Assembly (NCBI GenBank): GCA_030679985.1
Contig: JAUXSI010000026.1
Location: forward strand, 1-53,006
DNA length: 53,006 nt
From: Candidatus Moraniibacteriota bacterium
GTDB taxonomy: Bacteria > Patescibacteriota > Minisyncoccia > Moranbacterales > UBA2206
Reading direction: 5' to 3'
In this document: piece after piece, positions 1-53,006 of the stretch
How the letters are laid out: the number at the start of each line of letters is the position of its first letter
Position numbering within the stretch: position 1 is the first letter of the stretch
Made by a program: the position numbers and the translations under genes
Notes under the pieces: generated by a model
The model's database searches: none
Seen by the model: only the letters and a program-made list of their open reading frames with translations
Told to the model about the DNA's origin: nothing

Positions 1-3000
1 GTTTCCCATATCTGGTTTTTGCGCGGAGTGCCTTCAAAAATCGGATTGGCCTTGGGAATGAGTCCGCAGGAGTTGGAGAAGGTCATTTATTTTTCCAACT
101 ACATCATCCTGAGCGTGGACGAAGAGGCGCGGGAAAAAGCCCTAGCCCAATTGGAACAGGAATTCAAAGCCAAGCAGAAAGAAATCGCCAAGCTTGATGG
201 CAACGCGAAAGAAAACAAAACGGAAGAATTGAAAGGCGTTTATCGCACTGCCAAAGAAGAGCTTAAGGGATTGCAACGGTTCCAGATCATTTCCGAAGTC
301 GAATATTTCAACCTATCAACCCGGTACGGCCAGGTTTTTTCAGCGAGCATCGGAGCGGAAGCGATCAGAAGAATCTTGGAAAATCTGGATATGAAAGCGG
401 AGATCGAGCTGCTGAAAAAGGATTTGGCCAATGATGAAATCGTCGATAAGAAAAAAATTCTCAAGAGGATCAAGTTGTTCCAAGGATTCATCAATGCCGA
501 ACTCAGATTGGAATGGATGTTGCCGACGGTCATCCCCGTCATCCCGCCGGATTTGCGGCCGATGGTGGCGCTGGACGGAGGCCGGTTCGCGACTTCGGAC
601 TTGAACGACCTATATCGCCGGATTATCAATCGAAACAACCGTTTGCGGAAATTGATCGAGATCGGCGCGCCGGAAGTAATCACTAGGAATGAAAAGAGGA
701 TGTTGCAGGAAGCGGTGGACGCCTTGTTTGACAACAGCGCGCGCCGCGGCCAGGTCAGTGTGACGGCTTCAACCGGACAACGGAGAGCTTTGCGGTCTTT
801 AGCGGATACGCTAAAAGGAAAACAGGGTCGTTTCAGGCAGAATTTACTGGGGAAACGCGTGGATTATTCCGGCCGTTCGGTAATCGTGGTCGGTCCGAAA
901 TTGAAATTGCACCAGTGCGGACTACCTAAGAAGATGGCCTTGGAACTTTTCAAGCCGTTCATCATCAACAAACTTATCGAAAGGGAATTGGCTTACAATG
1001 TCCGCAGCGCGGGTAAGATGGTGGAGAGCGAAAGCGAAGAGGCATATGAAATTTTGGACGAGATTATCTCGCACCACTATGTGATGTTGAACCGCGCTCC
1101 GACCTTGCACAGGCTTTCAATCCAAGCTTTCCAGCCTGTTTTGATCGAGGGTAAGGCTATCCAGCTGCACCCGATGGTTTGTTCGGCTTTTAATGCTGAC
1201 TTTGATGGCGATCAGATGGCGGTGCATGTTCCGCTGACGGACAAAGCCAGATGGGAAAGTGAAAACTTGATGCTTTCCAAACGGAACCTGCTGAAACCGG
1301 CGAGCGGTGAACCGATTATTTCGCCGACCTTGGATATGGTGTTGGGATGTTATTATATTACGCATATCCTGAAGGGCGCCAAAGGTGAAGGCCGGGCCTT
1401 CTCAAGTTTCGATGAGGCGATTATGGCGTATGAGTTGGGACAGGTGGATGTGCGGGCGGCTATCAAGGTTTTGTATGACGGCCAGATATTGGAAACTTCC
1501 GTGGGTAGGATCAAATTGAATGAAATCATTCCGGACGGAATCGAATACGTCAATTATGAGATGACCAAAAAGGAGCTGAAAATGCTCGTGGCAAAGGTTC
1601 TGGAGGTTTGCGGGGCGGAGGAAACGGCGTTGTTCGCTGATGAAATCAAGAATCTCGGATTCGCTTCGGTCACCAAATCCGGAATTTCCTGGGGTATGGA
1701 TGATTTGACTGTTCCTGCGTCAAAGAAGGATATTATGAAAGATGCCGAGGCGGCAGTCGAAGTCATCAAACAGCAGTTCAATATGGGTCTCTTGACGGAA
1801 AGTGAGAGAAAGGGCCAAGTCATCGAAATTTGGAATAACGCCAAAAATAAGATTACGGATGCGGTGCGTGCCGGATTCGACAAGGAAGGCCCAGTATATT
1901 CGATGGTCTATTCCAAGGCCCGGGGTTCTGAATCCGTAGTGGTCCAGATGTCCGGTATGAAAGGTTTGATGGCTGGTCCGACCGGAGAAACTATCGAATT
2001 GCCGATTAAAAGTTGTTTCAAGGAGGGCTTGAACGTATTGGAATATTTCATTTCCACCCATGGCGCCAGAAAGGGTATGGCTGATACCGCCCTTAGGACC
2101 GCGACGGCCGGGTATCTGACCCGAAGATTGGTGGATGTTTCGCAAGATATCATAATCCGCGAGGAGGATTGCAAGGATACTGCCGGTTCGTATTTGTATA
2201 AGGAAGACTCGGATAGGATCGGCCAGAGCTTCGCGACACGGGTCATCGGAAGGGTCGTCATAGACGACATTGCCGATCCGAAGACCGGGGAAATCATCGT
2301 TGAAGCGGGAGCGCTCATCAACAAGAAACAAGGTGAGATGATTGAAAAGGCCAATATCGCCCAAATTAAGATCAGATCCTTGGTGACCTGCAAGACTCCG
2401 CGCGGAGTTTGCCAGAAGTGTTACGGACTTGATCTTGGACGGGGACATCTGGTCCAATTGGGACAGGCAGTCGGAATCGTAGCGGCGCAAGCGATCGGAG
2501 AGCCTGGAACCCAGCTGACGATGCGTACTTTCCACGTCGGAGGCGTGGCCGGAACTGACATCACCCAGGGTCTGCCGCGTGTGGAAGAAATTTTCGAAGC
2601 ACGGCCTCCGAAGGGTGAGGCGGTCATTTCCGAAGTCGACGGCAAGGTGGCGGAAATATCGACCGGTGATAAGACAATCAGTATCAAGATCGAAATGGAG
2701 GGTAAAACCAAGACTGTTAAGGAATATGAAATTCCGTTGGGCAGCACGGTCAAGGTCGCGCAAGGCGATTTGATCGGCAAGGGATCGAAGCTTTCCGAGG
2801 GAAATATCGACCTGAAGAAACTCTATAAGACTATGGGTTGGGAGGCGGTGCACAGGTATATCGTCAAAGAAATCCAGGAAATCTATGCTTCCCAGGGTGA
2901 AGGTATCAATGACAAGCATATTGAAGTCATCATCAAGCAGATGTTCAGCCGGTTGCAGATCATCGAATCCGGCTCGACCAGCTTGATGGGCGGAGACATC

Positions 3001-3267
3001 ATTGAGAAAGACCAATTCAGGGAAGTGAATGTGATTGCCAAGGCGAATGGCGGCGAGCAAGCGACCGGCGAAGAGCTTTTGATGGGAATCACCAAAGTGG
3101 CGCTCTCGACCGAAAGTTTCTTATCAGCGGCTTCCTTCCAGGAAACCGCCCGTGTCCTTATCAATGCGGCGGTCGAAGGCAAAGTCGATCATCTGCGAGG
3201 ACTCAAGGAAAATGTCATCATCGGAAAATTGATTCCAGCCGGAACCGGGTATAGGGAGGCGAAATAA
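1..3267 (+). CDS. rpoC: DNA-directed RNA polymerase subunit beta' (N-terminus lies upstream of the window)
   Basis: Frame 1 is open from nt 1 (VSHIWFLRGVPSKIG...), so the listed start at 19 is not a real start. Catalytic NADFDGDQMAVH motif and C-terminal GKLIPAGTGY. TAA at 3265-3267. Confidence 0.97.
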   Translation, partial: VSHIWFLRGVPSKIGLALGMSPQELEKVIYFSNYIILSVDEEAREKALAQLEQEFKAKQKEIAKLDGNAKENKTEELKGVYRTAKEELKGLQRFQIISEVEYFNLSTRYGQVFSASIGAEAIRRILENLDMKAEIELLKKDLANDEIVDKKKILKRIKLFQGFINAELRLEWMLPTVIPVIPPDLRPMVALDGGRFATSDLNDLYRRIINRNNRLRKLIEIGAPEVITRNEKRMLQEAVDALFDNSARRGQVSVTASTGQRRALRSLADTLKGKQGRFRQNLLGKRVDYSGRSVIVVGPKLKLHQCGLPKKMALELFKPFIINKLIERELAYNVRSAGKMVESESEEAYEILDEIISHHYVMLNRAPTLHRLSIQAFQPVLIEGKAIQLHPMVCSAFNADFDGDQMAVHVPLTDKARWESENLMLSKRNLLKPASGEPIISPTLDMVLGCYYITHILKGAKGEGRAFSSFDEAIMAYELGQVDVRAAIKVLYDGQILETSVGRIKLNEIIPDGIEYVNYEMTKKELKMLVAKVLEVCGAEETALFADEIKNLGFASVTKSGISWGMDDLTVPASKKDIMKDAEAAVEVIKQQFNMGLLTESERKGQVIEIWNNAKNKITDAVRAGFDKEGPVYSMVYSKARGSESVVVQMSGMKGLMAGPTGETIELPIKSCFKEGLNVLEYFISTHGARKGMADTALRTATAGYLTRRLVDVSQDIIIREEDCKDTAGSYLYKEDSDRIGQSFATRVIGRVVIDDIADPKTGEIIVEAGALINKKQGEMIEKANIAQIKIRSLVTCKTPRGVCQKCYGLDLGRGHLVQLGQAVGIVAAQAIGEPGTQLTMRTFHVGGVAGTDITQGLPRVEEIFEARPPKGEAVISEVDGKVAEISTGDKTISIKIEMEGKTKTVKEYEIPLGSTVKVAQGDLIGKGSKLSEGNIDLKKLYKTMGWEAVHRYIVKEIQEIYASQGEGINDKHIEVIIKQMFSRLQIIESGSTSLMGGDIIEKDQFREVNVIAKANGGEQATGEELLMGITKVALSTESFLSAASFQETARVLINAAVEGKVDHLRGLKENVIIGKLIPAGTGYREAK

Positions 3268-3280
3268 TTTTCAGATATCA

Positions 3281-3314
3281 ACATAAAACCGCTCAGGAAT
3301 GGGCGGTTTTATGT
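3281..3314 (+). terminator. hairpin terminator after rpoC
   Basis: ACATAAAACCGC (3281-3292) pairs with GCGGTTTTATGT (3303-3314). Confidence 0.6.
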
Positions 3315-3342
3315 TGACAAATTTCTTATTTCGTGCTATGCT
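3314..3342 (+). promoter_or_regulatory. sigma70-like promoter TTGACA-N17-TATGCT
   Basis: TTGACA at 3314-3319, 17-nt spacer, TATGCT at 3337-3342. Drives the ~160-nt leader of the 3506 gene. Confidence 0.55.
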
Positions 3343-3379
3343 CGCATATTGATCCTTGAAAATTGAATTGTTCAAAATT

Positions 3380-3442
3380 CTACGAAACAGCGAAAAGGCG
3401 GTTATTTTTGTTTAGTTTAGGCGTTTTTTGGTTGTTTCGTAG
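3380..3442 (+). promoter_or_regulatory. leader stem with TACGAA-family arms
   Basis: CTACGAAACA (3380-3389) is the reverse complement of TGTTTCGTAG (3433-3442). Confidence 0.55.
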
Positions 3443-3456
3443 TAAAATAAACCGAG

Positions 3457-3476
3457 TCGCTGGAAGAGTCCAGCGA
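3457..3476 (+). promoter_or_regulatory. leader hairpin just upstream of the RBS
   Basis: TCGCTGGA agag TCCAGCGA. Confidence 0.5.
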
Positions 3477-3505
3477 TCCAAATCAATTATTTCGGGAGAA
3501 AGAAC

Positions 3506-4084
3506 ATGAAGATGACAACTAAACTCGTAGTGGTGATGGTAGCAGTGTTTTTAGGTATTGGAATTGCATTCGCAGGTGATGAATATAATGCGAACACAAA
3601 TATCTTTATATCTCCAAGTGCCGAGAACGCCATAGGCGGTGGCCCTTCTAATATTACTGAGAGTATCATAAATAACGATGGCTTGGAGGTTATAAACGTA
3701 GCCAGTAATGGCGACAAAAAACCGCCAGTTGTAAACAGTTTAAAGATCGAACCTGGAACAATAGATTCGACGGATAGCGATCAGGAGTTGACGCTGACGG
3801 TTGCCATAGAAGATGTTTCTGGTGTATGTGTATCGGGGAATTGCGGTGATTACAACGGCAGTCCCACACAGCTTGCTTTAAAAAATATCGATTCAGATCA
3901 AGTTGCAACTTTCTATGAATTCAAATTGGTCTTTGGAGATTCCAATGATGGAATTTATAGCTCAAAAGTTACAATTAAGAAAGGATCGGCGGCTGGCATA
4001 TGGCGTGTGGATAATATGCTCGTTGTCGATAAATTAGGCAACTATAAGTCTTTGGTTTATGAGGACTTTAAAAAGCAAAAATAA
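3506..4084 (+). CDS. secreted hypothetical protein
   Basis: GGGAG block a few nt upstream of the ATG. N-terminal MKMTTKLVVVMVAVFLGIGIAFA signal-like segment. AT-richer than neighbours by eye. Hairpin terminator follows. Confidence 0.75.
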   Translation: MKMTTKLVVVMVAVFLGIGIAFAGDEYNANTNIFISPSAENAIGGGPSNITESIINNDGLEVINVASNGDKKPPVVNSLKIEPGTIDSTDSDQELTLTVAIEDVSGVCVSGNCGDYNGSPTQLALKNIDSDQVATFYEFKLVFGDSNDGIYSSKVTIKKGSAAGIWRVDNMLVVDKLGNYKSLVYEDFKKQK

Positions 4085-4103
4085 CCTAAGCCCTTTGCAA
4101 AAG

Positions 4104-4139
4104 GCGGGTGATTGACTTGGTTCAATCACCCGCTTTTTT
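4104..4139 (+). terminator. intrinsic terminator
   Basis: GCGGGTGATTGA (4104-4115) pairs with TCAATCACCCGC (4122-4133), then TTTTTT. Confidence 0.8.
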
Positions 4140-4242
4140 AATTTTATAGATTCGGGGTATTTATCTGAAAACGACTCTTTTTCTAGACAGCTTTTTGTTT
4201 AAGTAAAAACGTGTTAAAATAGAGAAGTTATAAAGATTACTT

Positions 4243-6651
4243 ATGGGGAGGCCGAAAGGGTCAAAAAATAAGAAACGTATCGAGGATGAGGGCGAGGAAT
4301 CCGGAAAAGCAAGCAGCCGGCTCGAATTCGATATAGCAGGAGATGCCAAAAGGAGCGTTGTGGCTGTTTTTTTGTTCGCGCTGTCCGTAGTGATTTTGCT
4401 GGGATTTTTCGGCCAGGGCGGTATCGTGGGGGAATCGCTGGGCAATGCTACGGCCGTATCGATCGGCTGGGCCAAATGGGTTTTTCCGTTCTTCTTGATC
4501 GTAGCCAGTGTCATATTATTGTTGCGCAAAGAAACTTCTTTTTATATCACTAAGTTGATCGGTTTGGTCTTGACGTTCGTCAGCTTGACCGGGTTTTTCC
4601 ATTGGTTTACTGATGCGGACAAAATGGAAAAAGCGGCCGATGCCGGATCGGGCGGCGGATATCTGGGTTATGCGGTGGCTTACGCAGCTGTCAAATTCAT
4701 GGGCGTGGCGGGCGGGCTAGTCGCGATAATCTCGTTACTTCTGATCGGCATTATCGTTGCTTTCAATTTTTCCATAGTTCATTTCATAGATAGGATGCTA
4801 AGAAGGTCGAAATCAAGGGAGGCTGAAGATATGGAAAATATTCCGATCGAAGAAAGCGTTGATGTTGAAAATGAGGGTATTGACGGGTCCGATGGAAAGT
4901 GGGGGGATGACGAAGTGGAAACCATATCTGAAAAAAGAAGCAAGGAAGACGAGAATATCGGCAGGATCGAATTTGTGGAAGGGCCGGATCGTTATGTGGA
5001 TGAGAAACTTTTCACTGATCTTGCAGGTAATGTTTCCAGCGCGGAAAAAATACCGGTCAAAAACAATAAAAGCAAATCTAAAAAAAATGACTGGAAATTG
5101 CCGCCAGCTGATTTGCTGGAAAAAAATTTGGGGGGGATGGAGAGCGGCGATACGGAAAAAAACGCGGAAATAATTGAAAAAACATTCAAATCTTTCGGTA
5201 TAGATGTCGAACGGGGCGATATTCAGATCGGACCGGCAGTCACCCAATACAGTTTCAAGCCGGCGGTCGGAATCAAAATTTCCAAGATATTGGAATTGAA
5301 CAATAATTTAGCGATGGCTCTGGCCAAACATCCGATTCGTATCGAGGCGCCCATACCCGGTAAATCATTGGTCGGCATCGAGGTTCCGAATGATGTTCCG
5401 GCGAAAGTCAGGCTGAGGAATTTGATCGAGAGTCCGTATTTTAAAATGAAATCGAAAGAGTCAAAGCTTACGTTGGCGTTAGGCGAGGATGTCAGTGGCG
5501 AATATATACTTTCCGATTTGGGCAAGATGCCCCATTTGCTTATCGCCGGATCCACTGGGACGGGAAAATCGGTTTGCGTTAATTCCATAGTTACGACTTT
5601 GTTGTATCAAAATTCCCCGGAAGATTTGAAATTCATCATGGTCGATCCGAAACGCGTAGAGCTTTCCATGTATAGTGGCATTCCTCATTTGCTATCCCCG
5701 GTTATTACGGAAAATAGCAAGGTGGTTAACGCCTTGAAATGGGTGGTGAGTGAGATGGAAAGAAGATATCGTTTATTGCAGGATATGAAATCGCAAAACA
5801 TCGACTCATATCATGACAAGCTAGCTAAGGGTGAAAAAAGAAAATACACAGATCCGGATTCCAAGAATGTGATTGAGGAGCCTATGGAAAAACTGCCCTA
5901 TATCGTCGTGGTCATTGATGAGTTGGCTGAATTGATGATGAGCCATGGCAAGGAAGTTGAGGGAGCCATAGTGCGCGTCGCTCAATTGGCTAGGGCTGTG
6001 GGAATACATTTGATCGTTTCGACGCAACGTCCGGAAGTCAAAATAATCACTGGATTGATTAAGGCCAATATCAACGCGCGGATCGCTCTTAAGGTCAATA
6101 CGCAAGTCGATTCAAGGACGATTTTAGATATGGCTGGAGCGGAGAAACTTTTGGGCAGAGGCGATATGCTTTTTTTGTCAGCGGATTCCCCGAAGACGAA
6201 GCGTATCCAGGGTATATTCCTAAGCGAAGCGGAAGTTAAAAAGGTGGTCAAATTCATCAAAGACCAATATGAAGCCGGGAAGGAAAAACACGGGGAAAAA
6301 ATAGACGAAGGTAATGAAATCGGAATTGCGGAAAGTCCCGACTCGCTGTCCTTCGGCAATGCGGCGCCGCTCAATCTCGACGTCGCGACAGGAGGAGATA
6401 GCGAGGATGATTTGTATGAAGCGGCCAAAGCGGAAGTTGAGAGGGCGGGCAAGGCTTCGGCGTCGCTTTTGCAAAGAAGGTTGCGGGTAGGTTACGCGCG
6501 CGCGGCCAGACTGCTGGATATTTTGGAAGACAAAGGTATCGTCGGTCCGGCGGACGGAGCCAAGCCGCGAGAAGTATATACGGCTGAAAACAAGCCTCAT
6601 TTTGAGGACGCGGATATTGACCAATCCGAAAGGGATAAATGGCAGTTGTAG
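4243..6651 (+). CDS. ftsK: DNA translocase FtsK/SpoIIIE
   Basis: N-terminal TM helices, acidic linker, Walker A GSTGTGKSV and Walker B VVVIDELAELM. C-terminal gamma winged-helix (ASASLLQRRLRVGYARAARLLDILEDKGIVGP). Confidence 0.95.
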   Translation: MGRPKGSKNKKRIEDEGEESGKASSRLEFDIAGDAKRSVVAVFLFALSVVILLGFFGQGGIVGESLGNATAVSIGWAKWVFPFFLIVASVILLLRKETSFYITKLIGLVLTFVSLTGFFHWFTDADKMEKAADAGSGGGYLGYAVAYAAVKFMGVAGGLVAIISLLLIGIIVAFNFSIVHFIDRMLRRSKSREAEDMENIPIEESVDVENEGIDGSDGKWGDDEVETISEKRSKEDENIGRIEFVEGPDRYVDEKLFTDLAGNVSSAEKIPVKNNKSKSKKNDWKLPPADLLEKNLGGMESGDTEKNAEIIEKTFKSFGIDVERGDIQIGPAVTQYSFKPAVGIKISKILELNNNLAMALAKHPIRIEAPIPGKSLVGIEVPNDVPAKVRLRNLIESPYFKMKSKESKLTLALGEDVSGEYILSDLGKMPHLLIAGSTGTGKSVCVNSIVTTLLYQNSPEDLKFIMVDPKRVELSMYSGIPHLLSPVITENSKVVNALKWVVSEMERRYRLLQDMKSQNIDSYHDKLAKGEKRKYTDPDSKNVIEEPMEKLPYIVVVIDELAELMMSHGKEVEGAIVRVAQLARAVGIHLIVSTQRPEVKIITGLIKANINARIALKVNTQVDSRTILDMAGAEKLLGRGDMLFLSADSPKTKRIQGIFLSEAEVKKVVKFIKDQYEAGKEKHGEKIDEGNEIGIAESPDSLSFGNAAPLNLDVATGGDSEDDLYEAAKAEVERAGKASASLLQRRLRVGYARAARLLDILEDKGIVGPADGAKPREVYTAENKPHFEDADIDQSERDKWQL

Positions 6652-6777
6652 CAGGAGCAGGCTGCCGTACGGCGAGCGTTAAAAGAAAATAAAAAAACAA
6701 TCAAATCCGAAAGCCATCCGGTTCTTGCAATCAAGAAATATTCGCGGATGCCAACTTTTGGATTTTTACTTTAATTT

Positions 6778-7770
6778 ATGCGGGGAGGTTTTGTCAAAAA
6801 AAGTGTGCGTACGTTGACCTTGGGTGAAAAACTTGGGAATCTTCGCAGTGAAAGAAGAATCAGTTTGAATGAGGTTTCGCGAAGTACCCGGATCCAATTA
6901 AAATATCTGGAATATTTGGAAGCGGGAGATTATAGGAGATTGCCGGCGGATGTCTATGTCAAAGGTTTCTTGCGCGGCTACGCCGAATTTCTCGGAGTGG
7001 ATGAAAACATATTGATCCGTTTGTACGAAAAGGAAAAAGGCATCAAAAAAAACCTGGAAAAGGTCGCGGATAACGCATCTGAAAAAAGGGAACATATAAA
7101 TATGTCACCTTTTCTGATTACGCCGAAAATAATCGCGGTCGCTTTGGGCGCGCTGTTTGTTTTCGGCGGATTTCTTTATCTGTATAAGGAAATCGGCGCT
7201 TTCGCCAATACGCCCAAATTGGTGATTCTCAATCCCGGACAAAACGCGGTCGAAGACGGCAATTCGGTGGTCGTGGAGGGGGTTACGGACAAGGACGCCA
7301 AGGTTTTTATCAACAACCAGCCGATATTGGTTTCCGATGAAGGGCGGTTCAGCGAGAGTTTGGCCTTGCAATCTGGCGCCAATGCGATCAGCGTAAAGGC
7401 CGTCAACCGTTTTGATAAGACTAATGTCCAGGATGTAATCGTGCAGTCCAACTATAAAGCTGAACCGCTGGAAAATCCGGTTGAAAACAACCAGGAGGAT
7501 ATTCTGTCGGGACAAGACAAGGTGGCTGTTGATGTGCGGGTAGATCCAGGTCCGGTTTGGATCAGCGTGGAAGCGGATGGCAATCTGGTTTTCAGCGGGA
7601 CGATGCTGGCGGGTGCCGTGCAATCATTTTCAGCTGAAGATAAGATCGTGGTGAATTCTGGCAAGGCGAACGCGACCTATGTCAAATTTGGCGGCAAAGA
7701 TATCGGCGCTTTGGGTGAGGAGGCGGTCTCTATCCGCGGCGTCACGTTTACCCGGGATACGAAATATTAA
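6778..7770 (+). CDS. rodZ: RodZ-like HTH membrane protein
   Basis: N-terminal XRE-type HTH (LGEKLGNLRSERRISLNEVSRSTRIQLKYLEYLEAG...VYVKGFLRGYAEFLG). Single TM (IIAVALGALFVFGGFLYLY). C-terminal beta-rich domain ending like DUF4115. Confidence 0.75.
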   Translation: MRGGFVKKSVRTLTLGEKLGNLRSERRISLNEVSRSTRIQLKYLEYLEAGDYRRLPADVYVKGFLRGYAEFLGVDENILIRLYEKEKGIKKNLEKVADNASEKREHINMSPFLITPKIIAVALGALFVFGGFLYLYKEIGAFANTPKLVILNPGQNAVEDGNSVVVEGVTDKDAKVFINNQPILVSDEGRFSESLALQSGANAISVKAVNRFDKTNVQDVIVQSNYKAEPLENPVENNQEDILSGQDKVAVDVRVDPGPVWISVEADGNLVFSGTMLAGAVQSFSAEDKIVVNSGKANATYVKFGGKDIGALGEEAVSIRGVTFTRDTKY

Positions 7771-7808
7771 GAGGCATCGGGAGTGAAAAGTTATCCACAG
7801 GCCGTAGA

Positions 7809-7837
7809 TTGGCAAAGAATACGCTTAGTGATATAAT
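7809..7837 (+). promoter_or_regulatory. recA promoter TTGGCA-N17-TATAAT
   Basis: Hexamers at 7809-7814 and 7832-7837, with TG two nt upstream of the -10. Confidence 0.6.
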
Positions 7838-7841
7838 ATCA
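7829..7841. promoter_or_regulatory. 13-bp palindrome overlapping the recA -10
   Basis: TGATAT-A-ATATCA. Confidence 0.4.
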
Positions 7842-7888
7842 TCAAGGGATAGGGAGTATCCCGGATATAAATAATAAAATATAAAAAA

Positions 7889-8908
7889 ATGAAAGAGGAA
7901 AGCAAAAAAACAGGAGAAGCCAACAAGGCCGTGGATACGGTCGTGGATTCGATCAAGGAGAAATTCGGGGAGGGCATAATCATGAAATTGGGGGACGTGA
8001 AAAGGGTCGATATCGAAGCTATCCCGACCGGTTCGGTTTCATTGGACATCGCTTTGGGTATCGGAGGTATCCCGCGCGGCCGCGTGATTGAGATATATGG
8101 TCCTGAATCGTCCGGTAAAACAACGCTGACTTTGCACATCATCGCCAATGCGCAACGGGCTGGCGGCGTGGCGGCCTTTATTGACGCGGAACACGCGCTT
8201 GATCCGGAATACGCCAGAAAAATCGGCGTGAACATCAACGATCTGTTGATTTCGCAACCGGATAATGGCGAGCAAGCCTTGGATATCGTTGATGCCTTGG
8301 TGCTTTCCGGCGCGATCAGTGTGATCGTAGTGGACTCGGTGGCAGCCTTGGTGCCGAGAGCGGAAATCGAAGGCGATATGGGTGACCAGCATATGGGGCG
8401 GCAAGCGAGGCTGATGTCGCAAGCTTTGCGCAAGTTGACTTCGATCGTGGCCAAATCCAATTGCACCGTTATTTTCATCAACCAGATCCGGATGAAAATC
8501 GGGGTGGTATTCGGCAATCCAGAAACGACTACGGGCGGCAACGCTTTGAAATTCTATTCGTCCGTGCGGATCGAAGTGCGCAAGGCGGCGCAGATCAAAA
8601 AGGGCGAAGACATCGTGGGCAATCGCGTGAAGGTGAAGATCGTGAAAAACAAAGTGGCGCCGCCTTTTAAGGCGACGGAGTTTGATATCATGTATAACGA
8701 AGGGATCTCAGCTTCCGGCGATGCGCTCGACACCGCGGTGAAATACGAAGTGGTTGCCAAAAAAGGCAATTCATATGCATTCGGTGAGATTAAATTAGGA
8801 GTCGGACGTGAAGCGGCCAAGCAAGCCATCAAAGATGATCCGAAACTGATTAAGGAAATTACCAAGGAAATCAATAAAAAAATCAAGGAGCTTGAGGCGT
8901 TGGCATAA
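7889..8908 (+). CDS. recA: recombinase RecA
   Basis: [13 protein letters not shown] Walker [31 protein letters not shown]; full length. Confidence 0.98.
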
Positions 8909-8937
8909 ACCAAAGCGGAGCGCGATACTGTTTCAGT

Positions 8938-8966
8938 TTGACTTTTGCTGCCGTATGGGGTATAAT
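8938..8966 (+). promoter_or_regulatory. promoter TTGACT-N17-TATAAT
   Basis: Near-consensus hexamers at 8938-8943 and 8961-8966, 30 nt after the recA stop. Confidence 0.65.
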
Positions 8967-8980
8967 GGGTATATAAGTAA

Positions 8981-9014
8981 AAAGACGGGTGAATTCCCGC
9001 CTTTTTCTTTTTTT
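8981..9014 (+). promoter_or_regulatory. CGGGTGA leader hairpin + U-tract (may also terminate recA)
   Basis: AAAGACGGG tgaatt CCCGCCTTT (one mismatch), followed by TTCTTTTTTT. Begins 14 nt after the -10. Confidence 0.5.
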
Positions 9015-9034
9015 AAATTCTTAATCAATTTTTT

Positions 9035-9790
9035 ATGGATATGGAAAAACAAAATAAAGTCGAGAATCTTGAACCCCCTAGAGATGTCGAAGGTGCTGTG
9101 GATGCCGGCCATAAAGAAAAAAGTTTGGCGGAAATCGGCGCTGCGAGGCGGGAGAGTGTTTTAAATAGCGGCAAAAATATGTTTAGCAGTCTGAAAAACA
9201 AATTTTCTGCTGGTAAGGAATGGCTGGCTAAAAAAATGTCCACTACGGTTGATTATGCTTTTGCAGCTCCGGAGGCGTATCAGAGAGGGAAGGATGCTAT
9301 CGGGGAGGTTTCCGGAAATATTAAAAATACTGTCGGAGAATCAATTGAAGATATAAAATCCGGAGCAAGCGAATTGAGATCGGAAGTCGGCGAGGAAATC
9401 GGCAAGGGCGTTGAATATGTGAAAGGCGGCGTTAGAAATGTCAAAGAAAAAGTGGTCGGCGGCGCCAAAGCTGTAGGTGAGGCCGGATTGGGATTGGGAG
9501 TGGCCGCGATGGAAGGAACAAGAAACAAAGTTAATGAAGTCGTAACATCCGCCGGGGAAAAATATAACGAATTGAAAGGCAGAGGGCAAGCGGCGTATGA
9601 AAATTTAAGAGGAAGTGTCAGAGGCGCTAAAAACAGATTTTCTGAATTCATAAATGCGGCGAAAGAGAAAAAATTAGACGAACAAATCTCCAAACAAGAG
9701 GGTAAAGCGTATGAGGCACGTATGGAAATAAGAAGATTGATGATGGAAAAAAATAAGATAGCCTCAATGCGGGCGGAATACGCGATATAA
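9035..9790 (+). CDS. hypothetical protein, helical Gly/Lys/Glu-rich repeats
   Basis: Long ORF behind promoter 8938-8966. Low-complexity amphipathic repeats (GEVSGNIKNTVGESIEDIKSGASELRSEVGEEIGKGVEYVKGG). No recognisable domain. Confidence 0.6.
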   Translation: MDMEKQNKVENLEPPRDVEGAVDAGHKEKSLAEIGAARRESVLNSGKNMFSSLKNKFSAGKEWLAKKMSTTVDYAFAAPEAYQRGKDAIGEVSGNIKNTVGESIEDIKSGASELRSEVGEEIGKGVEYVKGGVRNVKEKVVGGAKAVGEAGLGLGVAAMEGTRNKVNEVVTSAGEKYNELKGRGQAAYENLRGSVRGAKNRFSEFINAAKEKKLDEQISKQEGKAYEARMEIRRLMMEKNKIASMRAEYAI

Positions 9791-9807
9791 ATTTTAAAAA
9801 TAAAAAA

Positions 9808-10185
9808 ATGAACGTCGAATCAATTAAAAAATATATTCAAGATAATCCGGAAATTGATCAAGCAAAAAAGGAGGGTTATTTGAAAATTTTATCTTCCCCG
9901 GATGTTTCCAAGGCTGAAATTAGCGAGATTTTGGATGAATTGGAAGATGCGGTCCAGGCTAAGATCGATGGTGTTTATGCCGATGCCGGAGTGGTCTTGG
10001 ATGAGAATAGTCCTGAATATAAAAGGCAATATCAACAAATGGCGACTGAGATAGACGCAGCTGAGAAAGAGTTCAATTCTTCAATGGATGAGATAGACAA
10101 GGAAATGAATGAGGTTGAGGAGGATACATCTCAAAAAATAGATGATGTTAAGGCTCAGTCTATCAGGGACTCAATAGGTATATAG
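9808..10185 (+). CDS. hypothetical acidic coiled-coil protein
   Basis: ORF starts 17 nt after the previous stop; acidic helical sequence; no recognisable domain. Confidence 0.55.
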   Translation: MNVESIKKYIQDNPEIDQAKKEGYLKILSSPDVSKAEISEILDELEDAVQAKIDGVYADAGVVLDENSPEYKRQYQQMATEIDAAEKEFNSSMDEIDKEMNEVEEDTSQKIDDVKAQSIRDSIGI

Positions 10186-10254
10186 CAATCCATCCTAAAA
10201 AGCTAATTAATAATTTTATTTCCGCTAAAAAAACAGCGGAACAAAAACAAAAAT

Positions 10255-10401
10255 ATGGAAGAGATCCAAAAATGCGAGTGTCCGGAGTGCGTCAAAAGGG
10301 CGCACGAAGCGGCGCGACACGATGAGATGGGGCTGGCGATCCTGATTATGCTGATGCCGGCTATGACGCTCACGCTTTTGTCCAATGTCGGTTTGTTCTA
10401 A
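10255..10401 (+). CDS. possible 48-aa tail-anchored Cys-motif protein (below the ORF-track cutoff)
   Basis: Hand translation: MEEIQKCECPECVKRAHEAARHDEMGLAILIMLMPAMTLTLLSNVGLF. It has a CxCxxC motif plus one hydrophobic helix. Bidirectional terminator at 10424-10449 follows. The listed minus ORF 10203-10385 looks non-coding. Confidence 0.35.
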   Translation: MEEIQKCECPECVKRAHEAARHDEMGLAILIMLMPAMTLTLLSNVGLF

Positions 10402-10423
10402 TAGAAAATTCCGAGATAAATAT

Positions 10424-10449
10424 AAAAAGTCCGAGCAATCGGACTTTTT
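10424..10449. terminator. bidirectional terminator between the small ORF and efp
   Basis: AAAAAGTCCGA gcaa TCGGACTTTTT. Confidence 0.75.
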
Positions 10450-10501
10450 ATATTGGAAAAATTTTCAACCGGAAGCCGTGGACTACGGACTAAAAACCAA
10501 C

Positions 10502-11059
10502 TTATGCCCGGCCGACATATTCGCCTCTTTCGGTATTGACGATTATCTTATCGCCTTCATTTACGAAAAGCGGAGCGGACACCTTGAGGCCGGTTTCAAG
10601 GGTGACGACTTTGCCGCCGGTTGAAACGGTATTGCCCTTGATCCCCGGCGGGGCCTCCACGACTTCCAAAACCACCTTGACCGGGAGCTCGATGTTGATC
10701 GGTGTGTCGTTGAAATTCAAAACTACGATTTCCGTCCCCTCGATGAGATAGTCCGTAGCCGAACCGAGAACGGCTTTAGGCAGCGAAAACTGCTCATAGG
10801 ATCCGTTATCCATAAAGGCATAGCTTTCGCCTTCTTGGTAAAGGAATTGGGCTTTGGATTTTCTGATATCGGCTTCTTCGAGCTGATCGGCGCCTTGAAA
10901 AGTCTTTTCCAGGACCGCGCCGGTAATCAAGTTCTTAAGCTTGGTGCGCAGGACGGATCCGGCGCGTCCGGTTTTGGATTGTTCATGGAAAAGGACGGCA
11001 TAGGGAGCTTTTTCATGGACGATATTTTTGCCTGTCTTGATATCGCTTATATTTAACAT
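10502..11059 (-). CDS. efp: translation elongation factor P
   Basis: Full-length EF-P with three domains and C-terminal VNTERGEYVGRA. Start placed at the second ATG (11059), which sits at the same distance from the conserved GATTCGCATCGGCAAT block as the rpsR start. The ORF track extends to 11065. Confidence 0.93.
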   Translation of the reverse strand: MLNISDIKTGKNIVHEKAPYAVLFHEQSKTGRAGSVLRTKLKNLITGAVLEKTFQGADQLEEADIRKSKAQFLYQEGESYAFMDNGSYEQFSLPKAVLGSATDYLIEGTEIVVLNFNDTPINIELPVKVVLEVVEAPPGIKGNTVSTGGKVVTLETGLKVSAPLFVNEGDKIIVNTERGEYVGRA

Positions 11060-11162
11060 AATCATTGCCGATGCGAATCTACGGATTGCAATACGGATTT
11101 ACGAAATTTTCGGAACTGTTTGTTCGTAAATCCGTCGATGTTTCGTAGTTTCGAATCGGTTT
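11060..11162. repeat. structured intergenic repeat, copy A (rpsR-efp spacer; lacks the GC palindrome)
   Basis: TTGCCGATGCGAATCTACGGAT...; stem GGATTTACGAA (11095-11105) / TTCGTAAATCC (11123-11133) with a 17-nt loop ATTTTCGGAACTGTTTG. Confidence 0.85.
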
Positions 11163-11402
11163 TTATTTTACTACGAATGGTACCAGCGCCATAACGCGGG
11201 CTTTTTTGATGGCGGTTGCCAAGGCTCGCTGGTGCTTGGTGCAAGTCCCGTGTCTTTTTGGCGGGTATATCTTGCCCTGTGAGTTGGTGAAACGCTTGAT
11301 CAGATAGACATCCTTGAAATCGATCTTATCCATTTTTATATCGCAAAAATGGCAAACTTTTTTTTCAGCTTTGGTCGGTTCGTTATTGTTGTATATTTTC
11401 AT
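11163..11402 (-). CDS. rpsR: 30S ribosomal protein S18
   Basis: CHFCDIKMDKIDFKDVYLIKRF...GKIYPPKRHGTCTKHQRALATAIKKARVMALVPF is canonical bS18. Confidence 0.96.
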   Translation of the reverse strand: MKIYNNNEPTKAEKKVCHFCDIKMDKIDFKDVYLIKRFTNSQGKIYPPKRHGTCTKHQRALATAIKKARVMALVPFVVK

Positions 11403-11530
11403 AATTATTGCCGATGCGAATCTACGAATTGAAATACGCCTGCCTGCCTGCAGGCAGGAATCTACGAAATTTTCGGAACTGTTTGTTCGTAGATTCGAAA
11501 TATGTCCGTAGTTTCGAACCGGGTTATTGT
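11403..11530. repeat. structured intergenic repeat, copy B (ssb-rpsR spacer)
   Basis: Same 5' block. 16-bp palindrome CCTGCCTGCAGGCAGG (11443-11458). Stem GAATCTACGAA (11458-11468) / TTCGTAGATTC (11486-11496) with a loop identical to copy A. Confidence 0.9.
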
Positions 11531-12016
11531 TTAAAAGGGTACGTCTTCAAGCCTGATTTCATCCTGCTCCTCGTCAAGGTTGATGGTCGGGATTTCTTCC
11601 TCGGCTTGTTGTGGGCGGTCGTTTTGCGGACGTTGTTGCTGGGGAGAGACCGGTTTGTTGAATGAGCCAGGTGCGTTGGATGCTCCGGCGGCGCGTGAGC
11701 CTAATTGCATATTTTCCGCGATTACTTCGGTCACTCTCCGTTCCGATCCGTCCTTGGCGGTGTATTTCCGCGTTTCCAATCTGCCTTCGATGAAAGCTTC
11801 CTGACCCTTGGTCAGGTATTGTCCGGCAATTTCCGCCAACCTGCCCCAAAGGACGATGTTGTGGAATTCGGTTTTGTCTTGCCTTTGCCCGCTCTTGTCT
11901 TTCCAAAAACGGTTGGTGGCGAGGCTTAGCGTCGCGACAGATTGGCCGCTGGTCGTGTTGCGGATTTCCGGGTCGCGGGTCAGGCGGCCGACTAACATCA
12001 CTTTGTTAAGATTCAT
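11531..12016 (-). CDS. ssb: single-stranded DNA-binding protein
   Basis: MNLNKVMLVGRLTRDPEIR... OB fold, Gln/Pro-rich linker and acidic tip LEDVPF. The 30 extra N-terminal codons in the ORF track (to 12106) read through repeat element C. Confidence 0.95.
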   Translation of the reverse strand: MNLNKVMLVGRLTRDPEIRNTTSGQSVATLSLATNRFWKDKSGQRQDKTEFHNIVLWGRLAEIAGQYLTKGQEAFIEGRLETRKYTAKDGSERRVTEVIAENMQLGSRAAGASNAPGSFNKPVSPQQQRPQNDRPQQAEEEIPTINLDEEQDEIRLEDVPF

Positions 12017-12140
12017 TTGTTTTATGCCGATGCGAATCCACGAATTGAAATGCGCCTGTCTGCCGGCAGGCAGGAATCTATGAAATTTCCGAAACGGGCC
12101 ATCCATAGATCCGAAATGCTTCCGTGGTTTCGAAACGGTA
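12017..12140. repeat. structured intergenic repeat, copy C (rpsF-ssb spacer)
   Basis: TGCCGATGCGAATCCACGAATTGAAATGCG. Palindrome CCTGTCTGCCGGCAGGCAGG (12055-12074). Stem ATCTATG (12076-12082) / CATAGAT (12104-12110). Confidence 0.9.
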
Positions 12141-12674
12141 TTAGATGTTTAAAATCTCTTCCAATTTTTTATCGATATCCTCGGCGGTTTTTTCCGCGTG
12201 GACAGGTTTCTTTTCGGTAGTTTTTTCAGTTTTTCCGTCTTTGGCGGCCGGGGTCTCCGTTTGACCTGGGATGGTTTTCAAGTCAGGGGTTTTGGCGGCA
12301 GCGACAACTGGCGTTTTTACCGATTTGGCTTTTCTTTCCGATACTGCGCTGGCTGCGCCGATTCTTTCTTCCTTGGTCTTCAGTTCCGGTAATTCCGAAG
12401 CGCGACTGATGACTGAGCGCAGGATATTGGTGTAGAGGTTGAGTTTGCGCGTGATGGATTGGATGCTGGTCGGATCTTCAAGTTCGAAGCGGCGTGCCAC
12501 ATAGAACCCGTGGGTTTCATGCTTGACCTGGTAGGCCAACTTTCTTTTTTCGACGACTTCTTTTTCGTCAAAAACTCCGCCTTCCGCAGTCACGATTTCT
12601 TGCGCTCCGGCCTTGATCGCTTCTAGCTCAGCTTCCTTGGAGGCCGCGACCAGATAGAACAGTTCATACTTCAT
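12141..12674 (-). CDS. rpsF: 30S ribosomal protein S6 with long C-terminal low-complexity tail
   Basis: MKYELFYLV...HGFYVARRFE core of bS6. Classic rpsF-ssb-rpsR order. About 75 extra Lys/Ala/Thr/Glu-rich residues at the C-terminus. Confidence 0.93.
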   Translation of the reverse strand: MKYELFYLVAASKEAELEAIKAGAQEIVTAEGGVFDEKEVVEKRKLAYQVKHETHGFYVARRFELEDPTSIQSITRKLNLYTNILRSVISRASELPELKTKEERIGAASAVSERKAKSVKTPVVAAAKTPDLKTIPGQTETPAAKDGKTEKTTEKKPVHAEKTAEDIDKKLEEILNI

Positions 12675-12952
12675 TTGGTTGTTTAATTAAAATTTATTAA
12701 CTTTGTTTATGAACTTAGACGGGATCTGCCAGAGGCGGACCGATTTTTATACCCAAATTAAAATTTGGAAAAAAATCAAAAAACCGCCAAAGAAAGCCTT
12801 TCCTTGCGGATTTTTACCCTCTTATCTCCGGTCAAACGCCAAAGCGAGAGGATATTTGGACTTTCTAAGTTATGTTTAGTTTAGCGTGGTGAGGGAGAAA
12901 AGTCAAGGTTTTTCAAGTAACGGGATTCGGATCCCAGGGAATGCTATGTCGC

Positions 12953-12981
12953 TTGATAAAATCGTGTTACCATTGTATATA
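12953..12981 (+). promoter_or_regulatory. promoter TTGATA-N17-TATATA
   Basis: Hexamers at 12953-12958 and 12976-12981, upstream of the zinc-ribbon ORF. Confidence 0.5.
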
Positions 12982-13013
12982 AGGCGTTAATCTGAAAAAT
13001 GGGAGGTGCGTTT

Positions 13014-13199
13014 ATGCCGAAAGAAAGTTTAGCTGTTTATTTCATGACCGTCGCGTGTCCTTGGGACAGCTGCGAAAGCCTGCAGACGGTCAAATTGAGC
13101 CGCAGGGCCCGCAATTATTCCGCACCCGAGGAATATCGGTGCACGAGTTGCGGGAAATCATTCCGTATCGCCGGTGTTATGAACACCGTGGCTAAATAA
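13014..13199 (+). CDS. small zinc-ribbon-like protein (61 aa)
   Basis: GGGAGGTG SD 5 nt upstream of ATG 13014. Promoter 12953-12981. Cys pairs CPWDSC ... CTSCGK. Confidence 0.55.
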   Translation: MPKESLAVYFMTVACPWDSCESLQTVKLSRRARNYSAPEEYRCTSCGKSFRIAGVMNTVAK

Positions 13200-13235
13200 A
13201 TGCCAGGCGATAGGGTATCGATGTTGCGTAAGGGG

Positions 13236-13994
13236 TCAGCTGGAAATTCCAGCCGGCCCATTGTTTTTTTCAGGCAATAAATCCCAAATCGTTTCAAAAA
13301 ACCCTTTTTGCGTGTCATGGATCTTCTGGCTTTCGATGATGATGGCCATTTCTTCATTATAAGATACGAAGCCGACTTTGTTATAGCCATAGACTACCAT
13401 TTCGATTTGGATGTTGAATTTTTCTGAGGGTACTAACTTGGTCTGGGAAAAATAGGCGCCTAATTCTTCAGCAACGTCGCGAAGGACGGGATTGTTGCGG
13501 AAAAGGATTCTGGCCCAGATCTTTTTTTCTTGGCGTTCTGGCATAAAATAGTCGGTAAAAAAGCCTTCATAATCCCAAAATTTCTCATTGAAAGTTCCCA
13601 ACATTTCTACGCCCGGGTATTTCAAAACGTCATTAAAAACTTCCTTGTAGGCCTCTTTGCCTTCAAAATATCTGATTTTAGGCTTTTTGTCGATCAGATT
13701 GGTGATGGAAAGAAGTTCCGGCATGATTTCTTCCAGTCCGCGTTTTTCTTCTTCTAATAATTCCAGAAGTTTTTTCGGGTTTTCTGCCAAAAATACCGGA
13801 CGTTTTTTGCGCCGTGACTGACTGATGATCCCCCTTTTTTTTAGCAGTTCAATCATTTCATAGACGGTTGAACGCTTAATTAGCGATTTTTTGGTAATTT
13901 CGGCTATAGTCCCTTCGCCTAATTCCAAGATAGTTATGTATACTTGTGCCTCCTTTTTATCGAATCCGTTAGTGATAAGTTTGTCTAAAATCAT
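13236..13994 (-). CDS. TrmB-family HTH transcriptional regulator
   Basis: N-terminal winged helix LITNGFDKKEAQVYITILELGEGTIAEITKKSLIKRSTVYEMIELLKKRGII is typical of the TrmB family. Start chosen at MILDKL (13994); the ORF is open to 14039. Confidence 0.85.
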   Translation of the reverse strand: MILDKLITNGFDKKEAQVYITILELGEGTIAEITKKSLIKRSTVYEMIELLKKRGIISQSRRKKRPVFLAENPKKLLELLEEEKRGLEEIMPELLSITNLIDKKPKIRYFEGKEAYKEVFNDVLKYPGVEMLGTFNEKFWDYEGFFTDYFMPERQEKKIWARILFRNNPVLRDVAEELGAYFSQTKLVPSEKFNIQIEMVVYGYNKVGFVSYNEEMAIIIESQKIHDTQKGFFETIWDLLPEKNNGPAGISS

Positions 13995-14200
13995 ATGTTT
14001 TATATAAATTAACGAATATTTAGTCGTTAATTTAATCATAGCATATATGGCTAAAACTGTCTATAACAAAGCAAATTTAAGATTGTCTCCCTTGCATGTC
14101 TCCCGGGGAATAACATTATTATTGATAAGTTGACAAAATAGTGCTAGTATTGCTTGTTAATAAATTTTATTACATGCGATTAATCAATAATAACTGCTAG

Positions 14201-14249
14201 ATAGACTTAATTTATTTTTTAAGACTATTCGGTAGAAAGCTAAGTCTAT
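14201..14249 (+). promoter_or_regulatory. inverted repeat that would pair with the carbamoyltransferase start codon
   Basis: ATAGACTTA (14201-14209) and TAAGTCTAT (14241-14249); the ATG is 14248-14250. Confidence 0.4.
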
Positions 14250-16044
14250 GAATAATACAAAGAAAGATGTATATACTCTGGGAATAAATTCCGCCTATCA
14301 TGAACCATCCGTTTGTCTGATAAAGAACGGTAAGGTAATCGCAGCGGTAGAAGAAGAGCGGTTCAATCGGATGAAGCATGGGAAACATTGCTTGATAGAC
14401 AATCCGCATGAGCTACCGTACAACGCTTTGGACTATTGTCTAAAACAGGGTGGTATAACTTTAGATGATGTGGATCAAATTGGCTTTACTTTCAATCCAA
14501 TCAACAGACTAACGAAAAATATCGGCCTTGAGGAGGATGTGGATGCGGGTGATTGGGGTAGTGAGAAAGGTGAGCGGCTGTACTATAAATTATCTATGTC
14601 GGTTCCTCAGATATTGGAAAAGAAATATAAAGCGAAAATTGCACACAAGTGGAATTGGTTGCCCCATCATACTTGTCACGCGGCTAGCGCTTATTATGAC
14701 TCGCCTTTCTCCGAGGCGGCCGTTATGACCTTCGATGGAATAGGTGAATTTGCCAGCATTACATTGGGCTATGGCAAAAATAACAACCTGTCTATATTTA
14801 AGGAGGCAGGTGAATATCCGAGCTCGCTAGGATTCCAATGGACTAAGGCTTCCCGCTTCTTGGGTATCTTAGTCGATGGCGCAGGTGAATATGGCGCAGG
14901 TAAGATTATGGCTCTGGCTTCCTACGGTAATCCGGATAAATATTATGAGACTTTCAAAAAATTTTTGAGTTATGATAAGGAAGGAAACTTTGTTGTGGAT
15001 GGTGATGTGATGCAATTCCGAAAAAGTACGCATGAAAATTTCGAGAAAATGTTCGGTTTCAAGGCGCGCAAGGAGGATGGGGAAATAACGCAAGACCATA
15101 TGGATTTCGCGGCAGCTCTACAAAAAATTACCAACGAAATCATGTTGGGTTATGCGCAGCAGGTTTATAAATTGACCAAGCAAGACAATCTTTGTATGGC
15201 AGGGGGTGTCACTCTGAATTGCACCAGCAATACTAACTTGTTGGAAAAAAGCAGATTCAAGGATATCTATATCCAACCAGGTGCCAATGATATGGGAACT
15301 TCTGTCGGCGCGGCTTATTATTGCTACCACGAAATCTTAGGTCAAGAAAGAAGAAATGTTGCAGCTAAAACTCCCTATACCGGCCCGGAATATGGTGAAA
15401 AGGAAATTTTGAAAGCGCTCAAGAATGAAAAGGGCGTCCAGTATGTCAAGGTGACCGGCATCGAGAAGGCGACTGCGAAACTGATTGCCGAAGGTAAGGT
15501 TATTGGATGGGTGCAAGGGCGGGCTGAATTCGGACCGCGAGCCTTAGGCAATAGGAGTCTCTTGGGTGATCCAAGGAAGATCGAAATGTTCAAAAGGATC
15601 AGCTTGGATATAAAAAAAAGAGAATGGTATCGTCCGCTAGCCCCGATTGTCATGGATGAATATGTCGACCAATGGTTCAATCGTCCGAAGCACGGAGCGG
15701 AATCGGATAAATGGATGCTTTTCGCTTATCCGATACGGACGGGAAAGAGAAAATTAATTCCAGCCGTGACGCATCATGATGGGACAGGTAGAGTGCAAGT
15801 AGTTTCGAGGGATACCAATTCAAGATTGCATAAGTTGATAAGCCACTTTAACTCGCTGACTGGAGTACCGGTTTTGATTAATACCTCGTTCAATAGTAAT
15901 GAGCCGATGGTATTGACACCAGAACATGCTATCAACACTTTCTTGAAGTCTGGAAAAGACGGAATTGATGTCCTGGTAATCGGAAGCTATTTGATCACCC
16001 GCAAGGATATTGATGCGAAGAAATTAGCGAAGCATAAATCCTAA
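14248..16044 (+). CDS. NodU/CmcH/TobZ-family carbamoyltransferase
   Basis: N-terminal Kae1-like ASKHA fold (LGINSAYHEPSVCLIKNGKVIAAVEEERFNRMKH). C-terminal carbamoyltransferase domain (GRAEFGPRALGNRSLLGDP ... TSFN). Confidence 0.9.
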   Translation: MNNTKKDVYTLGINSAYHEPSVCLIKNGKVIAAVEEERFNRMKHGKHCLIDNPHELPYNALDYCLKQGGITLDDVDQIGFTFNPINRLTKNIGLEEDVDAGDWGSEKGERLYYKLSMSVPQILEKKYKAKIAHKWNWLPHHTCHAASAYYDSPFSEAAVMTFDGIGEFASITLGYGKNNNLSIFKEAGEYPSSLGFQWTKASRFLGILVDGAGEYGAGKIMALASYGNPDKYYETFKKFLSYDKEGNFVVDGDVMQFRKSTHENFEKMFGFKARKEDGEITQDHMDFAAALQKITNEIMLGYAQQVYKLTKQDNLCMAGGVTLNCTSNTNLLEKSRFKDIYIQPGANDMGTSVGAAYYCYHEILGQERRNVAAKTPYTGPEYGEKEILKALKNEKGVQYVKVTGIEKATAKLIAEGKVIGWVQGRAEFGPRALGNRSLLGDPRKIEMFKRISLDIKKREWYRPLAPIVMDEYVDQWFNRPKHGAESDKWMLFAYPIRTGKRKLIPAVTHHDGTGRVQVVSRDTNSRLHKLISHFNSLTGVPVLINTSFNSNEPMVLTPEHAINTFLKSGKDGIDVLVIGSYLITRKDIDAKKLAKHKS

Positions 16045-16064
16045 TAAATTAAGTGTAAAAAATT

Positions 16065-16238
16065 ATGAATAAGAATATCGTAGATAAAATTGCTGCGGAA
16101 ATAGTCAGTAAAAAAATTTCCGAGCAGGAAGTGGAAGATGCAAAAAAGGAAATTGGTGAATATATTTCCGAATTGCAAAAACAAGCTTCCATCAGTCTGG
16201 ATCTGGAATTGGAAAAATTCATCATTGCCAGGCGGTAA
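16065..16238 (+). CDS. 57-aa acidic helical ORF (below the ORF-track cutoff)
   Basis: Hand translation: MNKNIVDKIAAEIVSKKISEQEVEDAKKEIGEYISELQKQASISLDLELEKFIIARR. Starts 20 nt after the carbamoyltransferase stop and ends 42 nt before the next gene. Confidence 0.45.
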   Translation: MNKNIVDKIAAEIVSKKISEQEVEDAKKEIGEYISELQKQASISLDLELEKFIIARR

Positions 16239-16280
16239 AAAAAGTAATGTTAATTTAATTCATTAAATTTAAAAAAAATT

Positions 16281-17483
16281 ATGGAATTAGACAGGGAAAA
16301 AATCATCCCACACCTTAAGCAGAAAGCCAGATTGGATTGTTATGAGGTACAAGGAAGCGTATATTCAGCGGAGAAATTCGTAGCAAAATATGCGTATTTA
16401 TTGAAGGCACATGAACAAAAAATTATCCAGGAGCAGCTAAGCAGCTTAGGAAAGGATGCGGCGGAATTGTTCAGCCGGCCGATCGCCAATGTCGAAGCGG
16501 CTAGTGTATTGGTAATAAGCAGTGAAAAATCAAGTCTGAAAAAAATCGGCAGCCGGTCAGCATATTTGGAAGAGAAAAAGTTGAAACTTAAGGGTTGCCG
16601 TCCGATGCAGGATGGGTTGTATTTCCCGCACGAGAAATTGGATTTCGGCAATAGGCAAATGACTACCACTAAAATTCCCTTCGGCGTGTTGACGGATGAA
16701 AATGTGATGCGGGAAATCCTGGCTTATTGTTTCTTGCAAAAAAATAGCATCCAGGCGATGCAACAGCCGGCTGCGGTCTTCGAATACGCGGATGGCGAGA
16801 ATATAATCGGATATTGTTTGTTGTCCTATTCACAAACTGAAGCGAGGTTGGAAGCTCAAGAAGAATTCTATGGCATGACCGTGCGGAGCTTGGTCACAGT
16901 GAGCGAGATGGAGAGGCGATTAGGGCTTGATGTTCTTGGTAAACTGGATAATTTTTCCAAAGTCAGTAATGAATGGTATGCCGAGAAGAAAAGTGATCTG
17001 ATGATCAAGATGAATTTCAACGGAGGGTTCCGCGGCGTGCTCAACAGCAATGTCGGAAATGACATCGAATACCAAGATAAATTTTATATCTGTGACTTCG
17101 ATACGTTCGAGGTGATCAATATGCCGGAGAAACCGGATTATGAGTTTATCAGAAGTTTTGTCCTGTGGAGTATCATCGAAATGTTGAAATCATCCCCACT
17201 TGTGTTCGCCTATGTGAATATGGATGGCCTAAATAGAAAAGAAGTTGCGGAGCATATCTGGGAGGTGTACACGAAAAACAGCCTATTGTGGCAGAAATAC
17301 TATCAGAAATTTTTGTCTCAAGCGATGGAGCTTGGTTGGGATGCGAACTTGATTGAAAAAGCCGTACAGGATACGGTGGCATCAGACGTGTTTTATGATA
17401 TGGCTCCGGATAATGTCATCGCTTCGGAAGTGCTCAAAAACACTTATCAACCGGAAATGTCTTTCTACACTAAGCAAGGTTAA
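16281..17483 (+). CDS. hypothetical 400-aa protein (weak protein-kinase-like signature)
   Basis: Long ORF whose stop (TAA 17481-17483) is 1 nt from the next ATG. Only weak cues: LKLKGC, VMREI, GVLNSNVGND, ICDFDTF. Confidence 0.7.
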   Translation: MELDREKIIPHLKQKARLDCYEVQGSVYSAEKFVAKYAYLLKAHEQKIIQEQLSSLGKDAAELFSRPIANVEAASVLVISSEKSSLKKIGSRSAYLEEKKLKLKGCRPMQDGLYFPHEKLDFGNRQMTTTKIPFGVLTDENVMREILAYCFLQKNSIQAMQQPAAVFEYADGENIIGYCLLSYSQTEARLEAQEEFYGMTVRSLVTVSEMERRLGLDVLGKLDNFSKVSNEWYAEKKSDLMIKMNFNGGFRGVLNSNVGNDIEYQDKFYICDFDTFEVINMPEKPDYEFIRSFVLWSIIEMLKSSPLVFAYVNMDGLNRKEVAEHIWEVYTKNSLLWQKYYQKFLSQAMELGWDANLIEKAVQDTVASDVFYDMAPDNVIASEVLKNTYQPEMSFYTKQG

Positions 17484-17484
17484 T

Positions 17485-18567
17485 ATGGTTTTCGAAAAAC
17501 CGACAATTGCGGGAAAAATCCTCCCCAGTATTGAGCGGGCGAAAGATTTCGGATTTAAGGAAAAAATTGATGCGGACGGCATCAGGGAAATCATCACGAT
17601 TGGTAACGAGAGAAGGGGTGGGTGCCCTTTCTCTTGCCCTGGCTGCGGGGTGCATGACGAAGTTTTTCTAGTTTCCGATAGTTCAAATAGGATGTATATG
17701 CAAGAAGCGTTGAATATCTTGAAAATCAAGCTATCGCAACGGCGGGAGCAGTTTAAAGCAAACGGATATCATCCTTGCATATACAATCAAGGCAATACGA
17801 CCAATAAGGAAGAATTATCCAGAGACAACCTGGCCTTTCTCTTGCGGGGGTTGAGTGAATTGGATCCGCTACCGGAATATGTTTCTTTGAATTCAAGAGG
17901 CGCATTCATCGACTCGGAATTGCTGGACGAAATCAACCGTTTGGGTTTGCCTTTCGGAGTCCACTTTATTATCGGAGTGGAAAGTTTGACAGACAAGGGT
18001 AGCGCCATGTATGGCAAGAAAAATATAGCTCAAGAAATAGCCAAGTTATTCTCAGTTTTGCAAGACAGTAATCGAAGACCAGGGCAAAAACAACTTTTCG
18101 GGATTGATGCCGGATTCGTTTTTTTGCCGGAGTTCTATCTGGCAGAAGGCGAAACAAGACAGGATAAGGAAAAAGTTAAGCAAGGTTTTATCTCGGATGT
18201 AGAAGTATTCATCGACCAGTACGTTGGCAAGGGTGTGCCGGCCAGGATCAATCTGCATCCGTATTACAAAATTCCCAGCTTGCCACAGGAAGATTCTTGC
18301 GAGGCATTCACGGAATTCATGACGGGTGTCATGGCATTGATAGTAGAATTGCGCCAAATCAATAAAAAGTCATCTCCGGAAGAAAAAGCCGCTTTGTTCA
18401 TCGGGTTGCAAGATTCAGGCTATGGAACGGATAAATGGAAGGATGTTTTCGCAGTCTGGGGTGATGTGGTGGATAGATTGAATGCCCTGAAGGACTATGA
18501 CAGTGAAGAATGTTTTGAAATCATAACTGAGATAATCCAGATTATGGAAAAAGATCTGGTGAAATAA
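17485..18567 (+). CDS. radical SAM enzyme
   Basis: CPFSCPGC is the canonical CxxxCxxC 4Fe-4S/SAM motif near the N-terminus. YNQGNTT and IIGVESLTDKG fit the radical-SAM half-barrel. Start set at MVFEKP (17485), not the overlapping 17353. Confidence 0.8.
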   Translation: MVFEKPTIAGKILPSIERAKDFGFKEKIDADGIREIITIGNERRGGCPFSCPGCGVHDEVFLVSDSSNRMYMQEALNILKIKLSQRREQFKANGYHPCIYNQGNTTNKEELSRDNLAFLLRGLSELDPLPEYVSLNSRGAFIDSELLDEINRLGLPFGVHFIIGVESLTDKGSAMYGKKNIAQEIAKLFSVLQDSNRRPGQKQLFGIDAGFVFLPEFYLAEGETRQDKEKVKQGFISDVEVFIDQYVGKGVPARINLHPYYKIPSLPQEDSCEAFTEFMTGVMALIVELRQINKKSSPEEKAALFIGLQDSGYGTDKWKDVFAVWGDVVDRLNALKDYDSEECFEIITEIIQIMEKDLVK

Positions 18568-18570
18568 AAA

Positions 18571-18600
18571 CTGCCAGCATTGTCAGCTAGCGGTTTTTTT
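18571..18600. terminator. terminator between the radical SAM gene and ychF
   Basis: CTGCCAGC (18571-18578) pairs with GCTAGCGG (18586-18593), with one mismatch and one wobble, then T7. An A-run lies on the other side. Confidence 0.6.
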
Positions 18601-18616
18601 ATATTCCCTGGGATTT

Positions 18617-19663
18617 TTAGATTTTGAATTCCACCACGTCTCCATCCTGCATCACATAATCTTTGCCTTCAGTGCGGAGAGTCCCCAGTTCGCGGGCTTT
18701 GGACCAAGAGCCGGCTTCGAGAAGTTTGTCCCAGTGGATGATTTCGGCGCGGATGAATTTGTCTTTGAAATCGTTGTGGATGGCGGTGCCGGCCAAGGGC
18801 GCGGTCCAGCCTTTCTGGATGGTCCAAGCGCGAGTTTCTTCCACGCCGGTGGTGAAATAGGTGATGAGACCGAGCAGTTCGTAAGCGCGGACGATGAGCT
18901 CATCAATGTTGGAATGGATATCCATTTCCTGCGCTTCTTCTTTGGTCATTTCGATCAATTCTTCCTCGATTTTAATGTCTAATTTCACATGCTTTTTGCT
19001 TTCCAGTTCCGGGGATAATTCCTGATTAACGTCAGCGACATTGTAGATATATAAGAATGGTTTCATGGTCAAAAGAGAGAGTTCGCGCACTACGATCCTG
19101 GTATTGTCTTCTTCCAGATCCAACACGGTTTCATTAGCGAGTTTGCCAGCTTCAAGGTTGGTATTGATTTTGTTCAAAATTTCCAATTGCTCAGCCGCGC
19201 CTTTTTTGTTGCCGCGCGCGTCTTTTTCCAGACGGACTTTAACTTTTTGGACGGTTTCTAGATCGGCTAAAATCAATTCAGTATTTATAACTTCCATATC
19301 ACCCTCCGGATCAATCTTATTATTGACGTGGATGATTTGGGAATTGTCAAAAACCCGCACCACTTGGGCGATAGCGTCCACTTCACGGATATTGGCCAGA
19401 AACTTATTGCCCAATCCTTCGCCTTCCGAGGCGCCTTTGACGATGCCGGCGATGTCGACGAATTCCACGATAGCCGGAATGATCCGCTTGGTTTGGCTCA
19501 TCGCCGAAAGTTTGTCCAGGCGCTCATCCGGCACTTTGACGATGCCGATATTGGGCTCGATGGTGCAAAAAGGGTAGTTATTGATATCTACCTGGGTTCT
19601 GGTCAGGGCTTTAAAAAGAGTTGATTTTCCGACATTGGGCAGGCCGACGATACCTATTTTCAT
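18617..19663 (-). CDS. ychF: ribosome-binding ATPase YchF
   Basis: MKIGIVGLPNVGKSTLFKALT G1 motif, TGS-like C-terminus EGKDYVMQDGDVVEFKI. Confidence 0.96.
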   Translation of the reverse strand: MKIGIVGLPNVGKSTLFKALTRTQVDINNYPFCTIEPNIGIVKVPDERLDKLSAMSQTKRIIPAIVEFVDIAGIVKGASEGEGLGNKFLANIREVDAIAQVVRVFDNSQIIHVNNKIDPEGDMEVINTELILADLETVQKVKVRLEKDARGNKKGAAEQLEILNKINTNLEAGKLANETVLDLEEDNTRIVVRELSLLTMKPFLYIYNVADVNQELSPELESKKHVKLDIKIEEELIEMTKEEAQEMDIHSNIDELIVRAYELLGLITYFTTGVEETRAWTIQKGWTAPLAGTAIHNDFKDKFIRAEIIHWDKLLEAGSWSKARELGTLRTEGKDYVMQDGDVVEFKI

Positions 19664-19669
19664 GGTTTC

Positions 19670-19709
19670 TACGAATTACGAATTAATACGAATTTACGGA
19701 TGTACGAAT
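19670..19709. repeat. array of five TACGRAT heptamers in the ychF leader / divergent promoter region
   Basis: TACGAAT at 19670, 19677, 19687 and 19703; TACGGAT at 19695. The same heptamer builds the 5' part of repeats A-C. Confidence 0.8.
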
Positions 19710-19736
19710 TTTAGCCCAATTGGACGCTTTAATCAA
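19708..19736 (-). promoter_or_regulatory. ychF promoter TTGATT-N17-TAAAAT (minus strand)
   Basis: Reverse complement of 19731-19736 is TTGATT and of 19708-19713 is TAAAAT, with a 17-nt spacer. Confidence 0.5.
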
Positions 19737-19740
19737 TAGC

Positions 19741-19769
19741 TTGAATGCTCCGGGGGATAGTGCTAGAAT
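19741..19769 (+). promoter_or_regulatory. promoter TTGAAT-N17-TAGAAT (extended -10 TGC)
   Basis: Hexamers at 19741-19746 and 19764-19769. The -10 block TGCTAGAATGGGGC is nearly identical to the one at 35155-35168. Confidence 0.6.
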
Positions 19770-19798
19770 GGGGCTATAAAGAAAATAATTAAAAACAT

Positions 19799-21157
19799 AT
19801 GAAAGAATCAATTTTCAAAGCCTATGATATCCGGGGACTTTATCCGAGCGAGATCGGGGAGTTGGAGGTCTATAAGATCGCCCAAGCTTATTGCAAGTTC
19901 GTGAAGCCCAGTACGGTGGTGGTCGGTTCCGATGTGCGGTTGTCTTCGCCCCTGCTCAAACGGGCCGCTATAAAGGCGGTGACGGACGCGGGCGTCAAAG
20001 TGATCGACGTGGGCGAGATCTCGACGGATATGTTGTATTTTTCCGTGGCTAATTATGGTTATGATGGCGGTTTCTCCTTGACGGCTTCACATAATCCCCG
20101 CGAATACAACGGTATGAAATGCGTACGGGAAGAATCGAAACCGATCTCATCCGATAGCGGCTTATTCGAAATCCGCGATATCGCGATGGGGTTGGAAGTG
20201 GATCCGGAAATTTTGCGGGGTGAAATTGATGAGAATCTCGTGGAAAAAAAGGATATCCTCGATGATTATGTCGCTAAAATCAGGACTTTCGCCGATTTTT
20301 CCAAATTCAGGGATTTCAAGATCGTAGCCAATGCCAATTTCGGATTAGCTGGCCGGGCCTTGGACAAACTTTTGGAGGGTACGGATATTTCGGTTGAAAA
20401 ACTGAATTATGAACCGGATGGCAGTTTCCCCAAGGGGCGGCCGGATCCGCTGATTCCGGAAAACCGGGGAGAGACTTCGAATTTGGTGCGCGCGTTCCGG
20501 GCTGATTTCGGAGTGGCTTGGGATGCCGATGCGGACCGCTGCTTTTTCTTTACGGAAAAAGGCGAATTCATCGAGGGTTATTTCGTGACGGCGCTTTTGG
20601 CCAAGATATTTTTACAAAGGCGCAAGGACGAGAAGATAATCCATGATACGCGCCTGACTTGGGCGGTTGAGGATATCGTGGCTAGGAATGGAGGCGTCGA
20701 TGTCCCATCCAAAGCCGGCCATTCCTTCATTAAGGAGCGGATGCGCAAGGAGAATGCCGTGTTCGGCGGTGAAATGAGCGCCCATTATTATTTCCGCGAT
20801 TATTTTTTCTGCGACAATGGGATGATTCCGCTGGTAATGATGATGGAATTTTTGTCCACGCAGAAAAAAACCTTGTCGGAAATCATGCACGAGATGTTTT
20901 GGCGGAAATATTTCGTCAGCGGCGAAATCAATACGTATGTCAATGACGTGCAGGCGGTCGTCGCCAAGGCCAAAGAAATTTATATGCCCGGCGCGGTGAA
21001 AGTCGATGAGACAGACGGCATTTCGATCGATCATGCGGACTGGCGTTTCAACTTCCGCGGATCCAATACCGAACCGCTCATCCGTCTGAATGTCGAAGCC
21101 AAGTCGCAGGAATTGATGGAGCAAAAGACGAAGGAGTTGCTGGAATTGGCCAAATAA
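19799..21157 (+). CDS. phosphomannomutase/phosphoglucomutase family
   Basis: TASHNPREYNGMK phosphoserine loop, GVAWDADADR metal loop, GGEMSAHYYF sugar loop. Confidence 0.93.
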   Translation: MKESIFKAYDIRGLYPSEIGELEVYKIAQAYCKFVKPSTVVVGSDVRLSSPLLKRAAIKAVTDAGVKVIDVGEISTDMLYFSVANYGYDGGFSLTASHNPREYNGMKCVREESKPISSDSGLFEIRDIAMGLEVDPEILRGEIDENLVEKKDILDDYVAKIRTFADFSKFRDFKIVANANFGLAGRALDKLLEGTDISVEKLNYEPDGSFPKGRPDPLIPENRGETSNLVRAFRADFGVAWDADADRCFFFTEKGEFIEGYFVTALLAKIFLQRRKDEKIIHDTRLTWAVEDIVARNGGVDVPSKAGHSFIKERMRKENAVFGGEMSAHYYFRDYFFCDNGMIPLVMMMEFLSTQKKTLSEIMHEMFWRKYFVSGEINTYVNDVQAVVAKAKEIYMPGAVKVDETDGISIDHADWRFNFRGSNTEPLIRLNVEAKSQELMEQKTKELLELAK

Positions 21158-21175
21158 GATCTATAGCGTGAATAA

Positions 21176-21213
21176 ACGCAAAAACATCCCCTAGTCCGGG
21201 GATGTTTTTGCGT
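21176..21213. terminator. bidirectional terminator (PMM / trpS)
   Basis: Perfect 16-bp stem ACGCAAAAACATCCCC / GGGGATGTTTTTGCGT with a 6-nt loop. Confidence 0.85.
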
Positions 21214-21223
21214 TTAGTGAGGC

Positions 21224-22207
21224 CTAAATTATAAAACCGAGCTTCTGTTTCACATCGAACATTTTTTGGGCGGCGATAAGGCGGACTTTGGCGGCACCTT
21301 TAGCAAGGATATCCAGGACTTCCTCGTCGCTGATGGCGCCCATCCTTTCCTGGAGAGGCTTCAAGAAACTGACTAATGCGTCAGCCAGGCCGTTTTTGAA
21401 ATCGCCATAACCCTTGCCGGCGTAGAGCTTTTCAATCTCAGCCGGAGTCCGGTCAGCTAGGAGGGAATAAATATTGATTAGGTTTTTTAAAGCCGGTTTG
21501 CTGTCATTATAAATTATTTCACTGCCGGAATCCGTCACGGCTTTTTTGATTTTCTTGCGGATGATTTCTTCCGAATCAGTCAGAGCTATGTAGTTGTATT
21601 CTGATTTAGCAGATTTGCTCATCTTTTTGGTCGGATCATCCAGGCCCATAATCCTCATTCCTTCCTCTTTGATGAAATGTTGCGGAATGATGAAAGTTTC
21701 GCCGAATTTTTTGTTGAAGCGAGCGGCCAAATCACGAGCCAGCTCGATATGCTGTAATTGGTCTTCGCCGACCGGCACGGTTTCCGTATTGTAGAGCAGA
21801 ATATCAGCCGCCATCAAAACCGGGTAATCGAATAGTCCGACACTGGCGCTTTCCCTCCCATTTTTTTGCGATTTGTCCTTGAACTGGGTCATTTTTTCCA
21901 ATTCGGGTATTTTAGCCAGGGTGTTCAGGATCCAAGCTAATTCAGTGTGTTCCGACACATGCGATTGGATGAAGATGGAAGACTTTTTAGGATCGATGCC
22001 GGCGGCCAGATATATCTTGGCGACTTCGATCGTTTTTTGGCGCAGGATTTCCGGATCCTGCGGCACGGTGATGGCGTGCAGGTCTACCACGCAAAAAATC
22101 GAATCATATTCTTCTTGCAATTTGACCCAGTTTTTGATGGCGCCTAAATAGTTGCCGAGGTGCAGGTTGCCGGATGGTTGGATGCCGGAAAAAATCCGTT
22201 GTTTCAT
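21224..22207 (-). CDS. trpS: tryptophan--tRNA ligase
   Basis: GIQPSGNLHLGNYLG (HIGH-type motif), KMSKS, class I Trp-specific length. Confidence 0.96.
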   Translation of the reverse strand: MKQRIFSGIQPSGNLHLGNYLGAIKNWVKLQEEYDSIFCVVDLHAITVPQDPEILRQKTIEVAKIYLAAGIDPKKSSIFIQSHVSEHTELAWILNTLAKIPELEKMTQFKDKSQKNGRESASVGLFDYPVLMAADILLYNTETVPVGEDQLQHIELARDLAARFNKKFGETFIIPQHFIKEEGMRIMGLDDPTKKMSKSAKSEYNYIALTDSEEIIRKKIKKAVTDSGSEIIYNDSKPALKNLINIYSLLADRTPAEIEKLYAGKGYGDFKNGLADALVSFLKPLQERMGAISDEEVLDILAKGAAKVRLIAAQKMFDVKQKLGFII

Positions 22208-22282
22208 AAGATTTCCTTTAGCTTTTATATATAAAAATTAGCATTAAAAGCGTCCTTTTGCAAACGGAATATTTTTTTATGG

Positions 22283-22288
22283 TATAAT
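22283..22288 (+). promoter_or_regulatory. -10 box TATAAT (TGG extended), 12 nt before the ATG
   Basis: tatGGTATAATGAATCTATcgatATG shares GTATAATGAATYTAT with the promoter at 24371. Implies a very short leader. Confidence 0.5.
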
Positions 22289-22300
22289 GAATCTATCGAT

Positions 22301-23362
22301 ATGAAAACAAATAAAAAAATCATTACGACTTTTGCTTGGATGTTTTTTCTGGTCTTGCCGGCCAGTACGAATTATCAATTGAAGGATTACGGCTTCGGGA
22401 CCGGCGGGACGGACAAGTCTTCTTCGAGTAATTATTCCCTGGAGGCGATTACGGGCGAGTTGGGCGGCAGCCAGGCCGCAAGCGCAGGTTACAAGGTCGG
22501 TCCGGGAATGATTTTTACGGGACAAGCCAATGTACCGGCGGCGCCGACTTTCGATAACCCCGGCAATTATTATAATAAATTGCGGATCATCCTTAATCCC
22601 TCCAATAACGCCAGCGATACCAAATTCGCCATCGCTATCAGTACGGATGATTTCATGACGACCGGATATGTGCAAAATGACAGTACGGTCGGGGCGGTTT
22701 TAGGGTTGGAAGATTATCGGACTTATGCCGGCTGGGGAGGCGCGGGTGGAACTTATATAATCGGTTTGGTAGCCGATACGGCCTACAAAGTAAAGGCCAA
22801 AGCGATGCATGGCAGCTTTTCGGAGACGGATTATGGACCAAGCGCGACTGCCGCTACCGATTCCCAAGCGCTTTCCTTTGATCTGGATGTTTCCGCGACT
22901 GATTCGGAAACTAATGCTCCGTATGCGATCGATCTGGGGAGCGTGAATTACGGCGTCGTGATCGACAGTTCGGACAAGGGTTGGGTCGATTTTGCGACTA
23001 ATGGCGAATTGGGCGGAAACGTGACAGTCAGGGGGTTGAATGCCGGACTTTTAAGTCCGACAGCGGCTTATCTGGTCAGTTCTTTGTCGGGAGATCTTGA
23101 TTCGGCGACGGAAGGCTTCGGCCTGCAAGGATCTTCGGTTGCGCAGGATTCCGGCGGACCGTTCATTATGGATGCCTTATACGACCAGGCCGGAAATATT
23201 ATCGGGATAGCGGATGCGACTGACAGGGAAATTTTTTCGTCAGCCAGTCCGGTGGCCGGTGGCCGCGGCGCATTCCTGTTGAAAGTCAAGACATCCGCGG
23301 ATACTCCTTCCGGAGGTGACTATGGCGAAACCTTGACACTGACGGCTACGGTGAATTTCTAA
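22301..23362 (+). CDS. secreted surface protein with FN3-like segment
   Basis: Signal-like N-terminus (FAWMFFLVLPAST). Repeated NYxL...GG motif. PAAPTF...YKVKAKAMHGSFSETDYGPS looks FN3-like. Terminal strand GDYGETLTLTATVNF. Confidence 0.75.
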   Translation: MKTNKKIITTFAWMFFLVLPASTNYQLKDYGFGTGGTDKSSSSNYSLEAITGELGGSQAASAGYKVGPGMIFTGQANVPAAPTFDNPGNYYNKLRIILNPSNNASDTKFAIAISTDDFMTTGYVQNDSTVGAVLGLEDYRTYAGWGGAGGTYIIGLVADTAYKVKAKAMHGSFSETDYGPSATAATDSQALSFDLDVSATDSETNAPYAIDLGSVNYGVVIDSSDKGWVDFATNGELGGNVTVRGLNAGLLSPTAAYLVSSLSGDLDSATEGFGLQGSSVAQDSGGPFIMDALYDQAGNIIGIADATDREIFSSASPVAGGRGAFLLKVKTSADTPSGGDYGETLTLTATVNF

Positions 23363-23391
23363 TCTTTCCTAAACCCCGGCTGTAGGAAAAT

Positions 23392-24351
23392 ATGCGAATG
23401 GTTATCAAAAAAATAAAAACATATTCATTCTGGGCGTCCGTTTGCTTGCTGTTTTTTGCAAGCCAGCCGGTTTTGGCGGCGGAGAAAAACCCGGGGTTTA
23501 CGCTTTCGCCTTTTTCACAAGAAATAATTATTGAGCCTGGACGGCAAGTGTCCGGTTTTTCCGTTTCGATAGAAAATACGACGGATGCGGAGGCGAGTTT
23601 CCATATTTCGGCGGTTGATTTTTCAATGCGGGATGATTCCGGGAGCGTGACCCTTTTGGAGCCCGATAACCAACCGAGAAAATATGGCTTGGCATCCTGG
23701 ATGGATTTTGATTCGGAGAGGCTGGTGCTTGGACCGGGAGAAAAAAAGAATGTGGATGTTGCGCTAAAAAATGATAGCTCTTTGGCTGTCGGCGGACATT
23801 ACGGCGCGATAGTTTTTAAGATGGAGGGCGCACCGGGATCCGCACCGGTGGCTTTCCAATTGGCCTCGTTGGTTTTCGCGCGGAAAACGGGCGGGGAAGA
23901 ACCGGGAATGGAATTGCAAGGACAGGAATTGCAGACGCGATTTTTGAAAAATCCGGCAGGAGTAAAATTATTTTTTCAAAACACCGGCAATGTCCATCTG
24001 GTTCCGCGGGGAATCGTGCGGGTAATTGATTTTTTCGGCCGGGAAGTGTCGGCGGGAATAATCAATCCGGAGTCGGCGATCATTTTGCCGGAAACTGCCA
24101 GATCTTTTCCGGTCGCGTTCCAAAAATTATCTCCGATGTTTTTTCCAGGACGCTATACCCTTTCGGTGGAATACCGTTTCGACGGGCAGGATGGTTTCGT
24201 AACGCGGAAAACCGGTTTCAATTTAATTCCGATAGGTTCTGCGATTGTTATCGCCAGCGTGATGGCGGTTATTATTGCCGTAAGCCCCATTTTATGGCGT
24301 AAAATCAAAAACAAGAACAAAAAGGCTCAAATAAAAGAGATTCAATCTTGA
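23392..24351 (+). CDS. membrane-anchored two-domain surface protein (CscA / DUF916+DUF3324-like layout)
   Basis: Signal peptide ending VLAAEK; GFTLSPFSQEIIIEPG; GGHYGAIVF. A second beta-rich half follows, then a C-terminal TM helix plus a basic KIKNKNKK tail. Confidence 0.7.
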   Translation: MRMVIKKIKTYSFWASVCLLFFASQPVLAAEKNPGFTLSPFSQEIIIEPGRQVSGFSVSIENTTDAEASFHISAVDFSMRDDSGSVTLLEPDNQPRKYGLASWMDFDSERLVLGPGEKKNVDVALKNDSSLAVGGHYGAIVFKMEGAPGSAPVAFQLASLVFARKTGGEEPGMELQGQELQTRFLKNPAGVKLFFQNTGNVHLVPRGIVRVIDFFGREVSAGIINPESAIILPETARSFPVAFQKLSPMFFPGRYTLSVEYRFDGQDGFVTRKTGFNLIPIGSAIVIASVMAVIIAVSPILWRKIKNKNKKAQIKEIQS

Positions 24352-24376
24352 CTTTTGCCTCCTCATAGTGTATAAT
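24348..24376 (+). promoter_or_regulatory. promoter TTGACT-N17-TATAAT for the giant gene
   Basis: The -35 hexamer (24348-24353) contains the TGA stop (24349-24351) of the preceding gene. The -10 is at 24371-24376. Confidence 0.65.
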
Positions 24377-24395
24377 GAATTTATAGAGCTTGAAG

Positions 24396-24427
24396 AAAGC
24401 GGGTGAATAACGCCCGTTTTCTTTTTT
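24396..24427 (+). promoter_or_regulatory. CGGGTGA leader hairpin + U-tract before the giant gene
   Basis: AAAGCGGGTG aataa CGCCCGTTTT, then CTTTTTT. Begins 19 nt after the -10. Confidence 0.5.
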
Positions 24428-24450
24428 ATTTACGTTAAAAATCTATTTTT

Positions 24451-27400
24451 ATGGGTCCAGGAAACCTAAAAATAAAAATACTTTTAACCGCTATGCTGAT
24501 TATGCTAGGGGGATTTTTTGTTTTTCAAAAAAGCGCTTCGGCGGCGGCCGGAATCAACAAGACGATAAATTTCCAAGGCAAGGTCGTCAATACGGACGGA
24601 ACTAACGTGGCTGACGCGAATTATGATTTCGTTTTCCGGAGTTATGACCAGCAAGCCCCCGGCGGAACCCTTATCTGGACGGAAAGCAAGTCCTTGGCGG
24701 TGGATGATGGTATTTTTCAAACTAATTTGGGCGATGCATCCGCTTTGCCAGGTTCGGTTGATTTCAATACGGATAATATTTATTTAGGCATCGAATTCAA
24801 TAGTAATGGCGAGATGGCTCCGCGCGTGCAGTTCACAGCCGCGCCGTATGCTTTCAACGCGGACAAGTTGGATGGGCAGGATTGGGAAATTCCGGGGGCG
24901 ATCGGATCGGTGACGCCGAACTCCGGAACGTTTACGGCATTGGGGGTTTTGGAATCCGGAATAGCACCTGTCTTCAAGACTATTTTCCAGGGCGCGGACC
25001 AAGCTTCGGACATCACTTACACGCTTCCGGCAATTTCAGCCGATGGGTTATTAAAAAACGATAGCGGAACACTTTCTTGGGATACGGCGAATTACCTGGT
25101 CAACCCGATGTCGACACTAGGGGACATCATATATGGCGGAATATCCGGCGCGCCGACCCGCTTGGCTGGTTCGGCCGGCTTTTTGACTTCGACTGGCGCG
25201 GCCGCACCGGTTTGGACGGCAGCTACGACTGATTATTTCAACCAATACGCTCTTTTGGAGGGCCGTGCAGGCGGACAAGTATGGATAGGTGGGACGGCGG
25301 CCAATGATATGCTGACTATCCAAGGTAATAGCGCTTCAAGCGGCAATGTCGGAACCAACACGGCAATGTTGTTCAAGGTAGGTGATTCCGGCGCAACTAC
25401 GGCTTTCTCTATCTTGCAGGATGGGACTTTAAATTTTCAAAACAGCGCAACCCAAAATATCCGCATTGAAAATGCCGATGCCAGCGTACTGGCTCCGTCT
25501 TGTGATGGAACATCATTAGGGCGGATGTACTATGACACTTCCGCCGGTTCGGCGTTCGTGTGTATCGAGAGCGCGCCTGGTGTCTATGGCTGGTTCGATT
25601 ATACGACGACCAGCGTCCAATCGAATAAAGTGGTGACGGTAGGAACAGGCGGCGATTTCACTTCCATTTCCGCCGGCGCGGGATATCTGAACGCTTTGGG
25701 CGGCGGAATAATATTGCTGACTCCGGAAACGCACAATGTCACCAGTTCCGTGGATTTGTCCAATATCAACCTGATCGGCGCGAATACCGGCGATACCCGC
25801 ATAAATATCACCGGAAGCGGAGTGTTGCGCGTCAAAGAAACGCAATTCAAATCATTGACGATTTATGTCGATGCGGCAATCGCGTCAGCGGCTGGAATCG
25901 ATGCCAAATATGATGCCGCGACCACAACCTCGGTCATTTTCGAATGGGTGGATTTCATCACTAACGGAACGAAGGTGTTGTTGGACAGCTCCGAAGCCAC
26001 AAGTCCGGTTATCAGGACAAGGTTTATCAGCGTTTCCGCCACTTCAGGCACCCAAAAAATATTATTGCCGCAAGCCACTTCCAATATCGACGCGAGTTCG
26101 ACCAACTTTGTCGAATCGCAAGGCGGCAGCGGTGCGTTGGATTTGGAGGACTGGGATGTTAAAATCGCCGGCTCATCCAATGTGAAAACTTCCGGGACCA
26201 TTACGACCATCCCGGCCAGCACCATATATGTTTATCCGGGTATGAACATCCAAGCCGCGATCAACAGCGTTTCAAGCGGAGGAGTGATCACGCTTTTGCC
26301 GGGAGTGCACAATATCACCAGTACGCTTTTAATCGACCGCAGTGACATCCAGATCCAGGGATATGGCGACTCTTCAATCGTACGTGCCGCGGGCTTTGTC
26401 GGCGGCGACCAAGTGGCCGCGTTCCACATCGGATCTCTGGACGGCGCTGTTCCCCAAGACGGAGTGGTGTTGAAGGATTTCCGTTTGGAAGTTTCCGGCA
26501 CCGGCGCCAGCGACATTCACGGTATCCGGGTAGCCGGCGGCGAAGACAATCAGATTTTGAACATATCTGTCGTCAAAACAGCCGGCGCCAGCGGTACGGG
26601 AGCCGGAGCCAGAATCGGTATTTTTATGCTTGACGGGACTGCTGAAAAATTGGCCCGTCCGGTAATCAAAGGCTGCCGCGTTTTGGGCGACTCCGCGGTG
26701 ACGGCGTATTTTACCGACGGAATTCATGTGACTGGCGGCGCCGGATATGGCGTCGGGTCGGGAGTGTGGACCAACGGCCAGGGCGTTGACGGGGCGTTGG
26801 TGGATGGAAACTATGTCGATTATGTGCGGGAAACGGTGGCGGTTTTCGTCGGGACCAACAACAGTTCACTTTTCAATAACCGGTTCACGCGTATGGGCGC
26901 GGGCGGCGGCGGAGCTTTCGGTGTGTTTATGGGTAATGCGTCCAATGTCAATATGACAGCCAATGTGGTCAGTACTTCCCTTTCGACGGCTTCTTCCGGA
27001 ATCGTCATAGACGGTTTGGACTCGGGTAGTTTGAAACAAATGACCGATTCGGCATTCACTTCCAATACGGTCGACGGCTCGGCCAATGGCGGAGTGGGAT
27101 TCGCGACCGGCGTGGTAATCGGAGCGGCGGCCAATACCGGATTTCATCGCAATCTATTCACGAATAACATAATTAACGGCGCTTCCGATCTGGTGACGGT
27201 GGCGATCAGGATCACCGGAAATGCGGATGACAATAATTTTTCCAATAATTCCATAAATGGAATCAATAATGCTTGGGATACCGGAATCAATATCGTTTCA
27301 AACACCGCTGATCGCAATTTCATCGGCAAGAACGCGTTTATCAATGTGACGGCAACAGTAGCCGATGCCGGTATCGCGACCCAATTGAATGTGACCCAGC

Positions 27401-29979
27401 ATGATGCCGCAATCGATCCGACCGCAAGCGATGACAGCGCGGATGGGTATGTAGTCGGGACGGTTTGGGTCAATACGGCTACGCAAAGCGCGTATATCGC
27501 GACCGGCGTGTCAATCGGAGCGGCGGTTTGGGAACAAATTGACGGGGCGGCCAGCGGCTCATCGACATTGCAAAGCTCCTATGACGCGGCTGGCGGCAAT
27601 ACGATTACGACGACCAGCGGAAAAAACATCGCTTTTACGCTGGGCGAGACGGCAACGCCGACTTCATTCACGGTTGAAAACCAAGATACGGCCGGAGTTT
27701 CGGCGGAACGGATTTCCAATTCGATCGCATCGGGCACTTTGACCAACGGCTTGCTTTTCGAACAGACCGGCGCGGGATCGGTTACCAACGCCATCAATAT
27801 TTTGGAAACAGCCGGCGCGATTTCTACCGGAATCAACATCGGCAACAATATCGGCACCGGAATTTCCATCGGCACCGGTTTGACTACCGGCATCTCGGTG
27901 GGCTCCGGCGGAATCATCATCAACGGCGGCGCCTTGGCTATCGATAACGCGGCCGGCATCACCAGCAACCAATCGGCGATGGCGATCAATGTGAACGGAG
28001 CCGCGACCGGCAACGTGCAGATCGGCGATGGCGGCGCAGCTTCAGCGACTCCGGATATGCTGGTTTTGGATGCCGGGTCCGTGGAGCCGGCCGGTACGGA
28101 TGGTGCGATGTATTATTCGACCGCTTTGGGTAAATTCAGATGTTACGAAAACAGCTCTTGGAAAGATTGCATCTCTACGGCCGCTTCTTCTTTGCCGGAC
28201 ACGGCGGTTTTCACCGATGCGACCCCGGCGGCGTGGACGGATTCCAATACTACGGAAGTTTTCAACGACGCGACCAAACCGAACATCGCGACTGATTCGG
28301 CCAGCTCCACGGTCCTGGTACACGTCCAGGTTTATGGGCAGACCTCCAACACCAACGCTGACGCGATTTTGGCGGCGCGGATCGTGCGGACGACCGACGG
28401 AAGCAATCCTTCCTGCGCTTCGGCGACCAATGTCGGCGTGCCGATGATCGGTAATTTCACGACTTCCACCTCACAACCTTGGCAGATAGTCGGAACGTTC
28501 ATCGACAGTCCGGCCACGGCCGGCACGATCAGATACACCGTATGTACCAGTTCCGATTCGGCCGGTACGGCGACGGATACTCCGAACCAGGTCATTGTGG
28601 AGTTGGCCGAACTGGGCGCCGACTTGGCAGAAAATTATTATACGCAGGATGATTCCATCGAGCCGGGCGACGTCGTGGCGATTAACGGGGATATATCGGC
28701 GGGCATCAAAAAATCGGAGAAAATTTATGACCAGAATGTGATCGGCGTGATTTCGACCAATCCGGGCATCACATTGGATGACGCGATCGGAATCGGACAG
28801 GGTCGTCCGGTAGCTGTGGCGCTGGCCGGCCGTATCCCGGTCAAGGTTTCCAGTGAAAATGGGCGGGTAAAAGCCGGAGATTACTTGACCGCTTCTTCCG
28901 TGCCGGGCGTGGCGATGAAAGCAACTAAAACCGGTTTGGTAATCGGGCAAGCCTTGCAGGATTTCGGTTATGCCGACGATACGGTCGGATTGGTGCTGAC
29001 TTTCGTGAAAAACGCCTATTTTAATGGAGCGCAAATCGTCGATAGTGAAAACGAAATATTGTCCGGAACGGATCTTTTGCAGAAACTTTTGCTGGACAAG
29101 GCGCAAATCGACACCGCGGCGCCGGTCAGTGAGATTGTGAGCGATAGGATCGTGGCCGGATTGGAAATGGTGACGCCGCAACTGGTGACGGATAGCATTA
29201 TCGCGAAAACCATCCGGGCTGAGCATATCGAAGGGCTGGAAATCATAGAAACTGGAATCCAAAACGCGCAGGAGGCCGCTACGGACAATGCCGATGAAAT
29301 GGAGAGTTTGGGGCAGAAAATTACCCGCATCCAAAAGACCATCCAGTCTTGGAATGATAAATCCGGCAACTTTATAATAAGCAGCTTGGTCGAATTCCGT
29401 GGACGAGCAACGTTCAAATCCATTGCGGAATTTATGGATAAGGTTATTTTCCGCAAGGACGTCGAATTTGCCGGGCAGGCGATGTTCAACCAAGACGCGG
29501 CCGGCTATGCGGTAATCAATGAAGGCCAAGATAAAGTTGAAGTGGTTTTTGAAAAAGAATATGCGGCAGTCCCGGTAGTGACTGCGAGCATTTCCTTGCA
29601 ACAGATCGAAGATGACGAGGTGCGCAAAGCGGCGGAAGAATTGTTATTGTTGAATAAAGCCAATTATATAATCACCGATGTCACCGAAAAAGGATTTGAA
29701 ATCCGCATAGACCAAAAGATGGTTTCGACGATTCCATTTTCTTGGCAGGCGGTGGCGGTGAAAGATGTGAAAACTTTCAGCAAAAACAGCAAAGATAAAA
29801 ATAGGAAAACCGATCAAGTCGATGTTGTGGCAGAAGAAGAGGAAGAAGCTGTGAGCGTCGAAGTCGCCGATCAGAGCCAGGCAGGAGCGGGGGATGGCGC
29901 GTCCGACAACGGGGATGCGGAGATGGAGGAAAGCGATCCGTCGATAAGCGATGGAGAGATCGCTGTGGCGATGCCATAA
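24451..29979 (+). CDS. giant (1842 aa) surface protein with right-handed beta-helix repeats and tail-fibre-like termini
   Basis: N-terminal anchor or signal. INFQGKVVNTDGTNV...YDFVFRSY...IWTE module. Many NxxxxN/G beta-helix rungs (NNRFTRMG, FTSNTVDGS, FTNNIINGA, FSNNSINGI). DLAENYY..EPGDVV..GRIPVKVS C-terminal module, coiled coil and acidic tail. Confidence 0.85.
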   Translation: MGPGNLKIKILLTAMLIMLGGFFVFQKSASAAAGINKTINFQGKVVNTDGTNVADANYDFVFRSYDQQAPGGTLIWTESKSLAVDDGIFQTNLGDASALPGSVDFNTDNIYLGIEFNSNGEMAPRVQFTAAPYAFNADKLDGQDWEIPGAIGSVTPNSGTFTALGVLESGIAPVFKTIFQGADQASDITYTLPAISADGLLKNDSGTLSWDTANYLVNPMSTLGDIIYGGISGAPTRLAGSAGFLTSTGAAAPVWTAATTDYFNQYALLEGRAGGQVWIGGTAANDMLTIQGNSASSGNVGTNTAMLFKVGDSGATTAFSILQDGTLNFQNSATQNIRIENADASVLAPSCDGTSLGRMYYDTSAGSAFVCIESAPGVYGWFDYTTTSVQSNKVVTVGTGGDFTSISAGAGYLNALGGGIILLTPETHNVTSSVDLSNINLIGANTGDTRINITGSGVLRVKETQFKSLTIYVDAAIASAAGIDAKYDAATTTSVIFEWVDFITNGTKVLLDSSEATSPVIRTRFISVSATSGTQKILLPQATSNIDASSTNFVESQGGSGALDLEDWDVKIAGSSNVKTSGTITTIPASTIYVYPGMNIQAAINSVSSGGVITLLPGVHNITSTLLIDRSDIQIQGYGDSSIVRAAGFVGGDQVAAFHIGSLDGAVPQDGVVLKDFRLEVSGTGASDIHGIRVAGGEDNQILNISVVKTAGASGTGAGARIGIFMLDGTAEKLARPVIKGCRVLGDSAVTAYFTDGIHVTGGAGYGVGSGVWTNGQGVDGALVDGNYVDYVRETVAVFVGTNNSSLFNNRFTRMGAGGGGAFGVFMGNASNVNMTANVVSTSLSTASSGIVIDGLDSGSLKQMTDSAFTSNTVDGSANGGVGFATGVVIGAAANTGFHRNLFTNNIINGASDLVTVAIRITGNADDNNFSNNSINGINNAWDTGINIVSNTADRNFIGKNAFINVTATVADAGIATQLNVTQHDAAIDPTASDDSADGYVVGTVWVNTATQSAYIATGVSIGAAVWEQIDGAASGSSTLQSSYDAAGGNTITTTSGKNIAFTLGETATPTSFTVENQDTAGVSAERISNSIASGTLTNGLLFEQTGAGSVTNAINILETAGAISTGINIGNNIGTGISIGTGLTTGISVGSGGIIINGGALAIDNAAGITSNQSAMAINVNGAATGNVQIGDGGAASATPDMLVLDAGSVEPAGTDGAMYYSTALGKFRCYENSSWKDCISTAASSLPDTAVFTDATPAAWTDSNTTEVFNDATKPNIATDSASSTVLVHVQVYGQTSNTNADAILAARIVRTTDGSNPSCASATNVGVPMIGNFTTSTSQPWQIVGTFIDSPATAGTIRYTVCTSSDSAGTATDTPNQVIVELAELGADLAENYYTQDDSIEPGDVVAINGDISAGIKKSEKIYDQNVIGVISTNPGITLDDAIGIGQGRPVAVALAGRIPVKVSSENGRVKAGDYLTASSVPGVAMKATKTGLVIGQALQDFGYADDTVGLVLTFVKNAYFNGAQIVDSENEILSGTDLLQKLLLDKAQIDTAAPVSEIVSDRIVAGLEMVTPQLVTDSIIAKTIRAEHIEGLEIIETGIQNAQEAATDNADEMESLGQKITRIQKTIQSWNDKSGNFIISSLVEFRGRATFKSIAEFMDKVIFRKDVEFAGQAMFNQDAAGYAVINEGQDKVEVVFEKEYAAVPVVTASISLQQIEDDEVRKAAEELLLLNKANYIITDVTEKGFEIRIDQKMVSTIPFSWQAVAVKDVKTFSKNSKDKNRKTDQVDVVAEEEEEAVSVEVADQSQAGAGDGASDNGDAEMEESDPSISDGEIAVAMP

Positions 29980-30014
29980 TCATAAGACAAACGAAAATTT
30001 AGATAGAAGAAAAT

Positions 30015-30045
30015 AAAAAATCCCGATTTCCTGGCGGGATTTTTT
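30015..30045 (+). terminator. terminator after the giant gene
   Basis: AAAAAATCCCG ... CGGGATTTTTT. Confidence 0.75.
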
Positions 30046-30120
30046 ATTTGGAAAAAAATTTCCATTGTGTAAAAAATAAATCTATGTTAATATGCAATCA
30101 ATATCCGCTAACTTTAGGTT

Positions 30121-31293
30121 ATGCAAAAAATAGAAAAAGAAAAATCAAAAATAGAAACGATCGACAAGTTGTTCGCGAAAAAAAAACCGGTTAAAAAATC
30201 CGTGGCGATGAAATCGGAAGATGAGAAACAAATACAAGCGCCGGAAACGGCTGGAGTAGAAAGCGGAAGAGGGAAAAACGCACAGAGGGGACCGGAAGTG
30301 GTCGCGGTGCGGAGAAGGTCTCCGGGAAAAAACAGCCGGCGCGTGGCGGATAGTAAGGAGAAGGCCGTGTCTGCGGAAACGGATTTGAAGACGGGCAAAA
30401 AAAAGTCCGTGATCGAAATCAAGGCGCCGGTTCCAGGAAGACCGGGCGGACGGACTAAGATCAAGGAATGGGAAGATGCTGATTGGGTGGATAAGGCTGA
30501 TCCAGTGGCCTATAAGAATATGAAAATAAAGCACATCAAAAGGAAAGTTATCCGAAATGTCGCCTGGGCCTGCGTCGTTCTGGCGGGCGTCGGGTCGTTG
30601 TATTTTTATAGCAGGCATATGGAAGTGGGAATCTGGCGGAAGTCTGATACGTCCCAGATAAGCGGCGCTGGAAACGATGCCGGACAAGTCCAGGACGATC
30701 TTCAGATGACCAAGGCGGCTGTCGAAAAGCTTATGGAATTGCCGGTCGGTGAGGAACCGGTGCTGGCCACCGTGACAGATGTCGACAAAATCAGGACGCA
30801 GAAATTTTTCGATAAGGCGCAAAATGGCGACCGAGTGCTGATTTACAAGGATAATCAGAAATTGATCTTGTACCGCCCGACTATCAATAAAATTATTGAA
30901 GTTTCACAGACTTCTGGATTGGAAGCTAAAGCGCCAAGCGCGGATCAAACCGCACAAGTCACTAATGATGCCGCTCCGGCAGCCGATGAGGCTGTGGCGG
31001 CGGAGTCTCCCGTGAGAGTCGCGGTGTATAACGGTTCAACGATAAAGGGGTTGGCGAAGAAAATCGGCGGAACAGTCGCGTTGTTGCCGGGAACCGCGAT
31101 CGTGCAGACAATCAACGCCGCCGAGAATTACACCAAGACTTCCGTAATCGACCTTTCCGGAAGCCATTCCGAGCTGGCCCAGAAAATCGCGGAATCGCTC
31201 GGCGGGGAAATCGGAACTTTGCCGGAAGGGGAGAAAGCTCCGGAAGCGGACATTCTGGTTATCGGCGGAAGCGAATACGGATCGGGTCAATAA
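30121..31293 (+). CDS. membrane protein with C-terminal LytR_C-like domain
   Basis: Basic N-terminal region and TM helix (VAWACVVLAGVGSLYFY). C-terminal VRVAVYNGSTIKGLAKKIGG...DILVIGGSEY is typical of LytR_C. Confidence 0.75.
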   Translation: MQKIEKEKSKIETIDKLFAKKKPVKKSVAMKSEDEKQIQAPETAGVESGRGKNAQRGPEVVAVRRRSPGKNSRRVADSKEKAVSAETDLKTGKKKSVIEIKAPVPGRPGGRTKIKEWEDADWVDKADPVAYKNMKIKHIKRKVIRNVAWACVVLAGVGSLYFYSRHMEVGIWRKSDTSQISGAGNDAGQVQDDLQMTKAAVEKLMELPVGEEPVLATVTDVDKIRTQKFFDKAQNGDRVLIYKDNQKLILYRPTINKIIEVSQTSGLEAKAPSADQTAQVTNDAAPAADEAVAAESPVRVAVYNGSTIKGLAKKIGGTVALLPGTAIVQTINAAENYTKTSVIDLSGSHSELAQKIAESLGGEIGTLPEGEKAPEADILVIGGSEYGSGQ

Positions 31294-31315
31294 CAGGACA
31301 AAATATTTTGTAAAC

Positions 31316-31345
31316 AAAAAAGACTGTCCAGGAACAGTCTTTTTT
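31316..31345. terminator. bidirectional terminator (LytR_C gene / rnj)
   Basis: AAAAAAGACTGT ccagga ACAGTCTTTTTT. Confidence 0.85.
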
Positions 31346-31367
31346 GTTTGTTTTTTAGATCAAGCCA

Positions 31368-33275
31368 TTAGACTTCAATCACGACCGGCAAGACCATCGG
31401 CCTTCTTTGCGTTTTGGAATAGAGGAACGATCCGACAGTTTCGCGGATATTGTTTTTCACATAATCCCAATTGACAGCCGTATCCGGCGAGGTTTTCTTT
31501 TCAACGATTTCTTCGACTTTCTTCTTGGTGGCGTTCACCAAATCGAAATTTTCTTTGACGAAGATGAATCCACGAGAGGTGACTTGCGGTTTGCCGATGA
31601 TTTTTTTGGTTTTACTGTCAATGATTACCGTGATGACGAACATCCCGTCTTGCGCCAGCAATTGGCGGTCACGCAATACTACTTGGCCGATGTCGCCGAC
31701 CCCGAGGCCGTCGACCATGACGTAGCTCGTATCGACTTTGTTGGGCAGGAGTTTGGCTTTGTTATTCTGTATTTCCAAAATATTTCCATTATCCAAGACG
31801 AAAATATTGTCGCGGCGGAAGCCGGTCCGGATAGCCAATTTCTCGGCTTCTTTCAACATATAATGGTTGGCGTAGACCGGCAGGAAGAAGTCCGGCTGGA
31901 CTTGGCGCAGGATATTCTGGATATCTTGGGCGCTGCAATGTCCGCTGGTGTGCACGTCCAGGATGTCGCTGTGGATCACATTGTCGCATTTGCGATAAAG
32001 ATTATCTTTCAACCGTTGGATGGTGCGCTCGTTGCCGGGGATTATGGACGAGGAGAATATGATCGTGTCATCTTTTTGGATCTGGATATGGCGGTGTTCG
32101 CCGTTCACGATGCGTGAGAGCACGGCATTGCCTTCGCCCTGGGCGCCGGTGCAGATGATGATGATTTTATTCTTGGGATATTTGGAGATATCGGAAACGG
32201 GGATCAAAGTCGCTTTATGCATCTTGATGTAACCCAGTTCTTTGGCGATTTCAACGTTCATTTTCATACTGTAACCGTCCAGGGCCACCTTCTTGCCGAT
32301 CTGTTCGGCGTATTCCAGGATATGGCCGATCCGCCTGATCTGTGAGGAAAAGGTCCCGATTATGATTTTGCCGGGCGCTTCGTCGATCAGCTTTTCCAGA
32401 TTGGCGTACATTTCCTCTTCAGTCGTGCGGCTCGGATTGGTGACGATCGCGCCTAAGCTTTCCAGCATCATAATCCGCGGGCTGGGCAATTTGGACAATT
32501 CGGTATAATCGGTGAGCGATTTGCCGGTCGCATCCTTTTCCATCGTCCAGTCTCCGGGATGGATTACCGTGCCGTGGGGCGTCCGGATGATGACTCCGAC
32601 CGCGTCCATAATGGAATGTTCCACTTCGAAAAATTCAATCCTGAATTTGCCCAAAGTTATCTTATCGGTTACCGATCCGACCCGGATCGTTTTGAGATTT
32701 TCAGCTGAGCCTTTATCGAAATCTTCCATCTTCTTTTTGACCATCGCGATAGTCATATCTCGGCCGACGACGACCGGGTACCCGAGCTGTTTGAGCAGGA
32801 GGGGAGCGGCTCCGATATGGTCAAGGTGGCCATGGCTGAGAACCACGCCGCGCACCTGTTTCTCCTTGCCCTTCAGGTAATTGATGTTAGGTATGATATA
32901 GTCGATGCCGGGCATATCTTCTTCCGGGAACATCATACCCATATCCAAGATGACGATATCGCCGTCATATTCGAAAAGGGTCATATTGCGTCCGACTTCC
33001 TCCTGGCCGCCGAGCGGAATGATGCGTAAGTTGTCCTTGGAATGGATGTTCGGCTTGGTCTGGGCGTCGGCCGGCTTCGCTTTGATTTGCGCGTGGTTCA
33101 TCCGCGACCTGTTGCGGTTTTTTGCCGGGGCGCCCTGATTTTTGGCTGGAAGCGGTTTCACTTCGGCCTTGGCATACGTCGGACGTGCCGAGTTCCGGGC
33201 GTGGACCGGCGGTTTGTCCGGTCTGCTAGATGACCCGCCTGCCGGATGGACAGGTAAGTTTGTTTTGTTTAACAT
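31368..33275 (-). CDS. rnj: ribonuclease J (with basic N-terminal extension)
   Basis: Metallo-beta-lactamase HGHLDHIG and a beta-CASP region, at RNase J length. About 85 extra Lys/Pro/Ala-rich residues at the N-terminus. A later ATG (33101) is also possible. Confidence 0.93.
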   Translation of the reverse strand: MLNKTNLPVHPAGGSSSRPDKPPVHARNSARPTYAKAEVKPLPAKNQGAPAKNRNRSRMNHAQIKAKPADAQTKPNIHSKDNLRIIPLGGQEEVGRNMTLFEYDGDIVILDMGMMFPEEDMPGIDYIIPNINYLKGKEKQVRGVVLSHGHLDHIGAAPLLLKQLGYPVVVGRDMTIAMVKKKMEDFDKGSAENLKTIRVGSVTDKITLGKFRIEFFEVEHSIMDAVGVIIRTPHGTVIHPGDWTMEKDATGKSLTDYTELSKLPSPRIMMLESLGAIVTNPSRTTEEEMYANLEKLIDEAPGKIIIGTFSSQIRRIGHILEYAEQIGKKVALDGYSMKMNVEIAKELGYIKMHKATLIPVSDISKYPKNKIIIICTGAQGEGNAVLSRIVNGEHRHIQIQKDDTIIFSSSIIPGNERTIQRLKDNLYRKCDNVIHSDILDVHTSGHCSAQDIQNILRQVQPDFFLPVYANHYMLKEAEKLAIRTGFRRDNIFVLDNGNILEIQNNKAKLLPNKVDTSYVMVDGLGVGDIGQVVLRDRQLLAQDGMFVITVIIDSKTKKIIGKPQVTSRGFIFVKENFDLVNATKKKVEEIVEKKTSPDTAVNWDYVKNNIRETVGSFLYSKTQRRPMVLPVVIEV

Positions 33276-33351
33276 AGTTTTTTTAAATCTGCCTGTAACT
33301 TATAATTACAAAATAAACAAATTTATTAGTTTTTTTAAATTAAGAACTTTT

Positions 33352-33425
33352 CGGTTTTGTCACCCATGATTTTCATAACTGGAAAAAATATAACTTGCAG
33401 TAGAAAATCCCGGGTGACAAAACCG
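33352..33425. other. long stem-loop between manC and rnj
   Basis: CGGTTTTGTCACCC (33352-33365) and GGGTGACAAAACCG (33412-33425) form a perfect 14 bp. An inner GATTTT/AAAATC extension is possible. Confidence 0.6.
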
Positions 33426-33677
33426 ATGGTCGGTTAAATCGGGGGAATGTGGCGATAATGCGAAAATAGACAAGAGGATGCCTCAATAAAAGGCAAAAGA
33501 GCCGAAACTGAGCCGATAAATCTGGAAAAAGTTAGAAGGGTAAATTAATCAAGAAGTATGCTATAGGCTGATAATACATCATCCGGGGTAAAAAGTCAAC
33601 CCCGGCAAGCCGATTCCAGGGCGGCCCAAGATATTTCGGCTTAAATAAGGCCTAAAACCAACTGAAAACCCCCTGGT

Positions 33678-35063
33678 TTATTTTTCCAGACGGTTGTAGA
33701 TATCGTCATAGCGGACGATGTCGTCTTCTTCGAAATAATCCCCGGTCTGCACCTCGATGATTTCCAGATCGGTCGTGCCCGGGTTGGAGAGGCGATGCTT
33801 ATGAGTAGCCGGAATATAGGTGCTTTCGTTTTCTTGCAGGTCTATTTCTTGTTCGCCGTTTATTACGCGGGCTGTTCCGCGGACTACGACCCAGTGTTCG
33901 GAGCGGCGCTTGTGCGATTGCAATGAAAGCGAAGCGCCCGGATAGACGATCAGTTTTTTGACTTTGTGGTTGGCGTCGTCTACCAAGATCCGGTATTTAC
34001 CCCAGGGGCGGTAACCCATTATTTTATGGTCGACCTCTTTGTAGGAGTTCGCTTTCAGATAGTCCACGACTTTTTTCACGTTGTCGCTCTGGCCTTTTTT
34101 CTGGACCAGGATGCAATCGTCATTTTCGATGATGATCAGATCCTCTACGTCCGAGGCGGCAACCAGCCGGTCGGTGGCGGAATGGATGAAAATGTTCTTT
34201 GAATCGATCAGGACGTGGTTTTTCTGGACGGTGTCCTGTTGCTGCATGATATCCGAAAGGGCGTCGAACGACCCGATGTCGCTCCAGCCGAAATCACCTT
34301 CAAAAACCACCACCTTGTCGGATTTTTCGGAGATGGCGAAATCGATGGAGATGGACGGAAGGCCGCTGAAGCCTTGTTCGAATTCAGCGTAGCTTTTGGC
34401 ATAAGCGGCATATATTTCCGGGGCATATTTTTGCAATTCTTCCGAGAAAGTTTTTTCATTGAATATGTACATCCCGCTGTTCCAGACATATTCCCCGGTA
34501 GCGATGTAGCGCTCGGCCGTTTCCCGGTCAGGTTTTTCCTTGAATTGCGAGACCGCATAGTAGGAGTCGGTTTTGGCGCCTTTCTGGATGTAGCCGAAGC
34601 CGGTTTCCGGCGTCAACGGAGTGATGCCGATAGTGCCGATATTGCCGGAAACTTTTTCCATAGCCGATCGCACGAGTTGGACAAAGGCGTCCGTCTTGCT
34701 GATGCTGTGGTCCGAGGGCAAGAATATTACCGGGGCGTCAGCGGCGACGCCTTTTTTTTCTACGAGATATTTCAAAGCCAATGCGATAGCCGGGGCGGTG
34801 TTCAGGGAGGCCGGTTCGATTATGATATGGTCGCTCTCCAGTCCGGGATGGATTTCTTTAATTTGGTCCAAGACGTTGAAGCGGTTGGCCTGGTTGGTTA
34901 TGAAAAATATGTTTTCGGCCGGCATTATTTTTTGCATGCGCAAAAAAGTTTCTTGGATCAGGGATTTGTCGGAATATAAATTCAGGAATTGCTTAGGGAA
35001 GCTTTTGCGGGAAAGGGGCCAGAGCCGGGTGCCTGAGCCGCCGCAAAGGATTACACTGTACAT
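33678..35063 (-). CDS. manC: mannose-1-phosphate guanylyltransferase / mannose-6-phosphate isomerase (bifunctional type)
   Basis: ILCGGSGTRLWPLSR nucleotidyltransferase loop and a C-terminal cupin (HKRRSEHWVVVRGTARV). Confidence 0.92.
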   Translation of the reverse strand: MYSVILCGGSGTRLWPLSRKSFPKQFLNLYSDKSLIQETFLRMQKIMPAENIFFITNQANRFNVLDQIKEIHPGLESDHIIIEPASLNTAPAIALALKYLVEKKGVAADAPVIFLPSDHSISKTDAFVQLVRSAMEKVSGNIGTIGITPLTPETGFGYIQKGAKTDSYYAVSQFKEKPDRETAERYIATGEYVWNSGMYIFNEKTFSEELQKYAPEIYAAYAKSYAEFEQGFSGLPSISIDFAISEKSDKVVVFEGDFGWSDIGSFDALSDIMQQQDTVQKNHVLIDSKNIFIHSATDRLVAASDVEDLIIIENDDCILVQKKGQSDNVKKVVDYLKANSYKEVDHKIMGYRPWGKYRILVDDANHKVKKLIVYPGASLSLQSHKRRSEHWVVVRGTARVINGEQEIDLQENESTYIPATHKHRLSNPGTTDLEIIEVQTGDYFEEDDIVRYDDIYNRLEK

Positions 35064-35135
35064 AGTCGTGTTTTTTTAATGATAAGACTTACTCTAGTAT
35101 TTTATGGGAAACGGGCGGCAGGGTCAAATGGTTTT

Positions 35136-35163
35136 TTGCCGGCTTTGCGAAATATGCTAGAAT
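35136..35163 (+). promoter_or_regulatory. promoter TTGCCG-N16-TAGAAT (extended -10 TGC)
   Basis: Hexamers at 35136-35141 and 35158-35163, with -10 block TGCTAGAATGGAGC. Confidence 0.5.
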
Positions 35164-35190
35164 GGAGCCATAATCATTATTTGAAACCAA

Positions 35191-36105
35191 ATGGAAATCA
35201 TCGATCTGGACGAGAATGTCATACAGGCATTGGATTTTTTCGCGGAAAACAAAGTGCCTAGGTTTGATCTGAAAAAATTCAATCTGCCATTCGTCGTCGG
35301 CAGTGGAAACGCGTACAATGCCGGCACGATAATTTTTTCTGATAAGGCGGCTATTTTTGCCGATGAGAGTAATTTCAAAAGCATCATCAAGTCTTACGGC
35401 GCGGTCATCAAGCAGGGGTTGATCACCCAGGCGATCATCATCTCCGCCTCCGGGGAAAAAGATTCGGTTTGGGAAGTGGCCTTGGCGAAAAAATATAAGT
35501 TGAAGACCACTTTGCTGACTTGCAATGCCGATTCGTCCGCGGCTAAAATCGCCGATGAAGTGCTGGTTTACCGCAAAATCGCCGAACCGTACACTTATAA
35601 CGTTTCAACCTATCTGGGGATGATATTGTCCGCGACCAAGGAGGATCCTAAGGAGATCAAGCGGATCATCAAGGGTTTGCGGATACCTAAGGATTTTTCC
35701 AATCACAAGGGATTTTCTTTCATCCTGCCTGACAGGTTTTTGAATATCTGTCCGATGCTGGATATTAAAAAAAGCGAATTGTTCGGTCCGCATCTGTCGC
35801 TGCGCGCTTTTTCCGAAGGACATGCGCGGCACGCTAAATTCGTCATTCCGTCCGAGGAAGAATTGGTTATCAGCGTCAATAGCGATAATAAATACTTCGG
35901 GAAGTCGAAACATCGCTGGGCTGTCAAATTGCCCGGGGATGCCGGCTTCGGAGCGGTGCTATGCGTAACTTATTATCTGGTAGGCAAGATCCAAGCCAGC
36001 CAGCCGCCATATTTCAAAGAAAATATCGCCGATTATTGCAATAGCTACGGGCCGAAGGCTTATGGCAAAGACAAGCCGTTTGATGTGATCGTGCCGGGAA
36101 ATTGA
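35191..36105 (+). CDS. SIS-domain (phosphosugar-binding) protein
   Basis: VVGSGNAYNAG and IIISASGEKDS resemble SIS-fold loops. Divergent from manC. Confidence 0.6.
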   Translation: MEIIDLDENVIQALDFFAENKVPRFDLKKFNLPFVVGSGNAYNAGTIIFSDKAAIFADESNFKSIIKSYGAVIKQGLITQAIIISASGEKDSVWEVALAKKYKLKTTLLTCNADSSAAKIADEVLVYRKIAEPYTYNVSTYLGMILSATKEDPKEIKRIIKGLRIPKDFSNHKGFSFILPDRFLNICPMLDIKKSELFGPHLSLRAFSEGHARHAKFVIPSEEELVISVNSDNKYFGKSKHRWAVKLPGDAGFGAVLCVTYYLVGKIQASQPPYFKENIADYCNSYGPKAYGKDKPFDVIVPGN

Positions 36106-36134
36106 GATTGCCGGGACGACCGGGACAAAGATAG

Positions 36135-36169
36135 AAAAAAACAATCCCGCCAAACGGGATTGTTTTTTT
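36135..36169. terminator. bidirectional terminator (SIS gene / solute-binding gene)
   Basis: AAAAAAACAATCCCG ccaaa CGGGATTGTTTTTTT. Confidence 0.85.
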
Positions 36170-36192
36170 GTCCTAAGGATTGTTTGGGCGGA

Positions 36193-37839
36193 CTATTTCC
36201 AAACCCTCCGGGTGGAGATATACCACTTGTCGATATTGGCGAAGCGCTCGGAAGGCAGGATCAGATTATTGACACCGATCCCCCGGACCTTCTTGTTGAC
36301 CGGGTAGATGTAATCAGGACTGTAGAGAAAAATAGCCGGAATTTCTTCGTTCAATTTCTTTTGCAGTTCGGCATAAACCGCAGTCCTTTTGTCCGTGTCG
36401 AATTCGATTCGGCCATCTTCGATCAGTTTGTCGGTATCGGAATCCCCGAAAAGCGACAGGTTCAAGCCCGGATCCCTTTTTTGCGAAGAATGCCAGAAAG
36501 AATATGGATCGGGGTCGGCGCCGAGGACCTGGCCGAACAGGAGCGCGTCGTATTCCCGCGGCCGGATATAATTCTGTTGGATATCGGAAATGGAAAGGTT
36601 GCTGATATTGAGCCTGATTCCGGCTTTCTCCCACTGGTTTTTCAATATTTCAGCCGTCTGGGACAGTTCCGGCCAATCGGTCGTGACCAGGTTGATTTCC
36701 AAACGCACCTCGTCTTTGGTCCGGACGCCATCCTCGCCGCGTTGCCAGCCGTTGGCGTCCAGCAATTGGTTGGCCTTGTCTAAGTCGAAATTCCGCTTAT
36801 CCATATTCTCGTCGTAACCGATCATTCCGGGCAGGATGGGCGAATAGACCGGATTGCCGTTGCCATCCAGGACCGCGTCGACGATCTCTTGGCGGTTAGT
36901 AGAATAAGACAGCGCTTCGCGCACTTCGTCGGTGGCGACGGCTATGCTCTTGGATTGGTTGAAAAAGACCGCGAAATATCTCGGGATGTTGAACTTGTGG
37001 GTCGCGGTGCTTTGCTGCAGCTTTATGGCGGAGATTTTTTTCGGAGAGGTGTTGCTGATGCTCATAATCTCCTTGGTGTTGTAGGCGGCGATGACGGTTT
37101 CGTCATCAGGATAAAAATTGAAGGTTATTTTCGAGATGTAGGGTTTGCCGGCGAAATAATTCGGATTGGCATCCAGCCGGTAGGAGAGGATGTTACCTTT
37201 GGAATCCTTTTGGAACGAATTATATTTGTAAGGTCCGCTGCCGATCGGTTCGAGATTCAGGTCGGTCAGGGAGAATTTGTCCGGGCCGACCGATTCCCAG
37301 ATGTGCTTGGGCAGTATTCCGAATGTCAGGTTATTCAAGAAACCGACATACGGAGTCTTTATCTTAAATTCCAGGGAATAGTCATCAAGGATGTTCGTTT
37401 CGATGCCTTGCCAATTCGAGCGCAACGGACTTTTGTAGGCTGGATCGGAAATAAGGTTGATGGTGAACAGTACATCAGACGCGGTCAAGGGTTGTCCGTC
37501 ATGCCAAAAGACGCCTTTTTTGAGATTAATCGCATAGCGGGTTTTGTCCTCGGAAATTTCGTAGCGGTCGACCAGGTCATTGGATAGGCCGCCTTGGTCG
37601 TCATATTTGAACAGGCTGCTGAAAATCGTTTGCACCAAATCATCATCAGTGTCGTTGGAGGCGGATAGGACCGGATTTATGTGCATCGGCTGGCCCACGA
37701 TCCCTTCGATGTATTCCCCGCCGTAAGTGGCGATGGCCTCGGTTTTTGAATAGTAATAGATGCCTCCCCAACTGATTGCCGAGCCGATCAGGATGAGAAA
37801 AAGGGAATAAAAAAGGACTTTTTCTTTTAGATTGAGCAC
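36193..37839 (-). CDS. ABC-type peptide/nickel family solute-binding protein (orphan)
   Basis: N-terminal anchor. GGEYIEGIVGQP..NP and the overall length and pattern fit family-5 solute-binding proteins. No permease or ATPase genes adjacent. Confidence 0.85.
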   Translation of the reverse strand: MLNLKEKVLFYSLFLILIGSAISWGGIYYYSKTEAIATYGGEYIEGIVGQPMHINPVLSASNDTDDDLVQTIFSSLFKYDDQGGLSNDLVDRYEISEDKTRYAINLKKGVFWHDGQPLTASDVLFTINLISDPAYKSPLRSNWQGIETNILDDYSLEFKIKTPYVGFLNNLTFGILPKHIWESVGPDKFSLTDLNLEPIGSGPYKYNSFQKDSKGNILSYRLDANPNYFAGKPYISKITFNFYPDDETVIAAYNTKEIMSISNTSPKKISAIKLQQSTATHKFNIPRYFAVFFNQSKSIAVATDEVREALSYSTNRQEIVDAVLDGNGNPVYSPILPGMIGYDENMDKRNFDLDKANQLLDANGWQRGEDGVRTKDEVRLEINLVTTDWPELSQTAEILKNQWEKAGIRLNISNLSISDIQQNYIRPREYDALLFGQVLGADPDPYSFWHSSQKRDPGLNLSLFGDSDTDKLIEDGRIEFDTDKRTAVYAELQKKLNEEIPAIFLYSPDYIYPVNKKVRGIGVNNLILPSERFANIDKWYISTRRVWK

Positions 37840-37915
37840 TCGGACTATTTTCGGCCATTGCGTAAGCGACGGCCAGCGGTTTGTACTGTTATTACGTATA
37901 TGTTTGCGTTACTGC

Positions 37916-38146
37916 TTAAGAAATCTGGCTGACCGCGATCAGGTTGGCGATCGCCAAGATGATGAAAATGACAGCTAGGGCGGAAGACAGGATGACCAGG
38001 AATTTTTCGAAGCCTCTTTTGCTGTAATATCCTCCGAAGTCCCCGCCGAAGCTGGAGGAAAGTCCGGCGCCCCGGTTTTGCATCAGGATGGATAGGATGA
38101 GCAGGATGGCGACGATGATTTCGCCGATGTTGATGAGTCTTAACAT
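37916..38146 (-). CDS. secG: preprotein translocase subunit SecG
   Basis: ILLILSILMQNRGAGLSSSFGG signature and two TM helices. Confidence 0.9.
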   Translation of the reverse strand: MLRLINIGEIIVAILLILSILMQNRGAGLSSSFGGDFGGYYSKRGFEKFLVILSSALAVIFIILAIANLIAVSQIS

Positions 38147-38150
38147 AAGT

Positions 38151-38513
38151 TTAAAATTTATTGAAATCAGTTTTATCCCTGTGCAGGTGGGAGATAAAAT
38201 GATTCATTATGCTTAATATGATTACTCCCCAAAAAGCCGGCCAAAAACCCTGGATCGTCAGTTGCGCGAGAAGCTTGTCGGCCAGAAGCAGAAGGCCGAC
38301 ATTGATGATTATGCTGAAAAGTCCAAGGGTCAAGAAAACGACGGGCAGGGCGATTATTTCGATTACGGGCTTGACCAAAGCGTTGATGAGGCCGATTACT
38401 ACGCCGGCCGTCAGCAGGTCGATCGGGGAACCACTGAAAATAAAGCCCGGAATGAGCTTTGTGGCTATCAAAATCGCTACACAATTGGCTAAAATCCTGA
38501 GTAGGATCCGCAT
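38151..38513 (-). CDS. DUF360 / phage-holin-4-family membrane protein
   Basis: Four TM helices; ANCVAILIATKLIPGF...GLINALVKPV is typical of that family. Confidence 0.8.
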   Translation of the reverse strand: MRILLRILANCVAILIATKLIPGFIFSGSPIDLLTAGVVIGLINALVKPVIEIIALPVVFLTLGLFSIIINVGLLLLADKLLAQLTIQGFWPAFWGVIILSIMNHFISHLHRDKTDFNKF

Positions 38514-38549
38514 ATGTTTGATAAATAAGACTTATGGCAGTCTAACACG

Positions 38550-38693
38550 TCAAGCGCGTTTGGTCAATCCGGCCGGATCGGATTTTTTCGCGATGATGGT
38601 TTTGAGCCCGAAGACGCTTTTGCCGGAAACTTTCATTTTCGTTTTCTTTTTGACCTCACGGGTTTCAGCTTTGATTTTTGTCCGTACTTTCAT
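38550..38693 (-). CDS. possible 47-aa lysine-rich protein (below the ORF-track cutoff)
   Basis: Hand translation: MKVRTKIKAETREVKKKTKMKVSGKSVFGLKTIIAKKSDPAGLTKRA. Sits 36 nt upstream of the DUF360 gene on the same strand. Confidence 0.35.
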   Translation of the reverse strand: MKVRTKIKAETREVKKKTKMKVSGKSVFGLKTIIAKKSDPAGLTKRA

Positions 38694-38737
38694 ATCTGAA
38701 TTATAGCATAAAATGTCCTATTTTACACAAAATATCC

Positions 38738-38766
38738 TTGACTTAGGGCCAAAAACATGCTATATT
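38738..38766 (+). promoter_or_regulatory. promoter TTGACT-N17-TATATT
   Basis: Hexamers at 38738-38743 and 38761-38766. Confidence 0.6.
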
Positions 38767-38777
38767 TAATGTAAGTT

Positions 38778-38809
38778 AAAAGACGGGTGAGTTTTCACCC
38801 GTCTTTTTT
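38778..38809 (+). promoter_or_regulatory. CGGGTGA leader hairpin + U-tract
   Basis: Perfect 13-bp stem AAAAGACGGGTGA gttt TCACCCGTCTTTT, then TT. Begins 11 nt after the -10. No upstream plus-strand gene to terminate. Confidence 0.6.
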
Positions 38810-38837
38810 ACTTCATAAATAATTAAAATAAAAACAA

Positions 38838-39818
38838 ATGAGTAAAGAACAACCAATAAGTCCAAATAGAGAAAGATTTGATGAACTTGAAGAAAGGGCT
38901 AAAGCAATAAATGAGCGTTTTACAAAAGTAGGCAGTATGAATGAGGCTGTATCGCTGGGTTATCAATCAAGTTCGGTGGAGAATATGAAAAAAGGACTTA
39001 AAATGCAAAATGAAGATGAGGCCTATGGTATAGAAGATAGTAGAAAGCAGCTTTCAGAAGCTGCAGTTTTAGGTAATGCAGACAAGATTATAGAATTGGG
39101 ACAACAAATGAAAGTTTTGCAGCAAGGCGGTATAAGCGAGAAAAGCATAATGGAAAATAACGAAGCAAAGATTATTGAAGTTCGATCGAAGTTAGGTGAG
39201 TCTGGGGGGAATCCAAAAATTGAGGAATTACTCGAAGAGAAGTTCGAAGGCCCTTCCTTTGGATATGATACTGTTACTAGGAATGGCGGAGAAGTCGTTG
39301 CTTTTAAAGGAGAGAATGTTAAAGATCTTCAGAAAGGAAATAAAATTGAGCTTAATAGAGACGCTAATGGTATTAAAGCAGGAGAAGAAGTGTATATAAT
39401 TAGGCTTTCTGATCCAAGGGGGGATAATTTAGATTTTTCCTTGTATGTTAAGACTGATGATGGTCGGAGTGCTTCAATAGGCCTCGGATACATTGCAAAT
39501 AGAGAGCAAGAAAGACAAGAATTAATTGATGAAAATGAATTAGGTAAGATAATTGATAATATAGCAGGAAAGAAGGGTATTTTAGAAAAAAATGGCAATG
39601 AAGATATCTATACTTACAAAGATAATAAAACTGATTTGGTTATCATTCGCGACATTACTCACTATAATAATCCTCCCTATTTTGGTGAAGGCTTAGTTGT
39701 TAAATATAAAGGGGAGGTAGTTTTTAAAAGGGCTGGTCTTAAAGTCTCTGTTAATGAAGGCGGAAGTTTTAATGGAGATTGGCTTAAAAGAATAAAAGAA
39801 ATAGATAGTGAGAAATAA
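38838..39818 (+). CDS. hypothetical protein, AT-rich orphan gene
   Basis: Own promoter and leader hairpin upstream, strong terminator downstream. Visibly lower GC than flanking genes. No signal peptide or recognisable domain. Confidence 0.7.
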   Translation: MSKEQPISPNRERFDELEERAKAINERFTKVGSMNEAVSLGYQSSSVENMKKGLKMQNEDEAYGIEDSRKQLSEAAVLGNADKIIELGQQMKVLQQGGISEKSIMENNEAKIIEVRSKLGESGGNPKIEELLEEKFEGPSFGYDTVTRNGGEVVAFKGENVKDLQKGNKIELNRDANGIKAGEEVYIIRLSDPRGDNLDFSLYVKTDDGRSASIGLGYIANREQERQELIDENELGKIIDNIAGKKGILEKNGNEDIYTYKDNKTDLVIIRDITHYNNPPYFGEGLVVKYKGEVVFKRAGLKVSVNEGGSFNGDWLKRIKEIDSEK

Positions 39819-39835
39819 AAGTGAGTAACGATTAG

Positions 39836-39865
39836 CTCCGGAGGTTCAACCTTCGGAGTTTTTTT
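39836..39865 (+). terminator. intrinsic terminator after the AT-rich orphan gene
   Basis: CTCCGGAGG ttcaa CCTTCGGAG, then T7. Confidence 0.8.
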
Positions 39866-39936
39866 GTGCGTGGAAATTATTGCTGTGTTTCCTTGTAATT
39901 AATAGCGGATTGGATTAAAGTTAACGGTATGAAATT

Positions 39937-39971
39937 CCCCGTAAAATGATTCGTGGCGAATCATCACGGGG
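39937..39971 (+). promoter_or_regulatory. two-tier hairpin / palindrome 25 nt upstream of uvrB
   Basis: CCCCGT aaa ATGATTCG tgg CGAATCAT c ACGGGG. Confidence 0.55.
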
Positions 39972-39996
39972 CAAGCCAAGTTAAGTAAATTTTAGT

Positions 39997-41955
39997 ATGC
40001 AATTTAAGATTAACAGTAAATACAAGCCGGCTGGGGACCAGCCGCAGGCGATTGAGAAACTGGTGGCCGGCCTCAAAACTGGCAATAAATTCCAGACGCT
40101 TTTAGGCGTGACAGGGTCGGGCAAAACTTTCACGATCGCCAATGTGATCGAGCAGGTGCAGAAGCCGACTTTGGTGATCGCGCCCAACAAGACTTTGGCG
40201 GCCCAGTTGGCCCAGGAATTCCGGACTTTTTTCCCGAAAAACGCGGTGGAATATTTCGTGTCCTACTATGACTATTACCAGCCGGAAGCCTACATCGCTT
40301 CCTCTGATACGTATATTGAAAAGGAATCCCAGATCAATGAAGAGATTGACCGGTTGCGCCATGCTTCGACGGCCGCCCTGCTGTCGCGGGAGGATGTGAT
40401 TATCGTGGCTTCGGTGTCGTGCATCTACGGTTTGGGCTCCCCGGAATATTACCGGGATATTTCGCTGGAAATCAAAGTCGGGCAGAAAATATCGCGCGAC
40501 GAGATTGCGAGCGAGCTTGTCGATATGCAATATCTGCGGACGGACATTTTGGGACGCAGCAAATTCCGTATGACCGGGGAGACGATCGAAGTGATGTCGC
40601 CGGCACGGGAAATCGTGACGCGCATCGAGCTCTGGGACGGGCAGGTGGAAAAGATTTTTGAATATGATTTTTTGACCGGCAGTGAATTGGGCCGGCTTGG
40701 GCAAGCGATGATTTTCCCGGCTAAGCATTTCGTGGTGCCGGAGCCGATCATGCAAGAAGCGCAAAGCGCGATTGAAAAAGATCTGGCAAGCCAAGTCGCC
40801 CTTCTGAAAAATGCCGGCAAGTTGCTGGAAGCGGAGCGGTTGAGCCGGCGCACGCGCCAGGATATCGAAATGATGCGCGAAATCGGCTATTGCAACGGCA
40901 TTGAGAATTATTCGCGCTATCTGACGGGGCGCAATGCGGGGGAGGCGCCCGACACTTTGATCGATTATTTCCCTAAGGACTTTTTGATGGTCGTTGACGA
41001 ATCGCACGTGACCATCCCGCAGATCGGCGGGATGTTCAACGGGGATTATTCGCGCAAGAAATCTTTGGTGGACAACGGCTTCCGCCTGCCGAGCGCCTTT
41101 GATAACCGGCCGTTGAAATTTCCGGAATTTGAGAAAAAAATAAAGCAGTTGATATTCACTTCGGCGACGCCGTCCGTGTATGAAAAAGAACATTCGGAGC
41201 AAGTGGTGGAGCAGATTATCCGACCGACGGGACTTATCGATCCGGAAGTCATCATTAAGCCGGCCAAGGGGCAAGTGAAAGATGTCTTGCCGGAAATCGA
41301 AAAAATCGTCGCGAAAAAAGAACGGGTGCTGATCACGACGCTGACGAAAAAAATGGCCGAAGATTTGTCGGAATTCCTGCTGGAAAACAAAATCAAGGCG
41401 GACTATCTGCACTCTTCGGTCGAAACGTTGGACCGCATCCGCATTTTGGAAAACCTGCGACGCGGCGAATTCGACGTGCTGGTGGGCGTGAACCTTTTGC
41501 GGGAAGGTTTGGATCTGCCGGAAGTGTCCCTGGTCGCGATTTTGGACGCGGACAAGGAAGGTTTTTTGCGCAGCGAAACCTCGCTGATCCAGACGATCGG
41601 GCGGGCGGCGCGCAATGTTTCAGGCAAAGTCATTTTATACGCGGACCAAATCACCGGTTCGATGAAGCGGGCGATCGACGAGACCAACCGGCGGCGGGCG
41701 GTGCAGACGGCTTATAATAAAAAACACCACATAACGCCCAAAACGATCAAGAAAAACATCGAATCGATAGTGGACCATGAGATCAAACCGGAGCTTACGC
41801 GCGATTTCACGGAACTGGAATCTTTGGAAGATATCCAGGGCTATATCAAACAGAAAGAGCGCGAGATGAAAGAGGCTTCCAAACTTTTGCAATTCGAGAA
41901 AGCGGCGGTTATCCGGGATGAAATCGCCGAGTTGCGCAAGTTGCAATTGAAATAG
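39997..41955 (+). CDS. uvrB: excinuclease ABC subunit B
   Basis: GVTGSGKTFT Walker A, VVDESHVT, helicase motifs, C-terminal UVR domain FEKAAVIRDEIAELRK. Confidence 0.98.
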   Translation: MQFKINSKYKPAGDQPQAIEKLVAGLKTGNKFQTLLGVTGSGKTFTIANVIEQVQKPTLVIAPNKTLAAQLAQEFRTFFPKNAVEYFVSYYDYYQPEAYIASSDTYIEKESQINEEIDRLRHASTAALLSREDVIIVASVSCIYGLGSPEYYRDISLEIKVGQKISRDEIASELVDMQYLRTDILGRSKFRMTGETIEVMSPAREIVTRIELWDGQVEKIFEYDFLTGSELGRLGQAMIFPAKHFVVPEPIMQEAQSAIEKDLASQVALLKNAGKLLEAERLSRRTRQDIEMMREIGYCNGIENYSRYLTGRNAGEAPDTLIDYFPKDFLMVVDESHVTIPQIGGMFNGDYSRKKSLVDNGFRLPSAFDNRPLKFPEFEKKIKQLIFTSATPSVYEKEHSEQVVEQIIRPTGLIDPEVIIKPAKGQVKDVLPEIEKIVAKKERVLITTLTKKMAEDLSEFLLENKIKADYLHSSVETLDRIRILENLRRGEFDVLVGVNLLREGLDLPEVSLVAILDADKEGFLRSETSLIQTIGRAARNVSGKVILYADQITGSMKRAIDETNRRRAVQTAYNKKHHITPKTIKKNIESIVDHEIKPELTRDFTELESLEDIQGYIKQKEREMKEASKLLQFEKAAVIRDEIAELRKLQLK

Positions 41956-42039
41956 GTCTGGGCCAGGCAGGGACTATTTTACTCTAAAAAACATCCATGT
42001 TAAAATTATGAAAAGCAGTAAAACAAGGATTTCAAAAAT

Positions 42040-43449
42040 ATGATCAAAGAAGGACCGATGATGGGCGGCATACCGACGCAACAAAGCAAGGATGTCCCGA
42101 AGACGGAAAAATTCCAGCAATGGTATCCGATCACTGATTTGTATCGGAATGCTCCGGATAAAAAGCAATTTATGGACGCGATGAGGAAGGGCGGGATAAA
42201 TATCAAGGGAGAAAATATAACGCCCATAGATTTTTTCGCAACAAGCCCGGATTTATCGGATGATGAGATAATTGAGGCGATCGAGGGATATCTGGATGTG
42301 GAAAATCTGGAAAATAAAATAGAAGCACTCAACGATGCCTTGGTAAAAGCTAAAGATTACATTGAAAATTATTTGCATAAAGATCTTCCTAAGGAAATAA
42401 AAAACCTGAAGGACATAAAAAGCACTGCGGACATAATAAAAATATTCAAAAGGACCGTGGTGGCGAAGGAGGGTGAGGGAGTCGGTTTGTCACCGGCATA
42501 TTGCGCGCTTATTTCAGTGGCGGTAGCGTCTTTTGAATTTGGAAAAAAAGAAATGGATGGCTTGACGAAAGAAAGCGAGTTTCTGTATGAATCTATGTTC
42601 AAAGCGGATGAGAACACGGGGGTCCAAAATTTCCATTGTCCGCAAAAGGAGCGGACCGGGTATGATAAGGTTATCATTTATGATGATGTCGATCAGAGCA
42701 CGGTCATAGGCAACGCTTATTTCAGAGGTAAAAATGAAGATAGCTTGATATCAAAATTCATAAACAAGCCGGAAGCTACGGCTGAAGAGGCGGCTAAGGA
42801 CGGAATCGGCTTTAAGTTCGAAGTGAAGACCGTAGAGGACATCAAGAAGGTGGTCCCGGTTGTCGCGAGATATTTCAAGAAAAATTTCGGAGCCAAAGAT
42901 TTTGTTTTTGGAAATACCAAGCTTCTCGACCAGGCTGATATAGACGAGGTCAGGGAAAAAAGTGAAAAACAGCTTGGCGCATTGGGCGAGGGATCACTTA
43001 CCGTGGTGAATTATAAAAATGAATATTCCAATAAGAATTTCAAAAAATTCGGCATAAATGGAAATTTGTATGTTCCGGTGAGAGGCGATGTCGATGGGAT
43101 GAGGATCAAGCGGCAATTCGAAGTCCAAATCGTTCTGGTGGATAATGATAATGAAACAGGATTTTCCAACCATTTTGTTTATGAAATGGCTAAAAAACTT
43201 TCAGTCGTCACGAGGTTGTTCGGATCTTTTACGGAAAAATATTTGGATATAGTTTGCAATGAAGCCAGCGTGGAATCCGGGATTTCCATTGAAAAAATAA
43301 AAAGATATATGAAAGACAGTTTTTTGGTGGAAATAGAAGCCCATGGGTATTCCAGAAAGAGATATGCCAGCCGGAAAACCGCCACAAGGTTCCTGAAATC
43401 CGGTATTTTTCCAGACAAACAGATCGGAATAAGGGACATCAGACCGTAA
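42040..43449 (+). CDS. hypothetical protein with RelA/SpoT-like nucleotidyltransferase motifs
   Basis: YFRGKNEDSLISKFINK, KDGIGFKFEVKTVEDIKKV and FEVQIVLVDNDNETGFSNHFVYEMAKK match, by eye and in order, RxKxxxSxxxK, DxxGxR and EIQIRTxxxxxWxxxxHxxxYK. The N-terminal ~220 aa are unknown. Confidence 0.65.
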   Translation: MIKEGPMMGGIPTQQSKDVPKTEKFQQWYPITDLYRNAPDKKQFMDAMRKGGINIKGENITPIDFFATSPDLSDDEIIEAIEGYLDVENLENKIEALNDALVKAKDYIENYLHKDLPKEIKNLKDIKSTADIIKIFKRTVVAKEGEGVGLSPAYCALISVAVASFEFGKKEMDGLTKESEFLYESMFKADENTGVQNFHCPQKERTGYDKVIIYDDVDQSTVIGNAYFRGKNEDSLISKFINKPEATAEEAAKDGIGFKFEVKTVEDIKKVVPVVARYFKKNFGAKDFVFGNTKLLDQADIDEVREKSEKQLGALGEGSLTVVNYKNEYSNKNFKKFGINGNLYVPVRGDVDGMRIKRQFEVQIVLVDNDNETGFSNHFVYEMAKKLSVVTRLFGSFTEKYLDIVCNEASVESGISIEKIKRYMKDSFLVEIEAHGYSRKRYASRKTATRFLKSGIFPDKQIGIRDIRP

Positions 43450-43593
43450 TGATTGCACAGGGAACGTGTCTGGCGATGCCTTTGGCGCGTATTGTGCAAA
43501 AAAGGATGGCAGTGTAAAATGGGTAAATAAACAATTAATTGATCCCGTTAAAAATGTCCAGAGTGTTTTGACGCTATGTGATGGATTGCCGGG

Positions 43594-44634
43594 ATGGATA
43601 AGATCATGGAAGAGACAAAAGTTGAAACAGCCGAAATTGAGGAGGCCAAGACGGAAGGAAAGCGGTTGCAGGTCCTTAGCGACAGGTGCCGGAAGATTTT
43701 TTGTGAGAAAAAGCGTCCGATTATCGCCGGACTGGCGGTTTTGCTGGTCATCGCGATCGGAGTCGGCGTGTATTTCTATAAATTCAGGACCGAGGATATC
43801 GGTTTGGAGGGCGCCAAGAACAAGGTCTTGGAATTCGTGAACGGCAATTTGTTGCAACCCGGGACGGTTGCGACCGTGGAAGACGCTGAGCGGGAGGGCG
43901 GTTTGTACAAAATCACCATAAATATCGCCGGAAAACAGAAAGTGGCGACCTACCTGACCAAGGACGGCAAGAAGTTTTTCCCGGAGGGCATGGATACGGA
44001 TGTCGAGAAGCGGGAAGTCGCCGAAAAGCAACCCGAGGAAGTGAAGGAAGTCCCTAAAAATGACAAGCCGGTCATCGATCTGTATGTGATGAGTTTTTGC
44101 CCTTTCGGAAACAAGGCCGAAGACACCTTGAAACCGGCGTATGATTTGTTGAAGAAAAAAGTCGATTTCAATTTCCATTATATCGTAAGCTCCAATGGCG
44201 AAGAGATCCTGTCGCTCCATGGGCCGAAAGAAGTCGCGCAGAACGAAAGGGAAGCTTGCGTGTTGAAAAATTATGGCAAGGACAGATGGTTTTCTTTCGT
44301 AGCCTACGTGAATAAGAATTGCGGCAGTGACGGGGCTTGCTGGGAAACCGGGATAAGGAGTATGGGCTTGTCAGTGGACAAAATAAACAACTGCGTCAAT
44401 TCGGAAGGCTCGGCCTTGATGAAAGAAAATGAAAAGGCTTCGACGGAAGCCGGCGCCCAGGGATCTCCGACGATGTTGATCAACGGGGTTCCGACCAGGA
44501 CGGTATATCAATATGGTAATTCCGAGGTTTACAAACAGGTGGTTTGCGACGCTTTCAATAAGGCTCCGGCCGAGTGCGCGAAAAAATTGAGCACGCAAGC
44601 GGCAGTGACGGAAGGCGGCAGCTGCGGAAATTAG
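43594..44634 (+). CDS. membrane-anchored DsbA/GILT-like thioredoxin-fold protein (CPFG active-site variant)
   Basis: TM helix (IIAGLAVLLVIAIGVGVYFY). DLYVMSFCPFGNKAE active-site region. cis-Pro loop GSPTMLINGV. Confidence 0.75.
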   Translation: MDKIMEETKVETAEIEEAKTEGKRLQVLSDRCRKIFCEKKRPIIAGLAVLLVIAIGVGVYFYKFRTEDIGLEGAKNKVLEFVNGNLLQPGTVATVEDAEREGGLYKITINIAGKQKVATYLTKDGKKFFPEGMDTDVEKREVAEKQPEEVKEVPKNDKPVIDLYVMSFCPFGNKAEDTLKPAYDLLKKKVDFNFHYIVSSNGEEILSLHGPKEVAQNEREACVLKNYGKDRWFSFVAYVNKNCGSDGACWETGIRSMGLSVDKINNCVNSEGSALMKENEKASTEAGAQGSPTMLINGVPTRTVYQYGNSEVYKQVVCDAFNKAPAECAKKLSTQAAVTEGGSCGN

Positions 44635-44651
44635 GACGGACTTAGGAAAAG

Positions 44652-44683
44652 AAAAAAGGGATTCCTGCGGGAATCCCTTTTTT
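44652..44683. terminator. bidirectional terminator after the DsbA-like gene
   Basis: AAAAAAGGGATTCC tgcg GGAATCCCTTTTTT. Confidence 0.85.
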
Positions 44684-44749
44684 GTCGGGCTGCCCGCTGA
44701 AAAACGGATCGGGAAGGGAATGGTTTTTCGGGGACGGTTGTAATACGGA

Positions 44750-45466
44750 TTGGGACTGGAAATAATTCGAAAACATAAAGCTATGGGAAGAAGAAATATT
44801 AAAAATAAGCTAATCATCCTTTTTGGCATAATGATTATGGCGGCTTTCATATTTTCGGATTCCCAGGCGGTTTTGGTCCGGCGTGCCAGTATGGCCGGTT
44901 TTGACGCGGGAGGATATTTCAATGCCGGCTATCCGTTGGGAATCCTTGATCTTGATACATATGCCGCAGGTCAATGTGAAAATCAGATGGACGGAAAAGT
45001 GTGCTCGGAACTGTGTCCCGGAACGGTCAAAGGTGAAGAAATAATAGTTTCGGAGGGAGAGAGCGTGCCAGCGGAACCGGCGATCGTGCCTCCCGTGGAA
45101 AAGGTGGAAGTGATTCCGGCGCAACCGGAAGTCCCGTCTGCGCCCAAGGTCGCGGCAAAAAAAGCCAGTAGTAAGACGAAGCCTGCCGCGGTGGCGGTGA
45201 ATCCTCCGAAAATGACGGCTGGCCGGGGAGTCCGGATAGGCGTGGCGGGTCCGATCGCCGGAAAAACGAAAGTGGTCAATGGCCAGCGGGTCTGTCCCAA
45301 AAAGAACGACCATCCGGCTAAGAGTGATAGGAACAAGCCAGGTCATATCGACGCCGAATGTTGTCTGGATCCGGATGAGACCCCGAACGCGAACTGTTAT
45401 TATCCGCCGGAAAAGTACGGCAAGCTTATCCAGCGGTATCTGGCCGGCAAGAAAAACAAGAAATAA
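44750..45466 (+). CDS. membrane-anchored hypothetical protein with Cys-rich C-terminus
   Basis: TM helix (LIILFGIMIMAAFIF), Pro/Val/Ala linker and C-terminal CPKK...AECCLDPDETPNANCYYPPEKYG. The start may be the internal ATG at 44783. Confidence 0.6.
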   Translation: MGLEIIRKHKAMGRRNIKNKLIILFGIMIMAAFIFSDSQAVLVRRASMAGFDAGGYFNAGYPLGILDLDTYAAGQCENQMDGKVCSELCPGTVKGEEIIVSEGESVPAEPAIVPPVEKVEVIPAQPEVPSAPKVAAKKASSKTKPAAVAVNPPKMTAGRGVRIGVAGPIAGKTKVVNGQRVCPKKNDHPAKSDRNKPGHIDAECCLDPDETPNANCYYPPEKYGKLIQRYLAGKKNKK

Positions 45467-45469
45467 TTC

Positions 45470-45498
45470 TTGCCGTAGCGGGGATATTCTGGTTTAAT
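45470..45498 (+). promoter_or_regulatory. candidate uvrA promoter TTGCCG-N17-TTTAAT
   Basis: Hexamers at 45470-45475 and 45493-45498. Confidence 0.4.
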
Positions 45499-45567
45499 GG
45501 CAATACCGCAACGGAACCGATTCGCGATGGAGCGATCGCATGCCGGGTTTGGCCGCGGAGCAATCTT

Positions 45568-48453
45568 ATGGACAAAATAGTCATCAAAGGCGCCAGGGAA
45601 CACAATTTGAAGAATATAGACCTGGAATTGCCGCGCGATAAATTCATAGTCTTTACGGGTATCAGCGGGTCGGGCAAATCGACCTTGGCTTTTGATACGA
45701 TTTTTGCCGAAGGCCAGCGGCGGTATTTGGAAAGCCTATCTTCTTACGCCCGGCAATTCTTGGGCCAGATGGACAAGCCGGACGTGGATTATATCGAAGG
45801 CTTGTCGCCGGCCATCTCCATTTCGCAGAAAGCCGCTTCACAGAATCCGCGCTCGACGGTCGGCACGGTGACGGAAATCCATGACTATCTGCGTCTGCTG
45901 TTCGCCAAGATCGGTATCCCGCATTGTCCGGTTTGCGGACGCGAGATCGCCAAGCTTTCCACGGATGAAATCGTGGATCGGGTGATCGGAATCGGCGAGG
46001 GCCGGGAAATTGAAATTCTGGCGCCGATCGTACGGCAACGGAAGGGCGAATATTCTTCGCTGTTGGAGGAGATGTGGAAGCGGGGATTTTCCGGCGCTTA
46101 TATTAATGGCAAAAAAATCGAATTGTCGGCCAAGGCGGGCGCGGCGGCCAAATTGGAGAGATATAAAAAGCACAACATCGATATCACGGTGGATACCGTG
46201 AAGATCCAGGATGGGAATATCTCGCGGATTTTTGAAGACGTGGAGAAAGCTTTGAAATTGGCGGATGGTTTAGTGAAAATAAAAATCCAAAACTCAAAAT
46301 CCAAAAATAAATCAGAATCGGAATTTGTGTATAATCAGAAATTATCTTGCCCAGTGCACGAAGTGGAATTCCCAGCGCTGGAGCCGCGGTTGTTTTCTTT
46401 CAATTCGCCGTATGGCGCGTGTCCCGCTTGTGAAGGTTTGGGCACGAAAAAAGAAATCGATCCCGACCTGGTCATCCCCGACAATACCAAGACTATCGCG
46501 GAGGGTGGGGTTTTCCCGTGGAATTTCAAAAAAAACAATTATTATGGCGGCGTGCTGTTGTCGGTATGCAAATACTTCCATATCGCGGATAATGTCAGGA
46601 TCAAAGATTTGCCCGAACGCCAATTGAACATCCTGTTGTTCGGGGCGGCGGACGCGGAGGATATGGTTCCGGAAGAAGATGCGGAGGAAGTGCCGATCAA
46701 AGTGCGGGCCAAGACCGGCACGAGCTGGAGTTTCCATATGCGCTGGCGCGGAGTGACCGGTTTTTTGCAAGACCGTTATTTCAAGACCGAATCGGAGGCG
46801 GTGCGCGAAGGCATCGAAAAATATATGTCGCAGAATCCCTGCTCGGTTTGCAAGGGCAAAAGATATAAACCGGAAGTTTTACTGGTGACGGTCGGAGGCA
46901 GGAATATCGCCGGCGTGTCGGATGTGAGCGTGGCGGATTCGCTGGATTTTTTCAAAAAATTGGAAATAAACAAGACTGAGGAGTTGATCGCGGGCAGGAT
47001 TTTGAAGGAAATCCAAGCGCGGCTCGGATTTTTGGAAAACGTCGGATTGGGCTATCTGACTTTGTCGCGCTCTGCGGCTACTTTGGCGGGCGGCGAATCG
47101 CAACGGATCCGTTTGGCTTCGCAGATCGGTTCGCAGTTGGTAGGGGTGCTGTATATTTTGGACGAGCCGTCCATCGGATTGCACGCGCGGGACAATACCA
47201 AATTACTCGACACGCTTTTGCAGCTGCGCGATATCGGCAATACCCTGATCGTGATCGAACATGACGAGGAGACGATGCGCGAGGCGGATTATCTGGTGGA
47301 TATCGGACCGGGCGCGGGACGTTTGGGCGGGGAAATCGTAGCCCAAGGCACGCCGGAGGAAGTGATGAAAAACCAGAAATCCTTGACGGCCAAGTATCTG
47401 AACCATGAACTCAAAATCGAAGTGCCGGCGGCGCGGCGCGGCGTAAAGAATAAGAAATGGCTGGTGGTGCGTGGGGCGCGGGAAAATAATTTGAAAAACG
47501 TGACGGTGGAATTTCCTCTGAAGGTCTTGACGGTGGTGACCGGAGTGTCCGGTTCGGGCAAATCGACGCTGGTGGAAGATATATTATATAAAACCTTATC
47601 GAGCAAACTGATGCGTTCCTTGGAAAAACCGGGCAAGCACTCGGAAATCATCGGCTTGCAGCATATTAACAAAGTGATTATGATCGACCAGTCGCCGATC
47701 GGCCGCACGCCCAGATCGAACCCCGCGACGTATTCCGGGCTTTTCACGCCGATCCGCGAACTGTTCGCTTCGACCAAGGGGGCGAAAAGCAAAGGTTACG
47801 GGCCAGGCCGCTTTTCTTTCAATGTGAAGGGCGGGCGGTGCGACAACTGCCAGGGCGAGGGCCATATCAAGATCGAGATGCAATTTATGCCGGACGTCTA
47901 TCTGCCGTGCGATGTGTGCAAAGGCAAGCGGTACAACCGGGAAACCCTGGAAGTCAGATATAAGGAAAAAAATATTTCCGAGGTTTTGGATATGACCGTT
48001 TCGGAAGCCAAAGATTTTTTCCAGAGCTTCCATGATATTTATGACAAGTTAGCGGTTTTGGAAGATGTCGGTTTGGGCTATATCCATCTGGGCCAATCAG
48101 CCACCACGCTTTCCGGCGGAGAGGCGCAACGGATCAAATTGGCCACCGAGCTTTCTCGGCGCGCTACCGGCGATACGCTCTACATTTTGGACGAGCCGAC
48201 GACCGGCCTGCACTTCGACGACATTAAGAAATTATTGATCGTCCTAAACCGCCTGGTGGACGCGGGCAATACGGTAATCGTGATCGAGCACAATATGGAT
48301 GTCATCAAGACGGCCGATTGGATCATCGACTTGGGTCCGGAAGGCGGCGACCAGGGCGGGCGCGTCATCGTGACTGGCTCTCCGGAAGATGTCGCCACTT
48401 ACTATGAAGAAAGCTATACTGCGAAATATCTGCGGGATTTTTTGAAACGCTGA
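45568..48453 (+). CDS. uvrA: excinuclease ABC subunit A (copy 1)
   Basis: [14 protein letters not shown] and [13 protein letters not shown] Walker A motifs. LSGGESQRIRLA and [12 protein letters not shown] signatures. Zinc modules present. Full class-I length. Confidence 0.97.
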   Translation: MDKIVIKGAREHNLKNIDLELPRDKFIVFTGISGSGKSTLAFDTIFAEGQRRYLESLSSYARQFLGQMDKPDVDYIEGLSPAISISQKAASQNPRSTVGTVTEIHDYLRLLFAKIGIPHCPVCGREIAKLSTDEIVDRVIGIGEGREIEILAPIVRQRKGEYSSLLEEMWKRGFSGAYINGKKIELSAKAGAAAKLERYKKHNIDITVDTVKIQDGNISRIFEDVEKALKLADGLVKIKIQNSKSKNKSESEFVYNQKLSCPVHEVEFPALEPRLFSFNSPYGACPACEGLGTKKEIDPDLVIPDNTKTIAEGGVFPWNFKKNNYYGGVLLSVCKYFHIADNVRIKDLPERQLNILLFGAADAEDMVPEEDAEEVPIKVRAKTGTSWSFHMRWRGVTGFLQDRYFKTESEAVREGIEKYMSQNPCSVCKGKRYKPEVLLVTVGGRNIAGVSDVSVADSLDFFKKLEINKTEELIAGRILKEIQARLGFLENVGLGYLTLSRSAATLAGGESQRIRLASQIGSQLVGVLYILDEPSIGLHARDNTKLLDTLLQLRDIGNTLIVIEHDEETMREADYLVDIGPGAGRLGGEIVAQGTPEEVMKNQKSLTAKYLNHELKIEVPAARRGVKNKKWLVVRGARENNLKNVTVEFPLKVLTVVTGVSGSGKSTLVEDILYKTLSSKLMRSLEKPGKHSEIIGLQHINKVIMIDQSPIGRTPRSNPATYSGLFTPIRELFASTKGAKSKGYGPGRFSFNVKGGRCDNCQGEGHIKIEMQFMPDVYLPCDVCKGKRYNRETLEVRYKEKNISEVLDMTVSEAKDFFQSFHDIYDKLAVLEDVGLGYIHLGQSATTLSGGEAQRIKLATELSRRATGDTLYILDEPTTGLHFDDIKKLLIVLNRLVDAGNTVIVIEHNMDVIKTADWIIDLGPEGGDQGGRVIVTGSPEDVATYYEESYTAKYLRDFLKR
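46282..46309 (+). repeat. in-frame AT-rich 14-nt tandem duplication inside uvrA copy 1
   Basis: AAAATCCAAAACTC followed by AAAATCCAAAAATA; encodes part of KIQNSKSKNKSE. Confidence 0.8.
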
Positions 48454-48469
48454 TAGCCTCGACGACCCT

Positions 48470-49774
48470 ATGGATATGATAAAGATAATTGAAAAAGCCA
48501 AGACCTTGCCGCAGGATCCCGGGGTGTATATTTTTCGCGATGCGAAGAAGGAAATTATTTACGTCGGTAAGGCGACGGATTTGAGGTCGCGGGTCAGCTC
48601 ATACTTCCGCAATTATAAGGGCAGTGATCGGCCGATCGAAGCGATGATCCATCAAGTGGAAAGCGTCGAGGTGGAAGAAACGGATTCGGTTCTGGACGCG
48701 TTGATCCTGGAGGCCAACCTTATCCGGAAGCATCAGCCGAAATATAACGTGCTGGGGAAGGACGATAAATCGTTCGCGTATTTCGCCATAACCGAAGAAG
48801 AATTTCCGCGGGTGGTGATTTTGAGAGAAACAGAAATAGATAAAATTTCAAATTTTAAATTTCAAATTTCAAATAAAATCCAAAAAATAAAATCCAAAAA
48901 AGTAGATAAAATAGTCTATGCTAAAGTTTTTGGACCATACACTTCAAAGAAGCAGATGGAAATCGCGCTGAAAATAATCCGGAGAATTTTCCCTTTCCAT
49001 TCAAATAAGCAAAAAACGGAAAAGGGCTGCCTGGATTTCCAACTGGGCCGATGCCCGGGGCCATACGCGCGGGCGATTTCCAAAGCGGATTACCGGAAAA
49101 ATATCCGGGGCATCCGGATGATTTTGGAGGGCAAGAAAAAGAATCTGCTTGGAAAATTGGAAAGGGAAATGGAATTATTGGCGGAAAGCGATGAATTCGA
49201 AAAAGCCGCCGAGGTACGGAATAAGATTTTCGCCTTGAAGCATATCCAGGACGTGGCGCTTATTTCGTCCGGAGGCGATAAATTACAAATTACAAATTCA
49301 AAACTATTCCGAGTGGAGGCCTATGACATCTCCAATATTTCCGGCCGGCAAGCGGTGGGTTCGATGGCCGTATTTGAGAATGGCGAGCCGAATAAAAACG
49401 AATATCGCAAATTCCGCATAAAGACCGTGGAAGGCGCCAACGATGTGGCGATGATGGGCGAGGTCCTGCTGCGGCGCTTCAAGAACGCGTGGCGGCAGCC
49501 GGACCTGATATTGCTGGATGGCGGGCAGGGACATCTGAATATGGCGCAAAAACTTCTGTATGATCTGGGGTTGGCGATTCCGCTGGCGGCAGTGGCGAAA
49601 GGCCCGACCAGGAAAAAGATAGAAGTCAGGGTCCCGTCCGATCCGGCGTCCGGTTTTTCCAAAGAGATTGAGAATATATTGCGTGACAAATCGTTACTTA
49701 AAAACATTATGGACGAAGCGCACCGTTTCGCGGTCAGCTATCATCGGAAAGTGAGGAAAAGCGAGTTTATTTGA
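48470..49774 (+). CDS. uvrC: excinuclease ABC subunit C, short form lacking the C-terminal (HhH)2 domain
   Basis: GIY-YIG (GVYIFRD..IIYVGKATDLRSRVSSY), UVR domain (EFEKAAEVRNKIFALKHI) and RNase-H-like endonuclease domain (RVEAYDISNISG...DEAHRFAVSYHRK). Stops right after the last. Confidence 0.93.
   Translation: MDMIKIIEKAKTLPQDPGVYIFRDAKKEIIYVGKATDLRSRVSSYFRNYKGSDRPIEAMIHQVESVEVEETDSVLDALILEANLIRKHQPKYNVLGKDDKSFAYFAITEEEFPRVVILRETEIDKISNFKFQISNKIQKIKSKKVDKIVYAKVFGPYTSKKQMEIALKIIRRIFPFHSNKQKTEKGCLDFQLGRCPGPYARAISKADYRKNIRGIRMILEGKKKNLLGKLEREMELLAESDEFEKAAEVRNKIFALKHIQDVALISSGGDKLQITNSKLFRVEAYDISNISGRQAVGSMAVFENGEPNKNEYRKFRIKTVEGANDVAMMGEVLLRRFKNAWRQPDLILLDGGQGHLNMAQKLLYDLGLAIPLAAVAKGPTRKKIEVRVPSDPASGFSKEIENILRDKSLLKNIMDEAHRFAVSYHRKVRKSEFI
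48843..48900 (+). repeat. in-frame AT-rich 14-nt tandem duplications inside uvrC
   Basis: AAATTTCAAATTTT/AAATTTCAAATTTC (48843-48870), then ATAAAATCCAAAAA x2 perfect (48873-48900). Encodes ISNFKFQISNKIQKIKSKK. Confidence 0.85.
49280..49300 (+). repeat. 7-nt x3 tandem repeat inside uvrC
   Basis: AAATTAC AAATTAC AAATTCA, encoding KLQITNS. Confidence 0.7.
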
Positions 49775-49920
49775 CCTTTGCCCGGCGGTATCGGCGCGGA
49801 TTTGTCGCGGAAGCCGGGGGTCGGGAATCTAAGCGGCCCGGTTCCTTTACAAAGACGTCGGAATGCTCTAAAATAATTATTTAGAATATCGTTTTTTACT
49901 CCTAACAACTATTTACAAAT

Positions 49921-52773
49921 ATGGCCAAAGTCACTCCAAAAGTCAGGGATAAGATCATTATCAGAGGCGCCCGGGTCAATAATCTGAAAAACGTGGATAT
50001 CGATGTGCCACGGGACCAATTGGTGGTCGTGACGGGCTTGTCCGGATCGGGAAAATCATCCTTGGCGTTCGACGTGATTTATGCCGAAGGCAATCGCCGG
50101 TATTTGGAGGGGATGTCTTCATATGCGCGGCAATTTTTGGACGTGGGGGCGAAGCCCGATGTGGATAAAGTGGAGAACCTGAGCCCGACGATTTCCATCG
50201 ACCAGAAAAGTTTGAGCCGCAGTCCGCGCTCGACAGTCGGGACGCTGACGGAAATTTATGATTATCTGCGTGTGCTGTTCGCCAAGGTCGGCGCGCCGCA
50301 TTGTCCGAAATGCGGCACCGTGATGACCCGCAAGAGCAACCAGGAAATGCTGGATGAGCTTTTGGGATTGCCGGATCAGACGCAGGTATCGATCCTGGCC
50401 AGGCTAAAGGACGACGGCAAGAATTCCAAAGAGATTTTGCGCGGCATAAGCCAGATCGGCTATGCGCGTGCGCGCCTCAATGGCAAGATAATGCTAGTCA
50501 GCGAAGCCTTGATGATCGCCAGCGAGCAGTTTGAGAATGCGATCGAAGTCGTAGTGGATCGGGTAGCCATCAAACACAAGAATCCGGATAGCGAAAGGAT
50601 TTTGGATTCGATTGAAACGGCTTTGAAAGTCGGCAACGGTTCTATCACGGTTTCGATCAATAATGTCGAAGACCGGGTATATAATAAGGATTTCGTCTGC
50701 CACGATTGCCATACGCGGATTTCGGAAATAACCCCCCGCCATTTTTCTTTCAATAGTCCGGAAGGAGCTTGTGTCCACTGTTCCGGCTTGGGCATTACCA
50801 AAGAGGTCGATATCGACCTGGTGATGCCCAATAAGAATCTGACGCTCGCGGAGGGGGCGATTTTGCCGTGGAGCAAAACGAACGGCCGCGGCAACGGACA
50901 TAATAATTATCTCCATATATTGGAAGTTTTGGGAAAGGAATATGGTTTTTCAGTGGCGTTGCCGGTCAAGAAACTCTCCCCGGAAGCATTGGAAATGATC
51001 TTTTACGGCCCGGAAAAAAAAGAGCTCTTGCTTGAGCAGAAGGACGATATGGGTGGCGTGAAAGAAGTGCGGGTGATGTTCGATGGCGTGGTCCCGATTC
51101 TTAAAAGGAAATACCAGGAAGCCAGTTCGGATTATGTCCGGAATGATTTGGAAAAATATATGCTGGAAAAAACCTGTCCGGTCTGCGCCGGCCAAAGGTT
51201 GAAGGATAAGTTTTTGGCAGTGATGGTCAGTGGAAAATCGATTGACGATGTGGTGAAGATGGACTTGGCCAAATTCGTGGCATTTTTAGAGGAGTTGGCC
51301 GGCGATTCGAAAGCGGACAGCTCGAGAAGGGATATTGCCGCGCCTTTGATCAAGGAGATGAAGTTGAAAACCGAAGCGCTGATAAATGTCGGATTGGAAT
51401 ATCTTTCGCTTTCCCGCGGAGCCAATTCGATTTCAGGCGGCGAAGCCCAGCGGATCAGGCTGGCAACCCAGATCGGTTCTGAACTGATGGGCATCACCTA
51501 TGTCCTGGACGAGCCGTCTATCGGATTGCATAACCGCGATACGGAAAAATTGATCGCGACGATGCAAGCCTTGAAAGAAGCCGGCAATTCATTGATCGTG
51601 GTGGAGCACGATGACGACATCATCCGCAAGGCCGACTGGATAATCGATATGGGGCCGGGCGCGGGAGAAGAGGGCGGACAGGTCATTTTTCAAGGCGATT
51701 TCAAAAAGTTGTTGGATTCCAAAAACTTGACCGCCCAATATCTGACCGGCAAGAAAAAAGTCGCGGATAAGAAATCTTTCCGCAAGGGCAACAACAAATC
51801 AATCGAAATTATCGGAGCCAAGGAACATAATTTGAAAAAAATAGACGTGGAGATTCCGCTGGGGAAATTCGTTTCCATTACGGGCGTATCGGGTTCCGGC
51901 AAGTCGACCTTGGTTTCGGACATTCTGGCGAAAGCGCTGGCAAGGCATTTTTTCGGCGCCAAAGATATGCCGGGAGCGCATAGCAAGATCAAGGGATTGA
52001 ATAATATCGATAAAGTCATCAGCATCAACCAGTCCCCGATCGGTCGGACCCCGCGTTCCAATGCCGCGACTTATACGGGCGTGTTTTCCTTGATCCGCGA
52101 ATTGTTCGTTTCTACGGAAGAAGCCAGTAGCCGGGGATATACCCCGAGCCGGTTCAGTTTCAATATGAAGGGCGGACGATGCGAAGTTTGCCAAGGCGAC
52201 GGAACTAAGAAAATCGAGATGCATCTTTTGCCGGATATGTATGTCAAATGCGAATCCTGCGGCGGCACGAGATATAACCAGAAGACGCTTGATATCGAAT
52301 ATCAGGGAGTGAATATCGCCGAAGTGCTGGATATGAGCGTTTCCTACGCGCTATGTTTTTTCAAAAAATCACCCTTGGTGGTGGAAAAACTGCGGACTCT
52401 CGAACAGGTCGGCCTGGGCTATTTGAAATTGGGCCAGAGCGCGACCAATCTGTCCGGCGGCGAGGCGCAAAGGATCAAGCTGGCGACGGAGCTTTCCCGG
52501 AAATCGACCGGTAAGACATTGTATATCTTGGATGAGCCGACCATCGGTTTGCATTTTGAAGACGTGAAGAGGCTATTAGGCGTCTTGGACGCGCTGGTGG
52601 ACAAGGGCAATTCGGTGCTGGTGGTCGAGCATAACATCGATGTCATCCGCAATTCCGATTGGGTGATCGATCTCGGACCGGACGGCGGCGACAAAGGCGG
52701 AGAGGTCGTTTTTGCCGGAACTCCGGACAAGTTGAAAAACGCCAAAAGGAGCTGGACGGGGAAATATCTCTAG
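49921..52773 (+). CDS. uvrA: excinuclease ABC subunit A (copy 2, full-length paralogue)
   Basis: [14 protein letters not shown] and [13 protein letters not shown] Walker A motifs. Two LSGGEAQRI signatures. CHDC...CVHC and CEVC...CESC zinc modules. Confidence 0.97.
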
Positions 52774-52774
52774 A

Positions 52775-52802
52775 AATTTTTAATTTCCAATTTTTAATTT
52801 TA
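52775..52802. repeat. 14-nt tandem duplication just after the uvrA2 stop
   Basis: AATTTTTAATTTCC / AATTTTTAATTTTA (12 of 14 identical). Confidence 0.7.
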
Positions 52803-52808
52803 TAAATA

Positions 52809-52840
52809 CCTGCCTGCCGGTAGGCGGGAATCATAAATTT
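52809..52840. repeat. partial copy of the repeat core downstream of uvrA2
   Basis: AAATAC-CTGCCTGCCGGTAGGCGGG-AATCATAAATTTT aligns with AAATACGC-CTGCCTGCCTGCAGGCAGG-AATCTACGAAATTTT of copy B. The hairpin closes with G-U pairs on the plus strand. Confidence 0.6.
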
Positions 52841-52905
52841 TAAATTTTTTAAACCTATATTTATCCAATCGATATTTTAGGTATTAAAAATTAAAACATT
52901 ATTTA

Positions 52906-52935
52906 AAAAATTATAAAATTAAAAATTATAAAATT
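52906..52935. repeat. perfect 15-nt x2 tandem repeat
   Basis: AAAAATTATAAAATT twice, directly upstream of the partial CDS at 52936. Confidence 0.8.
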
Positions 52936-53006
52936 GTGTCCAGCAATCTTTCTAAGCACATCCTTACGACCCTAGTTTATTATGACGTTATGGATTATCC
53001 GATGAC
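52936..53006 (+). CDS. 5' end of an unidentified CDS running off the window
   Basis: GTG 52936, then open frame SSNLSKHILTTLVYYDVMDYPMT to the window edge. Only 23 codons visible. Confidence 0.3.
   Translation, partial: MSSNLSKHILTTLVYYDVMDYPM

Follow-up and report, generated by a model that had tools for sequence, protein, structure and literature searches.

The rpsF-ssb-rpsR-efp operon of this Moranbacteria-like bacterium raises the question of why each of its three intergenic spacers is filled by a copy of one long, structured repeat. The original prediction, made for this region, regarded the stem of the repeat as selected for its structure and proposed an RNA processing or stability element, a translational operator, or a REP/MITE-like element that supplies the initiation region. 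The question was pursued in the window, that is, the whole analysed stretch of 53,006 nucleotides, in the genome to which it belongs (G000; 1.07 Mb, 58 contigs), and in 41 relatives of the same order. With a probability that we estimate at about 70%, the three spacer elements are gene-less hairpin copies of a dispersed inverted-repeat family, the full-length form of which carries a GxxExxY nuclease gene. They look like inserted and probably selfish DNA rather than operon-specific regulatory RNA.

Three related palindromes in one operon

Alignment of the three spacers (11060-11162, 11403-11530 and 12017-12140) bore out the claim that all of them hold a homologous repeat, with a mean column identity of 78%, and repeat-family detection agreed. 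Elements A, B and C are imperfect palindromes of 92-112 nt, one per spacer (Table 1). The arm of each element is a 36-nt unit, TTCGTAGATTCG-N7/8-TTCGTAGWTTCG-N-ATCGG, composed of two 12-mers TTCGTAGWTTCG placed 19 nt (sometimes 20) apart, start to start, and followed by N-ATCGG; the unit with the N7 spacer is written TTCGTAGATTCG-N7-TTCGTAGTTTCG-N-ATCGG. TTCG recurs at positions 1, 9, 20 and 28 of the arm, marking two phased 12-mers that end in ATCGG. In the palindromic element, two such units stand back to back with the arms inverted and the ATCGG ends pointing outward.

The stems were found as quoted in the original prediction, namely CGGATTTACGAA/TTCGTAAATCCG in copy A, GGAATCTACGAA/TTCGTAGATTCG in copy B, the loop of which is identical to that of copy A, and ..CTATG../..CATAG.. 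in copy C. On the minus strand, each element ends in GATTCGCATCGGCA, 8-10 nt ahead of the ATG. The GC-rich palindrome that interrupts two of the elements separates the distal 12-mer from the N8 in the gene-proximal arm of element B. This module has a terminator-like score on the minus strand and is separate from the 36-nt unit, occurring in 21 copies in the genome.

Table 1. Positions of the operon genes, the spacer elements and their parts in the window
Feature	Position	Strand	Remarks
rpsF (ribosomal protein S6)	12141..12674	-	First gene of the operon; no element upstream
Element C, rpsF-ssb spacer	12027..12138	-	112 nt; architecture as A; most diverged copy; interrupted by the GC palindrome
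GC-rich palindrome module, second copy	12055..12074	.	Nested in element C
ssb	11531..12016	-	Start MNLNKVMLVGRL common to relatives
Element B, ssb-rpsR spacer	11411..11522	-	112 nt; architecture as A; 17-nt loop as A; interrupted by the GC palindrome
GC-rich 20-nt palindrome module (CCTGCCTGCCTGCAGGCAGG)	11439..11458	.	Nested in element B
rpsR (ribosomal protein S18)	11163..11402	-	
Element A, rpsR-efp spacer	11068..11159	-	92 nt
Element A, proximal 12-mer and CCGATG end	11068-11085	+	First half
Element A, N8	11086-11093	+	First half
Element A, distal 12-mer	11094-11105	+	First half
Element A, loop	11106-11122	+	
Element A, distal 12-mer	11123-11134	+	Other half
Element A, N7	11135-11141	+	Other half
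Element A, proximal 12-mer and AATCGG end	11142-11159	+	Other half
efp	10502..11059	-	Start MLNISDIKTGK at 11059 common to relatives

The operon had been taken to be normally tightly packed. Among the 22 relatives tabulated, the gap between rpsF and ssb ranges from 17 to 146 nt, the operon gaps are mostly long, and many of them are filled by palindromes built of other short words; therefore, tight packing is not the normal state of this operon in the clade.

Dispersal of the unit in the genome and among relatives

A whole-genome pattern search recovered 24 exact 12-mers and about 15 units in G000. Besides the three genes of the window, the units precede tsf, iscU, rplQ, rplO, lexA and mraZ; they also stand before a glycosyltransferase gene, before an ORF of 170 aa similar to the C-terminal portion of Fpg/Nei, and before a single 5S rRNA gene. 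When a pattern of two 12-mers with up to 3 mismatches was applied to the relatives, the unit was found in 17 of the 41, with up to 31 copies (in G024), and the reversed control pattern gave 0 matches across the same genomes. The combination of terminal inverted repeats (the 36-nt ends) with many dispersed copies is a feature of MITEs.

The elements examined always occupy the gap from a stop codon to the following start, or, in one case, precede the 5S rRNA gene. Some occupy a 5'UTR and leave the native promoter ahead of them intact; at mraZ, a gene-less palindrome is still preceded by the native promoter and GTGG repeats. A random distribution unrelated to transcripts, which the original prediction had named as an outcome that would speak against it, was not seen, as all copies examined are inside a transcription unit. 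This placement favours the explanation that the hairpin functions as an RNA element, controlling processing or stability or acting as a translational operator, possibly through exaptation of an inserted repeat. The same explanation is favoured by orthologous copies kept in the same three spacers of G001 and G024 and in two of the three in G007, copies A, B and C persisting in four genera. Such persistence could reflect usefulness to the host and counts against the explanation preferred here. On the other side, G002, a member of the same genus with an Ssb 96% identical, carries the operon without the TTCGTAG element, as do most other relatives, and the element is also found before unrelated genes and on either side of a nuclease gene.

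Turnover of occupied sites

Site occupancy differs between congeners. The operon sites are filled in G000 and G001 and empty in G002, and the lexA site is filled in G000 and empty in G002. The 5S rRNA site is filled on contig C39 and empty on the syntenic contig C21 of the same bin. These contigs are only 81-96% identical over the pair and therefore represent two related populations in one bin, so that the description of this site as two alleles in one population was dropped. Neither a target-site duplication nor a clean excision scar was evident at lexA (G002/G000) or at the 5S site (C21/C39), where the junctions may have drifted, since the identity of the 5S contig pair is no higher than stated.

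In the ribosomal-protein cluster of G024, six near-identical 100-nt copies precede the genes for L2, S19, L24, L6, L18 and S5, as read from their N-termini. The ribosomal-protein copies of G000 occupy different spacers, before rplO and rplQ. A search of metagenomes for near-identical strains that might reveal a movement gave no match to an exact 24-mer; a degenerate pattern retrieved 7 metagenomic contigs, and the 4 that align to the operon are only about 76% identical. Among the readings originally proposed, the REP/MITE-like option is thus the one supported by the dispersed copies, the inverted ends, the differences in occupancy and the gene-bearing form described below.

Folding and covariation of the stem

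The coding strand of the three spacers folds well below shuffled sequences (z -6.2, -5.4 and -2.6), and these strong scores count in favour of an RNA element. The opposite strand folds equally well (z -5.1, -3.4 and -2.9), its fold energies being equal or lower, which counts against it; both strands fold alike because the element is a DNA palindrome. The outer stem also pairs, and two mismatches (U.C and A.A) recur in the aligned copies.

Covariation was evaluated in 23 palindromic copies from 6 genomes in comparison with shuffles. The inner stem has 258 Watson-Crick cells out of 276, with 5 compensated double changes and 18 broken pairs; the shuffles gave a mean of 0.9 compensated changes and reached 5 in 1 of 2000 cases. 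The outer stem has 339 Watson-Crick cells out of 414, with 2 compensated changes and 53 broken pairs, which is no better than its shuffles (mean 2.7). All 5 compensated changes of the inner stem come from copies in the operons of G000 and G001, two genomes of one genus. The variant arm TAAATCC is common to different spacers, namely copy A of G000 and copy B of G001; therefore, the changes appear to go back to few events, possibly including exchange between copies. Wobble pairs numbered 15 in the sense and 18 in the antisense direction, showing no bias to the transcribed strand. It is documented that template switching homogenises the arms of inverted repeats, which provides a DNA-level route to paired changes (PMC8604942).

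The claim of selection on the stem for its structure is thus weakly supported. The part that stood is the compensation in the inner stem, which exceeds the shuffles and counts in favour of the RNA element and against the explanation preferred here. Non-compensatory changes across the genome, named beforehand as evidence against the claim, were found for most of the structure, since broken pairs outnumber compensated ones and the wobble pairs show no bias. The restriction of the compensated changes to one genus likewise stands against an RNA element.

No Rfam match at the gathering score was obtained in the window, where the only weak match (E=7) was unrelated, and this too counts against a functional RNA. 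Membership in a known RNA family was rejected, as neither Rfam nor tRNA matches occurred in the window or at or beside the other units, except for the 5S gene itself.

An ORF resembling RNase III (NERLEFLGD motif) is encoded on contig C38. An RNA role can be entertained because the elements are always transcribed and this ORF is present, and no result requires such a role; taking the two sides together, we consider a functional RNA element unlikely.

Initiation and expression signals

The observation that the three genes downstream of the elements have no Shine-Dalgarno sequence was correct and extends to the whole genome, in which an SD-like 4-mer precedes 113 of 991 long ORFs versus 86 of 991 in a control window. 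Element-free spacers of relatives are equally devoid of SD sequences. The suggestion that the element supplies the initiation region found no support, as the A/T-rich 7-12 nt before the ATG resemble those of element-free spacers in a genome that does not use SD sequences. Insertion 8-10 nt from the ATG may be tolerated because the lineage does not depend on Shine-Dalgarno pairing.

In a second alternative, the 36-nt unit would act at the DNA level as a portable signal for expression, either an outward promoter or a direct-repeat operator, and give each gene its own start. Its direct 12-mer repeats have a fixed spacing and point towards the ATG, the unit is preceded by an A-rich tract in the copies of G024, and TAGWTTCG shows what we take to be a resemblance to the Bacteroidetes -7 box TAnnTTTG. 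Against these points, the tRNA promoters of the genome are canonical (TTGACw-N17-TAtAnT), and no TTGACA/TATAAT-like hexamers 16-18 nt apart were found on the coding (minus) strand of the spacers. Further, at lexA and mraZ the inserts have left the native promoters and operators in place upstream, the gene-facing units of copies B and C have lost their spacing to the 20-nt insert, and the copy before the 5S rRNA gene lies between two genes that run in the same direction. Sigma-factor counts do not follow the motif, G037 combining a single sigma factor with 6 motifs, and LexA also occurs in genomes that lack the motif. We regard an expression signal of this kind as very improbable.

Several specific candidates were rejected on the same grounds. 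A promoter for leaderless or short-leader mRNAs, including one of the Bacteroidetes type (-33/-7), was discarded in view of the canonical tRNA promoters, the retained native promoters and the lack of such a site in the spacers. The unit does not serve as the promoter of a stand-alone 5S gene, since in most relatives about 14 nt separate the 5S gene from a small membrane-protein gene ahead of it; on C39, the palindrome is inserted in this gap. An alternative sigma factor was dismissed because the Sigma70_r2 gene count does not track the motif, and a LexA box because the SOS box of the clade is AGTGATATAATATCACT and LexA occurs without the motif.

A nuclease gene between the arms

The lexA locus on contig C15 provides the gene-bearing form. 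After the SOS promoter, which is native and intact, come three reversed units in tandem, then a GxxExxY gene (1644-2030), a single forward unit and finally the ATG of lexA. The 129-aa ORF is a GxxExxY protein (Pfam PF13366, 8.6e-21; TIGR04256, 3.5e-20), and the catalytic D...E-x-K motif of PD-(D/E)XK enzymes, kept in 9 of 10 aligned homologues, is present in it. The full-length cassette is about 0.6 kb long and has one gene; this longer form with the same ends thus encodes a predicted PD-(D/E)XK nuclease, not a known transposase.

The lexA insertion is also present in G024 and G026 and absent from the congener G002 (LexA 96% identical), so that the lexA-linked gene-bearing copy is known from three genomes in two families. 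A gene 75-79% identical, with the same arms, precedes mreB in G004 and G012. The closest form of the gene (clade 1, at least 66% identical) occurs in 5 of the 17 genomes with the TTCGTAG motif versus 0 of the 24 without it. Three genomes (G007, G014 and G037) have 6-14 units and no close cognate gene, which counts against reading the units as parts of a cassette family.

The association is not confined to one word. When 30 GxxExxY loci of the relatives were inspected, nearly all were found between inverted arrays of short words with the same spacing, and nearly all occupy the gap that separates a stop codon from the following ATG, in the orientation of the gene that starts there (lexA, mreB, ileS, hydrogenase large subunit, nusB or fusA). 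The mean inverted-repeat score of their flanks was 21.0, compared with 10.3 and 9.6 in two controls. The flanking word tracks the clade of the GxxExxY protein, several clades each having their own word: TTCGTAG, ATTCGTTGATT, AATTCGGAT, TTTGTAA, TTCGTAA, TTAGAGATT, and AATCAGTG with GTGGTTCTGA ends. Since the same arms bracket the GxxExxY gene and the words track the clades, the hairpins of the window are read as gene-less members of the TTCGTAG branch.

A wider survey covered 76 loci of homologues 56-79% identical, mostly outside CPR (Bacteroidota, Chloroflexota, Nitrospirota, Ignavibacteria, Cyanobacteria and others). A flank score of at least 16 was reached in 38 of these 76 loci versus 0-2 of 76 in controls, and the ends typically consist of GTCTGAAC plus TGATT-type words. 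A literature search found no paper on these repeat arrays or on GxxExxY function. The possibility that GxxExxY nucleases and inverted arrays of phased words form an undescribed repeat-and-nuclease system across phyla, perhaps a minimal mobile element, with each nuclease recognising its own arrays and the gene-less hairpins as the dispersed sites, is put forward as a tentative and rather speculative extension.

Comparison with known repeat systems

The REP/REPIN-RAYT system resembles the present family in having many gene-less copies and one or a few flanked enzyme genes, situated in transcribed intergenic regions. It differs in that the RAYT enzyme is a Y1/HUH transposase, whereas the gene between the repeats here is a PD-(D/E)XK GxxExxY gene, and in that REP is a single GC-rich stem with a GTAG tag, whereas the arm here is a phased array of direct 12-mers. 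In both cases, the repeats are short dispersed extragenic palindromes, often arranged as inverted doublets that form larger hairpins (PMC3733652).

A small nuclease paired with a many-copy cognate short repeat around genes is known from NTS (dRS3) and Ssn of Neisseria, a pairing that the present arrays would parallel, and Ssn cuts single-stranded DNA and modulates transformation (PMC11893778). The activity of Ssn has been demonstrated, whereas GxxExxY is known here from sequence and the function of PF13366 is listed as 'Unknown' (PMC3424549). The Ssn fold is GIY-YIG, unlike the PD-(D/E)XK fold of GxxExxY. Repeat and nuclease specificity co-vary across Ssn homologues, much as the flanking word tracks the protein clade here.

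Correia and ERIC-type MITEs likewise insert at intergenic or intercistronic positions and are co-transcribed, and the hairpins that they form can be cut by RNases. At about 100-150 nt they are of similar size, and they too are imperfectly palindromic and end in terminal inverted repeats. Unlike these MITEs, the present elements showed no target-site duplication and are not associated with a known transposase family, and their ends are arrays of phased words. Reviews of such MITEs are available (PMC10969869, PMC3184786).

The intervening sequences of 23S rRNA are removed from the transcript at the RNA level. They lie in rRNA helices and encode S23p-type proteins, whereas the cassette here occurs at other sites and carries a GxxExxY gene. 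A selfish insert with a small ORF inside a transcript, as in Coxiella (PMC4990558), has the same topology as the lexA cassette, and the Coxiella paper also deals with RNase III and with inverted repeats at the flanks.

Interpretation and significance

The element appears to be a palindromic repeat, dispersed in many copies, with a small nuclease of its own. In the explanation that we prefer, the phased words would be binding or cutting sites of the cognate nuclease, and nuclease action together with host repair may spread or maintain the copies. The hairpin potential would be a by-product of mirror-image ends, and the few compensated stem changes may have arisen by arm-to-arm homogenisation or by exchange between copies. 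The hairpin in the operon mRNA (~30 base pairs in two stems) would have at most a secondary role, for example as a substrate of the host RNase III-like enzyme. Among the points against this explanation are the lack of a target-site duplication or clean excision scar at the filled and empty sites compared, and the size of the nuclease, as we know of no chemistry by which 129 aa alone could carry out transposition. The gene-bearing copy lies between the SOS promoter and lexA; therefore, if the more speculative reading of a cross-phylum repeat-and-nuclease system is true, DNA damage would induce the nuclease and with it any mobility of, or cutting at, the hairpins.

Colonisation by repeat elements would explain the long structured spacers in essential operons of these ultra-small CPR bacteria, the same gaps being filled by different word families in different genomes. 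The findings also call for caution, since complementary changes between the arms of a palindrome do not prove that an RNA is functional. The GxxExxY/PF13366 family, which is very large, gains a testable candidate partner in its own flanking word arrays. If the nuclease acts on these arrays, they would join REP/RAYT and NTS/Ssn as the third example of a repeat that has a nuclease of its own, in this case apparently under SOS control.

Dispersed palindromes and conserved promoters

A GC-rich palindrome of 20 nt, CCTGCCTGCCGGCAGGCAGG, is dispersed in the source genome separately from the TTCGTAG inverted-repeat elements, with 21 copies in its 1.07 Mb, 18 of which lie on contigs other than the window. 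Nested copies were found within TTCGTAG elements, some tRNA genes are adjoined by the palindrome, and on the coding strand it has a terminator-like score.

The region upstream of mraZ contains a conserved promoter, TTGACA-N17-TAAAAT, followed by GTGG(G/T) repeats that look like an MraZ operator. In the source genome and in the relative G024, a TTCGTAG palindrome is inserted between this promoter with its repeats and the mraZ ATG. In the lexA promoter of the order, TTGACAGTGAT...AGTGATATAATATCACT, the -35 and -10 elements are canonical and overlap with a palindrome, GTGATA/TATCAC, which is presumably the SOS box of the clade; the DnaA-box-like TTATCCACA is frequent just upstream of the promoter at these loci.

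Locations of the features in the source genome (G000), the window and relatives
Feature	Source genome or window	Other loci
GC-rich palindrome	window 11439-11458, 12055-12074, 52809-52828	
mraZ upstream region	C19:~15570-15660	L060
lexA promoter	C15:~2190-2225	L069-L097
5S rRNA gene behind membrane-protein gene	C21:6032-6146	L131-L152
T-rich word arrays	C8:~1600-1690, C50:~21260-21345, C41:~8290-8380	
GxxExxY gene within an open frame		L123 (G038:C5:5772-6155)
Repeats of large ABC-ATPase genes	window 45400-53000	

Word arrays and coding repeats

Arrays of the T-rich words TTTGGATTT, TTTAGAATTT and TTTGAAATT, with a period of ~8 nt, were observed immediately upstream of the tRNA-Asp, tRNA-Ile and tmRNA genes of the source genome, and may be a further word-array family. 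At L123, a gene of the GxxExxY nuclease family (PF13366) lies with its own word arrays in frame within a stop-free open frame of 661 aa, the flanks of which read as gatB. The repeat families D1-D4, D7-D10 and D17 of the window reflect ordinary coding paralogy: their members are internal and paralogous repeats from a pair of neighbouring large ABC-ATPase genes with Walker motifs, which look like UvrA.

Genome bin and gene expression

Contamination of the bin is given as 4%. Contigs C39 and C21 are syntenic over ~6.5 kb of C39 at 81-96% identity; therefore, the bin contains DNA from two related populations, and the less abundant of these may be the source of some contigs that carry the TTCGTAG units.

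In many relatives, a small membrane-protein gene (C-terminus ...PVINAF) ends ~14-40 nt upstream of the 5S rRNA gene on the same strand. The gap contains no promoter, and co-transcription of the 5S rRNA with the protein gene is suggested by this arrangement. Shine-Dalgarno-like 4-mers were barely enriched upstream of long ORFs across the whole source genome (113/991, versus 86/991 in a control window), and translation in this organism appears to be initiated without Shine-Dalgarno pairing.

Follow-up and report, generated by a model that had tools for sequence, protein, structure and literature searches.

A gene cassette joining a carbamoyltransferase to an orphan kinase-like protein that may process a tethered arginine

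Introduction

What might be made, or modified, by a compact gene cassette in which a carbamoyltransferase is followed by a 57-codon ORF, an orphan protein of 400 aa and a radical SAM protein? The question is raised by a 53,006-nt stretch of DNA from a Candidatus Moraniibacteriota bacterium (the window), in which these four genes lie co-directionally on the plus strand and a TrmB-family gene is transcribed divergently from them. The features of the locus are:

13236–14039, minus strand: TrmB-family winged-helix regulator (Pfam TrmB match)
14040–14247, no strand: AT-rich divergent control region (29% GC; pattern scans)
14248–16044, plus strand: NodU/CmcH/TobZ-type carbamoyltransferase (CT), without an Arg tail (Pfam and PDB matches)
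16065–16238, plus strand: 57-aa peptide with a C-terminal arginine, ending LEKFIIARR (homologous ORFs 5' of K)
16281–17483, plus strand: K, a 400-aa orphan of kinase-like fold whose active site probably uses ATP (AlphaFold2, Foldseek, invariant residues)
17485–18567, plus strand: radical SAM enzyme (RS), 360 aa, with an Elp3/RaSEA-like fold (invariant CxxxCxxC, Foldseek)
18566–18600, plus strand: intrinsic terminator, hairpin and U-run, closing the operon (folding energy)

The original prediction had described the plus-strand genes as tightly packed, and all of its coordinates hold: 20 nt separate the CT stop codon from the 57-codon ORF, 42 nt separate this ORF from that of the 400-aa protein, and the K stop codon (TAA, 17481–17483) lies 1 nt before the RS start codon (ATG at 17485). 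Also confirmed are a CxxxCxxC motif, a terminator and a TrmB gene in divergent orientation. The reading favoured here, to which we give an even chance, is that the cassette is a tethered-arginine processing system, RiPP-like or carrier-like, with a chemistry that we infer.

Distribution and regulation

Related loci numbered 57, comprising 27 that were tabulated in full and 30 further metagenome loci. K adjoins a NodU/TobZ-type CT in 26 of the 27, and the CT-K loci span CPR, DPANN and at least eight other phyla. The four plus-strand genes recur together across loci, bearing out the earlier view of a self-contained, co-conserved unit. Nor had the combination been recognised as a known pathway, and no description of this cassette was found in any library or paper searched; CT, K and RS had no match below E 0.01 to the PADLOC anti-phage models. 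Because the cassette occurs in the reduced genomes of CPR and DPANN, where dedicated biosynthetic modules are scarce, a function important to lifestyle is suggested.

The divergent gene matched PF01978, the N-terminal TrmB winged-helix DNA-binding domain (E 2e-12; 47.1 bits against a cutoff of 25.6). Judging from homologues of 247–249 aa, its true start is probably Met16 (13994). The spacer to CT measures 208 nt (29% GC) from the longest ORF, and 253 nt (27% GC) if TrmB begins at Met16. Pattern scans of the spacer found a promoter-like site (14122–14150) bracketed by a perfect 11-nt inverted repeat (14116–14126 and 14183–14193), a putative operator. Of the 27 tabulated loci, nine have a homologous regulator placed divergently in the same way, and the TrmB-type protein would control the operon. 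At the far end, the hairpin and following U-run at 18566–18600 (-12.5 kcal/mol, z = -3.1) form a terminator that is probably bidirectional and common to the convergent ychF gene, because an A-run flanks the hairpin.

The carbamoyltransferase and the arginine-ended arm

The CT family is defined by two full-length domains, Carbam_trans_N (Kae1-like, with an HxxxH metal motif) and Carbam_trans_C (YrdC-like). CT aligned to each of them from end to end (E 1e-55 and 6e-63, with scores of 189.8 and 211.8 bits where 24 and 27 suffice), the PDB entry GdmN was matched at E 8e-86, and the PHHxxHA, GRxEFGPRALGNRS and NTSFN motifs are kept. By sequence, then, CT is a NodU/TobZ-type enzyme with both domains intact. 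One NodU-like CT, StdF, N-carbamoylates a lysine of a peptide (PMC13174530).

Unlike most of its homologues in such cassettes, the window CT carries no Arg tail; the arginine is found instead at the end of the 57-aa peptide. Arg is the last residue of the polypeptide encoded directly 5' of K at every one of the 27 tabulated loci; the polypeptide is free in nine, the arrangement seen in the window, and forms a C-terminal extension of CT in 18, the form found in most other lineages. The background rate of C-terminal Arg is 13.5%. Among the 30 further loci an Arg-ended arm was present wherever there was upstream DNA, except in L056, which has no Arg tail and whose contig is short and probably frameshifted. 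Free ORFs ending in F[IV]xxRR precede K in L001, L006, L007, L010, L011, L031 and L033–L042, and tails overall fall into at least five unrelated motifs (FIxxRR, FEHLR, YFEKLR, FRSR and FMSR). One type of tail may occur in both forms: for the RR type, the window, L007 and L031 have a free peptide and L028 and L016 a CT fusion; for the FRSR type, L018 and L044 have a free peptide, and L012 is among the loci with a fusion. At split loci (e.g. L001, L006, L018 and L032), the peptide gene keeps to the 5' end of K and not to the 3' end of CT, its stop codon often 1–4 nt from the K start codon. On this comparative evidence the 57-aa ORF is a real gene, and its conserved feature is the C-terminal arginine.

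The original prediction had offered two kinds of product, a carbamoylated sugar or nucleoside and a peptide modified in a RiPP-like way. The second gained strong support from the conservation of the ORF, its invariant Arg end and its fusion to CT in most lineages; the first was not supported. If a sugar or nucleoside were tailored, K would phosphorylate a small molecule and the 57-codon ORF would play no part. The characterised enzymes TobZ, NovN and GdmN do O-carbamoylate small molecules, TrmB regulators are often sugar-responsive, and a phosphomannomutase-like gene lies nearby at 19799–21157. However, that gene stands beyond both the terminator and a convergent gene and is not conserved elsewhere, none of the 57 loci has a glycosyltransferase, a nucleotide-sugar enzyme or a nucleoside enzyme conserved alongside the cassette, and the arm ORF with its tail form is the best-conserved accessory feature of all. 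We regard sugar or nucleoside tailoring as highly improbable.

As for a RiPP-like system, the ORF is a small precursor-type gene with a conserved core beside modifying enzymes, the arrangement by which such systems are recognised; no Pfam or NCBIfam match to an RRE, leader protease or exporter occurred among the cassette proteins. According to the tethered-arginine reading, the arm, a flexible polypeptide, would hand its terminal Arg to K with the alpha-carboxylate and guanidinium free and the alpha-amine tethered to the peptide, and CT would make carbamoyl-AMP from carbamoyl phosphate and ATP and move the carbamoyl group onto the arm. It counts against this reading that a tail on a 600-aa enzyme implies a single turnover, unless the arm is regenerated or serves as a carrier.

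An orphan kinase-like protein

A set of 1.84 billion proteins contained only about 106 representatives of K, which had no sequence match in Pfam, NCBIfam or PDB. Its AlphaFold2 model (pLDDT 92) is kinase-like, which fits the earlier description of a protein with a degenerate kinase-like pattern and otherwise of unknown type. Foldseek matches were nearly all kinases, including protein kinases and Bud32, together with the NIS synthetase AcsD, at TM values of just 0.2–0.4; such weak structural scores for the kinase-like assignment also speak against the tethered-arginine reading. The segments LKLKGC, LNSNVGND and CDFDTF, picked out beforehand, are all present and coincide with invariant columns of the family alignment. 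The invariant residues of K are K104, E145, N255, N257, N260, D261, D272 and D274. A kinase-like protein was taken to have a bilobal fold, a beta3 Lys, an alphaC Glu and a DFG-type metal-binding Asp. K104, E145 and D272 occur in kinase order relative to the secondary structure, motifs being mapped by order and spacing. The catalytic-loop Asp (HRD or HxD...N) is absent from K, where the loop reads LNSNxGND with the invariant N255 at the Asp place. From the model we infer a kinase-fold enzyme that keeps the ATP/Mg residues and has Asn at the position of the catalytic base. It would probably spend ATP on activating a group from which no proton need be removed: a carboxylate, for example, or an oxygen or nitrogen atom of a ureido/guanidino group.

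The top Foldseek match was AcsD, a carboxylate-adenylating NIS synthetase (probability 0.98, E 1.8e-3, TMq 0.38). K had no IucA_IucC Pfam match, the AcsD match being its sole link to NIS synthetases, and it was not assigned to them. The match bears on an alternative in which the arm is a LysW-like carrier: K would join an imported ornithine- or agmatine-like amine to the terminal Arg through the alpha-carboxylate of that residue, the tethered compound would be worked on by CT and the third enzyme, and hydrolysis would later free it, leaving the arm to be reused. An Asn at the catalytic-base position suits a carboxylate substrate, the Arg is strictly C-terminal, and SBP-dependent NMT1 importers occur in six loci. 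Release could be performed by the amidohydrolases of L016 and L023, and reduction of an activated carboxyl group by the LuxC-like reductases of L007, L028 and L037. Yet the AcsD match is weak (TM 0.38), neither an ATP-grasp ligase nor a LysW-like zinc ribbon is present, and the need for Arg as the anchor residue and the recurrence of arginase-like and RaSEA-type enzymes are left unexplained. Such a carrier seems rather unlikely.

Other matches of K were the Kae1-Bud32 fusion 2vwb (probability 0.96) and Bud32 4ww5 (TMt 0.41), which recall KEOPS. K might be a Bud32-type ATPase that works with the Kae1-like domain of CT, with the Arg tail as a docking element or active-site plug and a free small molecule or nucleic acid as substrate. 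TobZ-type CTs combine Kae1-like and YrdC-like domains, L032 encodes a 947-aa CT-K fusion protein (with a separate Arg-ended ORF upstream) that parallels the Kae1-Bud32 fusion MJ1130, and the nearest folds to RS are tRNA-modifying enzymes. Against this, docking of CT to K cannot be the work of a free peptide unattached to CT, the peptide gene goes with K and not with CT, K lacks sequence similarity to Bud32, the patchy spread over phyla is unlike that of a core tRNA modification, and the arginase-like and amidohydrolase partners are not accounted for. We consider a KEOPS-like machine improbable.

The radical SAM protein and the third position

RS carries GGCPFSCPGCGV, and C47, C51 and C54 are invariant in 36 homologues. 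Its Pfam radical SAM score of 17 fell under the cutoff of 29.5; with the CxxxCxxC motif and a partial TIM barrel, it is nonetheless a member of the radical SAM superfamily. The family is discrete (36 clusters, every one at E < 1e-78). Its model (pLDDT 91.6) had Elp3 as best Foldseek match (E 5e-7), and Elp3, HydG and DesII each matched with probability 1.0. Whether RS falls in a tRNA-modifying clade had been posed as a check: Elp3 and RaSEA, both tRNA-modifying, are closest by fold, and RS belongs to neither family. It therefore lies outside these housekeeping families, and the doubt attached to the original prediction, that RS might prove to be such a protein, does not apply. As RaSEA (TIGR01210) the window RS scored 15.8 bits against a cutoff of 212, and was rejected.

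True TIGR01210/RaSEA proteins hold the same third slot in L007 and L028 (252 and 240 bits; cutoff 212), and no ArcS partner was seen in any locus. RS fills the slot in 14 loci, orthologous arginase-like proteins in four and Amidohydro_3 proteins in two, and five loci had no third enzyme. L045 has both RS and an arginase-like gene, and the third-slot enzymes are therefore not strict alternatives. RaSEA converts preQ0-Lys to archaeosine (PMC11298593). For the tethered arginine, the third enzyme, whether the Elp3/RaSEA-like radical SAM protein of the window or a RaSEA-family protein, arginase-like ureohydrolase or amidohydrolase elsewhere, would cut a C-N bond at or beside the guanidino/ureido carbon. 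This would free or remodel the head group, much as RaSEA removes the lysine skeleton of preQ0-Lys, an N-alkyl amidine. Also counted against the tethered-arginine reading were the missing RRE, protease and exporter, the five loci lacking a third enzyme, L045 and L056.

A protein-tethered guanidino-group machine is possible, if on the unlikely side. The encoded C-terminal Arg would serve as a donor, sacrificed or recycled, or else as the place where a urea-cycle-like round of Arg, Orn and Cit runs, in which cleavage falls to an arginase-like or radical SAM enzyme, re-carbamoylation to CT and an ATP-dependent re-amination or dehydration to K. The result would be either guanidino transfer or a small molecule rich in nitrogen, of the urea, guanidine, guanylurea or cyanamide type. 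If so, a new biochemical logic would arise from a new kinase-fold enzyme family.

Comparison with known systems

Borosin/omphalotin RiPPs (OphMA-type fusions and 'split' borosins) also have their target peptide at the C-terminus of its own enzyme in some lineages and in a separate small gene in others, but theirs is an N-methyltransferase, whereas the cassette has a carbamoyltransferase and a kinase-fold protein, and its conserved site is a single terminal Arg. In HypF-HypE, which serve cyanide ligand synthesis for [NiFe]-hydrogenase, a YrdC/Kae1-type enzyme carbamoylates the C-terminal residue of its partner via carbamoyl-AMP, and an ATP-dependent enzyme then processes it. There, however, the residue is Cys and not Arg, HypE has a PurM fold and not a kinase-like one, and no radical SAM enzyme or arginase takes part. 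ArcS-RaSEA, in archaeosine synthesis, offers a radical SAM enzyme of the same fold clade, with TIGR01210 members in the third slot of L007 and L028, and takes the carbon skeleton of an amino acid off an N-alkyl amidine, the arginine side chain being an N-alkyl guanidine; the cassette differs in lacking an ArcS or TGT partner and any link to tRNA, and in the low TIGR01210 score of the window RS.

StdF (PMC13174530) shows a NodU-type CT carbamoylating a ribosomal peptide on a side-chain nitrogen close to the peptide's C-terminus, but with a Lys target, an S8 peptidase fusion, YcaO and MNIO partners, no K and no terminal Arg. LysW and the scaffold peptides of pearlins resemble the arm in that chemistry occurs on the C-terminal residue of a small carrier peptide, with the alpha-amine protected by the tether. 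LysW uses a C-terminal Glu and an ATP-grasp ligase, and pearlins a residue added from aminoacyl-tRNA, whereas the cassette Arg is gene-encoded. KEOPS Kae1-Bud32 likewise pairs, and occasionally fuses, a Kae1-type transferase domain with a small atypical kinase-fold protein; the cassette K is unrelated to Bud32 in sequence, the other KEOPS subunits are absent and the distribution is accessory rather than universal.

Should the tethered-arginine reading be true, K would be a new enzyme family, at present without annotation, and NodU/TobZ carbamoyltransferases would have a new use, on a protein or peptide C-terminus. It would be the second case, after borosins, of a modification system in enzyme-fused and split-peptide forms, and the RaSEA/Elp3-like radical SAM clade would gain a role outside tRNA.

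Neighbouring genes

The recurrent accessory genes encode arginase-like proteins, amidohydrolases, ornithine carbamoyltransferase and NMT1-type ABC importers. The importers of six loci hint at an imported small-molecule substrate, a further point against the tethered-arginine reading. Guanidine regulons classically include NitT/TauT-type transporters and enzymes of the arginase family, and the cassette might serve to assimilate or detoxify a small nitrogen compound of guanidino, ureido or cyanate type entering via the NMT1-type transporter, the Arg tail being a mere pseudo-substrate regulator. While these importers and the arginase-like genes of four loci favour such a role, most loci, the window included, have no transporter, neither a guanidine riboswitch nor any other Rfam element was found in 20 loci and the window, and CT uses up ATP and carbamoyl phosphate, which is unlikely for catabolism; we hold it very unlikely. 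LuxC-like reductase genes accompany the cassette in L007, L028 and L037, an ornithine carbamoyltransferase gene, whose place in the arginine pathway favours the tethered-arginine reading, adjoins it in L001, and a MacB-type transporter gene adjoins it in L008 only.

Organization of the cassette

Comparison of related loci established a conserved module made up of a carbamoyltransferase gene of the NodU/CmcH/TobZ type (CT), a gene for a 400-aa, putatively kinase-like orphan protein (K), and a polypeptide ending in arginine that is encoded just 5' of K (the arm), while a third enzyme of the cassette varies and operon coupling is tight. In the window, the third slot is occupied by a radical-SAM protein (RS), and the coordinates that had been predicted for the cassette were all borne out on re-checking:

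13236-14039, minus strand: TrmB-family gene, divergent from the cassette
14248-16044, plus strand: CT, followed by a 20-nt gap
16065-16238, plus strand: 57-codon ORF, followed by a 42-nt gap
16281-17483, plus strand: K, 400-aa ORF, its TAA 1 nt ahead of the next ATG
ATG at 17485, plus strand: RS, 360 aa, carrying CPFSCPGC
18566-18600: hairpin and U-run ending the cassette unit (z = -3.1)

At 42.6% GC, the cassette has a slightly higher AT content than the window (47.5% GC). Its surroundings consist of housekeeping genes (rpoC, ftsK, recA, efp, rpsR-ssb-rpsF, ychF, trpS, RNase J, and uvrA), so the window is chromosomal and bacterial. The spacer between the TrmB-family gene and CT has 27-29% GC and contains a perfect 11-nt inverted repeat at 14116-14126 and 14183-14193 (TTATTATTGAT / ATCAATAATAA), which flanks both sides of the best plus-strand promoter-like site of the spacer and is a candidate operator.

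Co-conservation and spread

The supposition that these genes form a self-contained set was upheld across 27 distinct tabulated loci, in 26 of which CT adjoins K; at the sole locus without CT beside K (L011), K is frameshifted, and at L032 the two form one 947-aa fusion protein. The tabulated loci belong to CPR bacteria, including Kerfeldbacteria, to archaea (Nanoarchaeota, Methanosarcinales, and one locus with an archaeal SRP RNA), and to Bacteroidales, Acidobacteriota, Planctomycetota, Nitrospirota, Myxococcota, SAR324, and Krumholzibacteriia. CT shares 55-61% identity with copies from Methanosarcinales and Nanoarchaeota, which is high across domains and, together with the patchy distribution, points to horizontal spread of the cassette. 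The cassette is undescribed in PADLOC, PHROGs, Rfam, NCBIfam 2026, and the full-text literature searched.

The arginine-terminated arm

The 57-aa ORF, part of the original prediction, is real, as homologous small ORFs sit directly 5' of K in CPR and DPANN loci, every one of them ending in ...F[IV]xxRR. A chance ORF was rejected, given that it is conserved and that a fused form also exists. At loci without the small ORF, CT sits just 5' of K and bears an extension of 23-90 residues that again ends in Arg (...FEHLR, ...YFEKLR, ...FRSR, or ...FMSR). The same type of arm can occur in either state: RR-type arms are joined to CT in L028 and L016, though free elsewhere, and L018 and L044, with genes in the order peptide-K-RS-CT, have free arms of the FRSR type. 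Even the CT-K fusion locus has a separate 46-aa ORF upstream, ending in ...PSTR. In split loci, the peptide gene keeps to the 5' end of K and not to CT.

An Arg-ended arm was present in all 27 tabulated loci, against a background frequency of C-terminal Arg of 13.5%. A metagenome scan added 30 more loci, which showed the arm wherever upstream DNA was present, except for L056, where no tail was seen; its contig is short and probably frameshifted. Two of these metagenome loci with RR-type free peptides have a conserved unknown gene of ~550 aa between CT and the peptide gene (L035, 2101-3756; L042, 4193-5839).

The CT, K, and RS proteins

CT is a NodU/CmcH/TobZ carbamoyltransferase over its full length, with intact catalytic motifs. 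K had no match in Pfam, NCBIfam, or PDB sequences, profile queries included, and neither K nor RS had a significant family in sequence and profile searches of Pfam, NCBIfam, PHROGs, PADLOC, and PDB. K is also very rare, with 44 clusters in 5.8 billion proteins and 106 representatives in 1.84 billion proteins. AlphaFold2 modelled it with confidence (pLDDT 92, pTM 0.92), and Foldseek placed the NIS synthetase AcsD first, followed by protein kinases and Bud32, every match being weak (TM 0.2-0.4). The invariant residues are, in order, a G90-R92-S93 loop, K104 in the third strand, E145 in the next helix, a loop N255-x-N257-x-x-N260-D261, and finally D272-F-D274, an order and spacing that fit a kinase core, with Asn replacing the usual catalytic Asp.

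The CxxxCxxC motif of RS is invariant. The best structural match of its model (pLDDT 91.6) was Elp3, then HydG and DesII, and the only hints from HMM searches were Radical_SAM and TIGR01210/RaSEA, both far under their cutoffs. The RS family is limited to 36 clusters; each matches at E < 1e-78, there are no weaker matches, and all lie within this cassette. A housekeeping role in tRNA modification was rejected on this ground and on that of the patchy distribution.

The variable third enzyme

RS was present in 14 of the 27 tabulated loci. At six loci (L007, L028, and L037-L040) K is followed by the gene for a true radical-SAM enzyme of the RaSEA family, scoring 252 and 240 bits in L007 and L028 against a cutoff of 212. 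Next come genes for a radical-SAM-SPASM protein, an uncharacterised ~390-aa protein, and then a LuxC-like acyl reductase. The RaSEA-type variant is located as follows:

L007, 9175-14105: with archaeal SRP RNA
L028, 8211-13025: with NucS
L037-L040: metagenome loci

Orthologous arginase-like proteins occupy the slot in L004, L010, L022, and L029; true arginases are their best PDB matches, and they keep DxHxD and DxDxxDP while GGDHS has become HGDDS. Orthologous amidohydrolases fill it in L016 and L023. Third-slot enzymes mostly substitute for one another, but strict mutual exclusivity was withdrawn, as L045 carries RS and an arginase-like gene together.

Proposed pathway

The cassette is rated as a form of peptide- or carrier-tethered biosynthesis, in which the terminal Arg of the arm would serve as substrate or carrier, CT would add a carbamoyl group via carbamoyl-AMP, and K would spend ATP on a group needing no base. 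Rival explanations are a LysW-like carrier, an ATPase partner as in KEOPS, nitrogen metabolism of small molecules, and the tailoring of sugars or nucleosides, the last having been part of the original prediction. In the tethered scheme, the third enzyme would cut a C-N bond at the guanidino/ureido carbon or adjacent to it, because of what the RaSEA, arginase, and amidohydrolase occupants of the slot have in common. Arginases hydrolyse guanidines, and many amidohydrolases open ureides and amidines. RaSEA takes the lysine skeleton off preQ0-Lys, an N-alkyl amidine (PMC11298593), and StdF, a NodU-like enzyme that N-carbamoylates a peptide side chain, provides a precedent for CT (PMC13174530). Fused and split forms exist side by side in the borosins, as with the cassette arm, and HypF-HypE offers a parallel in which a C-terminal residue is carbamoylated before an ATP-dependent step, as proposed here. 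There is a real chance that the chemistry is new in kind. Nothing in the literature searched supported a role in making the guanylurea unit of 5-azacytidine.

Neighbouring genes and other features of the window

A divergent TrmB-like regulator was found at nine loci and NMT1-type ABC importers at six, and L001 has an ornithine carbamoyltransferase gene near the cassette. A protein family of 330-460 aa (U) recurs in four loci:

L012, 3737-5065
L017, 3657-4784
L018, 13780-14763
L020, 3356-4732

The copies share 27-38% identity, have no Pfam or NCBIfam match, and go with FRSR-type cassettes, often adjoining an NMT1-type ABC importer. Another unknown protein, of 413-473 aa, lies near the cassette in L016 (3711-4952, Nitrospirae) and L004 (10477-11898, Bacteroidales), with 34% mutual identity, and the L004 copy adjoins a TIR-domain protein. 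A defence-system reading was rejected, as there was no PADLOC match. Only two loci have TIR and Bro-N genes close by. A link to a guanidine riboswitch was sought with Rfam, which gave no match either in the window or across 20 loci.

The 53-kb window (1-53006) contained neither a tRNA gene nor an Rfam match at gathering score, and several long ORFs had no Pfam match, such as 24451-29979 (1842 aa) and 22301-24351. An element of 115-135 nt occurs three times (11050-11165, 11393-11528, and 12009-12144; 66-92% identical), filling one spacer after another in the minus-strand efp / rpsR / ssb / rpsF row. It had no Rfam match, and RNAalifold folded it into a long nested hairpin with four pairs preserved via two-sided changes; it could represent a structured RNA or a repeat of the REP/MITE kind. 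Paralogous long ABC-ATPase genes lie at 45568-48453 and 49921-52773, with a 434-aa ORF between them, and the pair looks UvrA-like, judging solely by its repeated motifs.

Follow-up and report, generated by a model that had tools for sequence, protein, structure and literature searches.

A probable reduced Pam-type operon for display of a giant mosaic protein in a Moranbacteria genome

A large part of bacterial diversity belongs to the CPR, whose members live attached to host cells by machinery that is barely known. The Pam pilus has been described for Candidatus Mycosynbacter amalyticus and other CPR, with PapD-like chaperones anchored by a TM helix, pilins of the donor-strand type and a conserved neighbour termed ‘tail fibre-like’ (Troman et al., bioRxiv 10.64898/2026.03.03.709456). 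Bdellovibrio bacteriovorus produces mosaic adhesive trimer (MAT) fibres, whose docking partner was reported as unknown (Caulton et al. 2024, PMC10769870). In the WxL/Csc clusters of Lactobacillales and Listeria, the WxLIP protein combines DUF916, DUF3324 and a TM helix, and an AlphaFold2 prediction places a DUF916 hairpin inside the WxL domain (Hassan et al. 2023, PMC10599100; PDB 9i1y, 9i25).

We analysed a 53,006-nucleotide stretch of DNA (‘the window’) from Candidatus Moraniibacteriota bacterium (GCA_030679985.1 JAUXSI010000026.1:1-53006). An earlier note, made from this DNA alone, had pointed to four consecutive plus-strand genes for exported or anchored proteins and read them as one module that resembles a WxL/Csc-type surface complex. 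The coordinates and the export and anchor features were confirmed for g1 (22301–23362, 353 aa), g2 (23392–24351, 319 aa), g3 (24451–29979, 1842 aa, the size given before) and g4 (30121–31293, 390 aa), all on the plus strand.

Gene neighbourhoods were surveyed in 80 CPR loci, with denominators that differ per gene (50, 70 and 41). A gene of the g1 family (G1) was located upstream of the chaperone gene in 50/50 loci, pilin2 was present in 49/50, and a giant gene with the N-terminal module of g3 was found downstream of the chaperone in 69/70. The g4 family was less constant: among 41 related loci, 29 (~70%) have such a gene downstream of the giant one. Close relatives retained the exact four-gene order, and gene order and co-occurrence were kept across Moranbacteria, Saccharimonadia and Microgenomatia. 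Co-occurrence of the four genes in related genomes, proposed earlier as a check, was thus strongly borne out. All named homologues belong to CPR, and titles reading ‘Bdellovibrionales’ refer to mislabelled Moranbacteria.

In related genomes, genes of the g1 and g2 (CHAP1) families are part of one colinear operon with PamR (RbmA-like and TM-anchored, the terminator and anchor of the Pam system), PamT, a second chaperone and pilins that contain cysteines, in the order R-tm-G1-pilin2-chaperone2-CHAP1-giant. The NCBIfam models used were NF058578 (PamR), NF058579 (PamT), NF058581 (Pam_pilin_C) and NF053851 (Bdello_MAT_N). In the operon of locus L008, PamR (3.4e-83) and PamT (1.3e-35, plus a Pam_pilin_C match) were identified beside g1-/g2-family genes, a layout repeated in L076, L084, L090, L092 and L093; PamR was found in these six operons and in L067, L083 and L087. 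It is in orthologous Saccharimonadia operons that PamR and PamT stand beside genes of the two families. Judged by the sequences of these PamT-like and PamR-containing operons, the CPR Pam pilus is the closest known system. Like the window locus, it is restricted to CPR, Sec-dependent and devoid of usher and sortase. Its chaperones resemble g2 in having two Ig domains, a PapD-like fold and a C-terminal TM helix (PamC and PamD being likened by description), its pilins are secreted two-domain beta subunits like g1, and a giant ‘tail fibre-like’ gene is the conserved neighbour in both.

However, the window contains one pilin-like gene and one chaperone gene. No match was obtained in its 53 kb by tblastn with the L008 PamR, and a PamT gene, the major (cysteine-containing) shaft pilins and the second chaperone are absent from it. 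Other differences from the Pam system are that g1 has no match to NF058581 (CPR_Pam_pilin_C) at E<=1, that the order in related loci deviates from the M. amalyticus order (the latter inferred from GenBank accession numbering), that the lineage is Moranbacteria/Parcubacteria-like and outside the classes stressed in the preprint, and that a component such as g4, with a TM segment and LytR_C, is missing from the published model. The window locus is a rare minimal form, made up of a pilin-like subunit, a chaperone, a giant fibre and g4. We consider it rather probable that these four genes are a reduced form of a colinear filament/adhesin operon of Pam type that is widespread in CPR and relies on chaperones, without usher or sortase.

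With promoters and a terminator-like hairpin between the genes, the four are not strictly one transcript. Because of the hairpin between g2 and g3, the block probably comprises three transcription units (g1-g2, g3 and g4). Of the single module proposed before, the adjacency of the four genes stands, and the conserved g2/g3 hairpin had been overlooked. An extended -10 promoter element, TGGTATAAT, together with the shared 15-mer GTATAATGAATCTAT, precedes g1 (22280–22296, plus strand). Its TATAAT ends 12 nt 5' of the g1 ATG, so that the g1 mRNA would be near-leaderless, and an SD sequence is absent. In the relative L001, nothing of this upstream spacer is conserved except TGnTATAAT and its distance to the ATG. 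The motif GTATAATGAATYTAT has exactly two occurrences, at 22282 and 24370, against a chance expectation of 0.24 matches even with 2 mismatches allowed, which agrees with the earlier observation that the promoters before g1 and g3 share a sequence. The second 15-mer copy is part of a promoter-like site, TTGACT-17-TATAAT (11/12 matches; 24348–24384, plus strand), that overlaps the g2 stop codon. Both hexamers of this putative g3 promoter are identical in L001, and the spacer between them differs at ~5 positions.

The terminator-like hairpin (24392–24424, or 24392–24432 with the T-run that follows, plus strand; 14 pairs, loop AATAA) comes after the putative g3 promoter and before the start codon of g3, and its stem is fully conserved in L001. 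Compared with L001, the g2-g3 spacer is 90% identical, versus 80-82% in the flanking coding DNA, and about half of the related loci have a hairpin of this kind ahead of the giant gene. After g3 follows an intrinsic terminator, AAAAAATCCCG-loop-CGGGATTTTTT (30014–30049, plus strand), which is identical in L001, and a bidirectional terminator hairpin of 18 pairs (31310–31351) separates g4 from the RNase J gene, with which it converges. Both members of the terminator pair noted before at 30015 and 31316 are therefore present, the first one being conserved in a relative.

Promoter-like sites and terminators between g2/g3 and g3/g4 could also be expected of four unrelated, independently transcribed envelope genes or of a prophage or tailocin tail-fibre remnant, and others have called g3-type proteins ‘tail fibre-like’. 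We regard this as extremely improbable in view of the order and co-occurrence kept across three CPR lineages. A search against PHROGs gave no match for g3 and one weak, function-unknown match for g2, no phage genes occur nearby, and the window flanks are housekeeping genes, with the same PGM-TrpRS context found again in L005. Chance adjacency or a phage remnant is refuted by the synteny statistics.

According to its AF2 monomer model (pLDDT 88.5), g2 is a Sec-exported chaperone of the PapD/Caf1M/FimC/WxLIP fold with a C-terminal membrane anchor. The model contains a signal helix (residues 3–23), two beta-sandwich domains (36–165 and 173–278) and a TM helix from residue 281; the C-terminal end is a basic KIKNKNKK tail, and the GGHYGA motif is invariant across the CHAP1 family. 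The features previously read by eye, from signal peptide and two beta-rich halves to GGHYGA, TM helix and basic tail, thus all reappeared. The best Foldseek match was 9i25_C, ‘WxLIP bound to long WxL’ (E=1.4e-10), followed by Caf1M, CsuC, CfaA, FimC, DraB and SafB, all with probability 1.0. The chaperone-fold matches had E-values of 1e-10 to 1e-8, but low TM-scores (0.3-0.45). Sequence homology between g2 and the Pfam PapD families was not detectable. Among NCBIfam models, g2 had no match at E<=1; models for PamC and PamD are absent among the matches, so that this search has no bearing on a match to PamC/PamD. A conserved low-confidence hairpin at residues ~77–100 (family consensus DFGxLDESGGVAFLG...KYGLASW) is a candidate for the donated strand.

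The chaperone fold of g2 is shared with chaperone-usher pili (Caf1M-Caf1, CsuC-CsuA/B/E, CfaA-CfaB/E, FimC-FimA/H). No usher-like gene was found in the window or in related loci, and an outer membrane is likewise lacking here. Moreover, g2 is membrane-tethered, whereas the chaperone of those systems is soluble and periplasmic, and the operon here includes a giant fibre.

A WxL/Csc cluster is recognized by a WxLIP gene that has, no more than a few genes away, two or more genes for WxL-domain proteins (dual Trp-x-Leu motif). The similarity of the 319-aa g2 to WxLIP-type folds was supported not only by Foldseek but also by the g2 family profile, which among PDB sequences matched EfmWxLIP1 (E. faecium WxLIP) best. 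Pfam WxLIP_PGBD (PF06030, DUF916) matched g2 below its gathering score (E=2e-4; 21.8 vs 27.3 bits) and 28/62 family members at E<=0.01 (best 1.2e-6). WxLIP resembles g2 in its signal peptide, two Ig-like domains and C-terminal TM helix, and the first-domain hairpin is a candidate inserted strand in both. The clusters also share with the window their set of proteins: one small and secreted, one anchored and with two Ig domains, and one very large at the surface, whose binding domains vary while a single terminal module is conserved. These matches and the analogous gene-size pattern would suit a true WxL/Csc complex, in which g2 is a WxLIP orthologue that fixes WxL-type g1 and g3 non-covalently to peptidoglycan. 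We nevertheless judge such a complex improbable. For g1 to g4, Pfam WxL gave no match at E<=1 and W-x-L and LPxTG motifs are absent; there is no LPxTG partner, and WxLIP_HBD/DUF3324 matched 0/62 members of the g2 family. In the giant, the conserved module is MAT-like and sits at the N-terminus, instead of being a WxL domain at the C-terminus, and the host is a CPR bacterium, not a Firmicute. Together with PamR and PamT in the orthologous operons, the missing WxL domains and the lack of a DUF3324 match largely refute membership in the WxL/Csc family. The WxLIP likeness of g2 and the parallel cluster layout survive from the first reading, and we take the resemblance to reflect a PapD-like chaperone, tethered to the membrane, that both have in common.

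The g1 protein is secreted and consists of two beta domains; its N-terminal repeat and that of PamT are homologous. A signal peptide is followed by the repeat, an FN3-like domain (~83–185) and a C-terminal beta-sandwich (~191–353), and the AF2 monomer model also predicts a two-domain beta architecture; the protein contains no cysteines. The signal peptide, NYxL/GG-rich N-terminus, FN3-like segment and terminal strand seen before were recovered, although the FN3-like resemblance of the centre is weak. NYQL/NYSL/GYKV repeats with Gly-rich turns occupy residues 24–66, and residues 20–75 carry a conserved, PamT-like triple S-x-N-Y-x-hydrophobic repeat. NCBIfam PamT matched g1 (E=1.4e-8) and 42/61 G1 family members, the g1 match covering ~55 N-terminal residues only (PamT positions 27–80, ~34.5 bits vs a 240-bit cut-off). 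With hhalign, residues 20–75 were aligned with PamT residues 31–93. Residues 17–71 have a pLDDT of ~40, yet their conservation equals that of the folded domains. The protein ends in the strand GDYGETLTLTATVNF, with the conserved form DYxETLTLTATVNF-COOH, and this motif is common to G1, pilin2 (cysteine-containing pilins) and PamT. Top Foldseek matches were CsuE and CfaE, two-domain tip adhesins of chaperone-usher pili, with low TM-scores (about 0.2). Chaperone-usher subunits likewise have a conserved final strand with a terminal aromatic residue, and the conserved terminal extensions could serve as donor strands.

g3 is a mosaic giant protein. Its N-terminal module (residues 1–155; 24451–24915, plus strand) consists of a signal peptide and a ~110-aa beta-rich domain with the motif INFQGKVVN...FQTNLG...PYAFNADK. 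The module is kept in essentially all giants of this operon family, and the N-terminus of g3 is 47-72% identical among giants that are otherwise unrelated. The remainder (residues 156–1842; 24916–29979, plus strand) comprises a lineage-specific body (~156–1000), a shuffled module (~1025–1260), a C-terminal module (~1389–1776) that is also found in about 20 other giants and is weakly H-type-lectin-like in its last part, and an acidic tail. The description of g3 as a beta-helix fibre was supported by no tool, a Pfam Beta_helix match being absent.

Bdello_MAT_N (NF053851) matched 27/28 N-terminal modules at E<=0.01 (best 5.5e-18), and g3 itself scored 22.7-30 bits, under the 60-bit cut-off. By sequence, the g3 N-domain and the domain with which Bdellovibrio MAT fibres dock at their N-terminus appear to be homologous, which is domain homology and not subfamily membership. 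Like g3, MAT fibres are giant mosaic proteins in which the N-domain is invariant and the distal modules are swapped, and both are encoded by organisms that attach to other bacteria. No S74 domain was detected in g3, and the fibre gene here always stands directly behind pilin and chaperone genes.

g4 is a single-pass membrane protein. It has a basic cytoplasmic N-terminus (1–~140), with 40 K+R within the first 150 residues, a TM segment (~143–165), a conserved ‘mid’ domain (~200–265) and a LytR_C domain (298–364). Pfam LytR_C scored 24.0 bits, above its cut-off of 22.2, in line with the basic N-terminus, TM helix and LytR_C-like end recognized before.

The reduced Pam-type operon is likely to work by donor-strand assembly, assisted by a chaperone and without an usher, through which a giant adhesin would be displayed. 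Since the AF2 models of g1 and g2 are monomers, donor-strand complementation is put forward by analogy. After Sec export, g2 would stay membrane-tethered and cap the incomplete beta-sandwich of g1, and possibly the g3 N-domain, by donating the hairpin at residues ~77–100; it may also hold the aromatic C-terminus of the subunit. Subunits would join by donor-strand exchange via the conserved, monomer-disordered N-terminal extension of g1. Distally, g3 would be displayed as a host-binding fibre, and g4 would use its LytR_C domain to organise or anchor the assembly at the cell wall or membrane. Because the major pilins, second chaperone, PamR and PamT are absent here, the product of the locus is probably a short stalk or a complex of g1 directly with g3, and not a long pilus; given the absence of PamR, PamT and major pilins, there may be no filament at all.

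The absence of cysteine-containing major pilins, second chaperone and PamR would also agree with fibre display without a pilus, in which g1 is a single non-polymerising adaptor, loaded by g2, that couples the MAT-like N-domain of g3 to the envelope, with g4 as anchor. Across loci, the core of G1, CHAP1 and the giant gene is invariant and the other parts vary, the G1 N-terminus is common to the tip pilin PamT and not to the shaft pilins, and the best structural matches of g1 are two-domain tip adhesins. Binding of g1 to the g3 N-domain is, however, a supposition, the N-terminal extension and C-terminal strand of g1 equally allow self-polymerisation, and pilin2 or PamR may be encoded in the source genome outside the 53-kb window. 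We therefore regard fibre display without a pilus as rather unlikely, and prefer the reduced Pam-type operon.

These findings do not overturn current ideas. They indicate that the Pam-type system, or a sister of it, reaches well into Moranbacteria and Parcubacteria, with a very rigid operon grammar, and that a natural minimal version with one pilin-like subunit, one chaperone, a giant fibre and a LytR_C protein probably shows what the functional core is. A relationship between the chaperone family and WxLIP of Gram-positive WxL clusters is detectable, a link absent from the Pam preprint that would join two poorly understood surface systems through one mechanism. As a speculative extension, which we think has only a small chance of being right, G1, a TM-tethered PapD/WxLIP-like chaperone and a giant with a MAT-type N-domain could be the core of an ancient usher- and sortase-free assembly pathway in bacteria without an outer membrane, homologous in CPR Pam pili and Firmicute WxL/Csc systems and mainly serving to dock giant mosaic adhesins, to which long pili were added. 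If so, the pilin or the chaperone would recognize the MAT-type N-domain, giving a hint at the kind of surface partner of Bdellovibrio MAT fibres. The giants carry the N-terminal domain of the Bdellovibrio prey-recognition fibres, and the locus thereby offers a testable candidate for their docking partner.

The four plus-strand genes of the block were found exactly where the earlier note had placed them: g1 at 22301-23362 (353 aa), g2 at 23392-24351 (319 aa), g3 at 24451-29979 (1842 aa) and g4 at 30121-31293 (390 aa). The rest of the window carries housekeeping genes (rpoC, ftsK, a carbamoyltransferase, PGM, TrpRS, RNase J, a solute-binding protein, uvrB, two uvrA and uvrC). The excision-repair genes form a cluster at 39997-52773, with uvrB at 39997-41955 and two full-length UvrA paralogues (45568-48453 and 49921-52773) on either side of uvrC (48470-49774). 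Two ORFs, at 16281-17483 (400 aa) and 42040-43449 (469 aa), had no Pfam match at E<=0.001. A prophage origin was considered and dropped: the PHROGs search carried no phage signal, its sole match being a weak one, to g2, of unknown function.

The block had previously been read as a WxL/Csc-type surface complex around a giant beta-helix fibre. For g2, the features described earlier were borne out by an AlphaFold2 model (pLDDT 88.5) with a signal helix, two beta-sandwich domains (residues 36-165 and 173-278) and a C-terminal TM helix, and the GGHYGA motif proved to be invariant across the family. The Pfam model WxLIP_PGBD (DUF916) was matched by g2 below threshold (E=2e-4) and by 28 of 62 g2-family members (best 1.2e-6), and DUF3324 by none of the 62. 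The best PDB sequence match of the family profile was EfmWxLIP1 (E=0.025). Foldseek placed 9i25_C, ‘WxLIP from E. faecium bound to long WxL’, at the top for the g2 model (E=1.4e-10), followed by the chaperone-usher chaperones Caf1M, CsuC, CfaA, FimC, DraB and SafB. On the basis of these Pfam, PDB-profile and Foldseek matches, g2 is, as modelled, a membrane-tethered chaperone of the PapD/WxLIP fold. The WxL idea thus holds for the g2 fold and for the logic of the cluster; as a family assignment it is wrong, because the locus, unlike WxL clusters, has no WxL domain or motif. Our literature search found no paper tying WxL systems to donor-strand or chaperone-usher mechanisms, nor one tying Patescibacteria to donor strand.

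The most conserved motif of the g2 family (consensus DFGxLDESGGVAFLG...KYGLASW, residues ~76-103) coincides with the sole low-confidence loop of the AlphaFold2 model. Such behaviour would be expected of a strand that becomes ordered only within a complex. In WxLIP, a DUF916 hairpin is predicted by AlphaFold2 to insert into the WxL domain (PMC10599100). A profile search with the chaperone alignment gave 11,567 representatives, and the best 150 of the 11,567 were all close CPR relatives, so that these 150 provide no bridge to WxLIP. Some representatives of the superfamily, P0327 (648 aa), P0345 (636 aa) and P0427 (585 aa), have roughly double the usual length; each may be a fusion, of tandem chaperones or of a chaperone with a pilin. 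P0327 has three stretches matching the chaperone profile, the best one in its C-terminal half.

A CPR pilus, Pam, has been described in Candidatus Mycosynbacter amalyticus. [quoted passage not shown] The NCBIfam model ‘CPR-type pilus protein PamT’ was matched by residues 20-73 only of g1 (E=1.4e-8) and by 42/61 g1-family members, and hhalign against full-length PamT confirmed this match, pairing g1 20-75 with PamT 31-93. As described earlier, g1 has a short signal sequence, followed by three S-x-N/G-Y-x-hydrophobic repeats (NYQL, NYSL and GYKV) with Gly-rich turns, a weakly FN3-like centre and the C-terminal end GDYGETLTLTATVNF. Its AlphaFold2 model (pLDDT 83.8) reaches only ~40 over residues 17-71, despite conservation equal to that of the folded domains, and otherwise consists of an FN3-like domain and a beta-sandwich. 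The best structural matches, with low TM-scores, were the two-domain tip adhesins CsuE and CfaE. The same terminal strand with a final aromatic was present in g1, in pilin2 (the second pilin family of related loci) and in PamT (...DYxETLTVIASASF, ...DYTDTLTVVAAGRF and ...AYSGNIVLVATGTY). Proteins of the g1 family (G1) contain no cysteines; those of pilin2 have 2-6 each, resembling PamA and PamB, which are reported to carry cysteines. PDB sequence searches with g1, g3, g4, PamT (from locus L076) and pilin2 (from locus L008) gave nothing useful.

All homologues of g1 and g2 with a source name came from CPR bacteria. The order g1-g2-g3-g4-RNase J is kept exactly in relatives at ~83% identity, and one related locus (L005) has the upstream PGM-TrpRS context of the window plus an extra pilin2 gene. 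Scanning GTDB genomes with the chaperone alignment yielded 80 loci in Moraniibacteriota, Paceibacterota, Saccharibacteria, Shapirobacteria and Woesebacteria. Their operon order, derived from our own ORF calls classified by profiles, is that of one colinear same-strand operon: [PamR, small TM protein]-G1-pilin2 (x1-2)-chaperone2 (x1-2)-CHAP1-[small TM protein]-giant-g4-like gene, where chaperone2 is a second chaperone family, CHAP1 the g2 family and the giant a g3-like gene with the g3 N-terminal module. Counting, for each partner, only loci with enough flank, G1 lay upstream of the g2-family chaperone in 50/50 loci, pilin2 in 49/50 and chaperone2 in 35/50; downstream, the giant with its N-terminal module was found in 69/70 and the g4-like gene in 29/41. 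In Saccharimonadia-type loci, the first gene matches NCBIfam PamR near full length (3.4e-83 in L008) and close to it is a gene for a true PamT that has a Pam_pilin_C domain (1.3e-35 in L008); the order is the same in L092 and L093.

About 25 MAGs titled ‘Bdellovibrionales’ were among the loci, with flanking genes colinear with those of Moraniibacteriota MAGs at up to 98% identity. These titles appear to be wrong, because the flanking ORFs agree with Moraniibacteriota loci (e.g. L078 vs L069). The operon was present in GenBank TPA MAGs named ‘uncultured Bdellovibrionales bacterium’ (L015, L019, L025, L032, L033, L040, L044, L046, L050, L054, L056-L058, L062, L064, L068, L078 and L082). A search with the window-flanking housekeeping genes against the loci so labelled found nothing. 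Another locus, L007, has a complete F-type ATP synthase operon (145-6956) a few kb upstream of its chaperone and giant genes, reminiscent of the reported proximity of pam operons to ATP synthase genes. The region upstream of the L007 chaperone yielded no pilin2, and at the end of this locus the opposite strand carries a chaperone2-like fragment.

The giant protein g3 is a mosaic. Residues 1-155 share 47-72% identity with the N-termini of otherwise unrelated giants, residues ~155-1000 are lineage-specific, residues ~1025-1260 form a module seen elsewhere at varying positions, and residues ~1389-1776 a C-terminal module common to about 20 other giants. At the N-terminus, 27/28 diverse representatives of the module matched NCBIfam Bdello_MAT_N (best 5.5e-18). 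In the MAT fibres of Bdellovibrio this N-domain is invariant, has no structural homologues and is presumed to bind an unidentified surface element (PMC10769870). The beta-helix label was supported by no tool, and no internal repeats emerged when g3 was compared with itself by BLASTP. Giants behind the chaperone reach 4651 aa in L092 (17941-20942, running off the locus; the contig, from Saccharimonadia, is 1.09 Mb long), and several Moranbacteria have giants of ~3000 aa (e.g. L021 1986-11174 and L041 11629-20442). The bodies of these giants are highly diverse, including Kelch, LVIVD, Laminin_G_3 and SO2946-like_C.

In the product of the last gene, g4, a TM segment is combined with two domains, LytR_C and a conserved ‘mid’ domain of ~65 aa. 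Both the LytR_C end (24.0 bits, Pfam cut-off 22.2) and the basic N-terminus (40 K+R among residues 1-150) agree with the earlier description. Both extracellular domains are found in the homologues from Moranbacteria and Microgenomatia, and the mid domain alone in most Saccharimonadia versions. L001, the closest relative, is alone in sharing the long, very basic cytoplasmic N-terminal extension (residues 1-140, 30121-30540), and g4 is the fastest-evolving gene of the block (DNA identity 66% vs 80-82% for the others). At L004/L023 (Moraniibacteriota JAQTRS010000003.1), the G1-pilin2-chaperone operon is immediately preceded by type IV pilus genes (L004 3163-9904), which encode T2SSE, T2SSF, several N_methyl pseudopilins and a 453-aa protein with a PilM-like N-terminus and LytR_C; two filament systems are therefore adjacent there, with LytR_C again in a pilus context.

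The 15-mer GTATAATGAATYTAT noticed before g1 and g3 occurs in exactly two copies in the 53 kb, at 22282 and 24370, where 0.24 matches would be expected by chance with two mismatches allowed. Terminators are present 3' of g3 (~30014-30049) and of g4 (31310-31351), as claimed; overlooked had been a 14-bp hairpin with a T-run at 24392-24424, between the promoter-like site and the ATG of g3. The sole part of the g1 upstream region conserved with L001 is an extended -10 element. The g1 mRNA appears to be near-leaderless, because the TATAAT box ends 12 nt 5' of the ATG and no Shine-Dalgarno sequence is present (22280-22303); none precedes g3 either, and g2 has AGGA at -9 to -6. Identity to L001 is 90% in the g2-g3 spacer, 80-82% in the flanking coding DNA and 41% in the g1-g2 spacer. 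Before the g3 ATG (24348-24432), no more than ~15 nt separate the terminator-like hairpin and T-run from a well-conserved sigma-70-like promoter, TTGACT-17-TATAAT, on their 5' side. It seems to be a real promoter with a hairpin immediately after it, because both hexamers are conserved with L001, the spacer between them varies and the stem is intact. RNA polymerase starting at this promoter would run into the terminator nearly immediately, and the hairpin could act as an attenuator or as a stabilising stem at the 5' end. A search of 21900-31600 against Rfam gave nothing near any gathering score, and the hairpin is therefore not a known leader or riboswitch. Counting only spacers before the giant gene, a terminator-like hairpin was found in ~39/76 related loci. 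A frequent design, in many Moranbacteria operons, is an A-tract, a CGGGTGA...CCCG stem with a GTGA-type loop and a T-tract (L012, L013, L014, L016, L020, L021, L024, L030, L031, L055 and others). Terminator-like hairpins at this position would fit the giant gene being expressed at a lower level than those for pilin and chaperone.

Within the 53-kb window, none of pilin2, chaperone2, PamR and PamT was found, and over these 53 kb the locus is a rare minimal form. It resembles Pam in its chaperone type, PamT-like N-terminus, giant neighbour and CPR restriction, but PamR and PamT are missing from it and g1 does not match the Pam_pilin_C model, and the gene order in M. amalyticus is suggested to differ by GenBank numbering (pamB QHN43269, pamA QHN43273). 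The main rival explanation is that g1, in so minimal a locus, is a fibre adaptor that does not polymerise, which we consider unlikely. The best-supported reading, and in our view a fairly probable one, is that a giant MAT-like adhesin is displayed by a Pam-type assembly working with chaperones and without an usher. Beyond the folds, homologies and synteny, we infer every interaction in this assembly: g2 would cap subunits by strand donation, g1 would serve as a donor-strand subunit or adaptor, g3 as the distal host-binding fibre and g4 as an organiser at the membrane or cell wall. The Pam-type kind was described very recently and the window locus is a variant of it; what it adds is a minimal core, a link between WxLIP and CPR chaperones, and the MAT N-domain as a conserved docking module.
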